A stretch of DNA of 64,000 nucleotides. Source: Gemmatimonadota bacterium (lineage in GTDB: Bacteria > Gemmatimonadota > Gemmatimonadetes > Gemmatimonadales > GWC2-71-9). The stretch lies in NCBI GenBank assembly GCA_041499375.1, contig JBGQKD010000006.1, positions 43,582 to 107,581 of the forward strand. The letters run 5' to 3'. Shown one piece after another: positions 1-64,000 of the stretch. The notes under the pieces were generated by a model. It had not been told where the DNA came from, did no database searches, and saw only the letters and a list, made by a program, of their open reading frames with translations. A program made the position numbers and the translations under genes. Position 1 is the stretch's first letter. Every line of letters begins with the position of its first letter.

Positions 1-1
1 A

Positions 2-787
2 GGTGTGCTTCTGAATGACGTCGTCGCCCGTGCTCGTCGGCACGTAGTAACCGTCCGGCCACACCGCGGGCCGCGGATAATCCGGAAACAGCGGCCGCAG
101 GAATTCATAGCGGTAGTACGAGCCGAGCGGATCGGGGCTCGCGCTGATCGCATAGCACATCGAGTACGGGCCCTTCTCTTCAGGTGGACGCAGTGGACGT
201 GCTCGTGGCGTGGTGTCGGGTGGCGCTGGGGGCGCCGGGGGGACTGGGGGCGGCACGAAGAGCGGCGCGGCGGGGCCGGGTTGATCCGGCACACCGGGCG
301 GGCTGACGTACGCGCGCTCCGACGCCTTCCACACCGGCGGTTGATCGGGTCGCGCGCGGCTGCGCGTAAAGGTCGGCATCACGATGAGCCAGCGCTCGGC
401 CAGCTGATCGTACCGAACTACCGCGTCGCCGTTGTTGTGGGCTTCGCACGCACCGCCGAACCCTTTGAACACCGTGTTCGTCGGGACGGGGCCGTAGACG
501 ATCTCGCCGTTCTTTCGAAAGATCGCCATGCGGGTGTTGACGATCTGGAAGACGTAGTCGCGTCCCACGGCGAGCGAGTTGTCGGAGGGGTTGCGCGCCT
601 CCCAGCGGCCGTGCGGGCCCTGCAGCCCGACGCCCAGGCCGTCGAAGCTCGTGAGGAGCGTGGCAGGCGGCCGGTTCCCCTGAGTCGTCTGCTCGATGCC
701 ACCCTGGGGGGAAAGTGTCGCCTGGCGGGATTGCGTGCATGCCGCGATCGCGACCGCACACACGAGCACAAATCGCGTTCGGACCAT
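2..787 (-). CDS. secreted lipoprotein of unknown function (partial; 3' end runs off the window start)
   Basis: Absent from the ORF track because it has no stop in the window. Hand translation of the minus strand from ATG 787-785 gives MVRTRFVLVCAVAIAACTQSRQATLSPQGGIEQTTQGN...TSFDGLGVGLQGPHGRWEARNPSDNSLAVGRDYVFQIVNTRMAIF... I checked every plus-strand triplet in this frame over 2-661 and found no TTA/CTA/TCA; 662-787 was read through in the translation with no stop seen. Lipobox-like AIAAC. Plus-strand ORF 5..1132 is its Arg-rich antisense shadow. Confidence 0.6.
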   Translation of the reverse strand, partial: MVRTRFVLVCAVAIAACTQSRQATLSPQGGIEQTTQGNRPPATLLTSFDGLGVGLQGPHGRWEARNPSDNSLAVGRDYVFQIVNTRMAIFRKNGEIVYGPVPTNTVFKGFGGACEAHNNGDAVVRYDQLAERWLIVMPTFTRSRARPDQPPVWKASERAYVSPPGVPDQPGPAAPLFVPPPVPPAPPAPPDTTPRARPLRPPEEKGPYSMCYAISASPDPLGSYYRYEFLRPLFPDYPRPAVWPDGYYVPTSTGDDVIQKHT

Positions 788-790
788 CGC

Positions 791-1510
791 TTATTTCATT
801 CGCTCCCGCAGCTTCCGCACCGCCTGCATGGCAGCCTTGCGCGCTTCGCCTTTCGTCAGCCAGGACACCGCGAACGCGATGATCGCGATGGACTCCGGAA
901 TGAAGATCGGCGCGTGGGTACGCATCGAGCTGCCCGCCCAGATGATGCAGACGATCATCACGATTCCGCAGGCGAGGCAGGTATCATCGCGGTGTCGCTT
1001 GTCGAGCGGCCGGTCGCGCCGCCGCGGAATGTTGGACTTTCGAAACAGCCAAATGGCGAAAAGGATGAACGTCACGAACAGCACCACAGCCGAGGCATAG
1101 TGGACGACGGCCATGTACGAACGCCACCATGACGGCTCGAACAACCCCTCGGGAGCCGACGTGGGAAACACCCCGACCGCGATGGCTGCCAACCCGCCCG
1201 CCCGCCCCACGACGCGATCGACGGCGACGCCCTGGTATCCCGGATACGTGAGGAGGAACAGCGCGAGCGCGAATAGGACACCGACAAAGACGCTGACGGC
1301 TCCCGTGTAGTAGTACTCGCTGACCGAATGCAGCAGCCCCCACCGCGGGAGACCGACGGTCGGGAGCAGGCCGGCGAGGAGGAGAAGGAGGAACGGCAGC
1401 AAGAACCCGAGAATGCCGATCAGCCGGCGATGCGCCTGTTGCGACAGGTTGTCCGGTGTCGCCCCACCGGGTGGATCCTGGTTTGTGACGACCGGCGTCG
1501 AGTACGTCAT
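791..1510 (-). CDS. polytopic inner-membrane protein, family uncertain
   Basis: ORF track 239 aa. About six hydrophobic helices (LIGILGFLLPFLLLLLAGLL, AVSVFVGVLFALALFLL, GGLAAIAVGVF, VVHYASAVVLFVTFILFAIWLF, CLACGIVMIVCIIWAG, IAIIAFAVSWL). Its stop lies 3 nt before the next start (787). Confidence 0.7.
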   Translation of the reverse strand: MTYSTPVVTNQDPPGGATPDNLSQQAHRRLIGILGFLLPFLLLLLAGLLPTVGLPRWGLLHSVSEYYYTGAVSVFVGVLFALALFLLTYPGYQGVAVDRVVGRAGGLAAIAVGVFPTSAPEGLFEPSWWRSYMAVVHYASAVVLFVTFILFAIWLFRKSNIPRRRDRPLDKRHRDDTCLACGIVMIVCIIWAGSSMRTHAPIFIPESIAIIAFAVSWLTKGEARKAAMQAVRKLRERMK

Positions 1511-1681
1511 GCCGTGTCCAGTCTAAATGACAAGCAGGATTCCGGTAAGAAAGGCCGCGACAACCAAGGCTTTCAGATGGACTGTGCGAGCCTGGCTTCT
1601 CACCTGCGCCAACTCCGCTGCATCAGTGATCGGCTCAGAACCGGTGTCCAAGTCGCGCCGACCGCGCGCCGCGAGTCGAAC

Positions 1682-1870
1682 TCATGTTTTGTCGAGGGCT
1701 TGAAAGATTCCGAGCGCGCCAAACCAAAGGGGCACGAACACGATGAGGCGCAAGACGTTCGGCGGGCCAAGGAGGAGTACGAAAGCAAGGAGGGCTGCGA
1801 TACCGAGCGACACAACGCCAAGTGTCAGGCGTTGTCGCCGACCGCGTGGACCGATGTTGGGAATCTTCAC
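1682..1870 (-). CDS. small two-TM membrane protein as tracked; ends at an in-frame TGA (see finding on read-through to 1523)
   Basis: ORF track 62 aa. GTG start 1870-1868, 10 nt after the stop of the upstream DUF4386-like gene. Two hydrophobic helices (LGVVSLGIAALLAFVLLL, LIVFVPLWFGALGIF). Short, with no family I can name securely. Confidence 0.35.
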   Translation of the reverse strand: MKIPNIGPRGRRQRLTLGVVSLGIAALLAFVLLLGPPNVLRLIVFVPLWFGALGIFQALDKT

Positions 1871-1880
1871 TACTTCAACG

Positions 1881-2420
1881 TTATGGAACGTTCACGCCCT
1901 TCACCAGGAGCCAGAGCGTCAAGGCGCCCTCCCCCAGAATCGCCACGGGGATAATGAAAGGGGCCAGATGCGCACCGATCGTCGGCGCGAGAACGTTCGT
2001 GAACGAGTTGATGACGTAGCTCGAGCCGCCGAGCAGCAGCAGCACACCCAGCAGCCGGGGAACGAGCGTCGATCGAGTGATGAGATATCCGACCGAAATA
2101 ATCTGAGCTCCAAAAAACACCATCGCGATGTAGAAGCCCGGGACCGGCGGATTGAACTGACTCAGCGAGTCCACCGCTGCTCCACTGGCGACCCCCGCCA
2201 GCCCGCAGAATGCCGCGAAGAGGGAAAGGCTTGCGTCGACCGGTTTGAACAATTGGTAGAGAAGGACCGTCACGCCCAAATAAACGAGGCCACTGAATTG
2301 ATTGGCGGCGAACGCCAGACGGGGCTGCCCAGTCTGAGTGATGACGCTGACCACACCCCCGGCGATGACCACCAACCACAAAGCGCCCGCGAGCCTCGCG
2401 ACACGACGTGGGTCGTTCAT
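1881..2420 (-). CDS. DUF4386-like membrane protein
   Basis: C-terminal 179 aa of tracked ORF 1881..2822. Start moved to ATG 2420-2418 (MNDPRRVARLAGALWLVVIAGG...), which is preceded by GGAGG. Multi-TM, and a paralog of the adjacent gene. The N-terminal 134 aa of the tracked ORF are Arg-rich out-of-frame read-through of the upstream gene. Confidence 0.7.
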   Translation of the reverse strand: MNDPRRVARLAGALWLVVIAGGVVSVITQTGQPRLAFAANQFSGLVYLGVTVLLYQLFKPVDASLSLFAAFCGLAGVASGAAVDSLSQFNPPVPGFYIAMVFFGAQIISVGYLITRSTLVPRLLGVLLLLGGSSYVINSFTNVLAPTIGAHLAPFIIPVAILGEGALTLWLLVKGVNVP

Positions 2421-3088
2421 CGCACCTCCTGCGGCGGTGCGACGCCTTTGACGATCAGCCACACCGCGACCACGAGCTCGAACACCGCGACCGGTATCCA
2501 CATGAGCTGTGTCACGAGCCCCGGCAGCAGGTCCATAATCTGCAACGGCAGACCAATCGCGATCACGACAGATCCGAAGACGCCAAGGTCGGCCAGCCAT
2601 TCGGGGACCATGCGACCTCGCAACAGCAGCCAGGAGAAGATCGTGCTGCCGACCGCGAAGAAGATGGCGCCGATCAGCCACGTCTGGTTGAGCACGAACG
2701 CACCGACTGCCCCGGCCGCTGCGCGGTCCGGCGCGTTGGCCCCGACAGCGGTTGCGATCGCAAGCAGTCCCAGCGTCGTCGGGATGGACGCGCCGCCGAC
2801 TACACCCTCGGCCACGCGGCACGTCAGGCCTAACATCGCCAGATCGCGATCCTGCTCACGCGTGATCGCGTAGAGCGTCACCGCCAACACGAGCGCGCAG
2901 AAGCAACCGATCAACGACAGCACCGCGGCGAGGCGCACGTCCGTCGCGTGCACGGCCATGTTCGCGAGCTTCGCGGCCATGCCATCACCGCTCGTGGCTC
3001 GATTGCTCAGCACCATGCTGGGGAAGTCGGCCGCGATGTAGAGGAGGTAAGCGATGCCGGCTATTGTCGCGTTCGTTCTGCGCGTCAT
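2417..3088 (-). CDS. DUF4386-like membrane protein (tandem paralog)
   Basis: C-terminal 223 aa of tracked ORF 2417..3334. Start at ATG 3088-3086 (MTRRTNATIAGIAYLLYIAADF...). Its stop overlaps the downstream start (ATGA at 2417-2420). Similar helix pattern and C-terminal ...LWLLVKGV / ...VWLIVKGV as the neighbour. Confidence 0.7.
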   Translation of the reverse strand: MTRRTNATIAGIAYLLYIAADFPSMVLSNRATSGDGMAAKLANMAVHATDVRLAAVLSLIGCFCALVLAVTLYAITREQDRDLAMLGLTCRVAEGVVGGASIPTTLGLLAIATAVGANAPDRAAAGAVGAFVLNQTWLIGAIFFAVGSTIFSWLLLRGRMVPEWLADLGVFGSVVIAIGLPLQIMDLLPGLVTQLMWIPVAVFELVVAVWLIVKGVAPPQEVR

Positions 3089-3204
3089 CGTGATCTCGAT
3101 CGCTCGGAAGGGACACGGACCGGACGGCGCACAGTCGAAACAGGTTTCAAACGGCGACGGGCGCTTCAACGCGCAACGCGCGTGGCACGTATGTCCGTCA
3201 CGCG

Positions 3205-5115
3205 ATGCTTCCCGTCCTCCGGTACTGCAGCGTCGTCGCGCTGACGCTCCCCGCCATCGCCTGCCGTGCCTCCGATGCGGCGCCCGCGTGGCTGGAAGCG
3301 CGGGCGCACCAGGAAGCGCGGCTCGCTGCCGCATCCCCGGCCCTCCATGACTTCCGGTTCACCGATGAGCGACTGGCGAGCGGCATCACGTTCAAGAATC
3401 GGATCGTCGACGACGCCGGGAGGGCGTACAAGCTCGTCCACTATGACCATGGCAGTGGACTCTGCGCCGCGGACGTCGATGGCGATGGCCGCCCCGATCT
3501 CTACTTCCTGACGCAGCTCGGTATCAACCAGCTCTGGAAGAATGCGGGCACTGGCAAGTTCGTAGACATCACCGCCACAGCCGGTCTCGCCATGCCGGAC
3601 GAGATCGCGGTGGGCTGCGCGTTTGCCGACATCGACAAGGACGGCGATCCCGACCTCTTCGTCACCACGGTACGCCACGGAAACCGGCTGTTCGAGAACA
3701 TCGGACACGGGACGTTTCGCGACATCACCGCCGCCGCGGGCGTGGGCTACGTCGGCCACTCTGCCGGCGCCGTCTTTTTCGACTACGACGGTGACGGCCT
3801 GCTCGATCTGTTCGTCACCAACGTGGGTGTGTTCACGAGCAACACGCGCGGGCCCGGCGGCTACAACGTCGGTCTCAACGATGCCTTTCTCGGCCACCTC
3901 CACCCCGAACGCGCCGAAGCGAGCATCCTCTACCACAATCTGGGCGGCAATCGCTTCAAGGACGTCACGCGCGAGGTCGGGCTCGTGGATTTGAGCTGGA
4001 GCGGCGATGCCGTGGTGCTGGACGCGAACAGTGACGGATTCCCCGATCTATTCGTACTCGACATGCAGGGAGCCGATCACCTCTGGCTCAACCAGGGCGG
4101 TAAGCACTTCCGCGACAGCACCGCGGCCTACTTCCCGCGCACTCCCTGGGGCGCGATGGGAGCAAAGGTGTTCGACGCGGACGGTGACGGCCGGCTCGAT
4201 CTCTTCATCACGAGCATGCATCCGGACATGTGGGTCGACCTGCGACCCGGGGACTGGGCGGGCGAAAGCCGCAAAGACGACCCCGCGCAGATGCCGGGCC
4301 AGATGATTCGCGAGCCGAAGAGCTCGCTCATCTTCGGCAACGCGCTGTTCGCGAATCGTGGCAGCGGCCGATTCGACGAGGTCTCCGATACCGCAGGAGT
4401 GGAGACCTACTGGCCGTGGGGACCGAGCGTGGACGACCTCAATGCCGACGGCTGGGACGACATCTTCGTGGCCGCGGGCATGAATTTCCCGTTCCGGTAT
4501 GCCATCAACTCGGTGCTTCTCAACGAGAACGGCCGCCATTTCCTGTCGAGCGAGTTCGTGGTGGGCGTCGAGCCGAGACCGAACGGCGCTACCCAGCAGG
4601 ATTGGTTCACGCTCGAGTGCAACGGTGCCGACCGCGGAAATCCCCTTTGTTCATGCAAACACCCCCCGTCGATGATCGTGGAATGCCGCCCCGGCGGCGC
4701 GGGCCGAATGACCGTTACCGGTGCGCTCGGCACGCGTTCCGCGGTCGTCCTCGATCTCGATGGGGACGGCGATCTCGACATCGTCACCAACGAGTTCAAC
4801 GCGGCTCCGCAGGTTCTGGTCAGCGATCTCGCGCAACGGCATCACGTCAACTTCCTCGCGGTCCGGCTGCGCGGCACACGCTCCAACCGCGAGGGACTCG
4901 GCGCCGTGGTGACGGTCGTGGTCCCCGACGGGCGCCGGATCCTGAAGCAGTTCGACGGCAAATCGGGCTACCTCTCACAAAGCGACCTGCCGCTCTACTT
5001 TGGCCTGGGCGCCGCCGACAGCGCTGCGCAAATCGAGGTGCGCTGGCCGTCGGGAAAGCTGCAAACCGTCCGGGGCCCCAAGGCTGGGCAGACTATCGAC
5101 GTCGTCGAGCCTTAG
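3205..5115 (+). CDS. CRTAC1-family protein (FG-GAP/VCBS repeats plus C-terminal ASPIC/UnbV domain), secreted/lipoprotein
   Basis: ORF track 636 aa. Signal with LTLPAIAC. Repeated Ca-binding loops (ADVDGDGRPDLYF, FADIDKDGDPDLFV, FFDYDGDGLLDLFV, VLDANSDGFPDLFV, VFDADGDGRLDLFI, VLDLDGDGDLDIV). C-terminal SNREGLGAVVTV...GYLSQSDLPLYFGLG...IEVRWPSG. Confidence 0.9.
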   Translation: MLPVLRYCSVVALTLPAIACRASDAAPAWLEARAHQEARLAAASPALHDFRFTDERLASGITFKNRIVDDAGRAYKLVHYDHGSGLCAADVDGDGRPDLYFLTQLGINQLWKNAGTGKFVDITATAGLAMPDEIAVGCAFADIDKDGDPDLFVTTVRHGNRLFENIGHGTFRDITAAAGVGYVGHSAGAVFFDYDGDGLLDLFVTNVGVFTSNTRGPGGYNVGLNDAFLGHLHPERAEASILYHNLGGNRFKDVTREVGLVDLSWSGDAVVLDANSDGFPDLFVLDMQGADHLWLNQGGKHFRDSTAAYFPRTPWGAMGAKVFDADGDGRLDLFITSMHPDMWVDLRPGDWAGESRKDDPAQMPGQMIREPKSSLIFGNALFANRGSGRFDEVSDTAGVETYWPWGPSVDDLNADGWDDIFVAAGMNFPFRYAINSVLLNENGRHFLSSEFVVGVEPRPNGATQQDWFTLECNGADRGNPLCSCKHPPSMIVECRPGGAGRMTVTGALGTRSAVVLDLDGDGDLDIVTNEFNAAPQVLVSDLAQRHHVNFLAVRLRGTRSNREGLGAVVTVVVPDGRRILKQFDGKSGYLSQSDLPLYFGLGAADSAAQIEVRWPSGKLQTVRGPKAGQTIDVVEP

Positions 5116-5130
5116 CCATAATCTGGTCCC

Positions 5131-5886
5131 ATGAACGATGGGGACCTAAGCCGCCGCAGCTTCGTAAAGCAGTCGGCCCTGGCAGCCGTCACCACGCTGC
5201 CGCTCGCATCCACTCCCTCCGAGTCCGCCGCCGCTAGCCTGAAAGTCGTCTGCGTCGGCGCCCATCCCGACGATCCCGAGTCCGGGTGCGGCGGTACGCT
5301 CGCGCGCTACGCGGCACTCGGCCACGCGGTCACGATCGTCTACCTCACGCGCGGCGAGCGCGGCATCGCGGGAAAATCGTTGGACGAGGCGGCGCGCATC
5401 CGCACCGCCGAGTGCGAAGCCGCTTGCAGGATCATCGGCGCCAAGCCCTTGTTCTTTGGCCAAATCGACGGCGCGACCGAGGTCACCCGGGCACAGGTGG
5501 ACGCGATGCAACGACTGCTCGCCACTCAGACCCCCGACCTGCTGTACACACACTGGCCGGTGGACACGCATATGGATCATCAGGTGGCAAGCATGCTCAC
5601 GATCCGCGCGTGGATGAACCTCAAAACCCCACTCCTGTACTTCTTTGAGGTAGACACCGGCAGTCAGACGGAGGGGTTCCTGCCGAACACCTATGTCGAC
5701 GTGTCGTCAGTGCTCGAGCAGAAGAAACGTGCCCTGTTCGCGCATGTCAGTCAGGACGGCCAGGGGATCTGGCGGGAGCATCACGAAGTCATGGCGCAGT
5801 GGCGCGGGCGTGAAGTCGGTGTCGCCGCTGCCGAAGCGTTCGTGCACCTCAACCGCGATCAGACCAGGAACCTGCCCGGCCTATGA
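5131..5886 (+). CDS. PIG-L/LmbE-family deacetylase with Tat-type signal
   Basis: ORF track 251 aa. N-terminus SRRSFVKQSALAAVTTLPLAS. Family motif VGAHPDDPESGCGG; later HWPVDTHMDH. Confidence 0.88.
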   Translation: MNDGDLSRRSFVKQSALAAVTTLPLASTPSESAAASLKVVCVGAHPDDPESGCGGTLARYAALGHAVTIVYLTRGERGIAGKSLDEAARIRTAECEAACRIIGAKPLFFGQIDGATEVTRAQVDAMQRLLATQTPDLLYTHWPVDTHMDHQVASMLTIRAWMNLKTPLLYFFEVDTGSQTEGFLPNTYVDVSSVLEQKKRALFAHVSQDGQGIWREHHEVMAQWRGREVGVAAAEAFVHLNRDQTRNLPGL

Positions 5887-6722
5887 AAAAATCCATCGGC
5901 GACAACATGATTCCGAAGGACTGGGGATTCGAGCGAGGCCTGGACCTCGTCAAGCGGGCCGGATTCGACGGCATCGAGCTGTGGCTGGGCGACGTTTCCT
6001 GGTTTGAGATGACCACCACCGACACCCAGGTGCGAGAGCTGCGGCGCAAGGTCGAGAACGCCGGGCTCGTCGTCTCCAATGTGTCGACCGGATTGCACTG
6101 GGCGTCGCCGCTCTCCGCGCGCGATCCCGCCGTGCGCGCGCAGGCCGCCCGTATCGTCGAGCGACAGATCGAAGCCGCCGTGCTGCTCGGCACCGACGCG
6201 ATCTTGGTGGTGGCCGGGCTCGTAACGGAGGAAGTCCCGTACAACGAGGTCTATCAGCGCGGCGTCGATGCGCTCAAGCCGCTGGGCGACAAGGCCGCCC
6301 GCGCCGGCGTCAAGATCGGTTGCGAGAATTGCAACTCCGAGCAGCGCTTTCTGATCAGCCCGCGCGAATTCTGGCAATTCCTCAACGATGTGAGCAGCGC
6401 TGCCGTCGGGATTCATCTCGACGTCGGCAACATCCACGACACCGGATTTGCCGAGCAGTGGATCGAGATCCACGGGCCGAGGATCACGCGCATTCATCTG
6501 AAGGACGTGCTGAAGCATCGCGGGCGCTGCGGGGATCAGAGCGTCTACACGAATCTGTTTTTGGGCGACAACAACTGGCCCGCGATCCGCGCCGCAATGA
6601 CGAAAGTCGGTTACGACGGCTGGTTGATCGCGGAAATGGAAGCGCGCTACCGCTACGCCCCGGATCAGCAGTTCTACGACACGGCGCAGGCAATGGACCG
6701 GCTGATCGCCGGGAGGTTGTAA
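5883..6722 (+). CDS. sugar phosphate isomerase/epimerase (xylose-isomerase-like TIM barrel)
   Basis: ORF track 279 aa. ATGA overlap with the upstream stop (5883-5886). Typical blocks GFDGIELW, KIGCENC, IHLDVGN, IHLKD, GWLIAEME. Confidence 0.88.
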   Translation: MKKSIGDNMIPKDWGFERGLDLVKRAGFDGIELWLGDVSWFEMTTTDTQVRELRRKVENAGLVVSNVSTGLHWASPLSARDPAVRAQAARIVERQIEAAVLLGTDAILVVAGLVTEEVPYNEVYQRGVDALKPLGDKAARAGVKIGCENCNSEQRFLISPREFWQFLNDVSSAAVGIHLDVGNIHDTGFAEQWIEIHGPRITRIHLKDVLKHRGRCGDQSVYTNLFLGDNNWPAIRAAMTKVGYDGWLIAEMEARYRYAPDQQFYDTAQAMDRLIAGRL

Positions 6723-6723
6723 C

Positions 6724-7380
6724 ATGGACATCACGCGGCGGGAGTTCGTGGGCTACGGCATCGCCGCAGGAGCGATGGGCGTTGGGTTGCGGTTGCCGTC
6801 CTCCACCCATTTGCCAGCTCGGACGCATTACCCGTGCATCGTGTCTCCCGTGCAGGGCCAGTGTTCGCTCCCCGAATCAGTCAAAGGATACTGCTCAGCT
6901 CTTCGCCCAACCGCAGTGACTCGGCGGGAGACCTGGATCGTGCCGGCGGTCGTGGATATCCCGTCCCCCATCGGCAAGAAGCTGGTGGAGTTCCTGCACC
7001 GGGGTTGGACGATAATCGTCGAATCGGGCGGCGGATTCGCCGGTCACTTGAATTTCCGTCGGCACCGCCGCGCACTCCGCGAGCGTCTACACGTAGACGT
7101 TCAGGCACCGGTGGCGTTGTGGACCGATGATTCCAGGTCCCGACGCACGCCGTATGTCGATTACACCTGGCCCAGTTCCGCGAAGGTCCGCGATTTCAGC
7201 CGCGTGGTGCCCGTCGGTGATCAGCCAGGCAAGATCATTGCCCGGATCGACGGGCTCCCTGTTGCACTCAAGCGTCAGGTCGGTGCGGGAACCTTGATCT
7301 TTCTCGGCTCACCGCTGGGCCCGGCGCTTTGGGCCGGCGATTCCGAAGCCAAGCGCTGGCTGCTCGCCCTGCTGGCGTGA
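6724..7380 (+). CDS. hypothetical protein with twin-arginine-like N-terminus
   Basis: ORF track 218 aa. MDITRREFVGYGIAAGAMGVGL. Starts 1 nt after the upstream stop. No family recognised. Confidence 0.6.
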   Translation: MDITRREFVGYGIAAGAMGVGLRLPSSTHLPARTHYPCIVSPVQGQCSLPESVKGYCSALRPTAVTRRETWIVPAVVDIPSPIGKKLVEFLHRGWTIIVESGGGFAGHLNFRRHRRALRERLHVDVQAPVALWTDDSRSRRTPYVDYTWPSSAKVRDFSRVVPVGDQPGKIIARIDGLPVALKRQVGAGTLIFLGSPLGPALWAGDSEAKRWLLALLA

Positions 7381-8828
7381 TCGTCGTCCTCACGCTGTGC
7401 CTCGTCGCGGCGCAGCAGCGCCCCGATTCTGGCGTGCTGGTGTGGGGCGGCGATGCCGAGGGCGGTGCCCCATTTGTCGAGGCCGACCCAGCCAATCCGT
7501 CGCGCGTCCGTGGCTTCGACGTCGAGGTCGCCGAGCGGATCGCGCGTGGCCTGGGACGCCGCGCGACGCGGTTCGTCCAGGTGCAATGGTCCAGCATCGA
7601 CCAATCCGTCGAACGCGGTGACTTCACGCTCGGCCTCTCCGGGGTCGAGGACACGCCCGTGCGCCGCGCGCGGCACGCCGTCACCATCCCGTATTTCGAG
7701 TTTCGCGAAGTGCTCGCGGTACGGCCCGGAGACGCCGGCCGCATCCATGGTCTTGCCGACCTGCGCGGCCGTCGTGTCGCGACGCTCGGCGCCACGATCG
7801 CGTACGACTTGCTCGTTGCCGCGCGCGACTCGATGGGTCTGATCCCCCTCTCGTATGACGACGACGTTCATCCCTACGCCGACCTGATCGCGGGCCGAGT
7901 GGACGCGGTGTTGCTGGACCACATTATCGCGCAGCGCGCCTTGCGCCGCGGCGGCGGAACAGGGTTTGTGATCCTGGCGCAGCCGGTCGCGCTGGGCCAC
8001 TACGTGGGCGTTTTTGCACGCGCCGATTCCATCCTGCGCGATTCGGTCGATGCCGTGTTGCGCGAGGCGATGCGCGACGGCTCGCTCGAGCAGATCTTCC
8101 GCCGCTGGGACGTGTGGGATCAGAGCCAGAGCGCGCCATTCGAGCGCGCCGTCCGCGCCAACGCCGTGCCGGCCGGGACGGCCGCCGCCTCGCACGCACT
8201 GGCCTATCTCCCTTCGCTCGGCCGGGCGGCTGGCGTAACGGCACTGGTCTCGGTGCTTTCGATGCTGTTGGCGGTCATCGTCGGACTCGCGCTCGCGTCG
8301 GCCCGGGTGTACGGACCGGGATGGCTGCGCGTGGCGACGACGGTGTACGTCGAGGTGATTCGCGGTACTCCGCTCCTGCTGCAGCTGTTCGTCATCTACT
8401 ACGGGCTGGCAGGTGTGGTGCGACTGCCGGCGTTCCTCGCTGCCGTCCTGGCGCTCGGCCTGAACTATGCCGCCTATGAGGCGGAGATCTATCGCGGCGC
8501 GCTCGAGGCGGTGCCGCGCTCCCAGCTCGAGGCCGCACGCACGCTCGGCTTGTCCGAGCTCCAGATCCTGCGCCTCGTGCGCGGGCCACAGGCGCTGCGT
8601 TTCGCGCTGGCGCCGATGACGAACGACTTCGTCGCCCTGCTCAAGGATTCCTCGCTCGTATCGGTCATCACGGTGGTCGAGCTGACCAAGCAGACGGCGA
8701 TCTACGCGACCAACGTGGGGAGCTGGGTCGTCCCCGGCGCGCTGTGCGCCGCGGTGTACCTGGCGATGTCGCTGCCGCTCGCGCGTCTGGCCCGACGGCT
8801 CGAGCGCCGCTGGAGGCCGGCCACATGA
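7377..8828 (+). CDS. polar amino-acid-type ABC transporter, fused substrate-binding domain and permease
   Basis: ORF track 499 aa from 7329. I prefer the in-frame GTG 7377 (GTGA overlap with the upstream stop), which gives signal-like MIVVLTLCLVAAQQ. The N-terminal part is solute-binding-like (GGAPFVEADP, GFDVEVAERIA, WSSIDQSVERGDFTLGLSG). The C-terminal part is a permease (GTPLLLQLFVIYYGL, EAEIYRGALEAVPRSQLEAARTLGLS). Confidence 0.85.
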   Translation: MIVVLTLCLVAAQQRPDSGVLVWGGDAEGGAPFVEADPANPSRVRGFDVEVAERIARGLGRRATRFVQVQWSSIDQSVERGDFTLGLSGVEDTPVRRARHAVTIPYFEFREVLAVRPGDAGRIHGLADLRGRRVATLGATIAYDLLVAARDSMGLIPLSYDDDVHPYADLIAGRVDAVLLDHIIAQRALRRGGGTGFVILAQPVALGHYVGVFARADSILRDSVDAVLREAMRDGSLEQIFRRWDVWDQSQSAPFERAVRANAVPAGTAAASHALAYLPSLGRAAGVTALVSVLSMLLAVIVGLALASARVYGPGWLRVATTVYVEVIRGTPLLLQLFVIYYGLAGVVRLPAFLAAVLALGLNYAAYEAEIYRGALEAVPRSQLEAARTLGLSELQILRLVRGPQALRFALAPMTNDFVALLKDSSLVSVITVVELTKQTAIYATNVGSWVVPGALCAAVYLAMSLPLARLARRLERRWRPAT

Positions 8829-9481
8829 GCGCGTTGCTCGCGATCGACCGGCTTACGGTTCGCTACGACTCGCGCGACGTCCTGCGCGGGCTCTCGCTGG
8901 AAGTCGCGCGCGGCGAGATCGTGGCGTTGATGGGCCCGTCGGGTGTCGGGAAGTCGACGGCATTGCGCGCGGTGGCCGGGCTGCAGCCATTCGACGAGGG
9001 GCGGATCGTCGTCGATGGATTCGCGCTGGCGCCCGGGCCTGTGCCGCCCGAGTCGCGGCTCGTTCCGCTGCGGCGTCGAGTCGGGCTCGTCTTCCAGGCG
9101 CACGCGCTGTTTTCCCACCTCTGCGCTCTCGATAACGTGACGCTGGCGCTGCGGCACGTCCTCGGCCAGAGCCGCAGCGAGGCGGAGGAGGTCGCGGCGA
9201 AGCTCCTCGCGTCGCTGGATGTCGGCACGCGCGCCGCTGCGTGGCCGAGTCAACTGTCCGGTGGCGAGGCGCAGCGGGTCGCGATCGCGCGCGCACTGGC
9301 GCCCAATGCTCCGCTACTGCTAATGGACGAACCAACGGCGGCGCTCGACCCAGCACGCCGCAGCGCGCTGGGAGCGACGTTGCGTCAGCTGAGTAAAGAG
9401 GGCCGAGGGTTGCTCATCGCGACGCACGACACCGAGTTCGCGCGGGGGCACGCGGATCGAGTTGTACAACTGACGGTCTGA
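8825..9481 (+). CDS. ABC transporter ATP-binding protein
   Basis: Tracked ORF 8744..9481 trimmed to ATG 8825 (ATGA overlap with the permease stop). Walker A GPSGVGKST, signature LSGGEAQRVAIARAL, Walker B LLLMDEPTAALD. Confidence 0.9.
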   Translation: MSALLAIDRLTVRYDSRDVLRGLSLEVARGEIVALMGPSGVGKSTALRAVAGLQPFDEGRIVVDGFALAPGPVPPESRLVPLRRRVGLVFQAHALFSHLCALDNVTLALRHVLGQSRSEAEEVAAKLLASLDVGTRAAAWPSQLSGGEAQRVAIARALAPNAPLLLMDEPTAALDPARRSALGATLRQLSKEGRGLLIATHDTEFARGHADRVVQLTV

Positions 9482-9517
9482 CGGCAGGGGCTTTCTTCGC
9501 AACCTCGCGTCGCTCCT

Positions 9518-10087
9518 CTACGCCGCGGCTCGCTCATACACTCCAAACGTCCAGTATTGCGGCGACGGGAAGCGCGGACCGCGCCATCCCGCGGCACGGA
9601 GTCGCCGTGCGATCAGGATGTTCATCAATCCGTGTCCCACGAGCACAACCGCCCCGGACTCCTCGGCGTGGCCCGTCAAGACCGACGCCGCCTTCGCGGC
9701 ACGCTCGCGAGCGGCCTTGAAGCTCTCCACGCCCGCTGACCAGCCGCAGAACCACGCCGTGCGTGCGAGCAAAGCCCACATCTCCGGGCGGAGGCGTAGG
9801 CCGGACCGGATCGCCGACGGCAACTCGGCCTCGCGAAAGCAAGGATCGACGAGCGACGGCGTTGTTGGCGCGAGCAGCCGCGCCGAGTCCCGCGACCGGC
9901 GCAGCGTGCTCGCGACCAGGCATTTCGCCTCCCGGCTAAGCCGCTCGAGCTCCGCGCCGGGACGGAGAGAGCCGTCGAGCGGCGCCTCCCCTTCGCCCCG
10001 ATGCCACTCGCCCAGCGCGTGGCCCGGGATCGGCGTCCGAAAGTCCCACGCCGGTCTGCCGTGTCGCGCCAGGACGATCCTGGTCAC
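9518..10087 (-). CDS. histidine phosphatase family protein (phosphoglycerate-mutase-like)
   Basis: Tracked ORF 9518..10141 trimmed to GTG 10087 (GTGA overlap with the upstream stop 10084-10086). RHG motif in RIVLARHGRPAW; C-terminal VVLVGHG. Confidence 0.8.
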   Translation of the reverse strand: MTRIVLARHGRPAWDFRTPIPGHALGEWHRGEGEAPLDGSLRPGAELERLSREAKCLVASTLRRSRDSARLLAPTTPSLVDPCFREAELPSAIRSGLRLRPEMWALLARTAWFCGWSAGVESFKAARERAAKAASVLTGHAEESGAVVLVGHGLMNILIARRLRAAGWRGPRFPSPQYWTFGVYERAAA

Positions 10088-10593
10088 GCCGATGTGGCCT
10101 GCGCTGAGGCCGCTCGGCCCCGGACCCTGAACGCCAGCCATGCGAGCACGACCGCCGGAAGGAGTACGACGATGGCCTCCTTTACGAGTTGTCCCGCTAA
10201 GGCGCCATTCGGATCACCCAGCGGTGTCCATGGAAAGCGGAAGCGCTGTTGTGAGAACGGCGCGAAGAACTCAATACCGAACGAATACGTCGACAGCGCA
10301 TCGAGACAGCCGTGGGAGAGCAGCGCGAGGCCGAAAACCAGAGCCAGGCGCGCACGTTGCTGGGCCCATTGCGGGCCACGGAAGAAGATGAATGTCGCCG
10401 CGACGGCGCCGACGACAGCGAACGCGAGCGAATGCGTGATCGCGCGGTGCGCGACGGGCCATCCGAAATAATCGATATCGGGCAGGGCGGCGCAGGCCGC
10501 AGCGACGAGGCACACAGGGCGCGTCGGCGGTCGCTGCTGAGTCCAGGCAGCGATCGCAAAACCAACGGCCGCGTGTGAGATGGGGGTAGGCAC
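10084..10593 (-). CDS. membrane-bound metal-dependent hydrolase, YdjM/DUF457-like
   Basis: C-terminal 169 aa of tracked ORF 10084..10872. In-frame GTG start at 10593. Motifs ISHAAVG, LPDIDY, AITHS, LLSHGCLDAL. The upstream part of the tracked ORF is out-of-frame junk. Confidence 0.75.
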   Translation of the reverse strand: MPTPISHAAVGFAIAAWTQQRPPTRPVCLVAAACAALPDIDYFGWPVAHRAITHSLAFAVVGAVAATFIFFRGPQWAQQRARLALVFGLALLSHGCLDALSTYSFGIEFFAPFSQQRFRFPWTPLGDPNGALAGQLVKEAIVVLLPAVVLAWLAFRVRGRAASAQATSA

Positions 10594-10607
10594 CGAGTGG
10601 TCAGCGG

Positions 10608-10760
10608 CTAGTGAAGCGTGATCCCCAGGTAGAAGATGTCCGCGAACGCTTCGCTGAACTCGCGAATGACACGGGCCATCGCGCTCGCCGCCGACTCGAG
10701 TGACATCTCTCCTCGCAGATATCGAACGACGATCGGGTTCTGTCCCGGAACAGCGTTCAT
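10608..10760 (-). CDS. possible 50-aa protein (below the ORF-track length cutoff)
   Basis: Hand translation: MNAVPGQNPIVVRYLRGEMSLESAASAMARVIREFSEAFADIFYLGITLH. The ATG 10760-10758 overlaps the upstream TGA (ATGA). It ends 14 nt before the next start. Third-position G/C is high by hand count. No family recognised. Confidence 0.25.
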   Translation of the reverse strand: MNAVPGQNPIVVRYLRGEMSLESAASAMARVIREFSEAFADIFYLGITLH

Positions 10761-11407
10761 ATGGCGCGCCTCCGCAAATACACATGGGTCGCACGCTCGC
10801 CGGCGACATGCTTGACCGTTTCGTAGCCCAACGCCGGGAGATCGATACCTGCGAAGAGCGCTTCGCCAGCACCCATGAGGACCGGTCTCATCGCCAGATG
10901 CAGCTCGTCGATCAACCCGGCGCGCAGAAACTGGCGAATCGTCGACACCCCGCCGCCCAGCCGAATATCACGATCTCCCGCAGCTTCTCTCGCCTGCTTG
11001 AGCGCTGAGTGAATTCCATCGGTCACGAAGCGAAACTCGGTGCCGCCCGTCATTCGCAACGGAGGCCGAGCATGATGCGTCAGCACGAAGACGGGCGTGT
11101 GATACGGCGGCTCCTCTCCCCACCAGCCTCTCCAGCTTTCATCCGGCCACGGTCCACGGACGGGTCCGAACATGTTGCGGCCGAGGATCCAGGCACCGAG
11201 GCCGGCCAGAGCCTGCGCGGCAATCTCGTCGTCGATGCCCGTCTCACCGCCGTCTTGACCGTGCATGTGCTGCCAAGTTCGCGTCGGGAAGAACCAGTCC
11301 ATGAGCGCGACGCCGCCGACCCCGAGCGGATTCTGCAGGTCCTGGTTCGGCCCGGCGCCGAAGCCGTCGATCGAGACCGCGAAGCTGCTGACGCGGAGTT
11401 TGCCCAC
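10757..11407 (-). CDS. dihydrofolate reductase family protein (RibD C-terminal-domain type)
   Basis: ORF track 216 aa. FAVSIDGFGAGPNQ..., WILGRNMFGP, VFVLTHH, RLGGGVSTIRQFLRAGLIDELHL. Confidence 0.85.
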   Translation of the reverse strand: MGKLRVSSFAVSIDGFGAGPNQDLQNPLGVGGVALMDWFFPTRTWQHMHGQDGGETGIDDEIAAQALAGLGAWILGRNMFGPVRGPWPDESWRGWWGEEPPYHTPVFVLTHHARPPLRMTGGTEFRFVTDGIHSALKQAREAAGDRDIRLGGGVSTIRQFLRAGLIDELHLAMRPVLMGAGEALFAGIDLPALGYETVKHVAGERATHVYLRRRAI

Positions 11408-11412
11408 GACGT

Positions 11413-11766
11413 CTAGCGATCAGGCAAGAAGGGTGTGATCGACTCGGCGACCCCAGGACATTCGCCCGCCGCGCGCGGCCGCACCTCGAGGATCTGCTGT
11501 ACCTGAAAGTAGGGCCGCCCGCTGTAGATGCTGCCCGAGCGTCTGCTGACTCCGCGGAGACGTACGAACACCGGCTTGTTTGGCACGGCGGTGGCGCGGT
11601 AGCGCGCCGTGAGCGCCGAGTCCGGCACCGCGATCGCGACCTTGGGGTCATCGCAAGGAAAGAGGGTGCCCGAGCTCTCGTCATTGACGTACACACCACG
11701 GACTTCTGTCGGACGGTGACAGGCAACGAAGAGCAGGCACCCGAGCACACCTGCGAATTGACGCAT
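11413..11766 (-). CDS. small lipoprotein, unknown function
   Basis: C-terminal 117 aa of tracked ORF 11413..12441. Start ATG 11766-11764. Lipobox MRQFAGVLGCLLFVAC. Two further Cys (FPCDD, GECPG). Confidence 0.6.
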   Translation of the reverse strand: MRQFAGVLGCLLFVACHRPTEVRGVYVNDESSGTLFPCDDPKVAIAVPDSALTARYRATAVPNKPVFVRLRGVSRRSGSIYSGRPYFQVQQILEVRPRAAGECPGVAESITPFLPDR

Positions 11767-11771
11767 GTTTC

Positions 11772-12215
11772 TTAATCTACGCCCGGATCCAACCGCCCCA
11801 GAGCCGCCCGCGCGTCGGCGACGGCGAGCCGCCGCGCAGCGCGCTTGACCGCCGGCGGCACCCAGCGAGGGAACGGCACGAGCCGTTCTTCGTGCCGGCC
11901 GCTGGCCGTGTGGACTTCCTGCACCGCCGCCAGGTCGCGCCGCGCGAAGTTGCGCGCCAACCGGACGAGCGCCGGCCAGAGCCGTCGATGCACGTACGTG
12001 ATCTTTCGGCCGACAAGCCGGCAGACGAGGACGTCGGTCGAGTCGCGCACCGCGCGTGTCAGCCGGAAGATTTCTTTCCCCTTGGCGTGGCCCCACCAGC
12101 TGCCGCGAATGCGCCCCCCGACCACCGCCTCGGCCAGATTCGGGACCGGACCCCGGGCGCTTTCGAGGACGATGCCGTTTCGTTTGACGAAGGAGAGCGC
12201 TGAGCGTCGGGTCAC
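11772..12215 (-). CDS. hypothetical 147-aa protein (conserved-looking, basic)
   Basis: C-terminal part of tracked ORF 11772..12482. In-frame GTG 12215 overlaps the cytochrome stop (GTGA). Sequence ...PNLAEAVVGGRIRGSWWGHAKGKEIFRLTRAV...VHRRLWPALVRLA... Confidence 0.55.
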   Translation of the reverse strand: MTRRSALSFVKRNGIVLESARGPVPNLAEAVVGGRIRGSWWGHAKGKEIFRLTRAVRDSTDVLVCRLVGRKITYVHRRLWPALVRLARNFARRDLAAVQEVHTASGRHEERLVPFPRWVPPAVKRAARRLAVADARAALGRLDPGVD

Positions 12216-13372
12216 GGCTCCGGATACACCTTGATCCAATGGCTGCGCACTTGCGGCCGCAGTTGATGGCCGAGGGAGTTGGACACGAGTACCTGCGACG
12301 TCTGCAGGGGCATGTGACAAACGACGCAGCGGCCCACCAGCTGGTTTCCGTGGCGCGGAAAGAGTCCACAGCTCTGGACCGTATGACAGGTGAGACAGCG
12401 CGCGGAGAGCGCCACGAGGTCCCGCTGTTCGCGGTGCACATCGTGGCACGTGGCGCAAGTCATTTGCGATGCACGGAAGCACGCGCTGCGCTCCAGCAGC
12501 GCGACCTGGTTGCCGTGCACGTCGGCCACGCCCGTGTCGGGCGGGCTCGACAGGTCAAATCGCTTCTCGAGACGCTGCCCTGGCACGAACGAGAACGGAG
12601 CCGTCCGGAGCGGCGCCGTCCCGCTATGGCACAGGGCGCACGCGTCCACCTGGCGCGCGCGAGGCAAGCGCGCCGGGTTCACGATCGCGTGGGACCGTAA
12701 ACCGGAGAGCACCGAGCGCTCGCGCGCCACATGGTCTCGACCCGAGCCGTGACAGACTTCGCAGGTTATCCCGAGGAGTGCGCCGGTGGGCTGATATCGG
12801 TTGAGGGCATTGGAATCGGCCACCGACTGGAACCCGGATGAGTGACACTCCAGACACCGCGGATAGATGGGGCGATCGAAGTTGAGTACTCCGTCCCGGT
12901 ATCCCGGGCTGTTAGTCCATCCGAACCCCGCCCAATGAGACACCGGGTGCTGATACAGCCGGTCGCCGCGCCAGTAGAGAAAGGACTGACCCTTCCGCAC
13001 GCCGGTGACGATGTCAATGCGCTCGCGCCGTGTCGATGTATCGGGCGGCCGTCCCACCACCGCGGTTTCATAGAAGCCCGTCGCCGTCGAGTCCATCCGG
13101 AAGTGCAGATTCGGATTCGCGGTCCGAAGCACATTCTCGCCCGGGTCGAAGCGGCCCTGAATGGTCGCGCGCGTCGGCAGGGTGGAGGTCAGGCGATGGG
13201 CAGTCTGCTCGAAGCTCGCCATCGTCGTGTGGCAGCTGAGACAGGTCGCGTCTCCAACCGCGTTACCCGGGCGCACCGGCTCGGTGTGATGCCGTGTCGC
13301 GAAGAGTCCAATGGTGACCCCCGCCGCACCGAGCAGCACGAGCCCGGCGATTCGTCGCCATGGCAACCTCAT
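12212..13372 (-). CDS. multiheme c-type cytochrome (7 CXXCH), N-terminal membrane anchor
   Basis: Tracked ORF 12212..13486 trimmed to ATG 13372 (ATGA overlap with the upstream stop). Anchor IAGLVLLGAAGVTIGLF. Heme motifs CLSCH, CLECH, CEVCH, CALCH, CATCH, CLTCH, CVVCH. Confidence 0.85.
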   Translation of the reverse strand: MRLPWRRIAGLVLLGAAGVTIGLFATRHHTEPVRPGNAVGDATCLSCHTTMASFEQTAHRLTSTLPTRATIQGRFDPGENVLRTANPNLHFRMDSTATGFYETAVVGRPPDTSTRRERIDIVTGVRKGQSFLYWRGDRLYQHPVSHWAGFGWTNSPGYRDGVLNFDRPIYPRCLECHSSGFQSVADSNALNRYQPTGALLGITCEVCHGSGRDHVARERSVLSGLRSHAIVNPARLPRARQVDACALCHSGTAPLRTAPFSFVPGQRLEKRFDLSSPPDTGVADVHGNQVALLERSACFRASQMTCATCHDVHREQRDLVALSARCLTCHTVQSCGLFPRHGNQLVGRCVVCHMPLQTSQVLVSNSLGHQLRPQVRSHWIKVYPEP

Positions 13373-14238
13373 CCAGCCGCCGCGGGGGTACGTCGCGCGG
13401 TGCGACGCAGATCCCACCACATCGCCAGCGGCCCGACCATCGCGAGCGCCAGAATCGGGGGTGACACGTAGAACGGCCGGAGCCACCCTATCTGATAATC
13501 ACCCGCGAGACGAATGAGGGTTTCGACCAGCGCGACGATCGCCACCACAATCATCCGGCCGCGCCGCGTGCTCACCGTGGTGCGCGGATCGGTGACCATG
13601 AAAAAGACGAACAGCTGATACATCGGACCGGTAATCGGCGCGAGCTCGGCGAACAGGGGCCCGCCCACGATAAAATGGCGTAGCAATGCGAAGAAGACGA
13701 AACAGGCGACGTAGGTCAGCGTGACGTGCAGTACCCGCGCGCGCCAGGCGATCACCAGGCCGAACGCCCAGATCACCAGGTTCGTGCCGAGATCGTTGCC
13801 CCACTGGTGACTGAGGATCGCGACGGAGTCGGACGCCACCAGCACGAGCAGCGCGATCGCGAAGTTGCTGGGATTCCACAGGTGGCGGCCGCGATAGGTG
13901 AGCACGTATTTCGACGCGATCGCGATAAAGGCACCCAGCGCGAACGGCCAGAGAATATTGGCCTGCGGCTTGATCAGCAGCGCCAGGCTGATCCCCGTGA
14001 TGTACGCGCTCGCCAGATTGGCCACTCGGCCCCGCAGCCACCACGACAACAGCGCTTCGGTCGCCAGGCACACGCCCAGCGTCGTCACCAGACGCTGGTA
14101 CCCGCCCAGAATGTGGTAGCGCGCTTCGCCCACCACGAGCACGAGCGTGATGAGAAAGACAATGAGGTACTTCGGATCCGTCACCCAGGCCGCGAAACCG
14201 CGCGCGTGGGCGGACGCCTGCGCAGGAGCAGCCGTCAC
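13369..14238 (-). CDS. polytopic membrane protein resembling the RnfD/NqrB family
   Basis: Tracked ORF 13369..14310 trimmed to GTG 14238 (GTGA overlap with the upstream stop). Multi-TM. HLWNPSNFAIALL resembles the (F)NPA block and FVFFMVTDPRTTVST resembles the FFMATDPVT block of RnfD/NqrB, from memory. I saw no obvious SGAT-type flavinylation motif. Confidence 0.65.
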   Translation of the reverse strand: MTAAPAQASAHARGFAAWVTDPKYLIVFLITLVLVVGEARYHILGGYQRLVTTLGVCLATEALLSWWLRGRVANLASAYITGISLALLIKPQANILWPFALGAFIAIASKYVLTYRGRHLWNPSNFAIALLVLVASDSVAILSHQWGNDLGTNLVIWAFGLVIAWRARVLHVTLTYVACFVFFALLRHFIVGGPLFAELAPITGPMYQLFVFFMVTDPRTTVSTRRGRMIVVAIVALVETLIRLAGDYQIGWLRPFYVSPPILALAMVGPLAMWWDLRRTARRTPAAAG

Positions 14239-15974
14239 CGCGGTTCCGTGATCACGTGCAGCTGATCGATCGCCAGACCGTTCAGCACCTGCGTCTCGCC
14301 CGACGGCCACCGAATCGTCACGCTCCCCAACCCTTGATCCCCCAGGCCAAAGTGCAGCCGCCGATCGTTCTGACTGCAGAACCCCGACCCACCGTCCACC
14401 ACCTGGCGCTGCCGCCCGGGCCCGATCTCCGCCGTCACCTCGGCCCCGATGGCGCTATGGTTGCTGCGGGTGCCCTCGAGCTTCAACTCGACCCAATGGG
14501 CGGCGTTGGCCGTGTTGCGATAGAGCAGCGCCCTGCCCTTCTCGTTCGCAACCACCACGTCGAGCAGACCTCGATTGAAGAGATCGGCCATCGCGACGGC
14601 GCGGCCATCCAGCAGATCAGTGACCCCCGCTTCCTGTGCGACATCGATGAACCCGACCTGGCCGCGATTCAGCAGCACGCGCGAGCGCTCGTAGCCGGAC
14701 AGGCTGGCGCTGCCGATCGGCGGCCAGTTCTTGGCATCCTCGAAGATGTTGCCCTGCGCCCCCGCGATCTTGGACATCGCGTACCAGTAGCTGCGCGTCG
14801 AATCGGCGGAAATGAATCCGTTCGCCACGAACAGATCGAGCATCCCGTCGTTGTTCAGGTCGCCGAACTGCGCGCCCCAAGCCCATCCCGCGTCGGCGAC
14901 GACGCCGGTCGCGACTTCGTCGAAGCGTCCCAGCTGGTTCAAGAAATTGAGCCGCAGGTTGTTGCCCTGAAACAGGAAGCCCTTTTCGGAGATGTTCGTG
15001 ATGAAGGCGTCGTGCACCCCGCGGTTGTAGACGTCGCCGAGCGCGACCGCCATGCCGCTCTTCGAGTCGTCCTCGAGGCCAGCCCGCGCCAACTCGAAGC
15101 GCTTGCCCTCATGGTTCAAGTAGAGCTCTTCGGGTCCGTAGTCGTTGGCGAGATAGAGGTCGGGCCAGCCGTCGTCGTTGAAGTCGGCGGCCGCCGCGGC
15201 CAGCGTCCAGCGCGTGCTGCCGACGCTCATCGAGTCGGTCACGTCCTTGAAACGCCCGTTGCCGAGATTCTTGAAGAGCAGGTTCTTGCCGCCGTTCGAC
15301 GCGAACTCCCAGCTCGACTGCATGATGCGCGTCGTCTTCAGATGCCAGAAATCGATGTCGGAGCGGAAGTAGCCGGTGATGTAGAGATCGAGCAGCCCAT
15401 CGCGATCGAAGTCGAACCAGACGGCGCCATTGGAGTTCATCCAGGTCCACAGGCCCGATTGCGCCGTCACGTCTTCGAAGTGCCCGTTGCCGAGGTTGTG
15501 AAAGAGCTGCGGATAGCCCCATTTGTAGACGAGCAGGTCCTCGAGGCCGTCGTTGTCGTAGTCGCCCCACACGGCGCCCATCGACACCCCTTCGCCGGCA
15601 CGATTCACCGCACCGACGCCTGCCTCGGCGGAGATGTCGCGGAATGTGCCGTCCTTCTGGTTCAGGTACAGCGCGTTGGACGCGCCGAAGCGTGACGTGG
15701 TGAAGTAGAGGTCGGGCCAGCCGTCGTTGTTCACGTCCGCCACCGAGACGCAGGCGCCGAGCGCCGCGATGTGGGCGGCGATGTGATTGACTTTCGGATC
15801 GAGCGTCGGTGATTGATGGACGAAGTCGATCCCGCTCGCGTGCGCGACTTCGCTGAGATGAATCGTTTCACTCGCGCCGCCGCCGCTCGTCGCGGCGCCG
15901 GCATTCAGAATCACCACCGCAGCGATGGCGGCCACGAACGCCGCGATCACAATGAAACGACGCCCCGAAAGCAT
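14235..15974 (-). CDS. CRTAC1-family protein (FG-GAP/VCBS plus ASPIC/UnbV)
   Basis: ORF track 579 aa. N-terminal anchor/signal FIVIAAFVAAIAAVVIL. VADVNNDGWPDLYF, WGDYDNDGLEDLLV, WFDFDRDGLLDLYI, AADFNDDGWPDLYL, FGDLNNDGMLDLFV. C-terminal SNHSAIGAEVTA...GFCSQNDRRLHFGLG...VTIRWPSG. Confidence 0.9.
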   Translation of the reverse strand: MLSGRRFIVIAAFVAAIAAVVILNAGAATSGGGASETIHLSEVAHASGIDFVHQSPTLDPKVNHIAAHIAALGACVSVADVNNDGWPDLYFTTSRFGASNALYLNQKDGTFRDISAEAGVGAVNRAGEGVSMGAVWGDYDNDGLEDLLVYKWGYPQLFHNLGNGHFEDVTAQSGLWTWMNSNGAVWFDFDRDGLLDLYITGYFRSDIDFWHLKTTRIMQSSWEFASNGGKNLLFKNLGNGRFKDVTDSMSVGSTRWTLAAAAADFNDDGWPDLYLANDYGPEELYLNHEGKRFELARAGLEDDSKSGMAVALGDVYNRGVHDAFITNISEKGFLFQGNNLRLNFLNQLGRFDEVATGVVADAGWAWGAQFGDLNNDGMLDLFVANGFISADSTRSYWYAMSKIAGAQGNIFEDAKNWPPIGSASLSGYERSRVLLNRGQVGFIDVAQEAGVTDLLDGRAVAMADLFNRGLLDVVVANEKGRALLYRNTANAAHWVELKLEGTRSNHSAIGAEVTAEIGPGRQRQVVDGGSGFCSQNDRRLHFGLGDQGLGSVTIRWPSGETQVLNGLAIDQLHVITEPR

Positions 15975-16022
15975 GGCCTAAACGATATCCGGCCCGGCAA
16001 GGGTGCGTTAGTTTCCCTGCCC

Positions 16023-19000
16023 ATGTTACGCCTTGCGATTTGTTCGATCGGTATGCTCCTGCTGCTCAGCTGCCGCCGGGAAACGACCCCGCCGTTATTC
16101 ACGCTCCTGTCTCCGCATCAGACAGGGGTCACGTTCGCCAACACTATCACCACCAGCGACTCGATGAACCTGCAGAACCACGTCTACCTCTACAACGGTG
16201 CGGGCGTGGCGGTCGGCGATATCAACAACGACGGGCTCCCCGATCTGTTCTTCAGCGGCAACATGGTCTCGAGCCGGCTGTACCTGAACAAGGGCAACCT
16301 GCAGTTCGAAGACATCACCGAGCGCGCCGGGGTCAAGACCACCCGGTGGTGTACGGGCGCAACGATGGTGGACATCAACAACGACGGGTTGCTGGACATC
16401 TACCTGTCCGTTTCCGGGCCCGGAGCCGGGTCCAGGGGGGTCGACCGCGCCAACCTGTTGTTCATCAACAACGGCGATAACACGTTCACGGAAGCGGCGC
16501 ACCAATACGGGATCGCCGATACCGGCTTCACGACGCACGCCGCCTTCCTCGATTACAACGGGGACGGCTACCTCGATCTCTTTTTGTTGAACAACTCGCC
16601 ACAAGATTTCGCCCGCGGTGCGGCCGACACGCACCCGCTCGGCGTGCAGACCATCAGTCCCGCGAGCTACAACACACTCTACCGCAACAACGGTGACGGG
16701 ACCTTTACCGACGTCTCCGCACAGGCGGGAATTCTGCGGCAGATCGGGTATGGCCTCGGTGTGGTCGTGGCCGATGTCAACCGCGACGGCCGGCCCGACA
16801 TCTACGTGTCCAACGACGTCTCCCCGAACGACGCCCTCTACATCAACAACGGCAACGGCACGTTCACCGATCGGGCCGCCGCGTCGCTGAAGCATGCGAG
16901 CATCGCGGGGATGGGCGCCGACATCGCCGACTTCAACAATGACGGCTGGCCCGACATCGTGCAGATGGACATGCTGCCCGCCGCCGCCGAGCAGCGCAAA
17001 CGGATGAGCGGCTTTCTCACCTACGGTAGGCGCATGCAGCAGCGGCAGCGCGGCTTTCGGGACGACTACGACGCCAACGCCCTGCAGCTCAGCAACGGTG
17101 TGACGCCGCAGGGGACCGTCGTTTTCAGCGAAATCGCGAATCTGGCAGGCGTCGCCGCCACCGATTGGAGCTGGAGCCCCTTGTTCGCCGACTTCGATAA
17201 CGACGGACGCAAGGACATCTTCATCACGAACGGCTATCCCAAAGCGCCGAACGATCTCGACTACCAGGCGGCGGTGTTTGGGGCGCGCCGCGGGAGCAAT
17301 CACGCGGCGGCGCTCGAGGTGTTGCATCAGTTGCGCAGTTACAAGCTTCGTAACTATCTGTTTCGCAACAACGGCGACCTGACGTTCAGCGATGTCGGCA
17401 AGGCGTGGGGCATGACCCAGCCCGGCTTCTCGTACGGCGCCGCCTACGTCGATCTCGACAACGACGGCAAGCTCGACCTGGTCGTGAGCAACATCGACGC
17501 GCCCGCGTCGATCTACGAGAATGTCCAGCGCGACAGCGCCGCGCACTATCTCACGGTGGTCCTCGACGGCGCAGCACCGAACCGGCGCGGTCTCGGCGCC
17601 TCGCTGGCGCTGACGGCAGCGGGTCAGCGGCAGTATCTCTACGAGTCGCCGTACCGTGGCTTCATGTCGACGATGGACGACCGCGAGCACTTTGGGCTCG
17701 GCACGGCGACGCGCGTCGACAGCCTGGCGGTGACGTGGCCGGATGGCCGGACGCAGGTGCTCACGGATCTCGCCGTGGACCGGATGATCACGGTGCGTCA
17801 GGCCGACGCCTCCACCTCCACCAACCTTCACCAACCTCCACCGTCCTCCACCATCCGTTTCTTCCAGGCCGCGCCAGCGCCGCCCTACCGGCAGGTGCTG
17901 CCCGCCTCATCCGATTTCGAAGTCCAGCCGCTCCTGCCCTATGAGCCGTCGCGCCAGGGGCCTCCGCTCGCGGTTGCCGACGTCAACGGCGACGGTCTCG
18001 ACGACATCTTTGTCGGCGGCAGGGCCGAGGTGCCGGGCAAGCTCTTTCTTCAGAAGAGGGACGGCAGCTTCGTCGAATCGGCAGTGGGCCAGCCGTGGAC
18101 GGCGGACAAAGGCTACGAGGACTGGGGAGCCGTGTTCTTCGACGCCAATGGCGACGGACGGCCCGATCTCTATGTGGCAAGCTGCGGCTACCAGCATACG
18201 CCGGTGTCACGGTTGCTGCAGGACCGGCTCTACATCAATCAGGGCGGCGGCAAGTTCGTGCGCGACATCCCGGCATTACCGGAGATGCTCGCCTGTACGG
18301 CGGCTGTGGCGGCGGGCGATTTCAATGGCGATGGCAAGCCGGATCTGTTTGTCGGCGGCCGGCTCACGCCGCGCAGCTACCCCTACCCCGCGCGTAGCTA
18401 CATCCTCCGCAACGAGGGTGGACACTTCACCGACGTGACGGCGCAAGTCGCGCCCGAGCTGGCGCAACCCTTCGGCATGATCACCGCGGCAGTCTGGGGC
18501 GATTTCGACGGCGACGGCCGCCTCGATCTCGTGACGGCCGGCGAATGGATGCCGCTCCAGTTCTGGCACAATGACGGCAACAAACTGGTGCCCGTCTCCG
18601 TCGGATTGCCGCCCACACGAGGCTGGTGGTGGAGCCTGGCCGCCGCCGACTTCAATCACGACGGTCGCCCCGACCTCGTCGCGGGCAACATGGGGCTGAA
18701 CTTCATGTATCAGACGTCGCCCCAGAATCCGTTCGGCGTGTACGCGGCCGACTTCACCGGCGATCACGGGACCGATATCGTCCTGACGCAGACGATCGAC
18801 GGGAAGGACTATCCGTTCTTTGGCCGGGCGAAACTCGGCCCCGTGATCTATCCTCTCGCGCTGCGCATCCCGCGCTACTCGACATTCGCGGCCGCAACGG
18901 TCGCGCAGCTGTTCAGCTCCGCGCAGCTACAGCGCGCGCTGCACTATCAGGCCGATACGTTCGCGAGCCTATACCTGCAGAACAACGGCAACGGCACCTT

Positions 19001-19331
19001 CACCGCGGCGCCGCTGCCGAATCGCGCGCAGATTTCGCCGATCCGTGGCATTGTGGCGCGCGATGTGGATGGCGACGGCAACCTCGATCTGATCGTCGCG
19101 GGGAATCTCACCGAAATGGAGCCGAACACCACGCCGCCCGATGCGGGCAACGGGCTCTGGCTCAGGGGCGATGGCCGAGGACACTTCACGCCGGTCTCGC
19201 CGTTCGAGAGCGGCTTCCTCGCGCCGCGGGGCGTGTCGGGATTGACGCTCATGAAAACGCCTGCAGGGAGCGCCGTGCTCGTAGCGAACACGGGCGACTC
19301 CCTGCAGGCGTTTACGATTCGAAACCGCTAG
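16023..19331 (+). CDS. large VCBS/FG-GAP lipoprotein: CRTAC1-like unit (with ASPIC/UnbV) fused to a second FG-GAP propeller
   Basis: Tracked ORF 15813..19331 trimmed to ATG 16023 (MLRLAICSIGMLLLLSC lipobox). More than 10 D-x-N/D-x-DG-x-x-D loops. Internal ASPIC/UnbV-like RRGLGASLALTA...DDREHFGLG...LAVTWPDG, then an S/T/P linker (ADASTSTNLHQPPPSST), then a second repeat set. Confidence 0.9.
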   Translation: MLRLAICSIGMLLLLSCRRETTPPLFTLLSPHQTGVTFANTITTSDSMNLQNHVYLYNGAGVAVGDINNDGLPDLFFSGNMVSSRLYLNKGNLQFEDITERAGVKTTRWCTGATMVDINNDGLLDIYLSVSGPGAGSRGVDRANLLFINNGDNTFTEAAHQYGIADTGFTTHAAFLDYNGDGYLDLFLLNNSPQDFARGAADTHPLGVQTISPASYNTLYRNNGDGTFTDVSAQAGILRQIGYGLGVVVADVNRDGRPDIYVSNDVSPNDALYINNGNGTFTDRAAASLKHASIAGMGADIADFNNDGWPDIVQMDMLPAAAEQRKRMSGFLTYGRRMQQRQRGFRDDYDANALQLSNGVTPQGTVVFSEIANLAGVAATDWSWSPLFADFDNDGRKDIFITNGYPKAPNDLDYQAAVFGARRGSNHAAALEVLHQLRSYKLRNYLFRNNGDLTFSDVGKAWGMTQPGFSYGAAYVDLDNDGKLDLVVSNIDAPASIYENVQRDSAAHYLTVVLDGAAPNRRGLGASLALTAAGQRQYLYESPYRGFMSTMDDREHFGLGTATRVDSLAVTWPDGRTQVLTDLAVDRMITVRQADASTSTNLHQPPPSSTIRFFQAAPAPPYRQVLPASSDFEVQPLLPYEPSRQGPPLAVADVNGDGLDDIFVGGRAEVPGKLFLQKRDGSFVESAVGQPWTADKGYEDWGAVFFDANGDGRPDLYVASCGYQHTPVSRLLQDRLYINQGGGKFVRDIPALPEMLACTAAVAAGDFNGDGKPDLFVGGRLTPRSYPYPARSYILRNEGGHFTDVTAQVAPELAQPFGMITAAVWGDFDGDGRLDLVTAGEWMPLQFWHNDGNKLVPVSVGLPPTRGWWWSLAAADFNHDGRPDLVAGNMGLNFMYQTSPQNPFGVYAADFTGDHGTDIVLTQTIDGKDYPFFGRAKLGPVIYPLALRIPRYSTFAAATVAQLFSSAQLQRALHYQADTFASLYLQNNGNGTFTAAPLPNRAQISPIRGIVARDVDGDGNLDLIVAGNLTEMEPNTTPPDAGNGLWLRGDGRGHFTPVSPFESGFLAPRGVSGLTLMKTPAGSAVLVANTGDSLQAFTIRNR

Positions 19332-19341
19332 GGCAAGTCCG

Positions 19342-21201
19342 CTAGTTACACGTACCCCACCCGGTGTTCTGCACTAGCCGGCATTCACTCCCAACCTTGC
19401 TCAGCTCGATCTGTGTCGACGGAATCGGATAGTACAGGTACTGTGGCAACACGTACGGTGCGGCCAGGGTGAGGTACCTAATCCGCGTCTTCTCGCTCGC
19501 GAGGTAGTTCGTGACGACGGTGTCCGACCCGCCCCAGCGCCGCAGGTCGAAGAAGCGCTGCCCTTCCATCGCCAGCTCGAGACGCCGCTCGGCGCGAACC
19601 GCCGCCCGTGCGGTGGCCTGCACGGTCCAGGGCGTGGTGTACTGACCGATCTTGTAGAAGGCCCACGGCTTCTGCAGGGAGTCGAGCGTCCCCGTCAGAT
19701 TCGCCAGCATCGGCTGCGCCAGGCGGGTGTCTCCAATGCAGGACGCATACCGGTTCGTGACCGTCGAATCGGCGCTGCCGCAGCCCTGCGCGGTAATGCC
19801 CGCCCGTGCTCTGATCGAATTCACGATCGCCCGGGCGTTCTCGAGGCTTCCGGCTTCGACCTCGGCCTCGGCCAGCATTAGCAACATGTCGGCGTACCGG
19901 TAGAGATGAATCGGCACGTCGTTCGTCTGCGATGCCACCCAGCCGACGTTGTTCTCAGCGTTCGGCGCCCCTTGCTCATGGATGTTCTTCTTGGGGCTGT
20001 ACGGACCGCTGTAGGAGGCGTCGCGGATCCACTGGCGGATGTGCACGCCCCAATCCTTATAGGGGACGTTATCCCGGCCTACGGTCCAATCGAGCCGCGG
20101 ATCGACCGCGTTCGGCATTCCCGCATAGGTCGTGTCAGTGTTCCACGCCGGGCCCGCCACTGCCAGCGGCAGACCGGCCGCATCGACCTTGAAGTAATTC
20201 GTCAGGTTGTACGACGGCTGGTGGAAGCCGCAGCAGGCGAAGTGGCTCGGAGCGTACGGGAAATTGAGCCGCTCGCCCCAGTTCGAGTTCCAACCACTCG
20301 GCTCGCCGTCCTTGACCGAGGCTTGGAACGCGAGGATGGTCTCCTTGCCGTTCCGGTACGCCGGAAAGCCGGTCCAGACGTGATCGAAGCTGGTCTCGAG
20401 CGCGAACACGTTGCTGTTCTTCACCGCCGTCAACGTGGTGATCGCCTGCGCCCAGTAGGCTGGGTTCAGCGCGGCGGCGTACACCTGCACGCGACCCTTG
20501 TACGCCCGCGCCGCCCACGACGTCACGCGGCCCTTTTCGCCATTGCGCGGCGCAGGCGGAAGCATGGCCGCGGCGCTGTCGAGGTCCGCGATCATCAGCT
20601 TGATGATCGAGTCGAGCGGCAAATCGTTCGGCTTCCGGAGATCGGTATCGGTCTCCAAGTAGTAGGGAATGTGCCCCCACATCCGGTAGGCCTCGAAGTG
20701 GTAGTGCGCCCGCAGGAAGAGCGCCTCGCCGCGGATCTGGCGTGCCACCCCCGCCGCGAACTCGCCCGGCTTCGATGCCTCCACGGCCTCGAGCAGGCGG
20801 AGCGTCGCGTTGGAGCGTGCCACGCCCTCATAGACCTGGGCCCACTTCTGGTTTATGTAGGTGTCGGCCTCGCCGACGCTCCACAGAAACGTCTCGATGT
20901 CGTTGATCGGCTGCTGATCGCCGAGGTCGGAGCCCTTGTACGCGTCATTGCCGGTGACGCTGCCCCACACCCAGTTGCTGGCGGCGCAGCCCCAGGAGCC
21001 GGAGGAGCTGGACTCGCAGTCCAGCGCCCGGTAGGCCGCGATGAGCGAGCCTTCCACGCCGACTTTCGTCGAGAGCGTCGATTGATCGACCGTGCCTTGG
21101 GCGGGCTGGTCCAGGAAATCTTTGCAGGCGTAGGTGACGCCGGCGACGACCACCAGTGCCGCCATGCTGTACAAGACTCGCTGCCACATGTGTCTGTTCA
21201 T
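19342..21201 (-). CDS. SusD/RagB-family nutrient-binding outer-membrane lipoprotein
   Basis: Tracked ORF 19342..21225 trimmed to ATG 21201 (RBS GGAGAGGGA upstream; MNRHMWQRVLYSMAALVVVAGVTYAC lipobox). Size and position directly downstream of the SusC-like gene. Typical blocks RALFLRAHYHFEAYRMWG, ERRLELAMEGQRFFDLRRW. Confidence 0.88.
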   Translation of the reverse strand: MNRHMWQRVLYSMAALVVVAGVTYACKDFLDQPAQGTVDQSTLSTKVGVEGSLIAAYRALDCESSSSGSWGCAASNWVWGSVTGNDAYKGSDLGDQQPINDIETFLWSVGEADTYINQKWAQVYEGVARSNATLRLLEAVEASKPGEFAAGVARQIRGEALFLRAHYHFEAYRMWGHIPYYLETDTDLRKPNDLPLDSIIKLMIADLDSAAAMLPPAPRNGEKGRVTSWAARAYKGRVQVYAAALNPAYWAQAITTLTAVKNSNVFALETSFDHVWTGFPAYRNGKETILAFQASVKDGEPSGWNSNWGERLNFPYAPSHFACCGFHQPSYNLTNYFKVDAAGLPLAVAGPAWNTDTTYAGMPNAVDPRLDWTVGRDNVPYKDWGVHIRQWIRDASYSGPYSPKKNIHEQGAPNAENNVGWVASQTNDVPIHLYRYADMLLMLAEAEVEAGSLENARAIVNSIRARAGITAQGCGSADSTVTNRYASCIGDTRLAQPMLANLTGTLDSLQKPWAFYKIGQYTTPWTVQATARAAVRAERRLELAMEGQRFFDLRRWGGSDTVVTNYLASEKTRIRYLTLAAPYVLPQYLYYPIPSTQIELSKVGSECRLVQNTGWGTCN

Positions 21202-21237
21202 CGTCTTCCGTCCCTCTCCAGTCAAAGACGAAGTTCG

Positions 21238-24200
21238 TTAGAAGGTGGTCGAAATCCCGATCGTAATGATCTTGTTGCTCGGATACGTGCCCTGGTCGAT
21301 GCCACGGGCCTCATCCCGAATGTCGCCTGTGTTCCCGCCGGAAGCTGCTACCGGGAGCGACGGATCGAGACCGGAGTACCCGGTAATCGTGAACAGATTT
21401 TCCGCCTGCAGGTACACGCGCGCGGCCGGGATCCATCGGACGATGGCGGGCGGGAGGTTGTACGAGAGCTGCAGGGTGCGCAGCCGCACGTACGAGCCGT
21501 CCTCCACCCAGTAGCTGCTCCACTGCCGGCTGAACGCGTCGCTGCCGTCGATCCGGGGATACTTGGCGCCCGGGTTGATCACGCGCGGATCGCCGCTGCA
21601 ACCACGTGACGCGTCGCATGGTTTATCGAGCTGCACCGAATTGGCGAGCAGGTCCTTCGCGACGTTGGTGGCGAAGTACCGGTACACGTACCAGTACTTC
21701 TGCGTGTTGAAGATCTGGTTGCCGAAGGTCCCGAACACCGTGGCACTCAGTTCCCACGAACCGCGCCGCAGCGCGAGATCGAGCCCGGCCGTGAAATCGG
21801 GATGCGGGCTGCCGATGAGCGCCCGGTCGTCGGCGGTGATCAAGCCGTCGCCGTTCAGATCCTTGAACTTGATGCGCCCGGGGCGCGCGCCCGAAGACCA
21901 GTAGGGCGACGCATCCACCGAATCGACGTAGTAGCCGTCGGCCACCAGACCGTAGAACGCGCCGAGCGGCTGACCCAGCTCGTTGCGCACCGCGTTTTGC
22001 TCGCGCACCACCGAGCTGCCGCGTCCGAGGAAGAACGTTTGCACGCCGTCGATCTTCGTGATCTTGTTCTTATAGTGGCTGCCGTTGAACGACACGCTCC
22101 ACACCGTGCGCGTGCCGATCGTGCTGTGATAGCCAATCGAGAAATCGATGCCGTTGTTGCTCATGCTGCCGATATTGCGAACCGGCGGCGCCGCGGAGCC
22201 GCCCGTCGCGGGCGTCGGCGGATCGAACAACAGACCATTCGTGTTGCGGCGATACACATCGACCGTGAAATTGCCGCGGCCGCTGAGGAACTCGAAGTCC
22301 AATCCGGCGTTCGTCGAATGGTTCTCTTCCCACTTCAAGGTCGGGTTGCCGAGCGCGGTGGTCTTGAAGCCCGGCTGAATCGACGACCCGGTCCCGCCGA
22401 TGTCATAGAAGACATCGCCGCGGTCGCCGCCGTACTGATCGTAGATCCGGAACGGGACGTTCTGATTGCCCGTCACGCCCCATCCGAAGCGGAGCATGAC
22501 GTTCTGCACCGGCAGGCTCTGGCCGAACGATTCCCGCGAGATCCGCCAGCCGCCCCCGACCGCCGGGAACGTCCCCCACCGGTTCGTCGGCCCGAACGTC
22601 GATGATCCGTCGCGCCGCAGCGTCAAGCTGAGATAGTAGCGGTCGCCGTAGTTGTAGTCCGCCTTGCCGAAGAACGAGAGTAGCGCGTGTTTGCTACCGG
22701 AACTGCTCACGTTCTTCGTCGTCGGATCGCACAGCGCGTCCTGGATGTAGCGCGAGTCCACGCTGTTGTTGAGCAGCTTGGTGCAATTGCCCGCCTCGAA
22801 CCGGAAGTTGCCCTTGATCGCTTCCTGCCCCAGGAGCAGCGTGACGTTGTGCTGGTTCATCGTCCGCGAATAGTTCAGCGTATTGCTCCAGGTCCACTCC
22901 GAGAACAGGCTGTAGTTCTCGTTGATGCCGTCGATGTCCGTCACTTCCCGGTCCTCGAACGTCGTCGGCGTGTACCCGTGGAACGAGCCCTGATTGAGAT
23001 TGAATCCGAACTTCGTCTTCAACGACAGCGCGTGCCCCGCATCGACGGTCCCGAACACGTTGCCGAACACGCGATCGTTCGTCGCGATGTTGTTCTGCGC
23101 AAAGGTCGCGATCTTGAGGGGGTTCGTCATGTTGCCGAGACCGCCGGCCTTGCCGGAGGCAAAGTTCCCGCCGACGTCGTAGATCGGGGTCACGGGCTGC
23201 TGGAAGATATTCTTGCCGACGATATTCCCTTCACCGACGTTGTCATCGGTGAGCCCCTCGGCGCCGTGGTGCTGCTCGCGCGAGATCGAAAGGTTCTCGC
23301 CGATGCTGGCCCGACCGATGTTGAACGTGGTGTTGACCCGGGCGCCGCCGCGCTGGAACCGCGTGAACGCCGCCGTGCCCTCCTGGTCGAGATAGTTCAA
23401 CGACACGTGGTAGGCGTTGTCATCCCCGCCGCCCGAGAGGGCCAGGTTCGCGTCGCGGTACTGACCGGACCCGAACACCGCCTTCCACCAATTGGTCCCC
23501 GGGCTGCCGGGCATGATCAGGTTGGTCGGGTACGAATACGTCGCCGGATCGACGTTGGTGCAGGGCACCGGCGTCCCGTTCGCATTGTTGCAGTTGTTCG
23601 GAAAGATGTATGCCGGGACGCTGGGGTTGACTGAATCCCCGTAGATGTTGATCGGGATCTGCTGTCCCGCGTTCTGTTGCCCCAGCTTGACGACCTTGAA
23701 ATAGTCGAGCGAATTCTGGATCAGGATGTCGTCATAGCCGTGCGTGGGGGTGGCCACCCCGGTCCGGACGTCCAGCGTCACCTGCCGCTGTCCCGGTCTC
23801 CCCTTTTTCGTTTCGATGATGATGACGCCGTTGCTCGCGCGCGATCCGTAGATCGACGTCGCGGAGCCGTCCTTCAGCACCTGCATGGACGCGATGTCGT
23901 CCGGGTTCAGGAAGTTGAGATACGACTCCTGCACCGGCGTCCCGTCGACGATGTACAGCGGGTCGTTGTTCTGAAAGCCCGTGACACCGCGGATCCGCAC
24001 AGTGCTTTTTGAACCGGGAGCACCGCCGCTCTCCACCGTCACGCCCGGCACCCGCCCGTCGAGCCGCTGCAGCACGCTCGTCGAGGTCTGTTGCTGCGCG
24101 CCCTCGACGTTGATGCTCGACACGGAGCCCGTGATGTCCGCGCGGCGCTGCGCCGTGTACCCGGTCACGATCACCGGCTCGAGCACGGCGATCGCCGACT

Positions 24201-24504
24201 CGAGCGCGACGTCGATCTGGGGACGCCCCGCAATCGTGCGCGCGCCGCCCTTGTACCCGATCAGCGCGAACAGGAGCACGCCGTCGCCGGGCGCTGTAAT
24301 GGTGTACTTGCCGTTTGCGTCGGTTGTGGTCGTGGTGGTCGTCCCACGCACCTGGACCGTAACGCCTGGCAACCGTTCACCCGTTATCGAGGTGACCGTG
24401 CCGGAGACCTGGGTCTCCTGCGCCAGAGCCGTGCCGCTCACGGTCAGCGTGAACAGCAGGCCCATTCCGAGTGCAGCGAGAGCACGAATGATTTTCTTTT
24501 CCAT
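21238..24504 (-). CDS. SusC/RagA-family TonB-dependent outer-membrane receptor
   Basis: Tracked ORF 21238..24525 trimmed to ATG 24504 (RBS GGAGG). Signal peptide, then a carboxypeptidase-regulatory-like domain (VSGTVTSITGERLPGVTVQVRG...DANGKYTI), a plug (DGRVPGV..., PLYIVDGTP), a long beta-barrel and a C-terminal ...IGISTTF. Confidence 0.92.
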   Translation of the reverse strand: MEKKIIRALAALGMGLLFTLTVSGTALAQETQVSGTVTSITGERLPGVTVQVRGTTTTTTTDANGKYTITAPGDGVLLFALIGYKGGARTIAGRPQIDVALESAIAVLEPVIVTGYTAQRRADITGSVSSINVEGAQQQTSTSVLQRLDGRVPGVTVESGGAPGSKSTVRIRGVTGFQNNDPLYIVDGTPVQESYLNFLNPDDIASMQVLKDGSATSIYGSRASNGVIIIETKKGRPGQRQVTLDVRTGVATPTHGYDDILIQNSLDYFKVVKLGQQNAGQQIPINIYGDSVNPSVPAYIFPNNCNNANGTPVPCTNVDPATYSYPTNLIMPGSPGTNWWKAVFGSGQYRDANLALSGGGDDNAYHVSLNYLDQEGTAAFTRFQRGGARVNTTFNIGRASIGENLSISREQHHGAEGLTDDNVGEGNIVGKNIFQQPVTPIYDVGGNFASGKAGGLGNMTNPLKIATFAQNNIATNDRVFGNVFGTVDAGHALSLKTKFGFNLNQGSFHGYTPTTFEDREVTDIDGINENYSLFSEWTWSNTLNYSRTMNQHNVTLLLGQEAIKGNFRFEAGNCTKLLNNSVDSRYIQDALCDPTTKNVSSSGSKHALLSFFGKADYNYGDRYYLSLTLRRDGSSTFGPTNRWGTFPAVGGGWRISRESFGQSLPVQNVMLRFGWGVTGNQNVPFRIYDQYGGDRGDVFYDIGGTGSSIQPGFKTTALGNPTLKWEENHSTNAGLDFEFLSGRGNFTVDVYRRNTNGLLFDPPTPATGGSAAPPVRNIGSMSNNGIDFSIGYHSTIGTRTVWSVSFNGSHYKNKITKIDGVQTFFLGRGSSVVREQNAVRNELGQPLGAFYGLVADGYYVDSVDASPYWSSGARPGRIKFKDLNGDGLITADDRALIGSPHPDFTAGLDLALRRGSWELSATVFGTFGNQIFNTQKYWYVYRYFATNVAKDLLANSVQLDKPCDASRGCSGDPRVINPGAKYPRIDGSDAFSRQWSSYWVEDGSYVRLRTLQLSYNLPPAIVRWIPAARVYLQAENLFTITGYSGLDPSLPVAASGGNTGDIRDEARGIDQGTYPSNKIITIGISTTF

Positions 24505-24521
24505 GAATCCCTCCGCCTCCC

Positions 24522-25433
24522 TCATTCGACGGGTCTCCGCATTGACTGCAGGCCTTCCTTGGCGATCACGTCTCGATACGTCAGCAGCACCACGTTGCGT
24601 GCCTTGAGCGCCGCGCTGAACCGCGGCGACGTCAGCGCCGTCAACTCGCCCTGACGGTTCTTGCTCATGTTGGGCAGCGGCTCGTCGGTATTCATGTCGA
24701 GCAACGCGCCGAGCTCCGCGTCGTCGATTCCGACGTGCGTCACGACCGCGTTCAAACCCGGCTGCAACCGACTGACGAACGCGGCCAGACTGTCCCCCTT
24801 CCGCTCCGGCGCCGCGGCATACTGCGGCGCGTCCATCGTCTCCCCGAAGTAGCCGGACATCCCTAGCCCGTACTCGCGCGCCAGCCGCTCCGTGACCTCG
24901 CGGAACTCCGGATAGCGCGTCGCCGTGCCCATGTGCTCATCGACGTAGTCGATCTTCACGCCGGAGCGCAGCGCTCGGTCGATCTGGGCGCGCAGCTCTT
25001 TCTCGACTTCGGCCACGCTGGGATTGTGCTGGTGCAACGCTTCGGAGGAGGGAAAGAAAAAGCCGTTCTCATCGACCAACGACGGAACGGCGGCACTGCC
25101 TGCGACGGGACCCCAGCGATAATTCTTCCACTCCGAATTCAGCGCCAGATGGATGCCGACGGAGACGTTCGGATGCTGCTTGAGAATCTCCACGGCTTCC
25201 TGGTACCACGGGCAGGCGAACAGCACCGACACCGAGACCGGCATGCCGGTCGAGACGAGCTTCTGCATCGCCATGTTCACGCTATGGCTCATGCCGATGT
25301 CGTCGGTGCGGATGATCAGCGAAACAGGCTGGGAGGTGGTGTGGAGGGGCGTCGCGGTTTGCGCCGACACGAACGTCACCGCGCTGGTCGACAGCAACCA
25401 GCTGAACCAGGTGACAGTGCCAATTACGCGCAT
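24522..25433 (-). CDS. YdjC/ChbG-family carbohydrate deacetylase, secreted
   Basis: ORF track 303 aa. Signal peptide. LIIRTDDIGMSHSVN, GIHLALNSEW, DEHMG blocks. Its stop lies 17 nt before the SusC-like start. Confidence 0.82.
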   Translation of the reverse strand: MRVIGTVTWFSWLLSTSAVTFVSAQTATPLHTTSQPVSLIIRTDDIGMSHSVNMAMQKLVSTGMPVSVSVLFACPWYQEAVEILKQHPNVSVGIHLALNSEWKNYRWGPVAGSAAVPSLVDENGFFFPSSEALHQHNPSVAEVEKELRAQIDRALRSGVKIDYVDEHMGTATRYPEFREVTERLAREYGLGMSGYFGETMDAPQYAAAPERKGDSLAAFVSRLQPGLNAVVTHVGIDDAELGALLDMNTDEPLPNMSKNRQGELTALTSPRFSAALKARNVVLLTYRDVIAKEGLQSMRRPVE

Positions 25434-25467
25434 CGGGGCGGCTCCCGTTAGCGAACGGTCTCGAACG

Positions 25468-25485
25468 TGTTACAACGGCGTAACA
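25468..25485. promoter_or_regulatory. perfect inverted repeat TGTTAC-N6-GTAACA, candidate operator upstream of the ydjC/susC/susD-like genes
   Basis: Read directly: TGTTACAACGGCGTAACA. It lies in the 104-nt gap between the LuxR-type gene stop (25538) and the YdjC-like start (25433). It is relatively AT-rich for this window, and no U-tract follows on either strand. Confidence 0.25.
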
Positions 25486-25537
25486 TGACCCCACAGGATG
25501 GAACGACAAGACCCCCAACCCGGGTCACCTGATCAGG

Positions 25538-25861
25538 CTACAACGCGCGGTGTCTGCTCTCTGGACGCTTGCGCCCGTTGCTGCCGCGTTTGGGAAGGGA
25601 ACGAAACTCGGCAAAGACGCGCACCAGCAGCTCCTCGCGGCTCTGCACCTGGAGCTTGCGATAGATGCGCCACAGGTAGGTGTGCACGGTGTGCGGCGAC
25701 AGCCCCAGGCGGGCGGCGGTGTCTTTCTCGGAATTGCCGTCGAAGACGGCGCGCACGATGCCGCACTCCCGCGGCGAGAGGCCGAGACAGTTGGCGAGCG
25801 AACGCCACTCGCCGGGAACGAACACCGCCTGGCCGGTTCCAGTCACGACGGTCTCTCTCAT
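25538..25861 (-). CDS. LuxR/GerE-family helix-turn-helix regulator (short, no receiver domain)
   Basis: C-terminal 107 aa of tracked ORF 25538..26248. Start ATG 25861 (ATGA overlap with the GNAT stop). LSPRECGIVRAVFDGNSEKDTAARLGLSPHTVHTYLWRIYRKLQV. Confidence 0.75.
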   Translation of the reverse strand: MRETVVTGTGQAVFVPGEWRSLANCLGLSPRECGIVRAVFDGNSEKDTAARLGLSPHTVHTYLWRIYRKLQVQSREELLVRVFAEFRSLPKRGSNGRKRPESRHRAL

Positions 25862-26418
25862 GGCGTTCCAATATGCTGTGCGTTTCGTTCCCACCGCCAG
25901 ACCGGACCGTCCTCGGGATCGACGACCGGACCGACGTGCGCGAAGCCACATTTCGCAAGCACGCGCGTGGAGGCATTCGCCTCGGGCAGCGTATGCGCCC
26001 GGATGGTCTTCACGCGCGGATCGTTGCCGGCGAAGTGAATCAGCGCGCGCGCGGCCTCGGTCGCGTATCCCCGGCCTTCGCGAGACGGCACGACACCGTA
26101 GGCGATCTCCACCATTCCTGCGCCATCGGGCGCGCCTTTGAATCCCGCCCCGCCGACGATCTCGCCGCTCGCCTTCTCGATGATGAAAAAACCGTGACGC
26201 CAGGGGTTCGGTCCCTGCCCCACCGCCGCGCGGAGCGCCTCGAGCCACTGCGGGGACACGTCGCCCGAAACGTAGAACCCCCGCAGTCCATCCGCGGGGG
26301 TGAGGGCGGCGATCTCCTCGAAGCGCTCCGGCTCCTCGATCAGCGCCAGCAGCTGCTCCGGTGCGTACGCGAGCAGCGTCAGCCGCGGCGTGTCGAGCTC
26401 GGTTCGCTCACGTGGCAT
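25858..26418 (-). CDS. GNAT-family N-acetyltransferase
   Basis: ORF track 186 aa. RimJ/RimL-like: DTPRLTLL, GGAGFKG, VEIAYGVVPSREGRGYATEAARALI, ANASTRVLAKCGF. Confidence 0.85.
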   Translation of the reverse strand: MPRERTELDTPRLTLLAYAPEQLLALIEEPERFEEIAALTPADGLRGFYVSGDVSPQWLEALRAAVGQGPNPWRHGFFIIEKASGEIVGGAGFKGAPDGAGMVEIAYGVVPSREGRGYATEAARALIHFAGNDPRVKTIRAHTLPEANASTRVLAKCGFAHVGPVVDPEDGPVWRWERNAQHIGTP

Positions 26419-26935
26419 CGAAGCCGGCGTATTCTCCCGGTTGAATGACGTTGCCCTTGTACTGCTGATCGTCGTGAATGCCGATCTTCGACGTGTAGTA
26501 GGCGCGAATCGTGCCGCTCTTGATCACCCCGAAGAACTTTTCGGCGTCGCTCTTCGCATCGGACTCGGCGGCGGCAATGCGCGTCAGGAGCGCGAGCCGC
26601 TGCTCGAGCGTTGATGCCATGAATGTCTTGCCATGCATCTCGCGCGACAGCGCCTCGACCGCCTTGATCCCCGCGCGCCACCGCTCCGGCTGGTCCTTCT
26701 CGAACGATTCGGCGAGCCGCGCGTCGATGAAGGTGGCCACGCCGGCCGCGCGCGCGCCCGCCGATTGTTGGTCGGTCGGGATGATCATGTCGCTCATCTC
26801 GTCCACCAGCGCGAATTCGGCGGCCGTAAAGAACTTTGGCGGCACAGGCGCCAGGGGCGGCAGGGCTCTTACCAGGGGCAGAGCGGCTGCTGCCGCCGCC
26901 GTCTGCTGGAGCATCTTGCGACGCGAGATCTTCAT
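26408..26935 (-). CDS. gluconate 2-dehydrogenase subunit 3-family protein (Tat-signal small subunit)
   Basis: ORF track 175 aa. MKISRRKMLQQTAAAAAALPL. ATGA overlap with the GMC gene stop (26932-26935). Confidence 0.82.
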   Translation of the reverse strand: MKISRRKMLQQTAAAAAALPLVRALPPLAPVPPKFFTAAEFALVDEMSDMIIPTDQQSAGARAAGVATFIDARLAESFEKDQPERWRAGIKAVEALSREMHGKTFMASTLEQRLALLTRIAAAESDAKSDAEKFFGVIKSGTIRAYYTSKIGIHDDQQYKGNVIQPGEYAGFDAT

Positions 26936-28722
26936 AGGTTCCCCCGCTTGAATTCGTCGGCGAGATGCTCACAGGAGCGCCACGCCAGCGCCATGATCGT
27001 CCACGTGGGGTTCTGGCACGACGCGCTCACGTGACTCGAGCCGTCCACCACGAAGAGATTCTTCACGTCGTGCGACTGCTGGAACTGATTCAGCACCGAT
27101 GTCTTGGGATCGTTGCCCATGCGGGCCGTGCCAAGCTCGTGAATCGACCAGCCTTCGGTGAGGATGTTCTTGTCGACGCCGACGACTTCGATGCCCGCCG
27201 CTTCGAGCATCTCCTTGCCGGCGTTCGCCATGTCCTCGCACATCTTTTTCTCGTTGTCCGAGAACTCGTAATGGAAGCGCAACGCCGGGATCCCCCAGGC
27301 GTCCTTCTCCACGGGGTCGAGGTCCACGTAGTTCTCGTAGCGGGCGAGCACTTCGCCGAAGCCGCCCATACTGATGAAGGCGCCCGCGTGCTCGCGCACC
27401 GATTTCTTGAACTGCCCGCCGAATCCCGGCGTGCCCCAGGCGTTGTCGGGGAAGAGCCCGAAGCCGGAGCCACCTTCGAAGCCGTAGCCGCGGATGAACC
27501 CGGGCTGCTTGTCCTGCAGGTTCCGGAACCGCGGCACGTAGAACCCGCCCGGCTTGCCGTCATCCAACGTGGGGGGCGCGCCTACCATCTCCTTCACGAG
27601 TCCCGTGACGCCCGGCCCCATCACGTGCTCGCAGAAGTTGTGGCCGACATGGCCGCTCGAATTGCCGATGCCGTTGGGATGCTGCCGTGATTTCGACAAC
27701 AACAACAATCTGGCACTCTCCAGCGTCGACGCCGCCACGATGACGACCTTAGCCTTTGCTTCGTACGTCTTGTGATTCACCGAATCGACGAATGAGACCC
27801 CGCGCGCTTTGCCTGTGTTCGGGTCCACGAGCACTTCATGCGCAGTCGAATTCGTGCGCAGCGTGAGATTGCCCGTGTCCATCGCGGGATAGATCAGCCC
27901 CGTGGGAGAATCGAACGCGGCGTGGATGTCGCATCCGCCCGGCCGCCGGCCGCACGCGCCGCGGCCGAAACACTTGCTGCGATACTTGTTCTTCACGCCG
28001 TCCGTCGTCACGCCCGCGCGGTACGGCGTCACGGTGCGGCCCATCGTCGCGAGACTCTTGCGGAGCTTCACTTCAGAAGCCGTCAGCTTGTTGGGCCGCT
28101 GGAACAGACTGTCCGGCAGATGCGGCAGATTCTCCTTGTGGCCGCTGATGCCGAGGTAGAGATCGACCTTGTCGTAGTAGGGTTCGATATCGGCGTAGGA
28201 GATGGGCCAGTCCTCACCGTAGCCGTCGTGCGTCTTTCCCTTGAAGTCGTAATCGGAGAGCCGCAACGCGAGGCGGCCCCAGATGTTCGTCTTGCCGCCC
28301 AGCAACCGCGCGCGCACCCAGGCGTACTTCGTGCCCGTATACGGATTATCCTTCTCATCCACCAGAATGTTCTTCACGTAATCCGATCCGCCCCAGCCGC
28401 CGACGTAGGAGAACACGTGCTTGAACGCGGAGCCCTTCGCGTAGGGCGGCTTGCGGATGTTGTACTCGTTGAAGCGAATCGCATGGTATCCCGGCGGCGC
28501 CTCGCCGCGGCGGGGGTGCTCGTAGGGCCATTGCATCGAGCGCAGCTCAGCATTGATGTCGATCTTTTTGCCCGCCTCGAGCAGCAGCACCTTCATCCCC
28601 TGGGAGGTGAGCACGTGGGCAGCCATGCCGCCCGCCGCGCCGGAGCCGACCACCACGGCGTCGTAGGTGACGGACAGGTCGACGTCCTGCTCCTGCGAGG
28701 CTTTGAAGCGAATGAGAGTCAT
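26932..28722 (-). CDS. GMC-family FAD-dependent oxidoreductase
   Basis: Tracked ORF 26932..28758 trimmed to ATG 28722 (RBS AAGGAAGAG). YDAVVVGSGAAGGMAAHVL dinucleotide fold. C-terminal SIHELGTARMG and NLFVVDGS. Confidence 0.9.
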   Translation of the reverse strand: MTLIRFKASQEQDVDLSVTYDAVVVGSGAAGGMAAHVLTSQGMKVLLLEAGKKIDINAELRSMQWPYEHPRRGEAPPGYHAIRFNEYNIRKPPYAKGSAFKHVFSYVGGWGGSDYVKNILVDEKDNPYTGTKYAWVRARLLGGKTNIWGRLALRLSDYDFKGKTHDGYGEDWPISYADIEPYYDKVDLYLGISGHKENLPHLPDSLFQRPNKLTASEVKLRKSLATMGRTVTPYRAGVTTDGVKNKYRSKCFGRGACGRRPGGCDIHAAFDSPTGLIYPAMDTGNLTLRTNSTAHEVLVDPNTGKARGVSFVDSVNHKTYEAKAKVVIVAASTLESARLLLLSKSRQHPNGIGNSSGHVGHNFCEHVMGPGVTGLVKEMVGAPPTLDDGKPGGFYVPRFRNLQDKQPGFIRGYGFEGGSGFGLFPDNAWGTPGFGGQFKKSVREHAGAFISMGGFGEVLARYENYVDLDPVEKDAWGIPALRFHYEFSDNEKKMCEDMANAGKEMLEAAGIEVVGVDKNILTEGWSIHELGTARMGNDPKTSVLNQFQQSHDVKNLFVVDGSSHVSASCQNPTWTIMALAWRSCEHLADEFKRGNL

Positions 28723-28800
28723 CTTCTCTTCCTTAGTGTTGCGGACCGCCGCTAACATGCACCGCGAACACGGTGCTGTCTGCTTGCCAAGTTGGAACGT

Positions 28801-29544
28801 TCACGGGATGCGCTCCAGCAGCGCGACCAGCTCGGCGCGGTGGTTGCGCTCCGGCAGGTGATCGGAAACCATCTTGTAAACAGGCCAACCACGCACCGCG
28901 GCGCGATCGGCGAACGGTTGGAAGGGGTCGGGGGTGATCTGCGGCTCATAGGTCAGAATGTACGCCGCGGCCACAGTGCGCCGAGCAGGATTCACGAGAC
29001 GCAGGGTATCGGTGAACGTGCGAAGTGATTGCGGCACGTCGCGGGGAATCACCGTCGTGTCCTGCACCCAGACGGGCACCAGGTAGCCGTCACGCGTCAC
29101 ACTCTGCACGAACTTCTGGCGCGCGGTGTCCGGTATCGACATCACCGATTCTCCCGAATCGGGCAGCAGCGCGTCGAGGTACACGACGCGCTTGATCCGG
29201 CCCGGAATCCGGTCCACGACCCCTGTGATCACCATCCCGCCATAGCTGTGCCCCAGCAGCACGACGTCGTGCAGGTTATCCCAGAGAATCGTGTTGACGA
29301 CGTCGTCGATGTGCGTGGCGAGGCCGATATTCGGCGACGCGAGATGGTGGCGCTCGCCCAACCCCGTCAACGTGACCCGCACGACGCGATGGCCGTGGCG
29401 CGTCAACATCGAATCGATCGCGAGCCAATCCCATCCCCCGCCCCACGCACCGTGTACGATGACATAGGTGTAGTGCGGTCTTTGCTGTGCGGAGAGGGAG
29501 GCGCCGGTAATTGCCGCGGCAACGACCAGCGCCGTGAGCCGCAT
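28801..29544 (-). CDS. alpha/beta hydrolase (esterase), secreted
   Basis: C-terminal 247 aa of tracked ORF 28801..30633. Start ATG 29544 overlaps the upstream TGA by 1 nt. Signal MRLTALVVAAAITGASLSA. VIVHGAWGGGWDW and nucleophile elbow GHSYGG. Confidence 0.8.
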   Translation of the reverse strand: MRLTALVVAAAITGASLSAQQRPHYTYVIVHGAWGGGWDWLAIDSMLTRHGHRVVRVTLTGLGERHHLASPNIGLATHIDDVVNTILWDNLHDVVLLGHSYGGMVITGVVDRIPGRIKRVVYLDALLPDSGESVMSIPDTARQKFVQSVTRDGYLVPVWVQDTTVIPRDVPQSLRTFTDTLRLVNPARRTVAAAYILTYEPQITPDPFQPFADRAAVRGWPVYKMVSDHLPERNHRAELVALLERIP

Positions 29545-30401
29545 CAGAACTCGAGGCCGTGCAGATACTCGAAGTTCGCGCGCGCGTCCGCGAGGTCGCC
29601 GGCCGCGTCGCTCGCGCTTTCCTGCTCGACGTGCGCAGGCTTCTGCTCCAACGCAGGCACGGCGGCCAGGAACTTCCTGAAATCGAAGATCCCCTTCCCG
29701 AGCCCCGTGTCGCGAGAACGGTCGGCCACCGCGTCCTTGAGGTGGAAGCTCCAGAAGCGGTCGGGATACTTCTGCAGATACTGCATCGGGTCGCCGCCGC
29801 CGATCAGCATGTTCCCGACGTCGAGCTGCAGCCGAGTGACGGAGGGATCGAGGCGACTGATGAAAACGTCGAAGGGGATCTGGCCGTCGATCGGCTTCTG
29901 GTGATAGGCCTCGTTGTGGAACCCGAGCCAGATGCCCGCCTTGCGGGCGACCGCGCCGGCGGCATTGAAGCGATCCGCCCATTCCCGCCAGTCGTCGAGC
30001 GTCTGCTTGGTCCAGTCCTCGAAATCGGGCACGAAGCAGTACTGCTGGCCGAGGATCTTGGCCTTCTCGAGGCTGCGCTCCCAGCCGACGAAGATCGTGT
30101 CGGCGGACATGTGGCACGACGGCGCGCGCAGCCCCTCGTTCTTGAGCGTCGCCGCGACCTGCTGCGGCGTGCGCCCGAAGAGATTGAACGACCAGAGCAG
30201 CTCGACGTCGGTGTAGCCGATGGCGCGCACCGCTGCGAGCGTGCGCTCGGGATCCTGCGCCATCGCGTGACGGACCGCGTAGGTCTCGAGCCCGATGCGG
30301 TCGAGTTTTTTCGCGGATCCAACGGGAACGCGCGCGAGCATGCCACCCGCGGCCGCCGCGCTCATCGTCTGAAGAAAGTCGCGTCGTTTCATGCCTTCCA
30401 A
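29544..30401 (-). CDS. xylose-isomerase-like TIM-barrel protein with Tat signal
   Basis: ORF track 285 aa. MKRRDFLQTMSAAAAGGMLA. GYTDVELL, LGFHNE, LQLDVGN, FHLKD blocks. Confidence 0.85.
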   Translation of the reverse strand: MEGMKRRDFLQTMSAAAAGGMLARVPVGSAKKLDRIGLETYAVRHAMAQDPERTLAAVRAIGYTDVELLWSFNLFGRTPQQVAATLKNEGLRAPSCHMSADTIFVGWERSLEKAKILGQQYCFVPDFEDWTKQTLDDWREWADRFNAAGAVARKAGIWLGFHNEAYHQKPIDGQIPFDVFISRLDPSVTRLQLDVGNMLIGGGDPMQYLQKYPDRFWSFHLKDAVADRSRDTGLGKGIFDFRKFLAAVPALEQKPAHVEQESASDAAGDLADARANFEYLHGLEF

Positions 30402-30444
30402 AATACTCGTCGCCGAACGACTCGGCGAGCGATATCATTCGCGC

Positions 30445-32073
30445 ATGAACACACTCATTGCGCTCGTCGCCCTCGCCGCTGCGCACCCCCTTCAGGACAC
30501 GACCCTCCCGGTCATTCCGCGGCCGGTGCATATGATCCGCGGGACCGGGGGGTTCGCGCTCACGTCCGGAACCCTCATCGTGACTGATCGCGCCACGCGA
30601 CAGATCGGGTATCAGCTCGCCGACTGGCTGCAACCGGCGACCGGCTATCGGCTATCGGTCGCCGGCGCCGCGGGCGGTGCAACGCGCAGCATCTCGCTCC
30701 GGCTGGATGCGACGCTCTCACGCCTCGGCGACGAGGGTTACAGGCTATCCGTGACTCCCGGCCGCATCACGATTCGGGCATTTCGTCCGGCCGGCGCGTT
30801 CTACGCCGTCGAGACGCTGCGGCAGCTGTTGCCACCGGACGTCTTCCGCTCGGCGCCCGTGTCCGGCGCGTCGTGGACGGTGCCTGCGGTCGACATCGAA
30901 GACATGCCGCGCTTCCAATGGCGCGGCGCGCATCTCGACGTGTCGCGCTCGTTCATGCCGAAGGAATTCGTCAAGAAGTACATCGACCTCCTGGCGCTCC
31001 ATAAGCTGAATCGGTTCCACTGGCACCTCACCGACGATCAGGGTTGGCGCATCGAGATCAAGAAGTATCCGCTGCTTACGTCGATCGGTGGCTGGCGACG
31101 CCAGTCGCTCGTCGGCGTGCAGCACAACTATGCCGATACGACCCAGTGGGTCTACGACAAGATTCCGCACGGCGGGTTCTACACGCAGGACGACGTCCGT
31201 GAAGTCGTCGCGTATGCGCAAGCGCGCTTCATTACCGTCGTCCCTGAAATCGAGATGCCCGGCCACGCGCAGGCCGCGATCGCCGCCTACCCCTGGCTCG
31301 GCAACACGGAGCAGCAGCTCGAGGTCCTCACGCACTGGGGCGTGGATCAGAACATTCTCAACCCGTCCGACTCGGCGATTCACTTCATGCAGGACGTGTT
31401 GACCGAGGTGCTGGCGCTGTTCCCGAGTCACTGGATCCACACCGGCGGCGACGAAGCGCCGAAGCAGCAGTGGCAGGCGAGTCCGGTCGCGCAGGAGCGC
31501 ATCAGGCAGCTGGGACTGCATAGTGAGAACGAGCTGCAGAGCTGGCTCACTGCGCAGATGAGCCAATGGCTCGCCGCGCGCGGGCGCGCGTTGATCGGCT
31601 GGGACGAGATCCTCGAAGGCGGGATGGAAGGGCTCGCGCCGAACGCGGTCGTGATGTCGTGGCGCGGGATCGACGGCGGCATCGCGGCGGCGCAGGCGGG
31701 CCACGACGTCGTCATGACGCCGACGTCGAACACCTATTTCGACTACTACCAGTCGCAGAACGTGGCCGCCGAGCCGCTGGCGATCGGTGGATTGCTGCCG
31801 CTGGATACGGTGTACGCCTACGAGCCCGTTCCCGCTGCGCTGACGGCCGAGCAGGGCGCGCACGTCCTGGGCACCCAGGGGCAGATCTGGACCGAGTACC
31901 AGCGCACGCCCAAAAACGTCGAGTACATGGTGTTTCCGCGACTGGTGGCGCTGGCCGAGGTGGCGTGGACGCCGGCGGGGTTGAAGAACTATGCGGACTT
32001 CAGCGCGCGGCTGCGCGCGCATCTGGCGAGGCTAGACGTCCTGGATGTGAACTACCGAAGGCTCAACTACTGA
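30445..32073 (+). CDS. beta-N-acetylhexosaminidase (GH20)
   Basis: Tracked ORF 30391..32073 trimmed to ATG 30445 (signal MNTLIALVALAAA). RFQWRGAHLDVSRSF, LNRFHWHLTDDQGWRIE, catalytic IHTGGDEAP. Confidence 0.9.
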   Translation: MNTLIALVALAAAHPLQDTTLPVIPRPVHMIRGTGGFALTSGTLIVTDRATRQIGYQLADWLQPATGYRLSVAGAAGGATRSISLRLDATLSRLGDEGYRLSVTPGRITIRAFRPAGAFYAVETLRQLLPPDVFRSAPVSGASWTVPAVDIEDMPRFQWRGAHLDVSRSFMPKEFVKKYIDLLALHKLNRFHWHLTDDQGWRIEIKKYPLLTSIGGWRRQSLVGVQHNYADTTQWVYDKIPHGGFYTQDDVREVVAYAQARFITVVPEIEMPGHAQAAIAAYPWLGNTEQQLEVLTHWGVDQNILNPSDSAIHFMQDVLTEVLALFPSHWIHTGGDEAPKQQWQASPVAQERIRQLGLHSENELQSWLTAQMSQWLAARGRALIGWDEILEGGMEGLAPNAVVMSWRGIDGGIAAAQAGHDVVMTPTSNTYFDYYQSQNVAAEPLAIGGLLPLDTVYAYEPVPAALTAEQGAHVLGTQGQIWTEYQRTPKNVEYMVFPRLVALAEVAWTPAGLKNYADFSARLRAHLARLDVLDVNYRRLNY

Positions 32074-32924
32074 AGTCGATAGACGCGCACGTAGTCGACG
32101 AGCATCGTCGCTGGGAAAATCGCGTCTGACGCCGGATTCTGGTCGAAGTTTCCGCCAACGGCGAGATTCAGGATCACAAAAAACGACTGATCGAACACCC
32201 AGCTGCCGTACTGCCCGACGTTCGCTCGCGTCACGATATAGTGCTGGTTGCCGTCGACGAAGTAACGGATCGACTGGCCGTCCCATTCGACGGCATAGAT
32301 GTGGTAGTCGCCGCTCGTGATCGGTCCGTAGCCGTGCGCGAAGGGTGTGTTGCCGGAATATCCGGGGCCGTGCACGGCTGAGCTGGTAGTCGTCGGCTGG
32401 CTCCCCTTGTTCTCCATGATGTCCAGCTCACCGCACGTGGGCCAACCGACGGTGCCGATGTTGTTGCCGAGCAGCCAGAACGCGGGCCACAATCCCTGCC
32501 CGATAGGGAGCTTGATGCGCGCTTCGACTCGGCCCGGGACGACCGGCATCTTGCCGTTGGTCGTGATCTTGGCGGACTTATAGTGACACGTTCCGTAGTA
32601 GCACGGGATGGTGTCGGTCGCGACGCGGGCGGTGATCTCGAGCTGGCCTAGCCCATTCTGTTTGATGTTGGCGGTATCCGCAGTGTAAAACTCCCGCTCG
32701 TTGTTGCCCCAGCCGCACACGCCCGGGCAGCCGTCGCCCGTGTCGTAGCGCCACCGCGTGCTATCGACGCGCGCGCCGGCCTGTCCCTCGAATTCGTCGC
32801 TCCACACCTGCACCCACACGGGCGGTGGAGGTGGAGGTCCCGGCGGCGGCGGCGGTGGAGGAGGAGACACGGCACCGGACGCGCATGCTCCAACTACAAC
32901 GACGTAGAATGAGAGTCGTCCCAT
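32067..32924 (-). CDS. GH16 beta-glucanase-type glycoside hydrolase, lipoprotein with poly-proline linker
   Basis: The tracked ORF starts at TTG 32960. ATG 32924 gives the lipobox MGRLSFYVVVVGAC. Linker PPPPPPPPGPPPPPP. WSDEFEG and catalytic GELDIMEN. Confidence 0.88.
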   Translation of the reverse strand: MGRLSFYVVVVGACASGAVSPPPPPPPPGPPPPPPVWVQVWSDEFEGQAGARVDSTRWRYDTGDGCPGVCGWGNNEREFYTADTANIKQNGLGQLEITARVATDTIPCYYGTCHYKSAKITTNGKMPVVPGRVEARIKLPIGQGLWPAFWLLGNNIGTVGWPTCGELDIMENKGSQPTTTSSAVHGPGYSGNTPFAHGYGPITSGDYHIYAVEWDGQSIRYFVDGNQHYIVTRANVGQYGSWVFDQSFFVILNLAVGGNFDQNPASDAIFPATMLVDYVRVYRLQ

Positions 32925-32972
32925 TAACGTCCTCGAATTGAGAACCGTCAAGCCTAACAAGGTCGTAATGGC

Positions 32973-33713
32973 CTACAGCCGCGCCGCACGACGCCAGTGC
33001 TCCGCGATGACCGCATGTCCTGCGGGTGTCGGATGGACGCCGTCGGCAGCCCAGTACTCTGGAGGCGCCGTGCGGGCCCGTTGATTGAAGATCGATTGCA
33101 GCGGCACGAAGGTCGCGCGAGCCTGCGTCGCGACGCGAGCCGCGGCGGCGCGACGCTGATCGAATTCGGGGAACCAGCGCGCGTCCACCGCCCCCGTCCG
33201 CAGCACGAACGGCTCGAGCACGATCAGATGCACGCGCGGCAGAGCGCTGCGCGTCTCGGCCAGCAAGGCCGTGTACTGCTGCTCGTAGTCCTGGACGGTG
33301 CCGTTGTAACCGTGGTCCAGCTTGTGCCAAAAATCGTTGACGCCGATCAGGATGCTGAGCACGTCCGGGTGCAGATTGACCGTGTCGGCGGTCCACCGCT
33401 GCTGCAGGTCGGGCACCTTGTTGCCGCTGATGCCGCGATTAAAGAAGCGCAGCCCGCTCGCCGGCCGCGCCGCAAGGACCGCGGACGCAACGAGCAGCGG
33501 ATACCCGCTCCCGAGCGCACCCGCGGCGTTCGGCTCCGCGGAATCGCGATTGCGGCCGGCGTCGGTGATCGAATCCCCCTGAAACACGACCACCGAGCCT
33601 TTCGCTACCGCGGCTTGTGCCGGAGTCGTGATCGCGCCGATGGGGAGCGGTGAGGCCGCTGCCATCGTCGCCGTTGCCGCGAGAAAATCGCGGCGGCTGA
33701 TATCGTTCGTCAT
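32973..33713 (-). CDS. SGNH/GDSL hydrolase with Tat signal
   Basis: C-terminal 246 aa of tracked ORF 32973..34904. Start ATG 33713 (ATGA overlap with the permease stop). ISRRDFLAATATMAAAS. VVFQGDSITDAGR, GISGN, IGVNDF, DGVHPT. Confidence 0.85.
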   Translation of the reverse strand: MTNDISRRDFLAATATMAAASPLPIGAITTPAQAAVAKGSVVVFQGDSITDAGRNRDSAEPNAAGALGSGYPLLVASAVLAARPASGLRFFNRGISGNKVPDLQQRWTADTVNLHPDVLSILIGVNDFWHKLDHGYNGTVQDYEQQYTALLAETRSALPRVHLIVLEPFVLRTGAVDARWFPEFDQRRAAAARVATQARATFVPLQSIFNQRARTAPPEYWAADGVHPTPAGHAVIAEHWRRAARL

Positions 33714-35056
33714 GTCACCTCCGCGAACGGCCAGGTGCGAGACTTCCACGACCACACCCCAAAGCACAGCACACCCAACAGCAGTGCGCCGATTCCGAAC
33801 GCAATCACGAGCTTCGGCGTCGTCGCAAAGATGAAGATCCAGCCGAGGAGCGCAACCAGACTGGGGAGCGGATAGAGCCACATCCGATACGGCCGCGGCA
33901 TATCGGGCGCCCGCCGCCGCAGCAGCGTCACCGCGCCGATCTGCCCGATGAACTGCACGAGAATCCGCGTTGTGAGCAGCGCGTCGATCACCATGCCGAG
34001 CGATACGAACCCCGCGACGATCGACAGCACGCCGAGCACCACCAGCGAGACGTAGGGGAAGCCCTGAGACGGGTGCAGCCGCGCAAACACCTTGAAGAAG
34101 TAGCCGTCTCGCGCCGCCGCGTAGGGCACGCGTGAGTATCCGAGGAGCAGCGCGAAGACCGATCCGAACGCCGTCCACAGGATCATCGCCGTGAGAATCG
34201 TGGCGACGCCGGAGCCGTAAATCCGCTCCATGAAGATCGAGACCACGAAGTCCGACTGCGGGTGTGATTCGACGGGGACGAACTCGCGCCACGGCACGAC
34301 GCCGATGATCGAGAAGTTGATCGCGACGTAGATCAGCGCCACCGCGATCGTGCTGATCAGAATCGACCGCGGGATGACTCGCCCCGGATTCTCCACTTCG
34401 TCGCCGATGTAGCAGACGTCGTAGTAGCCGAGGTAGTCGTACGCGCCCACGCGGGACGCGGTGCCGAGGCCGAGCAGGAAGCCGAGCGAGAAGTTGAAGG
34501 CGCCGGGCGGGAAGTCGAAGGCAATCTTGGCGTCGAAGTGCATCGCCCCGGTCGCGATCACGACGACGACCGTCACGATCGTGCCGATCCAGAGCGCGAC
34601 CGTAATCGCCGCGATCGACTTGATCCGGCGGTAGAGCAGCGCGAGGTTGACGAGGCCGATGATCGTGATCACGAGCATCGTCTGGCCCGGCGTGATTCCC
34701 TTCCAGATGTAGCCGAGGTAGTGCGAGAAACCGATGTACCCGGACGCGATCTCGAGAGGCCCGCTCAGCACGAACTGCCACACAAAGAGAAAGCCCATCA
34801 GGCGGCCGAACTTCTCCGCGCCGTAGCCCTGGCGCAGGTAGCCGAACGAGCCGCCCGAGCCCGGCATCGCGGCGCCGAGCTCGCTCCAGACCGTGCTGTC
34901 GCATAAGACGGTGATCAACGCGACCACCCAGCCGAGCATCGCCTGAGGGCCGCCCATCGCCGACATGAGCAGCGGGATCGTGATGAACGGCCCGATCCCG
35001 ATCATGTTCGTCATGTTGAGCGCCGTGGCGTGCAGCAATCCGAAGCGCCGCGCCAT
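33710..35056 (-). CDS. APC-family amino acid permease
   Basis: Tracked ORF 33710..35200 trimmed to ATG 35056 (MARRFGLLHATALNMTNMIGIGPFITIP). About 12 TM helices. Confidence 0.88.
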   Translation of the reverse strand: MARRFGLLHATALNMTNMIGIGPFITIPLLMSAMGGPQAMLGWVVALITVLCDSTVWSELGAAMPGSGGSFGYLRQGYGAEKFGRLMGFLFVWQFVLSGPLEIASGYIGFSHYLGYIWKGITPGQTMLVITIIGLVNLALLYRRIKSIAAITVALWIGTIVTVVVVIATGAMHFDAKIAFDFPPGAFNFSLGFLLGLGTASRVGAYDYLGYYDVCYIGDEVENPGRVIPRSILISTIAVALIYVAINFSIIGVVPWREFVPVESHPQSDFVVSIFMERIYGSGVATILTAMILWTAFGSVFALLLGYSRVPYAAARDGYFFKVFARLHPSQGFPYVSLVVLGVLSIVAGFVSLGMVIDALLTTRILVQFIGQIGAVTLLRRRAPDMPRPYRMWLYPLPSLVALLGWIFIFATTPKLVIAFGIGALLLGVLCFGVWSWKSRTWPFAEVT

Positions 35057-35082
35057 GGGCGCCGAGTTCGAGGTTGGTGAGG

Positions 35083-35769
35083 TCACACGGTAGCCGATGG
35101 GCAGCGGGCCCGAAGCGGACAGCGCTCGCACGCCGGCGCCCGGCGCCGGCAGAGGTCTTGACCGTGTTGTCGAAGCAGCCCGTACGCGGCGATCGCCCAT
35201 GCGCCGTCGCGGGGGATCGCGCGCGCGAGCCTCTCCTGCGCTCGCCGATAGGTCGAGCGGTAATCCCTCTCCTCGGTCGCCAGGCCCAAGCGCGTCACGA
35301 CGCGAAGTGCATTGGAGTCAAGCGGCACGAGCCGGGCACGTTTCGTGAACGCGAGAATCTTGTCCGCACCGGGCTCCCCGATCATGGCAAACTCGGCGAG
35401 GGCGCGACGCGACTGGGGAAACGGCAACCGGAGAGCGGCGCGGAGATCGCCACCCCAGCGACCAATCACGATCTCCGCCGATTCGCGCAGGCGGGAAGCG
35501 CGGGCGCGGGCCGCGATCGAGCCACCGAGCCGGGTGATCCGCTCCAGCTGCTGCGGAGAGGCGCTGACAATTCGCGCCGGCCGCAGGCCCGTCTCGCGGC
35601 GCAACGCCGCGAACGCCACGCGACGCTGCGCGTCGGGCACGAGATATCCGACCTGCTCCCAGAGAACGAGATGAAAGGGATCCCGGCTGATGGGAGGCAC
35701 GGGCTTCCCATAGTACCGCCGCAGGGCCGTGATGACGGGTCGCAGCGACTGATACGGTCCGGCGTTCAC
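35083..35769 (-). CDS. endonuclease III-like HhH-GPD base-excision repair protein with Fe-S cluster loop
   Basis: C-terminal 228 aa of tracked ORF 35083..36462. GTG 35769 (GTGA overlap with the upstream stop). HhH-like FAMIGEPGADKILAF. C-terminal C-X6-C-X2-C-X5-C (CRRRAPACERCPLRARC). Confidence 0.72.
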   Translation of the reverse strand: MNAGPYQSLRPVITALRRYYGKPVPPISRDPFHLVLWEQVGYLVPDAQRRVAFAALRRETGLRPARIVSASPQQLERITRLGGSIAARARASRLRESAEIVIGRWGGDLRAALRLPFPQSRRALAEFAMIGEPGADKILAFTKRARLVPLDSNALRVVTRLGLATEERDYRSTYRRAQERLARAIPRDGAWAIAAYGLLRQHGQDLCRRRAPACERCPLRARCPSATV

Positions 35770-36359
35770 TTGTGACGCTGCAGCCGCAGCTCGAGGTGCC
35801 GCCGCACGTCCGGCCACTCGGTAGCGAGGATGCTGTACATCATGACGTCGCGCGCGCTGCCGTCGCGCCGGATGCCGAAATGGCGAACCACGCCGTCCTT
35901 CTTGGCCCCGAGCGCCTCGATGGCGCGCTGCGATCGAAAATTGAAATTGTCCGTGCGGAGGCCGACGACCTTGCAGCCCAGCGCCTCGAAGGCGTGGCCC
36001 AACAACAGGAGCTTGCAGGTCGTGTTCACGTGCGTGCGCTGGCGGCTCTTCCCATACCACGTGTGCCCGATTTCCACGCGATCGATTGCCGGGGCGATGT
36101 CGTGATAGCGCGTCGACCCGACGATCGCTCCGCTCGGTACTTCGCGCACGACCCAGGGCAGCATGTGCCCGTCGCGCTGGGCCTTCAGCGCATCGGCGAC
36201 ATACGCCCCCATCCCCTCGGGTGGCGGGACCGCGATGTACCAAAACTCCCACAGGCGGCCGTCGGTTGCGGCGGCCGCCAGCGCGTCTGTGTGTTGTTCC
36301 GTCATGGGCTCGAGTCGGATACCGTGACGCTCGAGCACCAAGGGTTGTGGCGTGTTCAT
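35766..36359 (-). CDS. GNAT-family N-acetyltransferase
   Basis: Tracked ORF 35766..36416 trimmed to ATG 36359 (ATGA overlap). IRLEPMTEQH, VEIGHTWYGKSRQRTHVNTTCKLLLLGHAFE, NFRSQRAIEALGA. Confidence 0.85.
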   Translation of the reverse strand: MNTPQPLVLERHGIRLEPMTEQHTDALAAAATDGRLWEFWYIAVPPPEGMGAYVADALKAQRDGHMLPWVVREVPSGAIVGSTRYHDIAPAIDRVEIGHTWYGKSRQRTHVNTTCKLLLLGHAFEALGCKVVGLRTDNFNFRSQRAIEALGAKKDGVVRHFGIRRDGSARDVMMYSILATEWPDVRRHLELRLQRHK

Positions 36360-36769
36360 GGCGCGACGTAGTCCTGTGCGGCGACGATCTGCCATCTTCC
36401 CCCGCGCTTGACCCACGTATCGGTGAACCGATACCGACGATTGAATTCACCGTTGGCGCCACGACCTCCCACGACGAGCCACCCCGTCACCACGGCCGTC
36501 ACAACGCCATAGTGATGCACGGTCATCGACTCGTTGTGCGCTGCCAGGACGGTGTCCGATCCCGCGACCACCGAGTTCAGCACCGTCGCCCGATCCATCA
36601 TCTGGTCGTTTTCTGTGTAGACAAACCCATCGGCCAAGAGACGATCAAAGACGACCCGGTCGCGCTTCACCAGCGCGCTGGCCCAGGCGTCCTCGGATTG
36701 CAGCAAGGCGCGCGTATCGGCATCCTGCACGTTGACGACGAGGAATGCGGCAAGCAGCAGTCCGATCAT
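36356..36769 (-). CDS. NTF2-like (DUF4440/SnoaL-type) protein, secreted
   Basis: Tracked ORF 36356..36835 trimmed to ATG 36769 (MIGLLLAAFLVVNV). ...EDAWASALVKRDRVVFDRLLADGFVYT...FTDTWVKRGGRWQIVAAQ. Confidence 0.72.
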   Translation of the reverse strand: MIGLLLAAFLVVNVQDADTRALLQSEDAWASALVKRDRVVFDRLLADGFVYTENDQMMDRATVLNSVVAGSDTVLAAHNESMTVHHYGVVTAVVTGWLVVGGRGANGEFNRRYRFTDTWVKRGGRWQIVAAQDYVAP

Positions 36770-36776
36770 AGTGCGC

Positions 36777-37196
36777 TCACTCTCCCAGAACTTTGATGAT
36801 GACCCGCTTCTTCCGCTGTCCGTCCCACTCGCCATAAAACACGCGCTGCCACGGCCCGAAATCCAGCTTGCCGGCAGTAATCGGCACGATCACCTCATGG
36901 CCGATGGTCAGGCTGCGAAGGTGCGCAGCCGCGTTGTCCTCACCCGTCTCGTTGTGGCGATAGCGGGGCGGATCCCACGGCGCAATCGTACCCTCCAACC
37001 ACTTCAGGATGTCTTCCCACAATCCGGACTCGTGATCGTTCACGAAGACCGAGGCCGAGATGTGCATAGCGCTGACGAGCACCAGTCCTTCACGCACCTT
37101 GCTCGTTTCGACTTGCGTCGCAACCTCGTCGGTGATGTCGATGATCTCCTGACGCCGCTTCGTGTTGAACCAGAGATAGTGCGTATGCGCCTTCAT
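36777..37196 (-). CDS. yjbQ: YjbQ-family protein (UPF0047, secondary thiamine-phosphate synthase type)
   Basis: ORF track 139 aa. [57 protein letters not shown]. Confidence 0.88.
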
Positions 37197-37253
37197 TGAA
37201 CCCCCCGTGTCGAATTGTCACAGGCGCAGCGAATCCCTAGATTGGCCGCAAAT

Positions 37254-38453
37254 ATGGCGCTTCCCTTCAGACGGCGAATCTTCGTCATTCTCGTCGTCAT
37301 GACCGTGGTGCCGACGGTGTTGGCGGTCGCCGGCTGGGTGTTGTCGATCCGCCGCCTGCTGCCCGCCGCGGGCGCCCGAGCCTCCACCGAGCGTGTGGCC
37401 GCGACCGCCCGTTCGCTGCTCGAGGGAGTGGATACGCTGCACCTCACCGTGCGCGAGCGCGCGCTGCTGCGCCACCATCTCGACGAAGTCTCGGCCTCCG
37501 TCAGTCTCGCGCGTCGCGCCGAGACGTTCCTGCGCTACTACACGGCGGGTTTCGCCGTGGTCATCCTGCTCCTCGGCGCCGCCGTTCTCTACGCCGCCGT
37601 CAACTTCGCGGGTCACCTGTCACGCCAGCTCTCACGTCCGATCGACGAGCTCGTCGGCTGGACGCAGCTGATCCGCCGGCACGAGCCGCTGCCGATCGGC
37701 GTGCCGACACGCGGTGCTCCCGAGTTCGAAGCGCTGCGGCAGGCGCTGCGCGAGCTGGCCGCCGCCCTCGCCGCGGCCCGCGACCGTGAGCTCGAAGCCG
37801 AGCGGCTGCGCGCGTTCCGCGAAGTCGCGCGCCGCGTCGCGCACGAGATCAAGAATCCGCTGACCTCGATGCGGATTGCTGTGGACCAAATGCGTCGGAC
37901 GGTCGGACCGTTGGACAGTCGGACGGAGACGGCCGTCCAAGTTCTGGAGGCCGAGACCGACCGACTCGAACGCCTGGCAAGAGAGTTCGCCGAGTTCGGC
38001 CGGCTCCCTGAAGGCCCGCAGAGCGAGGTCGATCTCGTCGAGCTGCTCGAAGAGCTGGGGCGCACCGGTGTCCCCGAGGGCGTCAGCGTCGGCGTGCACG
38101 CGAACGGCGGACCGCGCACGCTGTTGGGCCATTACGAGCCGCTGCGGCGCGCCTTCGCCAACCTCTATCGCAATGCCGCCGAGGCGATGAAGGGACGCGG
38201 CGCCATCGATGTGACCGTGACGGGCGACGGCTCCGGTCTCGCGGTCACGGTCGCCGACCACGGTCCCGGCATCCCCGCCGACCTGCGCCAGCGCGTGTTC
38301 GAGCCGTACTTTACGACGAAAGACGACGGCACCGGCCTCGGTCTCGCGCTCGTGCGCGTAACGCTCGAGGCGCACCGCGGCACGATCTCCGTCGCCGAGA
38401 CGCCCGGCGGTGGGGCGACGTTCGCGATTGTCTTTCCGCCGGTCAGATCATGA
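37254..38453 (+). CDS. sensor histidine kinase (two TM helices, HAMP-like linker, HisKA, HATPase); NtrB/NtrY-type
   Basis: The tracked ORF starts at TTG 37215. ATG 37254 (MALPFRRRIFVILVVMTVV) leaves a 57-nt divergent spacer. H-box HEIKNPLTSM, N-box YRNAAEAM, DHGPGIP, GTGLGLAL. Confidence 0.85.
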   Translation: MALPFRRRIFVILVVMTVVPTVLAVAGWVLSIRRLLPAAGARASTERVAATARSLLEGVDTLHLTVRERALLRHHLDEVSASVSLARRAETFLRYYTAGFAVVILLLGAAVLYAAVNFAGHLSRQLSRPIDELVGWTQLIRRHEPLPIGVPTRGAPEFEALRQALRELAAALAAARDRELEAERLRAFREVARRVAHEIKNPLTSMRIAVDQMRRTVGPLDSRTETAVQVLEAETDRLERLAREFAEFGRLPEGPQSEVDLVELLEELGRTGVPEGVSVGVHANGGPRTLLGHYEPLRRAFANLYRNAAEAMKGRGAIDVTVTGDGSGLAVTVADHGPGIPADLRQRVFEPYFTTKDDGTGLGLALVRVTLEAHRGTISVAETPGGGATFAIVFPPVRS

Positions 38454-39841
38454 GCCCACGAGTCCTGCTCGTCGACGATGAGTCCAACATTCGGCGCATG
38501 GTCGGTGCGCTGCTGCAGTCCGACGGTTTCGAGACCGTCGAAGCGCCCGACGGCAACGCGGCCCTGGTGCGCCTCGTGGAGGACGCGCCCGATGTCGTGC
38601 TGCTCGATTTGATGATGCCGCCCGGGCCGGATGGCCTGGCGACGCTCGAACAGATCCGCAGGCGCGCACCGCACATTCCGGTCGTCATGATGAGCGGCAA
38701 GGCCAATCTCGCCGATGCCGTCCGCGCGACCAAACTCGGTGCGTTTCAATTCCTCGAGAAGCCGCTGACGCCTGAAGGCGTGCTCGTGGCGCTGCACAGC
38801 GCGCTGGAGCTTGGGCGGACCCTCGCCGAGAACAAGCGGCTGCACGCAGAGCTCGGCCACGCCGATCCGCTGGTCGGGGCCAGCGCCGCGATGGAAGAGC
38901 TGCGCGCCATGATCGCGCGCGTCGCGCCGACGGAGTCGCGCGTCCTCATTACCGGCGAGTCGGGCACGGGCAAGGAGCTGGTCGCGTCTGCGATCCACCG
39001 TCAGAGCGCGCGCGGCAGCAAACCGTTCGTCACTGTCAACAGCGCAGCACTGCCGCGCGACCTCGTCGAATCGGAGATGTTCGGGCACGAGCGCGGCGCG
39101 TTCACCGGAGCGACGGAGCGCCGGCAGGGTCGATTCGAGCTGGCCGACGGCGGGACCCTGTTCCTCGACGAGGTCGGCGACCTGGGGCCGGAGGCGCAGG
39201 CCAAGCTGCTGCGCGTCCTCGAAGGCGGAGTCGTCGAGCGGGTGGGCAGTGAGCGGCCGTTCGCGGTGAACGTCCGCGTCCTTGCCGCCACCAACAAGGA
39301 TCTGCCGCACGCGGTGCGGCAGGGACAATTCCGCGAGGACCTCTGGTTCCGGCTCAACGTGCTGCCGATCCACATTCCGCCGCTGCGCGAGCGCCCGGAA
39401 GACGTCGCCCCGCTGGTACGTCACTTCGCCGAGCGCTGCGCCGCCCGCCTCGGCCGCCCGGTCAAATTCGACGCGGGTGCCCTCCCGCTGCTGGCTGCCT
39501 ATGGATGGCCGGGGAACGTCCGTGAGCTCGCCAACATCGTTGAGCGGATGGCGATCCTTGCGACGTCGCAACTCATAACTGCGCCGGATATCGCGCGCGT
39601 GCTGCCGTCCGTCGGGACAACGCCCCCGCCCACCATGGACACCGGCGGCGACGGCGTGTGGCGCGACATTGCACTCACGGACACGCTGGATCGATACGAG
39701 CGCGAACTGATTGCGAAAGCGCTGTCTGCGTCGCGCGGCAACGTCGCCGAAGCCGCCCGGAGACTGCAGACGGACCGCGCGAATCTGTACCGCCGGATGC
39801 GCCGCCTCGGGATCGAGCCTCCACTGAAAGCCGACCTATGA
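38450..39841 (+). CDS. sigma-54-dependent response regulator (NtrC family)
   Basis: ORF track 463 aa. ATGA overlap with the kinase stop. Receiver (VLLVDDE...VLLDLMMP), AAA+ Walker A GESGTGKE, GAFTGA, Fis-type HTH GNVAEAARRLQTDRANLYRRMRRLGI. Confidence 0.92.
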   Translation: MSPRVLLVDDESNIRRMVGALLQSDGFETVEAPDGNAALVRLVEDAPDVVLLDLMMPPGPDGLATLEQIRRRAPHIPVVMMSGKANLADAVRATKLGAFQFLEKPLTPEGVLVALHSALELGRTLAENKRLHAELGHADPLVGASAAMEELRAMIARVAPTESRVLITGESGTGKELVASAIHRQSARGSKPFVTVNSAALPRDLVESEMFGHERGAFTGATERRQGRFELADGGTLFLDEVGDLGPEAQAKLLRVLEGGVVERVGSERPFAVNVRVLAATNKDLPHAVRQGQFREDLWFRLNVLPIHIPPLRERPEDVAPLVRHFAERCAARLGRPVKFDAGALPLLAAYGWPGNVRELANIVERMAILATSQLITAPDIARVLPSVGTTPPPTMDTGGDGVWRDIALTDTLDRYERELIAKALSASRGNVAEAARRLQTDRANLYRRMRRLGIEPPLKADL

Positions 39842-41583
39842 TCTCTCTTCTGTTCGCCCTGGTGACCCTTCAGGACACGACGATCGTCATCCATCCCGAC
39901 AGCTCGAGCGCGACGCTCGAAGCACGCGCGCTGCCGCGGGTCGTATCCGACGAAGTCATCCGTTTCTACAACGCGCCGGGAACCACGCGGCTCGTCGGCC
40001 GCACGCGGCTGCCGCGCGGCAACGAATGGCGCGGCGATGTGGCCGTCCGCAGCGGCCCGGTGCTCGTCGCGGGCCGCGTGCAGGGCTCGCTCGTCGTGAT
40101 CAACGGCGATCTGCTCTTCGACGCGGGCGCCGAGGTGACCGGCGACGTCATCGTCGTCGGGGGGACGGTGAATGACACCGCCAAGGCGCGCATCGGCGGC
40201 GAGGTTCGGCAGTACCGCGAGCCCCTGCTCTATCGCCTGCGCCATGAAGGCGACGAGCTCGTGTACGCGCCGAACCTGCGGCGCCGGCTCTTCAATCCCG
40301 GCGCGCACGTGTCGTGGGGCGATGCGGACTCTCGCTCCTCGCTCACGATCGCCACGGGCGGCACATTCAACCGCATCGAAGGGCTGCCCGTCGTGTTCGG
40401 CCCGCTGTTCGACTGGAAGCTGCAGCAGAACTTCCGGATGCGGGTGGACGCGCTGGGCGTGTTCCGGTCAGCCGGCGACCTCTCGGACAAGCGCAGCGAT
40501 CTCGGCTACATGTTCCGCGGCGAGCTGCGGTCCGGCGACGTCCGCCCGGTCGGCTTCGGTGTGCGCGCGTTCGACGTGGTATCGCCCGTCGAGGATTGGG
40601 GACTGCACAACGCCGAGATCGGTTGGAGCGCGTTTCTCTTCGGGCGCGACTACCGCGACTACGTCCTCAACAAGGGATGGGCCGCCCGCGCCTTCGCGCA
40701 ACCGGAGCGGCAGATCGCGCTTTCACTCGAGCTGCGCCGCGAGTGGCAGACGAGTGTCGCCAACCAGGATCCGTGGACCGTATTCCGCAACTCCGAAATC
40801 TGGCGTCCCAACCCGCCGATCGACGAAGGCCACTTCACGACGATCGCCGCCGGCGCCGTGCTGGACACCCGCAACGATCCGGAGGAACCCACGTCGGGGT
40901 GGCTGGTGCGAACGACGCTCGAGGATTCGCGCAGCACCGACGTGGTGCCCCACACCGGCGTGCCGGCATCGGTGCGGGACTCGATCCCGGCCGGGGGGAG
41001 GGCCTACCGGTACGACCGCATGTTTTTCGATATCCGGCACTATGCGCGGATCAGTCCGTCGGGTCGCGTGAACGTCCGGCTGGTCGGCGGCGGGTGGGTC
41101 GGTGGCGACCCGCTGCCCCTGCAGCGCCGGCTCTCCCTCGGCGGCCCCGACCCGATGCCAGGCCATCCGTTCCGCTCGAGCTCCTGCAACACCGCGTTCA
41201 CCGATCCGGCGTTCACGGAGGCGCGCGTGGCGGCGTGCGATCGCGTCATCGCGTTCCAGACCGAGTACCGCGGGCACGTGAAGCTCAACTGGAGCTACAA
41301 CCCGTGGAAAGACGACAGGCCCGAGCGCGAGGAAGGGAGCGCAACGCCGCGCTTCTTCTGGCTCGAAGGACTCGACGTCGTCGTCTTCGCGGACGCGGGC
41401 CAGGCGTGGCTCGTGGGCAACGGTCCCAACCGCCTGCCGGCTGGGCGGATCCCACGCTTCGACAACTGGCTCGTGGATGTCGGACTGGGTGTCGATTGGG
41501 GTGGATTCGGTGTGTACATAGCCAAGGCGGTTACTAGCGGCGAACGACTGCGCTTCACGGCCCGGCTCGACCACCGGTTCTAG
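39838..41583 (+). CDS. outer-membrane beta-barrel (Omp85/surface-antigen-like) with an N-terminal bactofilin-like beta-helix segment
   Basis: Tracked ORF 39658..41583 trimmed to ATG 39838 (ATGA overlap with the regulator stop). N-terminal GDVAVRSGPVLVAGRVQGSLVVINGDLLFDAGAEVTGDVIVVGGTVNDTAKARIGGEV. C-terminal RRLSLGGPDPMPGHPFRS, VVVFADAGQAW, terminal ...FTARLDHRF. The signal peptide is short and atypical (MISLLFALVTLQ). Confidence 0.7.
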   Translation: MISLLFALVTLQDTTIVIHPDSSSATLEARALPRVVSDEVIRFYNAPGTTRLVGRTRLPRGNEWRGDVAVRSGPVLVAGRVQGSLVVINGDLLFDAGAEVTGDVIVVGGTVNDTAKARIGGEVRQYREPLLYRLRHEGDELVYAPNLRRRLFNPGAHVSWGDADSRSSLTIATGGTFNRIEGLPVVFGPLFDWKLQQNFRMRVDALGVFRSAGDLSDKRSDLGYMFRGELRSGDVRPVGFGVRAFDVVSPVEDWGLHNAEIGWSAFLFGRDYRDYVLNKGWAARAFAQPERQIALSLELRREWQTSVANQDPWTVFRNSEIWRPNPPIDEGHFTTIAAGAVLDTRNDPEEPTSGWLVRTTLEDSRSTDVVPHTGVPASVRDSIPAGGRAYRYDRMFFDIRHYARISPSGRVNVRLVGGGWVGGDPLPLQRRLSLGGPDPMPGHPFRSSSCNTAFTDPAFTEARVAACDRVIAFQTEYRGHVKLNWSYNPWKDDRPEREEGSATPRFFWLEGLDVVVFADAGQAWLVGNGPNRLPAGRIPRFDNWLVDVGLGVDWGGFGVYIAKAVTSGERLRFTARLDHRF

Positions 41584-41584
41584 C

Positions 41585-42259
41585 ATGCGTCTGCTTTGGT
41601 GGGCGGCCCCGGCCCTTGGTCTGGCCACCCTCACGTCGCAGGTGGGGTCGGCGCAGTCGCCCCCGCCTCCGTCCCCGACGCTCACCGTCACCGTGCAAAA
41701 CAACATCCCGCGCGTGCGCAGCACCGGCCTTCTGACCGACGGCACGTTCGTCGGACTGATGCGCTCCGGGTTCCCGCTGCGGCTGCACTATCGGCTCGAG
41801 CTGTGGCGAGTTCGCTCCGGCTGGTTCGATCAGTTCGTGCGCGAAGTCAGCTGGGATGCGGTGGCGCGCAACGATCCTCTCGCGGACGACTTCGTCCTGA
41901 TCCGCCAGGGCGGCGCCGTCAGCCGCTACGCGACGCCCGACGAGTTGTCCGCCGCGCTCGACATCCCGTACACCGTGACGCTTCGCCCGACCAGCCCCTC
42001 CGGCGCGGGGGGGGGAGGGGGGGGAGGGGGGGGACGCTACTACTTCATCGCGCGGCTCGAGGTGACGACGCTCAATGACACCGATCTACAAGAACTGTCG
42101 CGGTGGCTGTCGGGGGACGTGGGTCCTGCCGTCTCTGGTGAAGGAAACTTCGGCGAGGCGTTGGCTCGTGGAGCGCAGCGCGTGTTGGTGCGCCTGGCGG
42201 GGTTGCCGCGTCAGCGGCTGGAAGCGCGAAGCCCTACGATCCGAATTGGCGGTCAATAG
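41585..42259 (+). CDS. secreted DUF4390-like protein with an internal Gly9 insertion
   Basis: ORF track 224 aa. Starts 1 nt after the upstream stop. Signal MRLLWWAAPALGLATLTSQVGSA. The block FPLRLHYRLELWRVRSGWFDQFV resembles the DUF4390 core as I recall it. Confidence 0.6.
   Translation: MRLLWWAAPALGLATLTSQVGSAQSPPPPSPTLTVTVQNNIPRVRSTGLLTDGTFVGLMRSGFPLRLHYRLELWRVRSGWFDQFVREVSWDAVARNDPLADDFVLIRQGGAVSRYATPDELSAALDIPYTVTLRPTSPSGAGGGGGGGGGRYYFIARLEVTTLNDTDLQELSRWLSGDVGPAVSGEGNFGEALARGAQRVLVRLAGLPRQRLEARSPTIRIGGQ
42007..42033 (+). repeat. G9-A-G8-A-G8 homopurine tract inside the DUF4390-like gene (encodes Gly x9)
   Basis: Read directly from the sequence. The codon phase was verified against the tracked translation (A141, G142-G150, then RYY). 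Confidence 0.95.
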
Positions 42260-42632
42260 CCGCGCGGATATCCATCAGTGACTGACCGCGCGCCGCCATC
42301 CCGCTCGCGAGCATCGCTTCCCCCATGCAGATATCGCAGTAGGCACCGTGATCGGACTCGAAGCACGTGAGTAACGAGCGGTGCCCCGCGTGCTTCGAGC
42401 AGTCGCAGTGGCAATACACGCCGTCGAGGGTGGGGGCGGCGCGCCGCGCCGCCGCGTACGCCTCCAGCGCGCCGGGGTTTTTCGGAATCGCGAACTCGGG
42501 GAGGACTTTCTCCGCGGTGACGCCGGGCCGCGGCGTCGGATGAATCGATCCACCCGCAGGACGGGTGAGGAAAACCACTCCGGCGAGCGCGACAGCCGCG
42601 GCGCCCGCCACCATCCACGGCGCCTTCGACAT
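42234..42632 (-). CDS. PCYCGC-motif-family-like membrane-anchored protein
   Basis: C-terminal 132 aa of tracked ORF 42234..42893. ATG 42632 overlaps the upstream TAA by 1 nt. Anchor WMVAGAAAVALAGVVFL. GVYCHCDCSKHAGHRSLLTCFESDHGAYCDICMGEA. Confidence 0.62.
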   Translation of the reverse strand: MSKAPWMVAGAAAVALAGVVFLTRPAGGSIHPTPRPGVTAEKVLPEFAIPKNPGALEAYAAARRAAPTLDGVYCHCDCSKHAGHRSLLTCFESDHGAYCDICMGEAMLASGMAARGQSLMDIRAAIDRQFGS

Positions 42633-43180
42633 TACAACGCCTCGAGCGTCGCCAGCACATCGGCCCCGTAGAACAGCCGGATGTACTTCGCCTGCGTCCG
42701 CGTCAGGCGGCGCACGGCCCACGAGAGGTGCACGAAGTGCGGCTCGTGAGGCGCGCGCAGGGGATGCATGCCCACTTCCTCGGGCAGGAGGTTGCCCTTG
42801 CGGGTGTTGCAGCTCGAGCAGGCGGTGAGGACGTTCGTCCAGGCATTCGTGCCGCCCCGCGAGAGGGGCACGAGATGGTCGCGCGTCAGACACTCGCGCT
42901 GGCGCAGCTCCTGCTGCGAGCGGCCGCAGAACTGGCAGCGGTAATTGTCGCGGGCAAACAGGAACGTGTTGGTGACTTGGCGACGGAAGCGGCGAGGGAC
43001 GTGGACGAAGCGGACCAGCCGGATGACGGCGGGGCGCGGTACCGCCATTCGCTCCGAATGGACAGGCGTGCCCTCAGCCTCGACGACCTCTGCCTTGCCA
43101 TCAATGACGAGCCGCAGCGCCCGGCGCACGGGCACCATGGTGAGTGGCTCGAAGGAGGCATTCAGGGCTAGGCAGCGCAT
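42632..43180 (-). CDS. HNH endonuclease family protein
   Basis: ORF track 182 aa. YRCQFCGRS...LTRDHLVPLSRGGTNAWTNVLTACSSCNTRKGN. Confidence 0.85.
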   Translation of the reverse strand: MRCLALNASFEPLTMVPVRRALRLVIDGKAEVVEAEGTPVHSERMAVPRPAVIRLVRFVHVPRRFRRQVTNTFLFARDNYRCQFCGRSQQELRQRECLTRDHLVPLSRGGTNAWTNVLTACSSCNTRKGNLLPEEVGMHPLRAPHEPHFVHLSWAVRRLTRTQAKYIRLFYGADVLATLEAL

Positions 43181-43224
43181 GCGATATGCTAATACCGGAC
43201 AGCAAGTTGCAGCAAGGGACGCGC

Positions 43225-44625
43225 TTACACACTCGCTCCGGGCTGAAACGACCGCCGTAGCTCGTCAATCTGCGACTCGACAGAGGCGCGCGAGGCACCT
43301 CCAGGCGTGGCACGGCTTTCGACGCTTTGCTCCCAGGTTCCGAGCTGGGCGAGAGCAGGTCCCAACGCGGGATGGATCTCGGCCGCGATCTTGGCCGGGA
43401 CCTTGTCGAGCGTGACGCCGGCCTGTTCCGCAGCACGAACCAGTCTGCCGATCAATCCGTGACTTTCCCGAAATGGCACGCCGGACTCGACCAACAGATC
43501 TGCGAGATCGGTGGCTCGCATCGCGGGATCGAGCGCCGCCGCCATTCGCTCGACATTCACAGTGAGTGTGTCGATCGCGCCGGTGACCGCCGGGAGCACG
43601 GTCCCGAGCGTGTCGCACGCGTCGAACAGCAGTGCCTTGTCTTCCTGCAGATCCTTCTGATAGCCGGCGGGGATGCCTTTGAGCGTCATGAGCAGCGCGA
43701 CCAGATCGCCCAGCATCCGCCCGGACTTGCCGCGCGCCAGCTCGAACACGTCGGGATTGCGTTTCTGTGGCATCAGGCTCGAGCCGGTGCTAAAGCTGTC
43801 GGCCAGCGTGATGAATCCGAACTCACCGCTCGCGTAGGTGATGAGCTCCGCGCCCAGACGAGACAGATGGCTCCCGACGAGCGCGATGGCGAACAGCACG
43901 TCCGCGACGAAGTCGCGGTCGCCGGTGGCGTCGAGCGCGTTGGCGGAAATCGCGCGGAAGCCGAGCGCTTCCTTCAGGAGCACGCGGTCGACGGGAAACC
44001 CCGATCCGGCGAGCGCGCCCGAGCCCAGCGGCATCTCGGCGGTGCGGCGGCGCGCATCGGCGAGTCGCTGGCGGTCGCGCACCAGCGGCCAGGCGTGCGC
44101 GAGCAGCACGTAGGCCCAGCGCACCGGCTGCGCGCGCTGGCCGTGGGTGTAGCCGGGGAGAATCGCGTCGAGTCCGTCCTTCGCCTTGGCGACGAGCGTC
44201 CTGCCGAGCTCCGCAACGGCCGCGTCCAGCTCGTCGATCGCGCCCAACGTCCACAGCCGCAGGTCGGTCGCGACCTGGTCGTTGCGCGACCGGCCGGTGT
44301 GGAGCTTGCCGGCGACGGCGCCGACTTCGGCGTAGAGCAGCCGCTCGACGAGGGTGTGCACGTCCTCGTCGGGGGCGCCAACCGCCGCGCCGTCGGCCAG
44401 CTGGTCGGCGATGCGATCCAATCCCTCGAGCAGGTGAGATTCTTCTGATGGCGACAGAACGCGCGCGCGGCCGAGGGCGTGGACCCACGCTTTACTGGCG
44501 ACGACATCCTGCGGCCACAGACGGTGATCGACGGGAAGACTGCGGTTTAAAGCATCGAGCGCCTCGCTCGGACCGAGAGCGAAGCGCCCACCCCACATGT
44601 GATGTGTGTCAGCTTGTTGGGACAT
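43225..44625 (-). CDS. argH: argininosuccinate lyase
   Basis: ORF track 466 aa. MWGGRF N-terminus, [10 protein letters not shown], signature [12 protein letters not shown]. Confidence 0.95.
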
Positions 44626-45853
44626 CCGTGCGCTCGGCTGCTAACCCAGCGGCAATTCTGCTGGCGAGGCCGTACAGCCGGATGAAGCCCTCGGCGTCCT
44701 TCTGATTGTAAACGTTATCTTTGCCGAACGTCGCGTAGGACGGCTGGTACAGCGCGTACGGGCTCTCGCGGCCGGCGACGATGACGTTGCCCTTGAACAG
44801 CTTCAACCGGACGGTCCCCGTGATGTGCTTCTGCGTCGCCGTGACGAGCGCGTCGAGCGCTTCGCGCTCCGGCGTCCACCAGCGGCCGTCGTACACCAGG
44901 TCGGCGTAGCGGAGCGCCAGCTCGTCCTTCATTCGTAGTGTCCGGCGGTCGAGCACCATCTGCTCCAGCTCGCGATGCGCGGCGTAGAGCACGGTGCCGC
45001 CCGGCGTCTCGTATACGCCGCGCGACTTCATCCCGACGAGACGATCCTCCACGATGTCGGCGCGGCCGACGCCGTGCTCACCCGCGATTTCGTTCAGTTG
45101 CTCGAGCAGCTCGACCGGGCCGAGCGGCACGGCATCGACGCTGACGGGATTGCCTTCCTCGAAACCGATCGTCACGACGACCGGCTCGTCCGGCGCCTCG
45201 AGCGGATTCTTCGTCATGACGAAGATGTGCTCGGGCGCTTCCTGCGACGGATCCTCGAGGATGCCGCCCTCGTGCGAGCAGTGCCACAGGTTGCGGTCGG
45301 TGGAATACGGTTTCTCGGCGGTCGCCTGGACCGGCACGCCTTTCGCGTGCACGTAGGCGATGAGGTCCTCGCGGCTCTGGAATTTCCATTCGCGCCACGG
45401 CGCGATGATCTGCAGCTCGGGGGCGAGGGCGGCGTAGGTCAGCTCGAAGCGGACCTGGTCGTTGCCCTTGCCGGTGCAGCCGTGCGCCACGGCGTCCGCG
45501 CCGAGCCGCTGCGCCACGGCCACCTGGTGCGCCGCGGTGATCGGGCGCGCCATCGAGGTGCCGAGCAGATAGGTGCGGGCGTAGACGGCGCCGGCGCGCA
45601 GCGTCGGGAACACGAAGTCGCGTACGAACTCTTCGCGGAGATCCTCGATGATGCAGTCTTCGGCGCCGGAGCGTTTGGCTTTCGCGATCAGGCCCTCGAG
45701 CTCGCCGAGTCCCTGCCCCACATCAGCGGCGAAGCACACGACGCGCGCGCCGTACTGCTCACGCAGCCAGGGAACGATGGCGGACGTGTCGAGCCCGCCC
45801 GAATAGGCGAGGACGACAAGAGGGCCGGGACGGCCATTGTGTTGTTTATGCAT
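44609..45853 (-). CDS. argG: argininosuccinate synthase
   Basis: Tracked ORF 44609..45916 trimmed to ATG 45853. [34 protein letters not shown]. Confidence 0.95.
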
Positions 45854-45856
45854 AGG

Positions 45857-45874
45857 TGTGAATAAAAATACATG
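45857..45874. promoter_or_regulatory. ARG-box-like palindrome (candidate ArgR operator) just upstream of argG
   Basis: TGTGAATAAAAATACATG, 4 nt upstream of the argG ATG. It fits the enterobacterial/Bacillus ARG-box pattern TGAAT-wwww-ATTCA with one core mismatch (ATACA). It is the only strongly AT-rich 18-mer in this region, and argR is encoded 2 kb upstream on the same strand. Confidence 0.5.
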
Positions 45875-45903
45875 CAGGCCGGGATCGTGCGCAAGGCCAG
45901 GTA

Positions 45904-47253
45904 TCACCATCCCCATCCCTGCCTGTACTTGGGTTTGATGTAGTCCTCGGGGACTCCCGTAGTGAGTACGGCGCCGGTTTGGGGATTCACGTCGATCGCC
46001 TGCGCCGTGCGGACGGCGAGATTGCCCAGCAACACCATCTCCGTGAGGGGCCCCGAGTGCTCGGGGATGTTCGATCCCGCCGGCGTGCCACCCTTACAGG
46101 CGGCGATCCATTCGGCGTAGACGCCTTCCGTGCGCGGATACTTCTGCGGCACCGGATGGGCGGTGACCTCGGCCTGTTTCGCCGCATCGAGCAGCTTCGG
46201 ATTCTCGCCGTAAATCCCCGCGATCAGGCGGCCGCCATCGCCGATCCAGAGCTGCCCGCTCGTGTCGAAGGGCCAGGCGTTGGGATCGGTGATCTCGGGC
46301 GGACGCGGCGGATAGAGACTGCCGTCGCGCCACACGACCGTCACCGGCGGGCGGTTGCCCTTCGCCGGGAACGCGTAGGTGATACGCGAGCACGCAGGGG
46401 CGGTCTCCGCGAACGGCTTCGTCGACTCCGCCTCGATCCGCGATGGATATCCGAGACCGAGCGTCCAGAACGACGCGTCCATCGAATGGCAGGCAATGTC
46501 ACCGAGGGCACCGGTGCCGAAATCCCACCAGCCGCGCCACTTGAACGGCGCGTACGCCGGATGGTATGGGCGCTCCGGCGCGGGACCGAGCCACAGATCC
46601 CAGTCGAGCGTCGCGGGCGTGTAGTACTCGTCGAGCGGACGCTCGATCGCCTGCGGCCAGATCGGCCGGTTGGTCCACAGTTGAACCTCGCGCACCGTAC
46701 CGATCAGGCCGGCCTCGACCCACTCACGAATCAAGCGCGTGCCTTCTTCGGCGTGGCCCTGATTCCCCATTTGCGTCTGGACCTTGTACTTCCGGGCCGC
46801 GTCTTCGAGCTGCTTCACCTCCCACAGCGTCCGCGCCAGCGGCTTCTGAATGCGCGTGTGCTTGCCCAGCTTCATCGCCATCATCCCGGCGACCGTGTGG
46901 GTATGATCGGGCGTCGAGACCGTGACGGCGTCGATGTTCTTTCCTTCTTTATCGAGCATCACGCGGAAATCCTTGAACCGCTTCGCGAGCGGAAACGCCG
47001 AGAACGATCCCGCGGCCTGGCGGTCGTCCACGTCGCACAGCGCGTAGATGTTCTCGGTCTTCCCCACCCCGCGCACGTCGTTCGCGCCCATCCCGCCAAC
47101 GCCGATGCACGCGATGTTGAGCTTATCGCTCGGCGCGAGGCGGCCCCCCCCGCGACCGCCGAGCACGTGCGCCGGCACGATCGTGAACGCGATCCCGCTG
47201 GCCAGGTCGCCGACAAAGCGGCGGCGTGAAATGGATTTCCGTTTGCGGCTCAT
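45904..47253 (-). CDS. Gfo/Idh/MocA-family oxidoreductase with Tat signal
   Basis: C-terminal 449 aa of tracked ORF 45904..47805. ATG 47253 (ATGA overlap with the DUF1080 stop). [31 protein letters not shown] Rossmann fold; TPDHTH. Confidence 0.9.
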
Positions 47254-47972
47254 GGCAGCACTCGAATCTTGATGTTGCGGAAGGCGACCACGTTGCCGTG
47301 GTCCTGCAATCCGATATGGCCTTGCGCGTTTTTTCCGAAGCGCGGATGCGGCTTGAACTTGCTGCCCGCGACTTGGGAATCCCAATCGCGGCTGCCCAGC
47401 TCGTACTCGACCATCTTGAAACCATTCAGCCAATGCTCGACATGGTTGCCGTTGATGATGAGGCGTGCCGCATTCCATTCGCCGCCGGGTCGGACGTGTC
47501 CGGGTGGCGCGGGATAGAGATCGTATGCCGCGCCCGCGGACGTCAGCGGTGACTGTCCGTCGGGGTGCTTCGCGTCGTCGAGCACCTGCATTTCCACCGC
47601 GTTCCAGTAGATCGCGTCGCTGTCTTCGCTCGCGCGGTAGAAGATGCCGCTGTTGCCACCGACTTCGATCTTCCAATCGATGCTCAGCTCGAAGTTCTTG
47701 AACTCGTCGTTCGTGATGATGTCGCCGCCCGCGCCCGTACGGGTAAGCGCGCCGTCCTGCACCTTCCAGCCGTCGGAGATCGTCGGCTTGCCGTAGTTGC
47801 GCCAACCGGTGGTGGTCTGTCCGTCGAACAGCAGCCGCCAGCCCGCAGCCTTCTCGGCGTCGGTCAGGGAATTCTGCGCGGCGGAGGATGGTGGAGGCGC
47901 TGGCGGTTGTGACTGCGGTTTACAGGAATTCGTGACGAGCAGAAGAGCGATTACGGCCAAATGAGTTCTCAT
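47250..47972 (-). CDS. DUF1080 (3-keto-disaccharide-hydrolase-type) lipoprotein
   Basis: ORF track 240 aa. Lipobox LLLVTNSC. GWRLLFDGQTTTGWRNYG, FELSIDWKI, NSGIFYR, IGLQDHGNVVAFRNIKI. Confidence 0.9.
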   Translation of the reverse strand: MRTHLAVIALLLVTNSCKPQSQPPAPPPSSAAQNSLTDAEKAAGWRLLFDGQTTTGWRNYGKPTISDGWKVQDGALTRTGAGGDIITNDEFKNFELSIDWKIEVGGNSGIFYRASEDSDAIYWNAVEMQVLDDAKHPDGQSPLTSAGAAYDLYPAPPGHVRPGGEWNAARLIINGNHVEHWLNGFKMVEYELGSRDWDSQVAGSKFKPHPRFGKNAQGHIGLQDHGNVVAFRNIKIRVLP

Positions 47973-48433
47973 GCAGGGAGTCCCGCGAGCTCTTTCAGCC
48001 GCGTCTGAACGGCGCGGCGGCTTCGCTCGCTGCGAGTGATGACGAGGATGGCATCATCGCCGGCGATGGTGCCGATGATTTCGCTCCAGCCGGCGCCGTC
48101 GAGCGCCAGGCCGAGCGCCTGCGCGGAGCCGGTGGTGGTCTTGAGGACGAGCGCCCAATCGACGCCTTCGACCGAGACGAGCATGGTAGGAAGCAGCTGC
48201 TCCAGATGCTGCCGCACGCCCCCCCCGGCGCCGCCGTCCGGCCCGGCGGCGTAATGCGAACCGCCGTCGGGGGCCGAGACCTTCGCAAGCCCGAGCTCCC
48301 GGATGTCACGCGACAAGGTGGCCTGCGTCACGTTGTAGCCTTCGGCCTTGAGACGCTCCCGCAGCTGCTCCTGACTGCCCACCGTTTCCTGCCGCACGAT
48401 CCGCAGGATGGCCGCGTGACGCTGCGTTTTCAT
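47969..48433 (-). CDS. argR: arginine repressor
   Basis: C-terminal 154 aa of tracked ORF 47969..48589. ATG 48433. RHAAILRIV...SQEQLRERLKAEGYNVTQATLSRDIRELGL. C-terminal GTIAGDDAILVI. Its stop overlaps the DUF1080 start (ATGA 47969-47972). Confidence 0.9.
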   Translation of the reverse strand: MKTQRHAAILRIVRQETVGSQEQLRERLKAEGYNVTQATLSRDIRELGLAKVSAPDGGSHYAAGPDGGAGGGVRQHLEQLLPTMLVSVEGVDWALVLKTTTGSAQALGLALDGAGWSEIIGTIAGDDAILVITRSERSRRAVQTRLKELAGLPA

Positions 48434-48444
48434 GGCGGGCAAAT

Positions 48445-49644
48445 CTAGTGCGCTTCCGGAGATCCAGCCCGGTGCACCATCCGGCCCGCAACCACGGTCA
48501 GGACGGCCCGACGGCCCGACGGCCGGACGGCTAGAACCGCGAGATCTGCTGCTTTCCCGACTTCCAGCGAGCCGATCTCGTTTTCCCAACCCAACGCCCG
48601 CGCCCCTTCTATTGTAAGCGCTCGCAGCGCCGCGTCACCGCGCAAACCGGCCACGTCAGCTTCCGCCCACAGGTCCAGCTCGCCCACGCTGACAACAGAG
48701 TCTGTGCCCAGTCCCACCGGCACGCCAGCGGCACGAAACCCATCGAGCGGCAGTTTGCCGTGACGATGCGCGGCGTTCGATCGCGGGCAGTGCGCCACCG
48801 ACGCGCTCAACACCCGCAATAGCTCGACGTCGGCCTCGTCGACCTGTACGCAGTGAATACACAGCGTTCCCGGCTTGATGACCCCACGCTGCATGAGGTA
48901 CGCGATTGGCGACACCCCCCGCGCCTCGACCGCGATCCCTCGCTCGCGCATCGCCTGAGCGAATGGTCCATTCCCGTCCCGTATGAACGCCGTCTCTTCG
49001 CGCGACTCGGCCACGTGCACGGCGATCGGCAACTGTTCCTCGCGTGCGTAGGCCGCGACGGCTTCATAGAGCGGCGGGCTCACGGTATACGGAGCATGCG
49101 GCGACACGCCGAGCCGCAGCTCCGGCCGCTCGAGTCCACGCAACGCAGTCACCGCCGTCTGGAGCTCGGCCATGCTCGCATCGCGCTGTGCGGGATCGGG
49201 GCCGAAGACTTCCTGGTAGACGATTGCTCGGCCGCCGAGATCGTGCAGCGCGCGCATCGCCGCACCGGTGCTGCCGGTTTCCGCGACGCACGTGACGCCG
49301 CGCGCCCAGCAATCCCGGATGCCGGCGACCGCCGCCTCGTAAAACGCTTCCGCGCTGGTCGTCTCCTTCAGCTCGCGAATGCGGCGGATCCATTTGAGAA
49401 ACTCCGGCTCGTCGTGCTGCGCACCGCCGCCGAGATGTGTGAGCTCCAGATGCGTGTGACAATTGACGAGCCCGGGCATCAGCTCCGCGTCGGGGAAGTG
49501 CATGGCGCGTGCGGCGTGCGGCGTTGGCACGTCAGCATTGCGACCCACAGCCGAGATTCGTCCGGTTTCGTCAACAAGAACGGCGCCGTCCTCGAGGGGC
49601 GGCGCCGTGACGGGATGGACCCGGCCAGCTCGAATGCGGAGCAA
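48445..49644 (-). CDS. amidohydrolase-family protein (chlorohydrolase/deaminase-like)
   Basis: ORF track 399 aa (TTG start). GLVNCHTHLE metal motif, AVHVAES, GLGTDS. Confidence 0.82.
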   Translation of the reverse strand: MLRIRAGRVHPVTAPPLEDGAVLVDETGRISAVGRNADVPTPHAARAMHFPDAELMPGLVNCHTHLELTHLGGGAQHDEPEFLKWIRRIRELKETTSAEAFYEAAVAGIRDCWARGVTCVAETGSTGAAMRALHDLGGRAIVYQEVFGPDPAQRDASMAELQTAVTALRGLERPELRLGVSPHAPYTVSPPLYEAVAAYAREEQLPIAVHVAESREETAFIRDGNGPFAQAMRERGIAVEARGVSPIAYLMQRGVIKPGTLCIHCVQVDEADVELLRVLSASVAHCPRSNAAHRHGKLPLDGFRAAGVPVGLGTDSVVSVGELDLWAEADVAGLRGDAALRALTIEGARALGWENEIGSLEVGKAADLAVLAVRPSGRRAVLTVVAGRMVHRAGSPEAH

Positions 49645-49648
49645 GAGC

Positions 49649-51868
49649 TTAGGGTGTGACCCCTACCCCGAACGGTGAGTGCACCTGGCACACCTGCGTG
49701 GGCTCAGTGCCGGGATAGAACCACTCCCAGCGCCGCACCTCGAGCGGGCAGAACGGCGTCGCGAGGAATCCGTTCGACCAGTCGACTTCGCGCGTGACGA
49801 GATCGTCGGGACGAGCCCAGTCGCCGGGCGACGGCCGCCGCTCGTACACGTCGCGCATGAACTTCGTCCACGCGGGCGCCACGATGCGGCCGCCGCCGGC
49901 GTTGTTCATGATGCGCCGCTGGAGATCATACCCGATCCAGATCCCCGTGACGATCTCGGGCGTGAAGCCCACGAACCAGGCGTCGGTGTAGTCGTCCGTC
50001 GTCCCGGTCTTGCCGGCCATCGGAATCCGCAATCCGCCGACCGCGCCCGCCGCTGTGCCGCAGCGATGCGGACCCGTGCCCGGCTGGCAGCGCATCACGT
50101 CCTTCATCATGTCGAGCATCAGCCAGTTGTGCTCGGGGTCGAGCACCTGCTCGCGCTTGATCGTGGACTGATAGAGGATGTTGCCCTGGCGGTCCTCGAT
50201 GCGCTGGATGCCGATCGGCTCGACCCGCGTACCGTTATTCGCGAACGACGTGTAGGCCGCGATCAGCTCGATCGGTTTGGTCTCGCGCGCACCGATGTGA
50301 ATCGACGGGTACGGCGGCAACGGCGTCGTGATGCCGTACCGCCGCGCTTCGCCGATGACGGTCTGCTCGCCGAGCGACATGCCGAGCTTGATCGTCGAGA
50401 GGTTGCGCGACATGTATAGCGATTGGCGCATCGGGATGAGGCCCAGCGTCGTGTCGTCGTAGTCCTTCGGCTGCCACAGCGAGCTGTCGAGCTGAATGAC
50501 CGGCGGGTTGAGCGGCGAGTCGTCGAGCATCTCCGTGACCGGATGCCCGGCGCGGACCGCGGCCGAGTAGACGAACGGCTTGAACGTCGAGCCCGGCGGC
50601 CGTGCCGACTGCGTCACGCGATTCCATTTCGAATCACTGAAATCGCGGCCGCCCACCATGGCGAGGATGTTGCCGGTCTTGGCGTCGAGGGCGAGCAGCG
50701 CGCCCTGGAGATACTGCGCGAACGGACCCTGGTCGTCCGGCGTCGCGCGGCCCTGTTCGATGTACTGGCGATAGGACGTGCCTTCGAACTTGCCGTTCGA
50801 GTACACGCCCGATTCGATCTCGTCGAGCTGCGACTCCAGCGACTGCTCCGCCGCTTCCTGCATGTCGAGGTCGAGCGTCGTATAGATGCGCAGCCCCTTC
50901 TCGTACAGATCGCGGCCGAAGCGCGGCTCGAGGAACGACGCCCGCAGCCATTCGACGAAGTAGGGCGCCACGTCGCCGTAGTTCGTGCGCCGCGTCGTCA
51001 GGACGAGCGGGTACGCCTTCCAGAACTCCGCGTCCTCGGGCGCCAGGTATCCCTGATCGCGCATCAGGTTCAGGATGGCGTTGCGGCGCAACACCGCGCG
51101 GTCGGGATGCGTGCGCGGATTGTAGTTCCCCGGCGCCTTGGGCAACGCCGCCAGCGTCGCGGCCTCAGCGACGTTCAGGTCGCGGGCCGACTTCCCGAAG
51201 AACACCTGCGACGCCGCTTCGACACCAAACACGTTCGGCCCGAGGCTGATCTGGTTGAGGTACAGCTCGAGAATCGTGTCCTTGCTGAAGTTGCGCTCCA
51301 GCTCCACCGCCACCCGGGCCTCGCGCAGTTTGCGCGTGATCTTCTTCTCACGGCCGAGCCGCTCGGGGAAGACGTTGCGCGCGAGCTGCATCGTGATGGT
51401 CGAGAAGCCCTGTGTGTAGTGCAACGTCAGCACATTGGCCTTGAGCGCGCCGAGGATGCGCCAGTAGTCGATGCCGTGGTGCTTGTAGAAGCGCTTGTCT
51501 TCGACCGCGACGAAGGCCTGCCGCACATGCAGGGGGATCTGGTCGAGCGGGAGCACGGTCCGCAGCTGGATTCCGAGCTCGCTGATGAGCCGTCCATCCG
51601 CGGCATAGACCTTGGACGTCTGCTGCTGGACGTTGCGATCCTGTCCCGGATCGAGCCGCATGATGCTGGGGCAGCGGTCGCCTGAGCAGACGCGCGTCCA
51701 TGAGCCGTACACCAGCCCGCTGCCATAGAGCAGGGCCAGCACGGTCACGATGATCGCCCGCCGGCGCTGGACCGGATCGTACCACCAGCGAATGAAAAAC
51801 GGGCGGCGTGATCCTGCGGCGACGCGGGGGGGGGGCGGCGAAGGGGGTGTCGTCGATGCCATCTGCAC
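49649..51868 (-). CDS. class A penicillin-binding protein (transglycosylase plus transpeptidase)
   Basis: ORF track 739 aa (GTG 51868; ATG 51862 alternative). EDKRFYKHHGID, RKLREA, STFKP, SRN, KTGTT. Confidence 0.92.
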   Translation of the reverse strand: MQMASTTPPSPPPPRVAAGSRRPFFIRWWYDPVQRRRAIIVTVLALLYGSGLVYGSWTRVCSGDRCPSIMRLDPGQDRNVQQQTSKVYAADGRLISELGIQLRTVLPLDQIPLHVRQAFVAVEDKRFYKHHGIDYWRILGALKANVLTLHYTQGFSTITMQLARNVFPERLGREKKITRKLREARVAVELERNFSKDTILELYLNQISLGPNVFGVEAASQVFFGKSARDLNVAEAATLAALPKAPGNYNPRTHPDRAVLRRNAILNLMRDQGYLAPEDAEFWKAYPLVLTTRRTNYGDVAPYFVEWLRASFLEPRFGRDLYEKGLRIYTTLDLDMQEAAEQSLESQLDEIESGVYSNGKFEGTSYRQYIEQGRATPDDQGPFAQYLQGALLALDAKTGNILAMVGGRDFSDSKWNRVTQSARPPGSTFKPFVYSAAVRAGHPVTEMLDDSPLNPPVIQLDSSLWQPKDYDDTTLGLIPMRQSLYMSRNLSTIKLGMSLGEQTVIGEARRYGITTPLPPYPSIHIGARETKPIELIAAYTSFANNGTRVEPIGIQRIEDRQGNILYQSTIKREQVLDPEHNWLMLDMMKDVMRCQPGTGPHRCGTAAGAVGGLRIPMAGKTGTTDDYTDAWFVGFTPEIVTGIWIGYDLQRRIMNNAGGGRIVAPAWTKFMRDVYERRPSPGDWARPDDLVTREVDWSNGFLATPFCPLEVRRWEWFYPGTEPTQVCQVHSPFGVGVTP

Positions 51869-51899
51869 TAAAACCTAGTAAGGGCGTAGATTCGCCGCC

Positions 51900-53162
51900 A
51901 TGACCGACGTGCTGAAGGAGTTGGAATGGCGCGGATTCGTACAGCAAGCGACGCCCGGCCTCGCCGCGCATTTCGCCAAGGGACCGGTCACCGCGTACTG
52001 CGGCTTCGACCCGACCGCGCCGTCGCTGCAGCTCGGCAACCTGATGCCCCTGATGCTGCTCGCCAATCTGCAACGTGGCGGGCACCGCCCCATCGTGCTG
52101 ATGGGCGGGGGGACCGGATTGATCGGCGATCCGTCAGGCAAAGCGGGTGAGCGGCCGTTGTTGTCGAAAGAACAAATCCGCGAGAACCTGCAGCATCAGC
52201 GCGATCAGATGGCGCGCTTTCTCGAATTCGGCGCGGGCCCGACCGCGGCGCTTCTCCTCGACAATGCCAAGTGGCTCGGCTCACAGGGGCTGATCGACTT
52301 TCTGCGCGACGTCGGCAAGCACTTCACCGTCAACATCATGCTGCAAAAGGAATCGGTGAAGGCGCGGCTCGAGGCCGGGCTGTCGTTCACCGAGTTCAGC
52401 TACATGCTGCTGCAGGCGTACGACTTCCTGCACCTGTTCCGCGAGCGGCAATGCACGCTGCAGGTGGGCGGCAGCGACCAGTGGGGCAACATCACGGCCG
52501 GCGTCGAACTGATTCGCCGCATCGAGAATGCGGAGGCACACGGCCTCGTCGCGCCACTCGTGACCATGGCGTCGGGAAAGAAGTTTGGAAAGACCGAGAC
52601 CGGCGCGATCTACCTGGATGCGACGCTGACGTCGCCGTACAAGTTCTATCAGTTCTGGATCAATGTGGACGACCGCGACGTGGAGAGCTACCTCCAACTC
52701 TTCACGCTGAAAACTCGAGGCGAGATCCAGGAGCTGGCGGCGCAACAGAAGCGCGATCCCGCCGGGCGACCGGCGCAGCGCGCGCTCGCCGCCGACGTGA
52801 CAGCGCGCGTGCACAGCGCCGATGTCCTGCAGGGCGTTGAGGCGGCGTCCGCGATTCTGTTTGGCGACGAGCAGGCCGAGGTGCATCCGCGGGTGTTCGA
52901 CATCCTGGCGGGTGAAATTCCGACGATTGTCCTCGAAGGCGACTCGGACAGCGCTACGCTGGTCGATCTCGTCGCGCGCTCGGGCCTCGCCAAGTCCAAA
53001 AGCGAGGCGCGCCGGAGCATCGAGCAAGGTGGGATCTACGTGAACCAGCAGCGCATCGATGACGTCGCGCGAACCATCGCCTCGGGCGACTGGATCGGCG
53101 GCCGGAATCTGCTCCTACGCAAGGGAAAGAAGGATTACGCACTGCTGCGACGAGCCGGGTGA
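51900..53162 (+). CDS. tyrS: tyrosine--tRNA ligase
   Basis: ORF track 420 aa. YCGFDPTAPSLQLGNL, GGSDQWGNI, KFGKT, C-terminal S4-like domain. Confidence 0.95.
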   Translation: MTDVLKELEWRGFVQQATPGLAAHFAKGPVTAYCGFDPTAPSLQLGNLMPLMLLANLQRGGHRPIVLMGGGTGLIGDPSGKAGERPLLSKEQIRENLQHQRDQMARFLEFGAGPTAALLLDNAKWLGSQGLIDFLRDVGKHFTVNIMLQKESVKARLEAGLSFTEFSYMLLQAYDFLHLFRERQCTLQVGGSDQWGNITAGVELIRRIENAEAHGLVAPLVTMASGKKFGKTETGAIYLDATLTSPYKFYQFWINVDDRDVESYLQLFTLKTRGEIQELAAQQKRDPAGRPAQRALAADVTARVHSADVLQGVEAASAILFGDEQAEVHPRVFDILAGEIPTIVLEGDSDSATLVDLVARSGLAKSKSEARRSIEQGGIYVNQQRIDDVARTIASGDWIGGRNLLLRKGKKDYALLRRAG

Positions 53163-53646
53163 TGGACGCTCGCGTCCAGCTGTTGCTCGAAGTCTTCGAT
53201 CAGGCCTACACCGCCCCGTGTCCTGGCACGGCACGCCGCTCAAGGGCGCGCTGCGCGGCCTCAGCGCGCGCCAGGCCCTGTGGCGGCCGGGCGCCAAGCG
53301 TCATTGCATCTGGGATCTCGTCCTCCATACCGCGTATTGGAAATGCATGGTCCGCCGCCGGCTGCTGCGCGACCCCGACATCACGTTCCCGCGCGACGGC
53401 TCGAACTGGCTCCCGCTTCCCGACCGGCCGAACGAAGCCGCCTGGAAGCGCGACCGCGCGCTGCTCGACGAAGAGCACCGGCTCCTCCACAACGCGATTG
53501 CAAAGCTGAAACCGTCCGATCTCGGCCGGCGCGGCTGGCGCTCGCGCTGGCGGGTGCGGCAGGAGATCTACGGGATCGCATCACACGACCTGTATCACGC
53601 CGGGCAAATACAGTTGCTAAAGAGGCTAAGAACACTAAGGGGCTAA
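53162..53646 (+). pseudogene. DinB-family protein with an apparent 1-nt frameshift (or assembly error) at a C4 run
   Basis: ATG 53162 (overlaps the tyrS TGA by 1 nt) gives MDARVQLLLEVFDQAYTAP, then leaves the sensible frame at 53214-53217. The other frame (tracked ORF 53059..53646) continues VSWHGTPLKGALRGLSARQALWRPGAKRHCIWDLVLHTAYW...HDLYHAGQIQLL, typical of DinB. One extra C would join them. Confidence 0.55.
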
Positions 53647-53650
53647 GAAC

Positions 53651-54322
53651 ATGTTTATTGGCCATTACGCGCTGGGTTTCGCGGCCAAGCGAATCGCTCC
53701 CCGAACGAGCCTCGGCACGTTGTTCGCCGCTCCGACGCTCGCCGACTTGCTGTGGCCGGTGTTCCTGCTGGTCGGGTGGGAGGAGGCGCGCGTCGTTCCG
53801 GGGCCCAATCCGTTTCTCAACCTGTGGCTCGATTCCATCCCCGTCTCGCACAGCCTGTTTGCGCTGATCGCGTGGGGATTGTTGTTCGCCTATCTGTACC
53901 GCGTGCGCACCGGCTACACGCGAGGGGCGCTCGTGGTGGGGCTGCTCGTCCTGAGTCACTGGGTGCTCGACGTCGTCACACACCGGCCCGACATGCCGTT
54001 CTACCCGGGCAGTGTCACGGTCGGGCTTGGCCTGTGGAACTCGGTGGCCGGAACCCTGATCGTGGAAGGTGCGATGTTCATCGCGGGGCTGGTGATCTAC
54101 GCTCGCGCTACCCGGGCGCGCGATGCGATCGGCCGCTACGGTTTCTGGGCGCTAGCGCTGGTCTTGTCCGGCTCGTACGTCGGCTCGCTGTTTTCGCCGC
54201 CACCGCAGGACATGACGGCGCTCGCGATCTTCGCGATCGTGTTTGGCTGGCTATTCGTGTTGTTCGGGTGGTGGGTGGACCGCCACCGCGATGCTACATC
54301 AAATCATCCAGCACCTCTATGA
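53651..54322 (+). CDS. polytopic membrane protein (possibly a YdjM-like metal-dependent hydrolase)
   Basis: ORF track 223 aa. MFIGHYALGF, SHSLFALI, VLSHWVLDVVTHRPD, several TM helices. Confidence 0.68.
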   Translation: MFIGHYALGFAAKRIAPRTSLGTLFAAPTLADLLWPVFLLVGWEEARVVPGPNPFLNLWLDSIPVSHSLFALIAWGLLFAYLYRVRTGYTRGALVVGLLVLSHWVLDVVTHRPDMPFYPGSVTVGLGLWNSVAGTLIVEGAMFIAGLVIYARATRARDAIGRYGFWALALVLSGSYVGSLFSPPPQDMTALAIFAIVFGWLFVLFGWWVDRHRDATSNHPAPL

Positions 54323-55481
54323 CCTTCTCCATCTCCTCGACCGTGTTGTAGCAGTGGGGCGATAACCGAATCGAGCCTTCGCGCAGGCTGCACACCACGC
54401 GCGCCCGCTTCATCCCGTGATACGCCTCGGCCGGCTTCGCCGGCGCGATACAGAGAATCGCGGAGCGGTGCCCGTTCTCGGTCGGCGAAGTAATCCGTAC
54501 GCCGTTCTCCTGCGCCCATTTCACAATCGGCGCGTGCGTCGCCCGAGTCACCTCGGCGATGTCCCGCACGCCGACTTCCAGCAACAAGCCGAGCGACGCC
54601 GTCATTCCGACAAAATCCTGATATGGCAGCGTGATCATTTCGAAGCGGCGGGCGTCGGCGCGGAACGTTGGGTTGTACTCCGTGAGCCGCGAGAAGTCGT
54701 CCGTCCCTTCGAACGCCATCCAGCTCGTGACGGCCGGCTCGAGCGTGGGCACCAGCTCCTTGCGCACGTACACGAATCCTGAGCCCCACGGCGACAGCAG
54801 CCACTTCTGACCGCCGCAGGCGAGGATGTCGACCGGCGTCTCGGTCACGTCGAAGACTGAATTGCCGATACCCTGAATGCCGTCGACGACGAGATAGGTG
54901 CCGTTGGCACGGCAGGCGGCGCCGAGCTTCTGCAGATCGGCGCGGTAACCGTTCGAGAACTGGACAAAGGAGACCGCGAGCACCCGCACCCTGGGGTCGC
55001 GCAGCCGCTGCAGTAGATAGTCTTCGTCGGGCCACCCCTCGGGACGGCAGCGCGCCATCTCGACCGTGATCCCCTGATCGCGCAGCATCAGCCACGGATA
55101 GACGTTCGCCGGGAATTCCTTGTCGGAGAGCAGCACCACGTCGCCGCGCTTGAGGGGGAGTGCCCGCGCGGCGAGGTTCAAGCCGAAACCGGTATTGGTG
55201 GCGAGCGCGATCTCCGACGGGTCCGCGTTGATCAGGTGCGCGATCCCGAGCCGTGCCGCGGCGAGACCGGCGAACAGCTCCCGATCGGGCAAGAGGTGCG
55301 GCGCGGTGCGTTTGGCGGTGAATTCGTCGAGCGCTCGACGGGTTCGTTCAGGGATCGGTCCGGTAGAGGCGTTGTTCAGATAGATCGTGTCGGCGGTCCA
55401 CGGGAATTCCGACGTGCGGAGCGCCTTGAACGTCTCGCGTAGCGCGCGCACGTGCGTGGGGTGATAGGCGATTTCGGTCAT
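54294..55481 (-). CDS. class V aminotransferase (cysteine-desulfurase/epimerase-like)
   Basis: Tracked ORF 54294..55640 trimmed to ATG 55481 (ATGA overlap with the permease stop). IYLNNASTGP, YLVVDGIQGIG, ACGGQKWLLSP (putative PLP lysine), RLSPHCYN. Confidence 0.86.
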   Translation of the reverse strand: MTEIAYHPTHVRALRETFKALRTSEFPWTADTIYLNNASTGPIPERTRRALDEFTAKRTAPHLLPDRELFAGLAAARLGIAHLINADPSEIALATNTGFGLNLAARALPLKRGDVVLLSDKEFPANVYPWLMLRDQGITVEMARCRPEGWPDEDYLLQRLRDPRVRVLAVSFVQFSNGYRADLQKLGAACRANGTYLVVDGIQGIGNSVFDVTETPVDILACGGQKWLLSPWGSGFVYVRKELVPTLEPAVTSWMAFEGTDDFSRLTEYNPTFRADARRFEMITLPYQDFVGMTASLGLLLEVGVRDIAEVTRATHAPIVKWAQENGVRITSPTENGHRSAILCIAPAKPAEAYHGMKRARVVCSLREGSIRLSPHCYNTVEEMEKVIEVLDDLM

Positions 55482-56323
55482 GCCATTCGTCCCAAGCCGC
55501 GCACATCCAGCGCGTCGCGCAGCCCGTCCCCCAGCAGGTTGAGGCCGAGCACGGCGAGGCCGATGGCGACGCCGGGCGCGATCGACACCCACGGCGCGAC
55601 GCGCAGGAGGTCGCGCCCCTCGGCGACCATCGCGCCCCACGAGGGCGTCGGCGGCTGCGCGCCGAGTCCGATGAACGAGAGTGCGGCTTCTGCCATGATC
55701 GCGCCGCCGATGCCGAGCGTCGCCGCAACAATCACGGGGGCGATCACGTTGGGCAGGAGATGACGCGCGAGGATGCGCGCATCCGACGCGCCGAGCGCAC
55801 GTGCCGCCTGCACGTACTCGAGCCCGCGGGCGAGCAGGACCTGGCCCCGGACGATGCGGGCCATCCCCGCCCAGCCGACGATGCCGATGACGACAAACAC
55901 GACCGGGAGCGATGGCTTCACCGCGGCGGCAATGGCGATGAGCAGCAGCAGCGACGGGAAGGCGAGCGTCACGTCGGCAACGCGCATGATCACGCCGTCC
56001 ATCCAGCGGCCGTAGTAACCCGACACGAGTCCTAACGTCACGCCGAGCGCCAGCGCCACGCTCTGGCTGATCAGGCCGACGGCGAGCGAGAGGCGGGCGC
56101 CGTACAGCACCCGCGAGAGGACGTCACGGCCCTGGGCGTCGCTGCCGAGCAGAAACGCACCGGAGGGTGGATGCAAACTTGCGGAGAGATCACCGCGGTA
56201 CGGATCACCGGGGGCGAGCCATGGGGCGAGCAACGCCAGGAGGGCTAGAATTGCGACTAATCCCAGGCCGAAGCGCGCCCAGGGATCACGCGCGAGTCGA
56301 GTCCAAAAGAGTGGCGCCGCCAT
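55478..56323 (-). CDS. ABC transporter permease, DppC/OppC type
   Basis: ORF track 281 aa. LGSDAQGRDVLSRVLYGARLSL, EAA loop YVQAARALGASDARILARHLLPN, AEAALSFIGLG. Confidence 0.86.
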   Translation of the reverse strand: MAAPLFWTRLARDPWARFGLGLVAILALLALLAPWLAPGDPYRGDLSASLHPPSGAFLLGSDAQGRDVLSRVLYGARLSLAVGLISQSVALALGVTLGLVSGYYGRWMDGVIMRVADVTLAFPSLLLLIAIAAAVKPSLPVVFVVIGIVGWAGMARIVRGQVLLARGLEYVQAARALGASDARILARHLLPNVIAPVIVAATLGIGGAIMAEAALSFIGLGAQPPTPSWGAMVAEGRDLLRVAPWVSIAPGVAIGLAVLGLNLLGDGLRDALDVRGLGRMA

Positions 56324-56378
56324 GGGGTTGTCGACTACGTTACTCGGGACTCAACCCCCCGGGCAAGCGGATAGGGCC

Positions 56379-57461
56379 GTGAAACGCGATACACCGTTCA
56401 CCCTCGTGCTGGGCGGCGGCGGGATGAAGGGGCTTGCCCATGTGGGCGTGCTCCAGGCGCTGCTCGAGCGCGGCCATCGGCCGACCCGTATCATCGGGTC
56501 GAGCGTCGGCGCGCTCGTCGGCGCGGCGTGGGCCGGCGGGATGGGGATCGCCAAGCTGCGCGAGATCGCGCTCGGCCTGAGGCGCAAGGACGTCTTCGCG
56601 GTCGCGCACGCCGACATGGCGTTCAAGCGCCTGCGCTCGCCTGCCTTGTTCCGGCGCGAGCCCCTCGAACAGCTCATCGCGCGGACGGTCGGGGACCTCA
56701 CGTTCCAGCAGCTCGACCCCCCTGTCGTCGTGAATACCGTAGACCTGAACTCGGGGATGCAGGTGTTCTGGGGTCTCCCGGGACTGGACGACATCCGCGT
56801 CGCCGACGCCGTGTTCGCCTCGTGCGCGTTGCCGGGCTTTTTCCCGCCACACGAAATCGGCGGCCGCTTCTTCGTCGACGGCGCCGTCGTCGCCAACGTG
56901 CCGTTCGAGGCGGCGCGCGCGCTCGGCCCCGAGCTCATCGTCGCCGTCGACGTGTCAGCATCCAGCGTGCTGACGGCCGACGCGCAGGATGAAGGGTTCG
57001 CGGGAGTGTTCGCCCGCGCCAGCGAGATCCTGATGCAGGCCCTGCTCGAGCAGCGTGTGCACACGTGGACAACTCCGCCGGCCTATTACATCCAGCCGCG
57101 GGTCGAGCACGTCTCGCTCTTTTCTTTCAACCACCTCCGCGAAGAAGTCGAAGAGGGCTATCGCGCGACGAGCGCGGCGCTCGATCGCGCCGACGAATGG
57201 CCCGAGCCGGGCGACGTCGGGTTCTTCCCGAAGCGTCCCGTGACTGTGCGCGTGGAGCGCGAGCGGTGTATCGGCTGCGGCGCGTGCCTAGTGCATGGTC
57301 CGCAGGGATTGTTCGTGCTCGACTCGGATCGGAAGGCCATCGTCACCCAGCCCGATCAGGAATGGTCGCCGATGGATGGCGGCTACATCCGGCACTGCCC
57401 GACCTACGCGATCATCGCGCGGCCGGCCGATCAGGCGAAAGAGATGCGCCGTTCAGGGTAG
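56379..57461 (+). CDS. patatin-like phospholipase fused to a C-terminal single-cluster ferredoxin-like domain
   Basis: The tracked ORF starts at ATG 56322, which overlaps the divergent permease ATG (CATG). In-frame GTG 56379 is more plausible. LVLGGGGMKG oxyanion loop, GSSVGA nucleophile, FVDGAVVAN catalytic Asp. C-terminal CIGCGACLVHGP...HCPTYAI. Confidence 0.82.
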   Translation: MKRDTPFTLVLGGGGMKGLAHVGVLQALLERGHRPTRIIGSSVGALVGAAWAGGMGIAKLREIALGLRRKDVFAVAHADMAFKRLRSPALFRREPLEQLIARTVGDLTFQQLDPPVVVNTVDLNSGMQVFWGLPGLDDIRVADAVFASCALPGFFPPHEIGGRFFVDGAVVANVPFEAARALGPELIVAVDVSASSVLTADAQDEGFAGVFARASEILMQALLEQRVHTWTTPPAYYIQPRVEHVSLFSFNHLREEVEEGYRATSAALDRADEWPEPGDVGFFPKRPVTVRVERERCIGCGACLVHGPQGLFVLDSDRKAIVTQPDQEWSPMDGGYIRHCPTYAIIARPADQAKEMRRSG

Positions 57462-58559
57462 CCTATACTTCTTGTCGATCGCCATCAGATCTCTCGCCAC
57501 GCGATCCCAGTTGTAATAGCTCTCCACCGCTTTGCGGCCCGCCGCGCCGAGTTGTTTCCGCCGCTCCGGATTCCCCAGCAGTTCAGTGATCCCCGCGGCC
57601 ACGGCGGCGGCATTGTCAGGATCCACGAGGATCCCCGTCTCCCCATCACGCACGGCGTCCGGTACGCCGCCGGAGCGGCCGCCGACGACCGCGAGCCCGG
57701 ACGCCGATGCCTCGACGAGCGAGATGCCGAATCCTTCCGCGAGGCCGTCGATGCGCCGCGACGCGCCCACGTACAGATCGGCGGCATTGTAGAGCGCGGG
57801 AAGATCATCCTCCGAGACAGCCCCCAGAAAACGGACGGCATCGCCGAGCCCGAGCTCCTGCCGGAGATGCTCCAGCTGTGGCAACCGCTCGCCGACCCCG
57901 GCGATGGCATAGCGCGTACCGGGATGCGCGGCGCGCACGGCGGCGAGCGCTTTCATCGTCGTGTCGATGCCCTTGTGCCACTCCAGGCGCGCCACGGTCA
58001 GGAGCCACGGCCCTCCGCTCAGTCGATACTTCGCGCGCACGGCGCGCGGATCGACGCCGGGATGGAACTGCGCCGGCGTCGTGCCGAGCGGCACGGTTTC
58101 GACGGGCACCTGGAGATCGAGCAGGCCCAATACCTCTCGCGCCAAATCCGCCGTCCAGCGGCTGATGGCGACCAACACCCGCGCGTTCCCGAGGATGCTC
58201 CCCGCCGTGCCGCGTTTGAAACGGCTGCGGCGGATTTTCTCCTGGATCAAAAGCAGCTCGGTGCCGTACACCGGCACGCCGTACGGTACGCCATGGCGCG
58301 CAGCCAGCCAACGTGCCGGGTAACCGGCCGGCTTCAGCTCACCACACCAGGTGAATCCTGGTCGCCATTTTTTCGCGAGCGCGCCCGCGCGCCACGTCCA
58401 CAGCGCGAGCCCCTGCACCGTGCGCAGGCGCGTCGCGCGAATGCCGATCCGATCGATCGGTTGGGGGAAGCGCGCATCGCTCGCGGCGCTGTCGTCGTAG
58501 GCGCCGGTCGAAACGACGAGGGTGTTGCGCGGATATCGGAGCGTCAGCTCGCCCATCAT
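57453..58559 (-). CDS. GT4-family glycosyltransferase (downstream tandem paralog; true start unclear)
   Basis: ORF track 368 aa from ATG 58559. EGFGISLVEASASGLAVVG, GETGILVDP. Paralog-conserved N-terminal residues lie upstream of the first start codon (see finding). Confidence 0.82.
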   Translation of the reverse strand: MMGELTLRYPRNTLVVSTGAYDDSAASDARFPQPIDRIGIRATRLRTVQGLALWTWRAGALAKKWRPGFTWCGELKPAGYPARWLAARHGVPYGVPVYGTELLLIQEKIRRSRFKRGTAGSILGNARVLVAISRWTADLAREVLGLLDLQVPVETVPLGTTPAQFHPGVDPRAVRAKYRLSGGPWLLTVARLEWHKGIDTTMKALAAVRAAHPGTRYAIAGVGERLPQLEHLRQELGLGDAVRFLGAVSEDDLPALYNAADLYVGASRRIDGLAEGFGISLVEASASGLAVVGGRSGGVPDAVRDGETGILVDPDNAAAVAAGITELLGNPERRKQLGAAGRKAVESYYNWDRVARDLMAIDKKYRLP

Positions 58560-58597
58560 GCGGGCGATGCCGCCGCCGTGCGGCGGAAAGTTGAACG

Positions 58598-59836
58598 CTA
58601 GGAGGAGACTTGTGATTCGATGTCCCGCAGGTCGCGGATGACACGGTCCCAGTTGTAGTAGGTCTCGATCGCCTTGCGGCCCGCCTGGCCGAGGCGACGG
58701 GCGAGCAGCTGATCGCCGAGCAGGCGCTTGAGCGCCGTGGCAACCGCGTCGGGATCGTCCGGATTCACGACGAGCCCCGTCTCGCCGTCATGCACCGCCT
58801 CGGCCAGCCCGCCCGACTGACCGGCGATCACTGGCAGGCCGCAGGCGCTCGCTTCCGCCAGCGCGACACCGAACCCTTCGACGCGCGAGCCGTCGTCGCG
58901 GCGCGAGACGCCCACGTACGCGTTCGCGATATTGAAGACCGCGGGGAGCTCCGCTTCCGGCACGTTGCCGACAAAACGCACGTGATCGGCGATCCTCAGC
59001 TCCTCGGCGAGGCGCTGATAGTTTTTGCGCTTCTTCCCACTGCCCACGACGAGATAGTTCACATCGACGCCATCCTGCCGGCACTGCGCCACCGCCCGCA
59101 GCGTCATGTCCACGCCCTTGTACGCCTCGAGCCGCGCGACGGTGAGCACCCACGGCGCCTGCCCATTGATGTGGTAGCGCGAGCGGACGGCGTTCGTGTC
59201 GATCCCCGGTCGGAACTGTTCGGGGTCGGTGCCGAGCGGCACGAGCCGCACCGTCTCCGCGAGCGGATCGAGTCCGAGCTCGCGCAGCACCTTCTGCGCC
59301 TGCTCGCGCGTCCACTGGCTGTTGGCGACGACTGCGACCGCAGAGCCTAACAGCGCCTTGGCCGTCTTGCGCGCGAAGCGCGAGTGATGGATAGCGTGCA
59401 GCTCTTTCAAGAGGTCGCCGCCGTGGACGAACACGCCGTACTTGGTCCCGACGCGCTCGTGCATCCATTTCGCCGGATAGGTGCAGGGCCGGATCGAGTC
59501 GCACCACGCGAAGCGCGGCTTGTGGTGGCGAGCGAGGCTGGCAACCCGGCGCGACCAGAACAGCAGGCCGGCCAGATTGCGCAGCGCCTTGCTCGGCACC
59601 GGCAACCGGTCCACGATGGCGCCGCTGAAGTTTACGTCGGAATCCTGGGAATCGCGGTGCTGGCCGGTCGAGACAAGCAGCTCGCCACGGGGATAACGGC
59701 GCGTGACCTCGCCCATCATCCGGGCGATGCCGGTCTGCATCGGCGGAAACTCGCCCGTTAGGAGAAAAGTCTTAGCTACGGCGCCCCCCTTGTCGTTCCC
59801 ATAAGAAAGCATACTTAAAGAACACCGACGCCGCAC
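58598..59836 (-). CDS. GT4-family glycosyltransferase (upstream tandem paralog)
   Basis: ORF track 412 aa (ATG 59836; ATG 59812 alternative). FLLTGEFPPMQTGIARMM, EGFGVALAEASACGLPVIAG, GETGLVVNP. Confidence 0.85.
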   Translation of the reverse strand: MRRRCSLSMLSYGNDKGGAVAKTFLLTGEFPPMQTGIARMMGEVTRRYPRGELLVSTGQHRDSQDSDVNFSGAIVDRLPVPSKALRNLAGLLFWSRRVASLARHHKPRFAWCDSIRPCTYPAKWMHERVGTKYGVFVHGGDLLKELHAIHHSRFARKTAKALLGSAVAVVANSQWTREQAQKVLRELGLDPLAETVRLVPLGTDPEQFRPGIDTNAVRSRYHINGQAPWVLTVARLEAYKGVDMTLRAVAQCRQDGVDVNYLVVGSGKKRKNYQRLAEELRIADHVRFVGNVPEAELPAVFNIANAYVGVSRRDDGSRVEGFGVALAEASACGLPVIAGQSGGLAEAVHDGETGLVVNPDDPDAVATALKRLLGDQLLARRLGQAGRKAIETYYNWDRVIRDLRDIESQVSS

Positions 59837-60533
59837 TCATCCCGGCGTGAATGACACCGAGCCGGCCGTCGAAGATGCTGCCGTGGAGCACATAATCGCG
59901 CCAAAACCGGAAGGCGGGCCGCAAGGCCACGTCGCTGAAAGACGCGCGCCGGCCCCCGGCGGCGAGATCGGCCGCGCTCATGCGGCTGTAGGCGATGAGC
60001 TTGTCCAGGTGATGCCCCAGGTCCCTGTAGGGCGTATGGTCCAGCTCATGGGTCAGCTCGCCCTGTTCGTTTTCGGGAATCGCGAGGCCGGGATGCGCCG
60101 TCTTGCCGCCGAATCGCCGGCCGCGGCGAAACAGCCGCACGACCCAGTCCCGACCCCAGTGCCCACGCCGGAGCAGATGGCCGTGAAAAAAGTTGCGCCG
60201 CTTCACGCGATACGCCTCGTGCCGCGGCGCGAGCACCACCTGCGCCAGCTCTGCCGCGAGCTCCGGTCCTATCCGCTCGTCGGCGTCGAGCGCAAAAACC
60301 CATTCATTCTGCGCCGCTGCGATGCCCGCGTTGCGCTGCGCGGCGATGCCCGGCGCGATGCCATCGAGGACGCGCGCCCCGGCCGCCGCCGCGGCGGCAG
60401 CCGTGCCGTCCTTCGAGCCCGCATCGACGACGATCACTTCACCGGCCCACGCCAATCCGCGGACGCATTCGCCAATCTGACTCGCCTCGTTCAGCGTGGG
60501 GATGACCACCGTGAGCGGTGCTCGTGCCGGCAT
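59772..60533 (-). CDS. GT2-family glycosyltransferase
   Basis: Tracked ORF 59772..60614 trimmed to ATG 60533. LTVVIPTLNE, VVDAGSKDGT, FALDADE. Confidence 0.85.
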   Translation of the reverse strand: MPARAPLTVVIPTLNEASQIGECVRGLAWAGEVIVVDAGSKDGTAAAAAAAGARVLDGIAPGIAAQRNAGIAAAQNEWVFALDADERIGPELAAELAQVVLAPRHEAYRVKRRNFFHGHLLRRGHWGRDWVVRLFRRGRRFGGKTAHPGLAIPENEQGELTHELDHTPYRDLGHHLDKLIAYSRMSAADLAAGGRRASFSDVALRPAFRFWRDYVLHGSIFDGRLGVIHAGMSAASVFFKYAFLWERQGGRRS

Positions 60534-60543
60534 GTGCCGAATG

Positions 60544-61638
60544 TTAACGAGAGGCGATAGCTTCGCGGTAGACGACCTCGGTCCGGTCGGCGGTGCGCGA
60601 CATGGTGAACTCACTACGCGCCAGCGTCTGTCCCGCGCGCGCGACGCGCGCCCGAAACGCGTCGTCGCCGAGCATCCGGTCGAGGGCTCGGGTCCAGGCG
60701 GCGGGATCGAGCGGCGGGACGAGCAGTCCCGTCTCGCCCGGATTCACGAGCTCCGCATTGCCGCCCGCCGCCGACGCGATGACCGGGACGCCGAGCGACA
60801 TCGCCTCGAGCAGCGCCTGCGACAAGCCCTCGATTCGTGACGGCAGCGCGGCGATCGTCGCAAAGCGATAGAACGCCAGCGGCCGTTCGGTGAACGGCAC
60901 GAATACAACGCGGTGCCGCTCGGGCACCGCCGCCTGCGCTCGCAAGAGCTCGTCATCGGGCCGAATTCCCACGAAGGCCACGGTCACGGGCCGCTCGAGC
61001 GCCGGCAGCGCGCGGAGCAGGATCTGTTGGTCCTTGCGCCGCGCAACGACGGCGACGACCGGCCGTCCGGAATCGCCCAACGTCGCGCGCACCGCCGCTA
61101 GCTCGTCTTGCGAGGGCTCCGCCTAGATGCGCGTCAGGTCGATGCCGTTCGGAACGACGCGCAGCCGGCCACGGGGATGCAGCCGCCGGCGCAGCGCGCG
61201 GGCGACCGCCGCGCTGACGGCGATCGTGCGGTCGGCCGTGAGCCCGACGGCGATCAGCTCCGGCGGCAGCGTCAGCGGCATCGTCCGCCGCGTGACGACG
61301 AACGGCTGTGGCAAGCGGCGACGCCAGCGCAGCCATGTGAGCGCGCGGCGGTCGCCCGTGGCGTGGCTGTTCACGACGTCCACATGATTGTCGGCAATCA
61401 CGCGGGTGATGCTGTCCGCAACGGGACGGAAGTGCGAGAAATCGAGCGGGACGTGTTCGAGTGATGGAGTCGTGGCGACGCTGCGGGCGAGCAAGGTTCC
61501 CGCAGGGCAACCGACCAGGATCCGGTGGCCGCGCCGTCCCAGCTCGCGACTCAGACTAAAGATGGATTGCGTGGAGCCTGCGCCCTCGCCCTGATGCGTG
61601 AGTTGCAGAATCGTGAGACGCGCAGGGCTCTCCGGCAT
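60544..61638 (-). pseudogene. GT4-family glycosyltransferase interrupted by one in-frame TAG (61125-61123)
   Basis: Tracked ORFs 61123..61638 (N-terminal half, ...VVPNGIDLTRI*) and 60544..61092 (C-terminal half) are in the same frame. Hand translation across the junction: DLTRI-TAG-AEPSQDELAAVRATLGDSGRPVVAVV. C-terminal half has EGLSQALLEAMSLGVPVIAS, GETGLLVPP. Confidence 0.7.
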
Positions 61639-61667
61639 GTGCCGAAGCTAGTTATACTGGGACCTCG

Positions 61668-62597
61668 ATGCACGTCGTGGTGGCTTCCCATCACCGGCTC
61701 CCGGTCGAGGGCTACGGCGGACCGCAGCGCGTCGTCGTCGCGCTGATACGCGGGCTCGCGGCACTCGGCCATCGCGTGACGCTGCTCGCGCAACCAGGAA
61801 CCAAAGTCCCCGAAGCCGCGAAAACCGTCGAGGTCGCCCCCCGCGTCTGGAAGGATGCCGGCGTCGATCTCAACAAGTTCATCCCCGAAGGCGCCGACAT
61901 CTTGCACGCGCACTTTCCCCTGAAGCAGGGACCCAAAGGCGTGCCGTTCGTGCAGACGCTGCACGGCAACTGGAAACCCGACACGCCGCTGCCGCCGAAC
62001 ACGATTTTTCTTTCACGCGATCACGCCAAACGCCACGGCAGCACGATCTTCGTCCACAACGGGCTCGACCCCGCCGAATACATCTTCCGGCGACGCAAAG
62101 AGCAGTGGGACTTGTTTCTCGGCAAGCTGCACAGCGACCGCGGCTACCACTGGGCCGTGGACGCCGCGAAGCGCACTGGTCGCCGGCTCATCATCGCGGG
62201 CGGCTGGCGACCGACCTTCACGGGCGGCATCAAGTACGTGGGCGAGGTGGACGGTAAGCGCAAGGCGGTGTTGCTCGCGCGCGCCCGCTGCCTGTGGATG
62301 CCGGCGCAGTGGGACGAGCCGTTCGGCCTGCCGACGATCGAAGCGCTGTTCTCCGGCACTCCCGTGATCGGTACGCGGCGCGGCGCGCTGCCGGAGATCG
62401 TCACGCCCGCCGTGGGCGTGCTGCGTGATACGCTCGACGAGCTGATCCTCGCGGCCGACAAAGTCAGCGAGCTCGACCCCCGAGCTTGCCGCGAGCGGGC
62501 CGAGCGACAGTTCAGTCACCTGGTGATGGCGGAGAATTACGTCCGCATGTACGAACACGTGCAGCAGACGGGCGATCTGCCCGCGAGCGTCAAGTAA
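61668..62597 (+). CDS. GT4-family glycosyltransferase
   Basis: ORF track 309 aa. YGGPQRVVVALIRGLAALGHRVTLL, EPFGLPTIEALFSGTPVIG. Confidence 0.85.
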   Translation: MHVVVASHHRLPVEGYGGPQRVVVALIRGLAALGHRVTLLAQPGTKVPEAAKTVEVAPRVWKDAGVDLNKFIPEGADILHAHFPLKQGPKGVPFVQTLHGNWKPDTPLPPNTIFLSRDHAKRHGSTIFVHNGLDPAEYIFRRRKEQWDLFLGKLHSDRGYHWAVDAAKRTGRRLIIAGGWRPTFTGGIKYVGEVDGKRKAVLLARARCLWMPAQWDEPFGLPTIEALFSGTPVIGTRRGALPEIVTPAVGVLRDTLDELILAADKVSELDPRACRERAERQFSHLVMAENYVRMYEHVQQTGDLPASVK

Positions 62598-62614
62598 ACA
62601 AGTCGCTGGTTCGG

Positions 62615-64000
62615 GTGCTCGTCCTCGGCGGGTTGCTGCGACTACTCGCGGCAGTCTTCAGCGGCGGATTCCTCGCGAGCGACGATCACAACGTTGTGAT
62701 AACCGCCGCAGACCAGATCACGAGCGGCATCGGCCTGGGGCTGACCTACGCCCGCTCGGCGCTCTTCCCCGGCGTCATCGCCGGGATCATGACCGTGACG
62801 CGCGGCATCGGCATTCACGATCCCGGCGTCGAGATGCTGGTCGTCCGTCTGATGCAGGCCGCGTACTCCCTCCTCGCCGTCTACTTCGTGTATCGCTTGC
62901 TCGAGCGGTCGCTGGGGAGTGAGAGCGCGATGCTGGGCGGCCTGCTCGCGGCGGCATTCTTTGCGATGCCCGTCACCGCCGTGCACCAGCTCGAGGAGTC
63001 GGTGTGCATCGTGCCGTTGCTCGCAGCGTGCTGGTGGTGGCAGCGCGCCGAGGACCATCATCAGCCGCCGGCTGTTTGGGCCGCGCTTGCCGGTGCCGCG
63101 CTCGGCACGGCCCTGATCCTCCGCTTTCCTTTGATAGGATTCGTGCTCGCGTTCGTCGTGCTGGTCCTGGTGCGGCCGCGTCCCGTCACGGTCGGCGACA
63201 AGCTCGCGTTCCTGGGAGGGCTCGCGTTGGTGGTCGTCGTGCAGGGCTACAGCAACACAGTCGTGAATCACCAGTGGTGGTATTCGTTCATCCACCGGCT
63301 CGGCCCAATGCTGCGTCCCGAGCACATGGCCGTCGACGCCGAGGGATATCCGAGCAGCCCGCCGTGGCACTACGTGCTGACGCTGCTCGCCGCGCTGATT
63401 CCTCCTGTTTCGATCTTGCTGTTGGCGGCCGCGGTGAAGGGCGGCCGGCAGTTCCCGCTCCTCGGCATCGCGACGCTGGCGTTCTTCGTGACCCACAGTC
63501 TGATCGCGAACAAGCAGGAGCGGTTCCTGCTGCCCATTCTCCCAGGGTTGTTCATCCTGATCGTGGCCGGGCTGCCCTGGCTCGCCTCCCGCCTCGGTCC
63601 CCCCGCCTACCGCGGCATGTGGTGGTACTTCTGGAGCGTCAACACGGCGCTGCTGGTGATCGTGACGTTCAGCTTCTCGAAAAAAGATCGCGTCGAGCCG
63701 CTGCTGATCGTGTATCGCCGTCACGACGCGACGGGAGTGCTGGTCGCACAATACAATCAGACCTTCAGCGTGCCGGAGTACTACCTGGGTAAACCGCGCC
63801 CGGCTGTGGTTGTCGTGGAGCGAGGACAGGACGTGGACACCTCGGCGCGGGGATTACCGATCAACTACGTGATTGTCTACAGCGACACACCCGAGGCTGA
63901 CCGCGTCTTTCTTGTGGGCGCGTTGCACCGCAATCTCACATTGCTGACGGTGGTGCAGCCGAGTCTCACGGACCGGCTGGCGCATGCGATCAATCCGCGC
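62615..64000 (+). CDS. GT-C-fold polytopic glycosyltransferase (mannosyltransferase-like), partial; runs off the window end
   Basis: Not in the ORF track (no stop in the window). Hand translation from GTG 62615: VLVLGGLLRLLAAVFSGGFLASDDHNVVITAADQITSG...LVVRLMQAAYSLLAVYFVYRLL...NKQERFLLPILPGLFILIVAGL...; more than 9 TM helices and an early acidic DD motif. Tracked minus-strand ORF 62642..63751 is its shadow. Start codon uncertain. Confidence 0.68.
   Translation, partial: MLVLGGLLRLLAAVFSGGFLASDDHNVVITAADQITSGIGLGLTYARSALFPGVIAGIMTVTRGIGIHDPGVEMLVVRLMQAAYSLLAVYFVYRLLERSLGSESAMLGGLLAAAFFAMPVTAVHQLEESVCIVPLLAACWWWQRAEDHHQPPAVWAALAGAALGTALILRFPLIGFVLAFVVLVLVRPRPVTVGDKLAFLGGLALVVVVQGYSNTVVNHQWWYSFIHRLGPMLRPEHMAVDAEGYPSSPPWHYVLTLLAALIPPVSILLLAAAVKGGRQFPLLGIATLAFFVTHSLIANKQERFLLPILPGLFILIVAGLPWLASRLGPPAYRGMWWYFWSVNTALLVIVTFSFSKKDRVEPLLIVYRRHDATGVLVAQYNQTFSVPEYYLGKPRPAVVVVERGQDVDTSARGLPINYVIVYSDTPEADRVFLVGALHRNLTLLTVVQPSLTDRLAHAINPR

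Follow-up and report, generated by a model that had tools for sequence, protein, structure and literature searches.

Gene order and homology mark g1 and g2 as a genuine functional pair and as the only deeply conserved unit in a string of co-directional genes, g1 to g6, located in a 64,000-nucleotide stretch of Gemmatimonadota DNA (the window; order Gemmatimonadales). The string as a whole was best explained, with a probability of roughly 0.6, by a conserved complex of the UnbV/UnbU type encoded by g1 and g2, with g3 and g5 as lineage-specific additions and g4 and g6 as unrelated genes. The features of the locus are as follows.

g1, 14235..15974, minus strand: CRTAC1-like propeller, 579 aa, in the orthologue class of enediyne E4/UnbV
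g2, 13369..14238, minus strand: polytopic membrane protein, 289 aa, with an RnfD/NqrB fold lacking the FMN loop, in the E5/UnbU orthologue class
g3, 12212..13372, minus strand: membrane-anchored heptaheme c-type cytochrome, 386 aa
g4, 11772..12215, minus strand: basic cytoplasmic protein, 147 aa, with no domain assigned
g5, 11413..11766, minus strand: small lipoprotein-like protein, 117 aa, with an LFVAC lipobox
g6, 10757..11407, minus strand: RibD_C (dihydrofolate-reductase-like) protein, 216 aa
g0, 16023..19331, plus strand: double FG-GAP/UnbV propeller lipoprotein, 1102 aa
g1/g0 intergenic region, 15975..16022: 48 nt between divergent starts

The first-pass annotation had described five tightly packed minus-strand genes and had taken their close coupling as the sign of one module. 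The layout was borne out by reading of the minus strand. The g1 stop and the GTG start of g2 overlap as GTGA (14238-14235), the g2 stop and g3 start as ATGA (13372-13369) and the g3 stop and g4 start as GTGA (12215-12212), and the g4-g5 junction is TAA-GAAAC-ATG with a 5-nt gap. A sixth gene, g6, continues the string in the same direction 5 nt beyond g5. Independent public gene calls on identical DNA (NCBI MAG GCA_041481815.1 and JGI Ga0534153_0000041) gave products of 579, 289, 386, 147, 117 and 216 aa for g1 to g6 at matching coordinates. The 1102-aa double propeller was likewise found to diverge from g1 across 48 nt (15975-16022), a region in which no sigma-70-like match was found. Ten further junctions between same-strand genes lie within 10 kb, and 5 of them are also 4-nt overlaps, joining functionally unrelated genes; overlaps of this kind are usual in the genome, and tight packing is nothing special here.

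The g1-g2 pair was assessed at 70 loci drawn from Gemmatimonadota, Planctomycetota, Acidobacteriota and Bacteroidota. An orthologue of g1 (43-89% identity, full length) was the gene immediately preceding g2, in the same orientation, at 69 of them, and a possible xTGA overlap was present at 36 of the 69 paired loci. Natural fusions were found among metagenomic gene calls as continuous ORFs combining RnfD-like with FG-GAP/UnbV domains (P0196, 881 aa; P0138, 822 aa; P0212), with a TM helix kept between the RnfD-like and propeller parts. Behind the pair the gene order of the closest relatives was a mosaic of g1-g2-g4-g6, g1-g2-g5, g1-g2-g3-g5, and g1-g2 with unrelated genes behind it. Among 80 species-level genomes carrying a g2 relative, g3 was found behind g2 in one (L005), g4 in one, and g5 in one as a weak match only (L010). 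Of the proposed synteny of propeller, membrane protein and cytochrome, the first two members held together and the third did not; a conserved five-gene module was not supported.

Pfam searches of g1 returned five FG-GAP_3 stretches (1.4e-40, 138 bits) and a C-terminal UnbV_ASPIC domain (7.9e-21, 74 bits), and the solved CRTAC1 chain 9etn_A matched at 4e-16, in agreement with the earlier description of the first gene as an FG-GAP/VCBS plus ASPIC/UnbV protein. The N-terminus carries a hydrophobic anchor or signal and the FG-GAP repeats contain DxDxDG-type loops. Propellers paired with g2 form a subfamily with 25 subfamily-specific conserved positions that are absent from other paralogues, including g0; in g1 the residues conserved across this subfamily are Trp, Asn, Ser, Lys and Tyr. 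Neither g1 nor g2 showed a cofactor site, and apart from H119 in g2 and H53 in g1 there were no conserved Cys/His clusters.

A profile search with the product of 13369..14238 gave a match to Pfam PF03116 (NQR2_RnfD_RnfE) with a score of 43.4 bits (cut-off 27.7), covering profile positions 182-271 of 296 only. Scores against the curated models were far below cut-off, at 33.5 bits for TIGR01946 rnfD (cut-off 207) and 18 bits for NF003756 NqrB (cut-off 414), with equivalog scores overall of 17-33 bits against cut-offs of 207-415. An AF2 model of g2 was obtained with a pLDDT of 88.3. The top 15 Foldseek PDB matches of this model were all RnfD or NqrB chains (TM 0.55-0.67), the best being RnfD at TM 0.66 and NqrB at TM 0.6 (9eri_D, 8rbq_D, 7xk3_B), and urea and ammonium channels were the next structural neighbours. 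The core motifs SK...H.(F/W)NPSN and FFM(I/V)TDP.T are kept, at a spacing of 95 residues in the g2 family versus 169 in RsxD. The family profile aligned to RsxD 17-141 and 220-343 and skipped RsxD 142-219, a segment of 78 residues containing T187 of the E. coli protein, which we take to be the covalent FMN-phosphoryl-threonine attachment site. The DGISQAT motif is located at the T187 position, inside the segment absent from the g2 family, and the FMN-threonine motif D-G/A-x-S/T-x-A-S/T was found in 0 of 270 g2-family proteins. E. coli RsxA, B, C, G and E were searched against the 64-kb window by tblastn with nothing below E = 0.27, so the statement that g2 stands alone was upheld. As the flavin-threonine loop is missing and no other Rnf subunit was found in the window, g2 was rejected as a working RnfD/NqrB flavin redox subunit. 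Membership of RnfD/NqrB, as first proposed, was retained at the level of the PF03116 cut-off and the fold, and was lost at the equivalog models, the FMN threonine and the partner subunits.

The description of g3 as a membrane-anchored cytochrome with seven CXXCH motifs was sustained, the multiheme assignment being predicted from sequence by the CXXCH motifs, the anchor and the distal His. Seven CXXCH motifs and five further His are invariant in 16 homologues. One N-terminal TM helix spans residues 8-26, the first CXXCH follows shortly after, and a conserved heme-free insert of 110 residues lies between hemes 1 and 2. Pfam matches were to cytochrome c3/c7/c554, with no NapC/NirT match found, and the NCBIfam models for DmsE, GSU2203 decaheme and NrfB scored 51, 44 and 17 bits against cut-offs of 325, 192 and 167. 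The g2-g3 arrangement was present on 16 contigs in all (g3 identity 76-88%), of which 8 kept the g2/g3 overlap, and on one soil contig (L089) the full six-gene order was preserved, with identities of 88-98%. Judged by this distribution, g3 behind g2 is an add-on restricted to one narrow Gemmatimonadales lineage.

The soil contig, the overlap retained in the clade, the overlapping junctions throughout the string and the PF03116 score would all suit an arrangement in which the five genes g1 to g5 make one envelope electron-transfer machine, with g2 acting in redox or ion pumping and linking the propeller to the heptaheme wire. This is nevertheless improbable: g3, g4 and g5 are not behind g2 in nearly all of the 80 genomes and vary among the closest relatives, and the FMN-threonine loop is deleted in 270 of 270 family proteins. 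The low equivalog scores, the failure to find RnfA, B, C, E and G homologues in the window, the cytoplasmic nature of g4 with its membership of unrelated gene arrays, and the status of 4-nt overlaps as the default of the genome point the same way.

No Pfam or NCBIfam match was obtained for g4, and none of its more than 7000 homologues carries a domain. Elsewhere these homologues occur in arrays of small cytoplasmic genes near RibD_C, DinB, SnoaL and DUF4440. The AF2 model of g4 (pLDDT 86) gave no significant PDB match, the weak ones being winged-helix-like. The gene is probably a hitch-hiker. g6 matched Pfam RibD_C at 1.9e-17, and genes of the RibD_C type are found alongside homologues of g4 at unrelated loci; g6 is a cytoplasmic hitch-hiker in the same co-directional string, outside the envelope pair. 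The 147-aa basic protein and 117-aa lipoprotein listed earlier are both present at the sizes of the public calls, the latter with its lipobox. g5 matched NlpE_C weakly (0.058, below cut-off), and jackhmmer recovered only contigs of the window clade (12 metagenome loci and the genome locus L010) together with the window's own copies; within the clade g5 is positioned after g3 or g2. g0 has an LLLSC lipobox and is divergent from g1 and convergent with a SusD/SusC pair. The SusC-SusD-g0 arrangement is conserved in relatives, and SusC/SusD uptake genes flank the island.

Genes for redox proteins recurred near the pair or near UnbU-like genes: an FAD enzyme with a radical-SAM enzyme, a CMD/AhpD-like protein in a Bacteroidales operon, and a redoxin on a Metabacillus plasmid. 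An Asn-synthase/radical-SAM/FAD operon recurs near the pair in other loci; this triad was not found in the window. The g3 family recurs in propeller-rich islands of this kind, beside the pair, propeller paralogues or the triad operon, and at 19 of 46 assessable loci none of these was an immediate neighbour. Propeller DNA made up 19% of the near flank and 13% of the distal flank, a weak enrichment near g3. Propeller genes are common enough in these islands that lying next to one is weak evidence by itself. A redox link between g3 and the pair is possible, and by its genomic associations a redox role for the g1-g2 pair itself is plausible.

The pair could instead be a non-redox device for transport, export or anchoring, built from a channel-like protein and a ligand-binding propeller, with g3 placed there by gene shuffling in a propeller-rich island. 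The urea and ammonium channel neighbours of g2, the failure to find a cofactor motif in g1 or g2, and the Trp, Asn, Ser, Lys and Tyr conservation typical of a binding pocket or interface would suit such a device, as would the mosaic slot downstream of the pair, the weak propeller enrichment near g3 and the SusC/SusD genes at the island flanks. It was judged unlikely in view of the FAD, radical-SAM, AhpD-like, redoxin, PKS and cytochrome partners, which recur in unrelated phyla and varied arrangements, and of the g2/g3 overlap maintained in the clade.

Under the preferred explanation, a conserved UnbV/UnbU-type complex with lineage-specific additions, g1, an extracytoplasmic propeller held by its N-terminal helix, and g2, a polytopic membrane protein, would form one membrane complex. 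g2 may serve as a channel-like conduit or anchor with the propeller on its outer face. The substrate would be small and probably hydrophobic or envelope-associated, and the complex would not be a flavin electron pump. In the window lineage g3, together with the lipoprotein g5, appears to have been brought into the slot right behind g2; sister lineages carry g3 in an adjacent operon of the same island, alongside genes for Asn-synthase-like, radical-SAM and FAD enzymes. Its most likely role, and the least secure step, would be electron transfer linking the quinone pool to an oxidation or reduction carried out at the propeller complex. g4 and g6 would be unrelated cytoplasmic genes sharing the string.

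A bolder proposal, offered tentatively and judged unlikely, is that the UnbV/UnbU pair is an ancient multi-phylum envelope redox module that was later borrowed by the enediyne cassette. The extracytoplasmic propeller would then oxidise or reduce a hydrophobic or envelope substrate, with the flavin-less RnfD-fold protein serving it across the membrane. If true, the Gemmatimonadales g2/g3 overlap would be genomic evidence for the long-unexplained activity of E4/E5, as would the radical-SAM, FAD, AhpD-like and redoxin genes that recur as neighbours elsewhere.

UnbV beside an RnfD-like UnbU is the known E4/E5 enediyne pair, which the first-pass annotation had overlooked. Homologues of g2 are labelled 'enediyne biosynthesis protein E5' by JGI. 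Searching with g2 by tblastn gave matches to UnbU-annotated genes on Streptomyces plasmids, where the order is DUF1702 - VCBS/UnbV - UnbU - PKS - thioesterase and the UnbV/UnbU overlap is 4 nt in both pSCL4 and the NBC_00523 plasmid. g1 is the best match to S. clavuligerus E4 among the window's propellers (29-30% identity, E ~1e-42). g2 matched E5 of Streptomyces sp. NBC_00523 (26% identity, 298 aligned columns, E 5e-17) and S. clavuligerus UnbU (31% identity over 174 columns, with the NPSNF and TDP.TTP motifs in common). Of the 25 residues that mark the g2-paired propellers, E4 has 14 and departs at 11, several of them changed from polar to hydrophobic. By these comparisons g1-g2 is a non-enediyne sister of the enediyne UnbV (E4)/UnbU (E5) pair. 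Neither E4 nor E5 is known to have a biochemically defined role, so the homology supplies no mechanism for g1-g2.

The same homology, with its shared order and overlap, and a Serratia plasmid cluster of KS-FAD-GT-DUF1702-VCBS-UnbU-like genes might be read as marking g1-g2 as what is left of, or a scattered piece of, a natural-product cluster of the enediyne or polyyne type. That is very improbable. S. clavuligerus PKSE, E3 (DUF1702) and E10 were absent by tblastn (E <= 1e-3) from the window and from about 170 other loci, the pair occurs almost universally in lineages that are not known for making enediynes, and the 11 signature positions at which enediyne E4 proteins depart from orphan propellers are the same in each. 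A 316-aa neighbour in other loci proved to be a radical-SAM protein and not DUF1702.

Compared with known systems, g1 has the FG-GAP and UnbV_ASPIC domains of CRTAC1/ASPIC propellers, but comes from a bacterium and falls in a separate subfamily that is always paired with a UnbU-like gene. g2 has in common with RnfD/NqrB the fold, the Lys of the GK/SK motif and the NP and TDP.T motifs, and differs in lacking the ~75-residue FMN-threonine loop and the partner subunits and in failing the equivalog models. g3 resembles membrane-anchored multiheme cytochromes (NapC/NirT/NrfH-type and DmsE/MtrA-type) in its N-terminal TM helix and heme chain, with weak local similarity to DmsE, GSU2203 decaheme models and cytochrome c554; it differs from these types in its seven hemes and 110-residue insert and in scoring below all curated cut-offs. 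The enediyne warhead cassette (PKSE, E3/UnbL = DUF1702, E4, E5 and the E10 thioesterase) has been described as essential (PMC11350584). PKSE, E3 and E10 are not near g1-g2, the host is a member of the Gemmatimonadota and not of the Actinomycetota, and a heptaheme cytochrome lies behind the pair. The likeness lies in E4, with the signal or anchor, FG-GAP and UnbV_ASPIC architecture of g1, in E5, a polytopic RnfD-like protein that has the H.(F/W/M)NPSNF and M(I/V)TDP.TTP motifs in common with g2, and in an E4-E5 order and 4-nt stop/start overlap identical to those of g1-g2.

The window carries an orphan gene pair of the E4/E5 type (UnbV and UnbU of the enediyne warhead cassette) with a coupled heptaheme cytochrome. 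It is neither a stand-alone RnfD electron module nor a five-gene machine, the first-pass annotation having proposed a coupled envelope electron-transfer module of g1 to g5. Public gene callers gave products of 579, 289, 386, 147, 117 and 216 aa for g1 to g6 at the same positions, and identical DNA was found in the NCBI MAG GCA_041481815.1 (contig JBGPCO010000014.1) and in JGI Ga0534153_0000041.

Features of the window
3205-5115, plus strand: third UnbV-type propeller, 636 aa
10757-11407, minus strand: g6, RibD_C protein, the sixth co-directional gene, 5 nt after g5
11413-11766, minus strand: g5, lipoprotein-like, 117 aa
11772-12215, minus strand: g4, basic protein, 147 aa
12212-13372, minus strand: g3, heptaheme cytochrome
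13369-14238, minus strand: g2, RnfD/NqrB-like membrane protein
14235-15974, minus strand: g1, CRTAC1-like propeller
16023-19331, plus strand: g0, double propeller, 1102 aa
19342-21225, convergent with g0: SusD-like gene, arrangement kept in relatives
21238-24525, convergent with g0: SusC/TonB-dependent receptor gene, arrangement kept in relatives

The junctions were as first described. On the minus strand, g1 and g2 overlap at CGGTGACGG (14238-14235), g2 and g3 at GGATGAGG (13372-13369) and g3 and g4 at GCCGTGACC (12215-12212), g4 and g5 are separated by 5 nt (TAA-GAAAC-ATG, 11774-11764), and the starts of g1 and the divergent g0 lie 48 nt apart. The tight junctions of g1 to g5 are real, yet typical for this genome. 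Five of the ten same-strand junctions that lie elsewhere within 10 kb are 4-nt overlaps as well, and they join genes with no function in common, such as those for an ABC transporter, AP endonuclease 2 and PIG-L; overlap is therefore a poor guide to shared function here. No RNA genes came up in Rfam and tRNA scans of the window, and no sigma-70-like promoter was found. The single terminator-like hairpin lay inside g5, fewer than in shuffles. By coordinate arithmetic, the NCBI MAG is broken inside the window at ∼48000-48130 (JBGPCO010000014.1 ends at ∼48127, JBGPCO010000028.1 begins at ∼48007); the JGI contig is continuous there, and a short repeat or assembly ambiguity may be present at that point.

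Synteny was scanned with one genome per species, giving 80 loci with g2 relatives of 43-89% identity. They belong to four phyla, Gemmatimonadota, Planctomycetota, Acidobacteriota and Bacteroidota, with the cultured Engelhardtia mirabilis Pla133 among the planctomycetes. Pairing was counted in the 70 loci that reach 1.5 kb or more upstream of the g2 relative. A full-length g1 orthologue (43-89% identity) lay directly upstream of g2 on the same strand in 69 of these, with an xTGA overlap possible at 36 of the 69 g1/g2 junctions; other propeller paralogues were at most 34% identical to g1. Twenty-five positions mark out the g2-paired propellers, with conservation of 95% or more inside the group and little occurrence in other paralogues; most are Trp, Asn, Ser, Lys, Tyr or Asp, and in g1 they include W178, N180, W256, W397 and W417. 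Three continuous-ORF fusions were present among the cluster representatives (P0196, 881 aa; P0138, 822 aa; P0212), each running from an RnfD-like domain through a TM helix to an FG-GAP/UnbV propeller. The TM helix retained between the domains fits a cytoplasmic g2 C-terminus and an extracytoplasmic propeller. g1 and g2 are a conserved unit, with obligatory pairing and natural fusions. Unlike P0196, P0138 and P0212, the apparent fusions P0213 and P0140 have low-complexity, out-of-frame-looking linkers and are probably frameshift or gene-calling artefacts.

The identification of g1 as an FG-GAP and UnbV propeller held: Pfam placed an UnbV_ASPIC domain at the C-terminus, behind five FG-GAP_3 stretches, the structure of cartilage acidic protein 1 (9etn_A) was matched at 4e-16, and a single hydrophobic helix lies at the N-terminus. 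Given the third UnbV-type propeller at 3205-5115, the region is therefore a propeller-rich island.

The assignment of g2 as RnfD/NqrB-like stood for fold and Pfam family and fell for function. In profile searches g2 passed the Pfam model NQR2_RnfD_RnfE (43.4 bits, cut-off 27.7) and scored far under the cut-offs of the curated RnfD, RsxD and NqrB models. An AlphaFold2 model built from 26 diverse homologues was confident (pLDDT 88.3, pTM 0.85) and best matched RnfD chains (TM 0.64-0.67) and NqrB chains (∼0.6), followed by urea and ammonium channels; the RnfD/NqrB fold assignment is therefore sound. The g2-family profile covers residues 44-142 and 223-340 of A. vinelandii RnfD and 17-141 and 220-343 of E. 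coli RsxD, skipping a 78-residue RsxD insert that holds DGISQAT with T187, which we take to be the covalent FMN attachment site. A DGISQAT-like motif was absent from all 270 g2-family proteins checked, and the two core motifs are spaced by 95 residues in the g2 family versus 169 in RsxD. No other Rsx/Rnf subunits were found encoded in the 64-kb window, so that g2 does stand alone, as first annotated. Lacking the flavin insert and, in the window, partner subunits, g2 belongs to the RnfD/NqrB superfamily without being a functional RnfD or NqrB.

The genes behind g2 did not share the conservation of the pair. Among the 80 species-level loci, g3, g4 and a g5-like ORF each followed g2 in one only (L005, L004 and L010, respectively), and the five-gene module was abandoned. 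One relative, its g2 83% identical, has unrelated genes behind g1-g2: a 133-aa protein, DUF2306 and a 122-aa protein. The description of g3 as a membrane-anchored heptaheme cytochrome was borne out: a TM helix lies at the N-terminus, and the seven CXXCH motifs, together with five further His, are invariant in 16 homologues; only generic multiheme models were matched. A lipobox-like LFVAC is present in g5, whose match to NlpE_C stays below threshold. A metagenome scan recovered g3 relatives of 52-90% identity. The g2-g3 order was confined to the window's clade (16 contigs including L005, g3 76-88% identical), where the 4-nt g2/g3 overlap is kept in 8 of 16 contigs. The slot behind g2 in this clade is a mosaic of g3-g4-g5-g6 (window, L089), g3-g5 (L100), g3-x-g5 (L090, L091), g4-g6 (L004) and g5 (L010). 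g3 to g6 are accessories of the pair and not a conserved part of it.

More distant g3 homologues lie beside a double propeller of the g0 type, face a single UnbV paralogue convergently, or sit in operons ordered g3-AsnS-rSAM-FAD or AsnS-rSAM-FAD-g3; such a g3-containing operon is convergent with g2-g1 in L152, L154 and L163. In the 46 g3 loci assessable on both sides, a g0-type propeller, UnbV paralogue or AsnS/rSAM/FAD gene lay within 500 nt of g3 in 27, and none did in the other 19. Propeller genes made up 13% of distal flanks versus 19% of near flanks of g3; the association of cytochrome and propeller is therefore at island level and statistically modest.

Other multiheme proteins occur near the pair. 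A 363-aa cytochrome c3/c7-like protein with 12 CXXCH is encoded 2.5 kb downstream in a Gemmatimonadaceae MAG (L023:13345-14433). Tetraheme proteins of ∼715-730 aa, with a membrane domain resembling cytochrome b561/DUF4405 at the N-terminus and four CXXCH (c554-like), adjoin UnbV paralogues near g1-g2 (L011:1752-3893, L015:3355-5547, L025:2134-4320, L029:5925-8111). Tetraheme proteins of this kind (714-731 aa) were rejected as g3 homologues, the similarity being confined to the heme motifs.

No signal sequence or domain was found in g4, whose family has >7000 members (66-99% identity) and no Pfam domain. Its homologues occur in small cytoplasmic gene arrays with RibD_C, DinB_2, TfoX_N, DUF4440, DUF488, SnoaL_2 and glyoxalase genes, one of them in 4-nt overlap with a RibD_C gene; this places g4 and g6 in another sort of gene set. 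The g4 structure model was confident, yet gave no PDB match with E < 0.5 and only weak winged-helix-like matches. The family (e.g. window 11772-12215, L172:6001-6453, L173:6001-6477) is uncharacterised, highly conserved, small and cytoplasmic.

A triad of AsnS-like, radical-SAM and FAD enzyme genes was located no more than 10 kb from the pair in 25 of the 80 genome loci (L012, L022, L025-L043, L050, L053, L058, L059, L070, L076, L079, L081-L083), which cover at least three phyla; it was absent from the window. Its reference copy is as follows.

L088:9246-13128: AsnS-like protein (∼445 aa), RaSEA-like radical-SAM protein (∼316 aa) and FAD enzyme (∼530 aa)

The radical-SAM protein carries the motif CPFxCxxC and the FAD enzyme is QhpG/LodB/CmlS/GGR-like. 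The triad is convergent with the pair in Gemmatimonadota and Acidobacteriota and precedes it co-directionally in L050, L053 and L058; in Gemmatimonadaceae contigs a g3-type cytochrome joins its operon. The ∼316-aa neighbour was rejected as a remote DUF1702/E3; it proved to be radical-SAM and RaSEA-like, carrying the motif CxxxCxxC. A halogenase identity of the FAD neighbour, which would link it to enediyne iodination, was not supported: CmlS, QhpG and geranylgeranyl reductases scored equally, all far below cut-off, and the WxWxIP motif was not properly present.

In a Bacteroidales MAG of 38% GC (L053:2898-10762), co-directional overlapping genes encode a UnbV paralogue, a 149-aa protein, AsnS-like, radical-SAM and CMD/AhpD-like proteins and the g1 and g2 orthologues; CMD-family genes recur near the pair in Acidobacteriota (e.g. 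L071:14159-14773). On Metabacillus sp. B2-18 plasmid pB218 (L174:7276-8663) a redoxin-domain gene, a different extracytoplasmic partner for the UnbU-like membrane family, shares 4 nt with the 265-aa UnbU-like gene, which is annotated 'RnfD'. A Serratia proteamaculans plasmid (L175:1-10619) carries a proteobacterial biosynthetic cluster of KS, FAD oxidoreductase, glycosyltransferase, DUF1702 (E3-like), LuxR and VCBS propeller genes and a UnbU-like gene annotated RnfD, then a histidine N-methyltransferase and a TauE/SafE exporter; in Engelhardtia mirabilis a TauE gene (L049:12117-12902) lies 1.3 kb downstream of the pair. From the triad, CMD/AhpD-like, redoxin and KS/FAD neighbours, UnbU-like proteins are seen time and again in the company of redox or biosynthetic enzymes, which favours, without proving, a function in catalysis or one linked to redox chemistry rather than transport alone.

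Several g2 homologues are named 'enediyne biosynthesis protein E5' by JGI, and tblastn of plasmids matched Streptomyces genes annotated 'enediyne biosynthesis protein UnbU'. The five genes of the enediyne warhead cassette are described as essential (PMC8341276, PMC11350584). Two Streptomyces plasmids, pSCL4 of S. clavuligerus and one of Streptomyces sp. NBC_00523, have the order DUF1702 (E3), VCBS/ASPIC-UnbV (E4), UnbU (E5), type I PKS (1950-1984 aa), thioesterase, and in both E4 and E5 overlap by 4 nt, as do g1 and g2. The best match of E4 in the window was g1 (29-30% identity over 550 columns, E ∼1e-42). g2 aligned with E5 nearly end-to-end (26% identity, 5e-17), sharing the motifs H.(F/W/M)NPSNF and M(I/V)TDP.TTP, and E5 is itself RnfD-like (24 bits across the whole Pfam profile). 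Homologues of PKSE, E3 and E10 were not found in the window or in the ∼170 other loci searched. Both enediyne E4 proteins shared 14 of the 25 signature positions with g2-paired propellers and had the same differences at the remaining 11; the pair in the window thus forms a subfamily sister to E4/E5 and is not part of an enediyne cluster. E4 and E5 are essential in all gene clusters for enediyne antitumour antibiotics; to our knowledge, their biochemical activities are not defined. Gui et al. (2024, cited in PMC10760148) reportedly described polyenes and polyynes carrying iodine as products of the cassette.

The identity of the pair and the loss of the flavin loop in g2 are established from the sequences; the mechanism proposed here is conditional. 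g1 and g2 would form one membrane complex, with g2 as a channel-like conduit or scaffold. In this clade g3 and g5 might add a path of hemes leading to the quinone pool or away from it, which is the weakest step of the proposal. Three observations bear on the role of E4/E5: the occurrence of the pair in non-producing Gemmatimonadota, Planctomycetota, Acidobacteriota and Bacteroidota, the RnfD fold without flavin loop of E5-type proteins, and the recurrent redox company of the pair, including a translationally coupled heptaheme cytochrome. They provide testable hypotheses and new model organisms for E4/E5, e.g. the cultured planctomycete Engelhardtia mirabilis Pla133. The findings also put right database names such as 'RnfD subunit', 'NqrB' and 'enediyne biosynthesis protein E5' that thousands of metagenomic proteins bear. 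The value of the finding lies in this handle on E4/E5 function and in the mending of misleading annotations.

RnfD and NqrB have their fold in common with g2, which lacks the 78-residue flavin insert of RsxD. The closest known system is the enediyne warhead cassette with its E4/E5; the window differs in having an orphan pair joined by a lineage-specific, translationally coupled heptaheme cytochrome.

Follow-up and report, generated by a model that had tools for sequence, protein, structure and literature searches.

The window analysed here, a 64,000-nt stretch of DNA, comes from a soil Gemmatimonadales bacterium and carries a conserved locus for glycan import across the outer membrane. Gene boundaries, including start positions, were refined for the block at 19342-32073, where all 10 genes matched Pfam families above the curated cut-offs, in agreement with the ten identities assigned in a preliminary description. 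The block contains the following features.

19342-21201, minus strand: SusD-like lipoprotein (PF07980 and PF14322)
21238-24525, minus strand: SusC/RagA-type TonB-dependent transporter (CarboxypepD_reg, Plug and barrel domains)
24522-25433, minus strand: Sec-exported YdjC-family carbohydrate de-N-acetylase (PF04794, 166 bits)
25538-25861, minus strand: stand-alone GerE/LuxR HTH regulator, 107 aa (PF00196, E 4e-14)
25858-26418, minus strand: cytoplasmic GNAT acetyltransferase (PF13302 and PF00583)
26408-26935, minus strand: Tat-signal small subunit, the hitch-hiker partner (PF13618, E 7.5e-30)
26932-28722, minus strand: GMC flavoprotein, catalytic subunit (PF00732 and PF05199)
28801-29544, minus strand: secreted α/β-hydrolase (PF12697)
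29544-30392, minus strand: Tat-exported, xylose-isomerase-like TIM barrel (PF01261)
30410-30436, no strand: 27-nt conserved element within the 52 bp between the TIM barrel and GH20 genes; its sequence, TCGCCGAacgacTCGGCGAGCGATATC, has a palindrome with GATATC after it
30445-32073, plus strand: GH20 β-N-acetylhexosaminidase with a Sec signal (PF00728, 400 bits, and PF02838)

Stop and start codons overlap between the TIM barrel and hydrolase genes (by 1 nt), the small-subunit and GNAT genes and, as ATGA, the GMC and small-subunit, GNAT and LuxR, and YdjC and SusC genes. A 105-nt gap containing a hairpin (25510-25526) lies between LuxR and YdjC, and because it parts the oxidation genes from YdjC-SusC-SusD, co-transcription of the two sets is not assured. 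The GH20 gene is divergent from the TIM barrel gene. The 27-nt element was found as one copy per locus in 10 relatives, always immediately 5´ of the GH20 ATG. In some relatives one or both palindrome arms are altered, as in L011 (TCGCTGA...TCAGCGA), and the element does not keep a reading frame. We regard it as a candidate control site for GH20, either operator or promoter.

The block had been described as a PUL-like unit. That observation is confirmed, but the functional unit reaches beyond the block on both sides, with extensions at 32067-35056 and 14235-19331.

32067-32924, minus strand: GH16 endo-β-1,3-glucanase (laminarinase), a lipoprotein (PF00722)
32973-33713, minus strand: Tat-signal SGNH/GDSL esterase (PF13472)
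33710-35056, minus strand: APC-family permease, candidate inner-membrane importer (PF13520 and PF00324)
16023-19331, plus strand: FG-GAP/ASPIC-UnbV protein, 1100 aa (PF13517, 341 bits, and PF07593)
14235-15974, minus strand: second FG-GAP/ASPIC-UnbV protein (PF13517 and PF07593)

The esterase has an RRDFL Tat motif in its translation, and its ATG overlaps the stop codon of the permease gene. The permease gene heads the upstream co-directional unit and that of the second FG-GAP protein heads the downstream one; both are syntenic in relatives. The 1100-aa FG-GAP protein, encoded convergently on susD, is a constant companion of SusCD.

Conservation was assessed in 18 species genomes with a GMC protein at least 88% identical (close relatives), and the counts are limited to loci whose flanks were long enough. 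The block was syntenic in every close relative sampled, with GNAT present in 16 of 16 loci, the TIM barrel in 14 of 14, SusC and SusD each in 12 of 12, YdjC in 12 of 13, GH16 and the 1100-aa FG-GAP protein each in 11 of 11 and GH20 in 9 of 11. Since the neighbours recur in this way, chance is excluded as the cause of the arrangement. The α/β-hydrolase gene is accessory and variable: several relatives lack it, and some of these have a PD40 β-propeller gene between the TIM barrel and GMC genes (L013 has both). The GMC and small-subunit genes remain paired in 74 of 80 species loci, and at GMC identities below 81% the pair mostly occurs without the TIM barrel (present in 1/34) or SusC (0/26), so the GMC enzyme is not exclusive to this locus. 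Orthologous pairs were found in the arrangements PIG-L-like, DUF1080, GMC, small subunit (L049, L060); GH130, GMC, Gfo, small subunit (L023, L028); and GMC, small subunit, canonical TIM barrel (L064, L077), and L054 has a paralogous GMC gene with two TIM barrel genes. A second PUL architecture, with overlapping stop and start codons, reads APC permease, GH130, GMC, small subunit, SusC, SusD, FG-GAP (L039, L022, L019, L033); the permease and FG-GAP genes are thus common to both, the permease heading this one as well (L039, L022).

The GMC protein (596 aa, as in its homologues) is a probable glycoside 3-dehydrogenase. BLASTP aligned it over its full length with GlycDH, the characterised Tat-partnered glycoside C3-dehydrogenase of Rhizobium, at 37% identity (330 bits, E 2e-110), a level that would not by itself guarantee C3 regioselectivity. 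By phmmer, GlycDH scored 342 bits, compared to 117 for FAD-glucose dehydrogenase, 55 for C-glycoside 3-oxidase and 21-22 for choline oxidase, and solved relatives after GlycDH reached at most 117 bits. These scores uphold a placement with sugar dehydrogenases rather than choline or alcohol enzymes, the protein lying far from choline oxidases. The protein has no signal peptide of its own; the small subunit has an RRKML Tat motif in its translation, and a search against solved small subunits detected no sequence match. C251, C257 and C264 of the GMC protein are invariant in 83 sequences and align with the Cys-rich region of Burkholderia cepacia FADGDH, which holds a 3Fe-4S cluster (PMC9727119). 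The heterotrimeric FAD dehydrogenases (B. cepacia FADGDH, Gluconobacter fructose dehydrogenase (FDH) and the glucoside 3-dehydrogenase LacABC, EC 1.1.99.13) resemble the pair in the FAD subunit, the three-Cys 3Fe-4S motif and the PF13618 Tat hitch-hiker subunit. They differ in that their three-haem cytochrome c subunit is not adjacent here, and the Cys of the FADGDH inter-subunit disulfide is a Phe. A CxxCH motif search found no cytochrome c within 19342-32073, as had been stated; the sole nearby cytochrome, encoded 6 kb past susD, is unrelated, has seven haems and is anchored in the membrane.

The Tat signal of the TIM barrel was read in the sequence, the Pfam TAT_signal match (17.5 bits) lying under the 22.7 cut-off. 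Sequence matches in the PDB were 8tcd, 8tcs and 8tct (E 2e-18 to 2e-15) and 8bvk (6e-9), and Foldseek, for which an AF2 model (pLDDT 86) was available, names its PDB relatives as the lyases AL1, BT1 and AtOGE. We take 8TCD and the related entries to be those of Nasseri et al., Nature 2024. Judged by sequence, the closest solved relatives are the Bacteroidales 3-keto-β-glucopyranoside-1,2-lyases AL1 and BT1 (8TCD, 8TCR, 8TCT; E about 2e-18), then AtOGE. The motifs Y-H-N-H-x-x-E and D-V-Y-W of the Bacteroides lyases are F-H-N-E-x-Y-H and, at the DV[YF]W lyase motif, DVGN in this protein, which falls in a small, separate H-x-E subfamily. Its invariant Glu164 aligns with the catalytic His134 of AtOGE (22% identical), of which the H134A variant is inactive. 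Because the catalytic His of the lyases is replaced, the TIM barrel is a lyase relative and not a proven lyase, and the non-hydrolytic glycoside cleavage proposed for the locus is therefore a step that we infer.

For import, the SusC protein scored 734 bits against TIGR04056 (NCBIfam cut-off 368) and was also above the cut-off for the TIGR04057 SusC/RagA signature. The SusD-like protein has a VTYAC lipobox visible in translation. Among solved structures it is closest to SusD homologues for levan and β-glucan, and these do not settle specificity. The best solved relatives of the hydrolytic enzymes were 8jqe for YdjC (E 1.6e-40; the protein was under every NCBIfam equivalog cut-off), 6q63 for GH20 (E 5e-142) and laminarinase 3azx for GH16 (E 2.8e-64); the GH16 lipoprotein of the locus has a poly-proline linker. 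No chitinase is present at the locus, and Pfam assignments of the conserved block include no exo-β-glucosidase. YdjC and GH20 had been read as pointing to HexNAc glycans; HexNAc is kept, but not as the sole pointer, the conserved GH16 making β-1,3-glucan as likely. Because the block includes this surface β-1,3-glucanase, fungal-wall-type glycans (β-glucan and HexNAc) appear the likeliest substrate. A comparable locus is FCWUL of Chitinophaga pinensis (PMC10449523), likewise a SusCD locus of a soil bacterium with β-1,3-glucanase and chitin/HexNAc enzymes, although FCWUL works by hydrolysis alone and has multimodular chitinases, whereas YdjC, GNAT and the oxidation module are found in the locus here.

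Four further genes in the window are listed next; those for the cytochrome, the Gfo protein and the DUF1080 protein bear on the electron acceptor and the missing pathway steps.

12212-13372, minus strand: membrane-anchored, seven-haem cytochrome c (seven CxxCH motifs, multihaem Pfam matches)
13369-14310, minus strand: RnfD/NqrB-like polytopic membrane protein (PF03116, 43 bits)
45904-47253, minus strand: Tat-signal Gfo/Idh/MocA oxidoreductase (PF01408, PF19051 and PF22725)
47250-47972, minus strand: lipoprotein of the DUF1080 3-keto-disaccharide hydrolase family (PF06439, 175 bits)

The RnfD/NqrB-like stop codon overlaps the cytochrome ATG, and the cytochrome gene adjoins the YdjC-SusC-SusD-FG-GAP block in several rearranged soil contigs and L011; as electron acceptor of the locus it is a candidate, and only a lead. 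The DUF1080 protein has a signal peptide visible in translation, and its gene, 16 kb from the locus, is ATGA-coupled to that of the Tat-Gfo protein (RRRF motif in translation), a candidate 3-keto-sugar reductase. The tie of this pair to the locus is likewise a candidate one. With this DUF1080 3-keto-disaccharide hydrolase and Tat-Gfo/Idh/MocA pair the window resembles the Bacteroides BT2156-BT2160 3-keto-glycoside system (PMC8121099), but oxidation there is by a Gfo/Idh/MocA protein with bound NAD, in place of the GMC/FeS dehydrogenase here.

From what the genes encode and resemble, the state of their motifs, their synteny and their translational coupling, we favour, with reasonable though far from full confidence, a lineage-conserved Gemmatimonadales PUL in which periplasmic depolymerisation proceeds partly by an oxidative 3-keto-glycoside route rather than by exo-glycosidases; imported sugars would probably be opened by oxidation and then elimination of the glycosidic bond, not hydrolysis. 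The surface GH16 enzyme would cut the polymer and SusC/SusD import the oligosaccharides, both by homology. In the periplasm, GH20 and the secreted YdjC protein would handle HexNAc residues and the esterases take off acyl groups. The Tat-signal partner would carry the GMC flavoprotein across the membrane, where it would oxidise the C3-OH of the non-reducing sugar and hand electrons, by way of a 3Fe-4S cluster, to a c-type cytochrome of the periplasm or membrane instead of O2; we infer this from the gene neighbourhoods, the three invariant Cys residues and the 37% identity to GlycDH. The 3-keto sugar would go to the TIM barrel, which most likely would deprotonate C2 with the help of a metal and release the aglycone chain by 1,2-elimination. 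In this step, the least certain one, Glu164 would stand in for the His of the known lyases. The product may be hydrated and reduced to a normal hexose by the DUF1080 and Tat-Gfo proteins, and taken up through the APC permease.

An unlikely reading, though the strongest competitor, is that the pair forms a general periplasmic sugar dehydrogenase for respiration, oxidising C1 or another position like FAD-glucose/fructose dehydrogenase, with bonds cut by hydrolases only and the TIM barrel acting as isomerase, epimerase or dehydratase on the oxidised monosaccharide. FAD-GDH and FDH are indeed the nearest solved structures, oxidising C1 of glucose or C5 of fructose, but the C3-specific GlycDH scores three times as high as FAD-GDH (342 vs 117 bits). 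The pair is 74-97% conserved across two phyla, mostly outside a PUL or TIM barrel context, yet orthologues directly adjoin DUF1080 3-keto-disaccharide hydrolases and Gfo oxidoreductases. The Glu at the lyase His position occurs in epimerase-type members of the fold; by sequence, however, the top-scoring characterised relatives are 3-keto-glycoside lyases, above epimerases. Either variable gene between the TIM barrel and GMC genes, α/β-hydrolase or β-propeller, could encode a lactonase, the propeller being weakly similar to SMP-30/gluconolactonase, albeit with an SGL match under the Pfam cut-off.

Improbable, taken as a whole, is that the substrates of the oxidation module are small glycosides of natural-product or xenobiotic type (plant phenolic glucosides, aminoglycoside-like compounds), like those of GlycDH/AtOGE in Agrobacterium, with GNAT serving modification or detoxification and the SusCD adjacency reflecting shared small-glycoside import rather than polysaccharide breakdown. 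Phlorizin, ginsenosides and C-glycosides are substrates of the characterised GlycDH and AtOGE (PMC10628242), GNAT has weak AAC(6')-type matches, and an aminoglycoside 3-N-acetyltransferase gene adjoins GMC in L053 and L035. On the other hand, GH16, GH20, YdjC and SusCD are typical polysaccharide genes, GH130, GH3 and GH10 occur in other orthologue contexts, and AtOGE cleaves 3-keto-cellobiose too (Supplementary Table 4). Equally improbable is that the TIM-hydrolase-GMC-small subunit-GNAT-LuxR and YdjC-SusC-SusD genes are two operons of unrelated function linked by shared descent in one lineage: the gap with its terminator-like hairpin fits this, as does full synteny being confined to genomes where GMC identity reaches about 81-88% or more, but in the non-homologous second architecture (SusC only 29% identical) the orthologous pair immediately precedes susC, the genes overlapping or lying 19-95 bp apart, and the block outlasts GH20 inversion, insertions and hydrolase loss in several relatives.

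The proposed oxidative 3-keto-glycoside route has a counterpart in Agrobacterium/Rhizobium, where GlycDH shares an operon with AtOGE, a TIM-barrel eliminase, with the AtHYD hydratase and with a Gfo oxidoreductase (Bitter et al. 2023, PMC10628242), and GlycDH requires a 20 kDa Tat partner and favours ferricyanide over O2 at least 100-fold (PMC10628242). The experimentally defined GlycDH/TAT/AtOGE trio bears out the earlier assignment of the GMC protein, Tat subunit and TIM barrel to a 3-keto-glycoside gene set: both systems have a GMC-family FAD dehydrogenase, a co-encoded Tat-signal partner of ~20 kDa, a common Cys-rich motif, no cytochrome subunit and a xylose-isomerase-like TIM barrel in the same cluster, and C3 oxidation followed by metal-assisted β-elimination is the chemistry of that system and the one proposed for the locus here. 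Unlike that operon, these genes lie within a Gemmatimonadota SusCD locus with GH16, GH20 and YdjC, and the hydratase and reductase candidates are the distant DUF1080 and Gfo genes instead of a second in-operon TIM barrel. An analogy may also be drawn with E. coli chb, where ChbG (YdjC) prepares substrate for ChbF (GH4) (PMC9402603), GH4 enzymes acting by C3 oxidation and β-elimination (PMC10628242). There the process is cytoplasmic, on phosphorylated chitobiose, with all redox-elimination in one NAD+/Mn2+ enzyme, whereas the steps here would be periplasmic and divided among separate proteins.

The occurrence of a SusCD locus outside Bacteroidota, to which the earlier description drew attention, is not new, as such loci are published as widespread in Gemmatimonadota (PMC10469786). 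The oxidation-then-elimination chemistry is also known; the new details are its setting, the altered lyase-like enzyme and the possible cytochrome partner.

The preliminary description had proposed a glycan locus of nine minus-strand genes and one divergent plus-strand gene. Using a gene map from a GC3-guided reading of open reading frames, which was clean in this window of ~65% G+C, we found that Pfam agreed exactly with the identities given there:

29544-30392, minus strand: TIM barrel (PF01261), with the Tat motif MKRRDFLQ in the translation and a Pfam TAT_signal match below the cut-off
minus strand: secreted α/β-hydrolase
26932-28722, minus strand: GMC oxidoreductase
26408-26935, minus strand: small subunit (PF13618, 'gluconate 2-dehydrogenase subunit 3') with a Tat signal
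minus strand: GNAT protein
minus strand: GerE/LuxR HTH protein
minus strand: YdjC protein
minus strand: SusC, a Plug/β-barrel transporter with a CarboxypepD_reg domain
minus strand: SusD, a SusD_RagB protein (PF07980 and PF14322) with a lipobox Cys
30445-32073, plus strand, divergent: GH20

The transporter falls in the SusC/RagA subfamily (NCBIfam TIGR04056, 734 bits for a cut-off of 368, with the TIGR04057 signature as well), and susC and susD are adjacent, separated by 13 bp as judged from ORF ends, a gap that becomes 36 bp once the SusD start is refined to 21201. Carbohydrate-active enzymes are co-located with the pair (GH20, a GH16 laminarinase, the YdjC deacetylase and an SGNH esterase) and are syntenic in close relatives, giving the locus two genomic hallmarks of a SusC/SusD-type PUL. 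With refined starts, stop and start codons overlap at the TIM/hydrolase, GMC/small subunit, small subunit/GNAT, GNAT/LuxR and YdjC/SusC junctions; 78 nt precede the GMC gene, and the LuxR-YdjC gap of 105 nt contains a hairpin. These overlapping codons and short gaps indicate that the genes form one or two tight transcription units. NCBIfam gave no equivalog for GMC, the small subunit, the TIM barrel, YdjC or GH20. The window held no Rfam family and no tRNA, and scans of it for σ70 promoters and terminators gave background levels only.

The PDB contains no glycoside 3-dehydrogenase, so the query was GlycDH (AEX01166.1), the characterised Tat-partnered glycoside C3-dehydrogenase of Rhizobium sp. 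GIN611; its sequence came from Bitter et al. 2023 (Supplementary Table 6) as OCR text with a few letters missing. The GMC protein aligned with this query end to end at 37% identity (BLASTP, 330 bits, E 2e-110; phmmer, 342 bits, directly comparable with the PDB search scores). The closest solved structures were the catalytic subunit of B. cepacia FAD-glucose dehydrogenase (FADGDH, 117 bits) and Gluconobacter fructose dehydrogenase (FDH, ~112 bits), while pyranose and C-glycoside oxidases scored at most 55 bits (PsG3Ox, 55). By pairwise score against GlycDH, FADGDH, FDH, PsG3Ox and choline oxidase, GMC is thus a full-length homologue of a characterised glycoside C3-dehydrogenase and is closer to it than to the other enzymes compared. 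Clustering with choline or alcohol dehydrogenases would have spoken against the proposed sugar oxidoreductase; instead, the score was 342 bits for GlycDH and 21-22 bits for choline oxidase.

GlycDH oxidises glycosides at C3, is co-produced with a Tat-signal protein of 20.3 kDa and favours ferricyanide over O2 by at least 100-fold (PMC10628242). The GMC protein lacks its own signal peptide, and its gene is ATGA-coupled to that of the Tat-signal PF13618 subunit (RRKML motif), the GlycDH/LacA-type arrangement of a signal-less catalytic subunit beside a small Tat-signal subunit. The two are paired in 74 of 80 species-level loci with a related GMC; the small subunit had no match among solved chains. 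All of 83 homologues retain C251, C257 and C264 (in KCFGRGACGRRPGGCD), and these residues line up with the Cys-rich region of GlycDH and FADGDH; in FADGDH, this region carries a 3Fe-4S cluster that takes electrons from FAD (PMC9727119). A 3Fe-4S cluster is accordingly a prediction from the Cys motif. C3 regioselectivity on glycosides is suggested indirectly, by orthologues that adjoin PF06439 3-keto-disaccharide hydrolases, Gfo oxidoreductases and lyase-type TIM barrels. Immediately upstream of the orthologous GMC gene in two loci (L027 and L038) are genes for a 1-Cys peroxiredoxin, a DUF305 protein and a 650-aa protein; these neighbours might be a hint of peroxide production or of redox stress tied to the GMC enzyme.

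In Agrobacterium, GlycDH shares its operon with two TIM-barrel enzymes, the β-eliminase AtOGE and the hydratase AtHYD, and with a Gfo oxidoreductase (PMC10628242), and the window TIM barrel had been put forward as the lyase of such a 3-keto-glycoside route. This held for its relationships and metal site. The best solved relatives by sequence were 8tcd/8tcr, 8tcs and 8tct (E 2e-18 to 2e-15; phmmer E 2e-18 to 8tcd). Two Parabacteroides proteins, both uncharacterised, came next, ahead of 8bvk. By the PDB entry titles, from which we took these identities, 8TCD and 8TCR are 'Alistipes sp. 3-keto-β-glucopyranoside-1,2-lyase AL1', 8TCT is the B. thetaiotaomicron lyase BT1 and 8BVK is AtOGE. Foldseek with an AlphaFold model (pLDDT 86) gave E 7e-16 and TM 0.74-0.77 to 8tcd and 8tct, and 2.6e-12 to 8bvk; the uncharacterised 3obe and 3l23 outranked 8tcd/8tct in this search, and AtHYD (8RO4) scored below the lyases. 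In AtOGE, the metal ligands are His132, Asp163, His189 and Glu233, and an H134A variant is inactive (PMC10628242). The ligand counterparts H162, D194, H220 and E259 are invariant, with E259, which the BLASTP alignment does not reach, assigned by motif. The catalytic base, however, is absent: an invariant Glu164 aligns with AtOGE His134, and the motifs read F-H-N-E-x-Y-H rather than the Y-H-N-H-x-x-E of the lyases and D-V-G-N rather than D-V-[YF]-W. In an exhaustive search, the canonical His/Glu pattern was present in 89 of ~110 full-length family representatives and the Glu form (H-x-E) in only ~11, which are the closest relatives of the window protein. Four other H-x-E members had short or uninformative contexts with no GMC nearby. 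Given the replaced His and the rarity of the pattern, the TIM barrel is a lyase relative of a distinct subfamily and not a demonstrable lyase.

The locus itself contains no hydratase or reductase. Sixteen kb away are two genes coupled by ATGA:

47250-47972, minus strand: PF06439 (DUF1080) lipoprotein, 175 bits, with a lipoprotein signal
45904-47253, minus strand: Gfo/Idh/MocA oxidoreductase (PF01408) with an RRRF Tat motif

An exported PF06439 protein adjoining a Tat-signal Gfo/Idh/MocA enzyme is a pair of the BT2157/BT2158 type, and BT2157 of B. thetaiotaomicron hydrolyses 3-keto-trehalose (PMC8121099). We infer that the pair may serve the SusCD locus. An amidohydrolase gene (48445-49644) precedes it.

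Several further compact gene arrangements contain orthologous GMC/small-subunit pairs, at 77-85% identity. The pair follows PIG-L-like and PF06439 '3-keto-disaccharide hydrolase' genes with a 4-bp overlap (L060, L049), is split by a Gfo/Idh/MocA gene after GH130 (L028, L023) or is followed by a TIM barrel of the canonical H-x-H form (L064, from an acidobacterium, and L077); in L054, a paralogous GMC gene precedes two TIM barrels. GH3, GH10 and GH16 genes adjoin GMC in further genomes. With these arrangements, every other published component of a 3-keto-glycoside pathway is found beside GMC in some genome. A second SusCD architecture has overlapping or nearly abutting genes for an APC permease, GH130, GMC, the small subunit, SusC, SusD and FG-GAP (L039, L022, L019, L033). 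Its SusC is only 29% identical to that of the window, and its gene content suggests a β-mannoside-type substrate. Counting both architectures, the GMC enzyme has entered SusCD loci on at least two occasions. The APC 'amino-acid' permease, which recurs in both, is likely the inner-membrane transporter.

The absence of a cytochrome c subunit, as previously described, was confirmed: no CxxCH gene adjoins GMC in the window, and among the 80 related loci a CxxCH ORF lies directly beside GMC in one and within ~1.6 kb in two more. No dedicated multihaem cytochrome c subunit of the FADGDH, FDH or LacABC kind is thus encoded with GMC and the small subunit; the locus instead matches the GlycDH type, two subunits without an adjoining cytochrome gene. 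The nearest candidate is 13 kb from GMC:

12212-13372, minus strand: membrane-anchored cytochrome with seven CxxCH motifs

Its gene is ATGA-coupled to that of an RnfD-like membrane protein, and a second FG-GAP protein precedes. The surrounding minus-strand genes (11413-15974) form a putative operon for FG-GAP/UnbV, the RnfD/NqrB-like membrane protein, the TM-anchored seven-CxxCH cytochrome and a 342-aa ORF. Cytochrome orthologues (58-88% identical) on soil metagenome contigs and in one genome adjoin the YdjC-SusC-SusD-FG-GAP block in varied arrangements: directly after FG-GAP (L115, L118, L122, L130), divergent from susC (L135) or directly after susD (L011). On L118, a paralogous GMC gene, a small subunit and DUF1080 follow 4 kb downstream of the cytochrome. 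In about half of the long contigs, the cytochrome has no link to a SusCD block. We regard this protein as a tentative lead to the GMC electron acceptor, and a rather doubtful one.

Homologues of GMC and of the TIM barrel came overwhelmingly from Gemmatimonadales metagenome-assembled genomes. We mapped the window proteins onto the 80 species-level loci and, for the 18 genomes with GMC at least 88% identical, counted only loci with enough flank. The block was nearly constant in these close relatives (TIM 14/14, GNAT 16/16, LuxR 16/16, YdjC 12/13, SusC 12/12, SusD 12/12, FG-GAP 11/11, GH16 11/11, GH20 9/11). The conserved unit exceeds the originally described 19342-32073, with the order APC permease, Tat-SGNH esterase, GH16, GH20, TIM, (hydrolase), GMC, small subunit, GNAT, LuxR, YdjC, SusC, SusD, FG-GAP/UnbV; ORF calls in related loci were crude (GC3 filter). 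Below ~81% GMC identity, only the GMC/small-subunit pair is kept (38/39), including in Acidobacteriota at 74-80%. Between the Gemmatimonadales and Acidobacteriota (Blastocatellia, Vicinamibacterales) species genomes (26932-28722; L042-L080), GMC is 74-80% identical and the small subunit only 45-55%. This GMC conservation reflects either very strong constraint or recent inter-phylum transfer.

Several neighbours also recur. A PD40 β-propeller gene, with a sub-threshold SMP-30/gluconolactonase-like match, lies between TIM and GMC in four loci, occupying the place of the α/β-hydrolase in L021, L026 and L071 and coming after the hydrolase in L013. FG-GAP/ASPIC-UnbV (CRTAC1-like) proteins of 580-1100 aa are constant SusCD neighbours in these Gemmatimonadales, with three copies in the window (14235-19331, 3205-5115). 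The third opens a plus-strand cluster (3205-6722) in which a de-N-acetylase of the PIG-L family and a second TIM barrel (TIM2, PF01261) come next. Among solved proteins, ketose 3-epimerases are nearest to TIM2, by a weak match; the cluster is syntenic in relatives (TIM2 and PIG-L 83-96% identical).

The TIM/GH20 intergenic region is 52 bp and contains a perfect palindrome followed by GCGATATC at 30410-30436. In ten relatives, the 27-nt element TCGCYGAACGNNTSRGCGAGCGATATC upstream of GH20 is found once per locus, always just before the GH20 ATG. It is almost invariant in relatives whose proteins are only 75-85% identical and stays with GH20 where insertions part the two genes. One or both palindrome arms are altered in some relatives (TCGCTGA...TCAGCGA in L011). 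Coding for an N-terminal extension was ruled out, as the reading frame is not preserved among relatives. The element is a candidate operator or promoter, and the small LuxR protein would be its obvious putative binder. Translational coupling and this conserved cis element are the only signs pointing to possible co-regulation of the locus. Three loci (L001, L002, L007) have a ~60-bp insertion with a GC-rich hairpin (GGGGCGCAGCATGCTGCGCCCC) between the TIM start and the GH20 element, which may be a small repeat or mobile element; at this position, L014 carries an insert of 1.9 kb.

With regard to substrate, GH20 is a standard β-N-acetylhexosaminidase (6q63, E 5e-142), and GH16 is a lipoprotein that has a proline linker and clearly belongs with the endo-β-1,3-glucanases (3azx, E 2.8e-64). 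YdjC resembles an uncharacterised solved YdjC protein (8jqe, E 1.6e-40) and is Sec-exported, whereas E. coli ChbG is cytoplasmic. The solved relatives of SusD bind levan and β-glucan and do not settle its specificity. Pfam found no exo-β-glucosidase and no chitinase in the conserved block. Our reading is that the locus handles material in which β-1,3-glucan and HexNAc are mixed, fungal cell walls for example, and that the oxidative module would replace exo-glycosidases for exo-cleavage; the Chitinophaga FCWUL is a hydrolytic precedent for a fungal-wall locus (PMC10449523).

De-N-acetylases recur beside the GMC dehydrogenase, YdjC in the window and PIG-L-like proteins in L049, L060, L075 and L079. 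ChbF is a GH4 enzyme, and GH4 chemistry is oxidation-elimination. The mono-deacetylated substrate of ChbF is made by E. coli ChbG, a YdjC enzyme (PMC9402603), and the chemistry of GH4 enzymes has been discussed as the same as that of the 3-keto route (PMC10628242). The analogy between the ChbG/ChbF pair and YdjC with the oxidation module is worth testing. Taken jointly, these features could, as a long shot, describe a periplasmic multi-protein equivalent of GH4 for amino-sugar glycans: YdjC (PIG-L in sister loci) would de-N-acetylate terminal GlcNAc, the GMC/FeS enzyme would oxidise C3, H-x-E TIM barrels, as a new eliminase class adapted to 2-amino or otherwise unusual 3-keto sugars, would break the bond, and electrons would pass via the 3Fe-4S cluster to the membrane-anchored seven-haem cytochrome. 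If so, glycan depolymerisation would itself be coupled to respiration.

SusCD loci have already been reported as widespread in Gemmatimonadota (PMC10469786). Agrobacterium and Bacteroidales are established users of the 3-keto-glycoside route, and oxidation-elimination cleavage of glycosidic bonds was shown only recently, in Agrobacterium and gut Bacteroidales. In the literature searched, we found no description of a GlycDH-type GMC/FeS dehydrogenase within SusCD loci. Neither the searches for PULs with a GMC and PF13618 pair nor those for a glucoside 3-dehydrogenase of the hitch-hiker type or for the PDB codes 8TCD and 8JQE gave anything directly usable. A description also appears to be lacking for the H-x-E TIM subfamily and for the recurrent multihaem cytochrome. 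The subfamily and the cytochrome lead are concrete targets for enzymology. The very high conservation of GMC across two phyla suggests an unstudied, widespread soil function, and surveys that count only glycoside hydrolases would overlook such oxidative capacity. If our interpretation is true, an oxidation-elimination route is built into the SusCD glycan-harvesting loci of abundant soil Gemmatimonadota, where it could replace exo-glycosidases on fungal-wall-type glycans and return reducing power to the respiratory chain.
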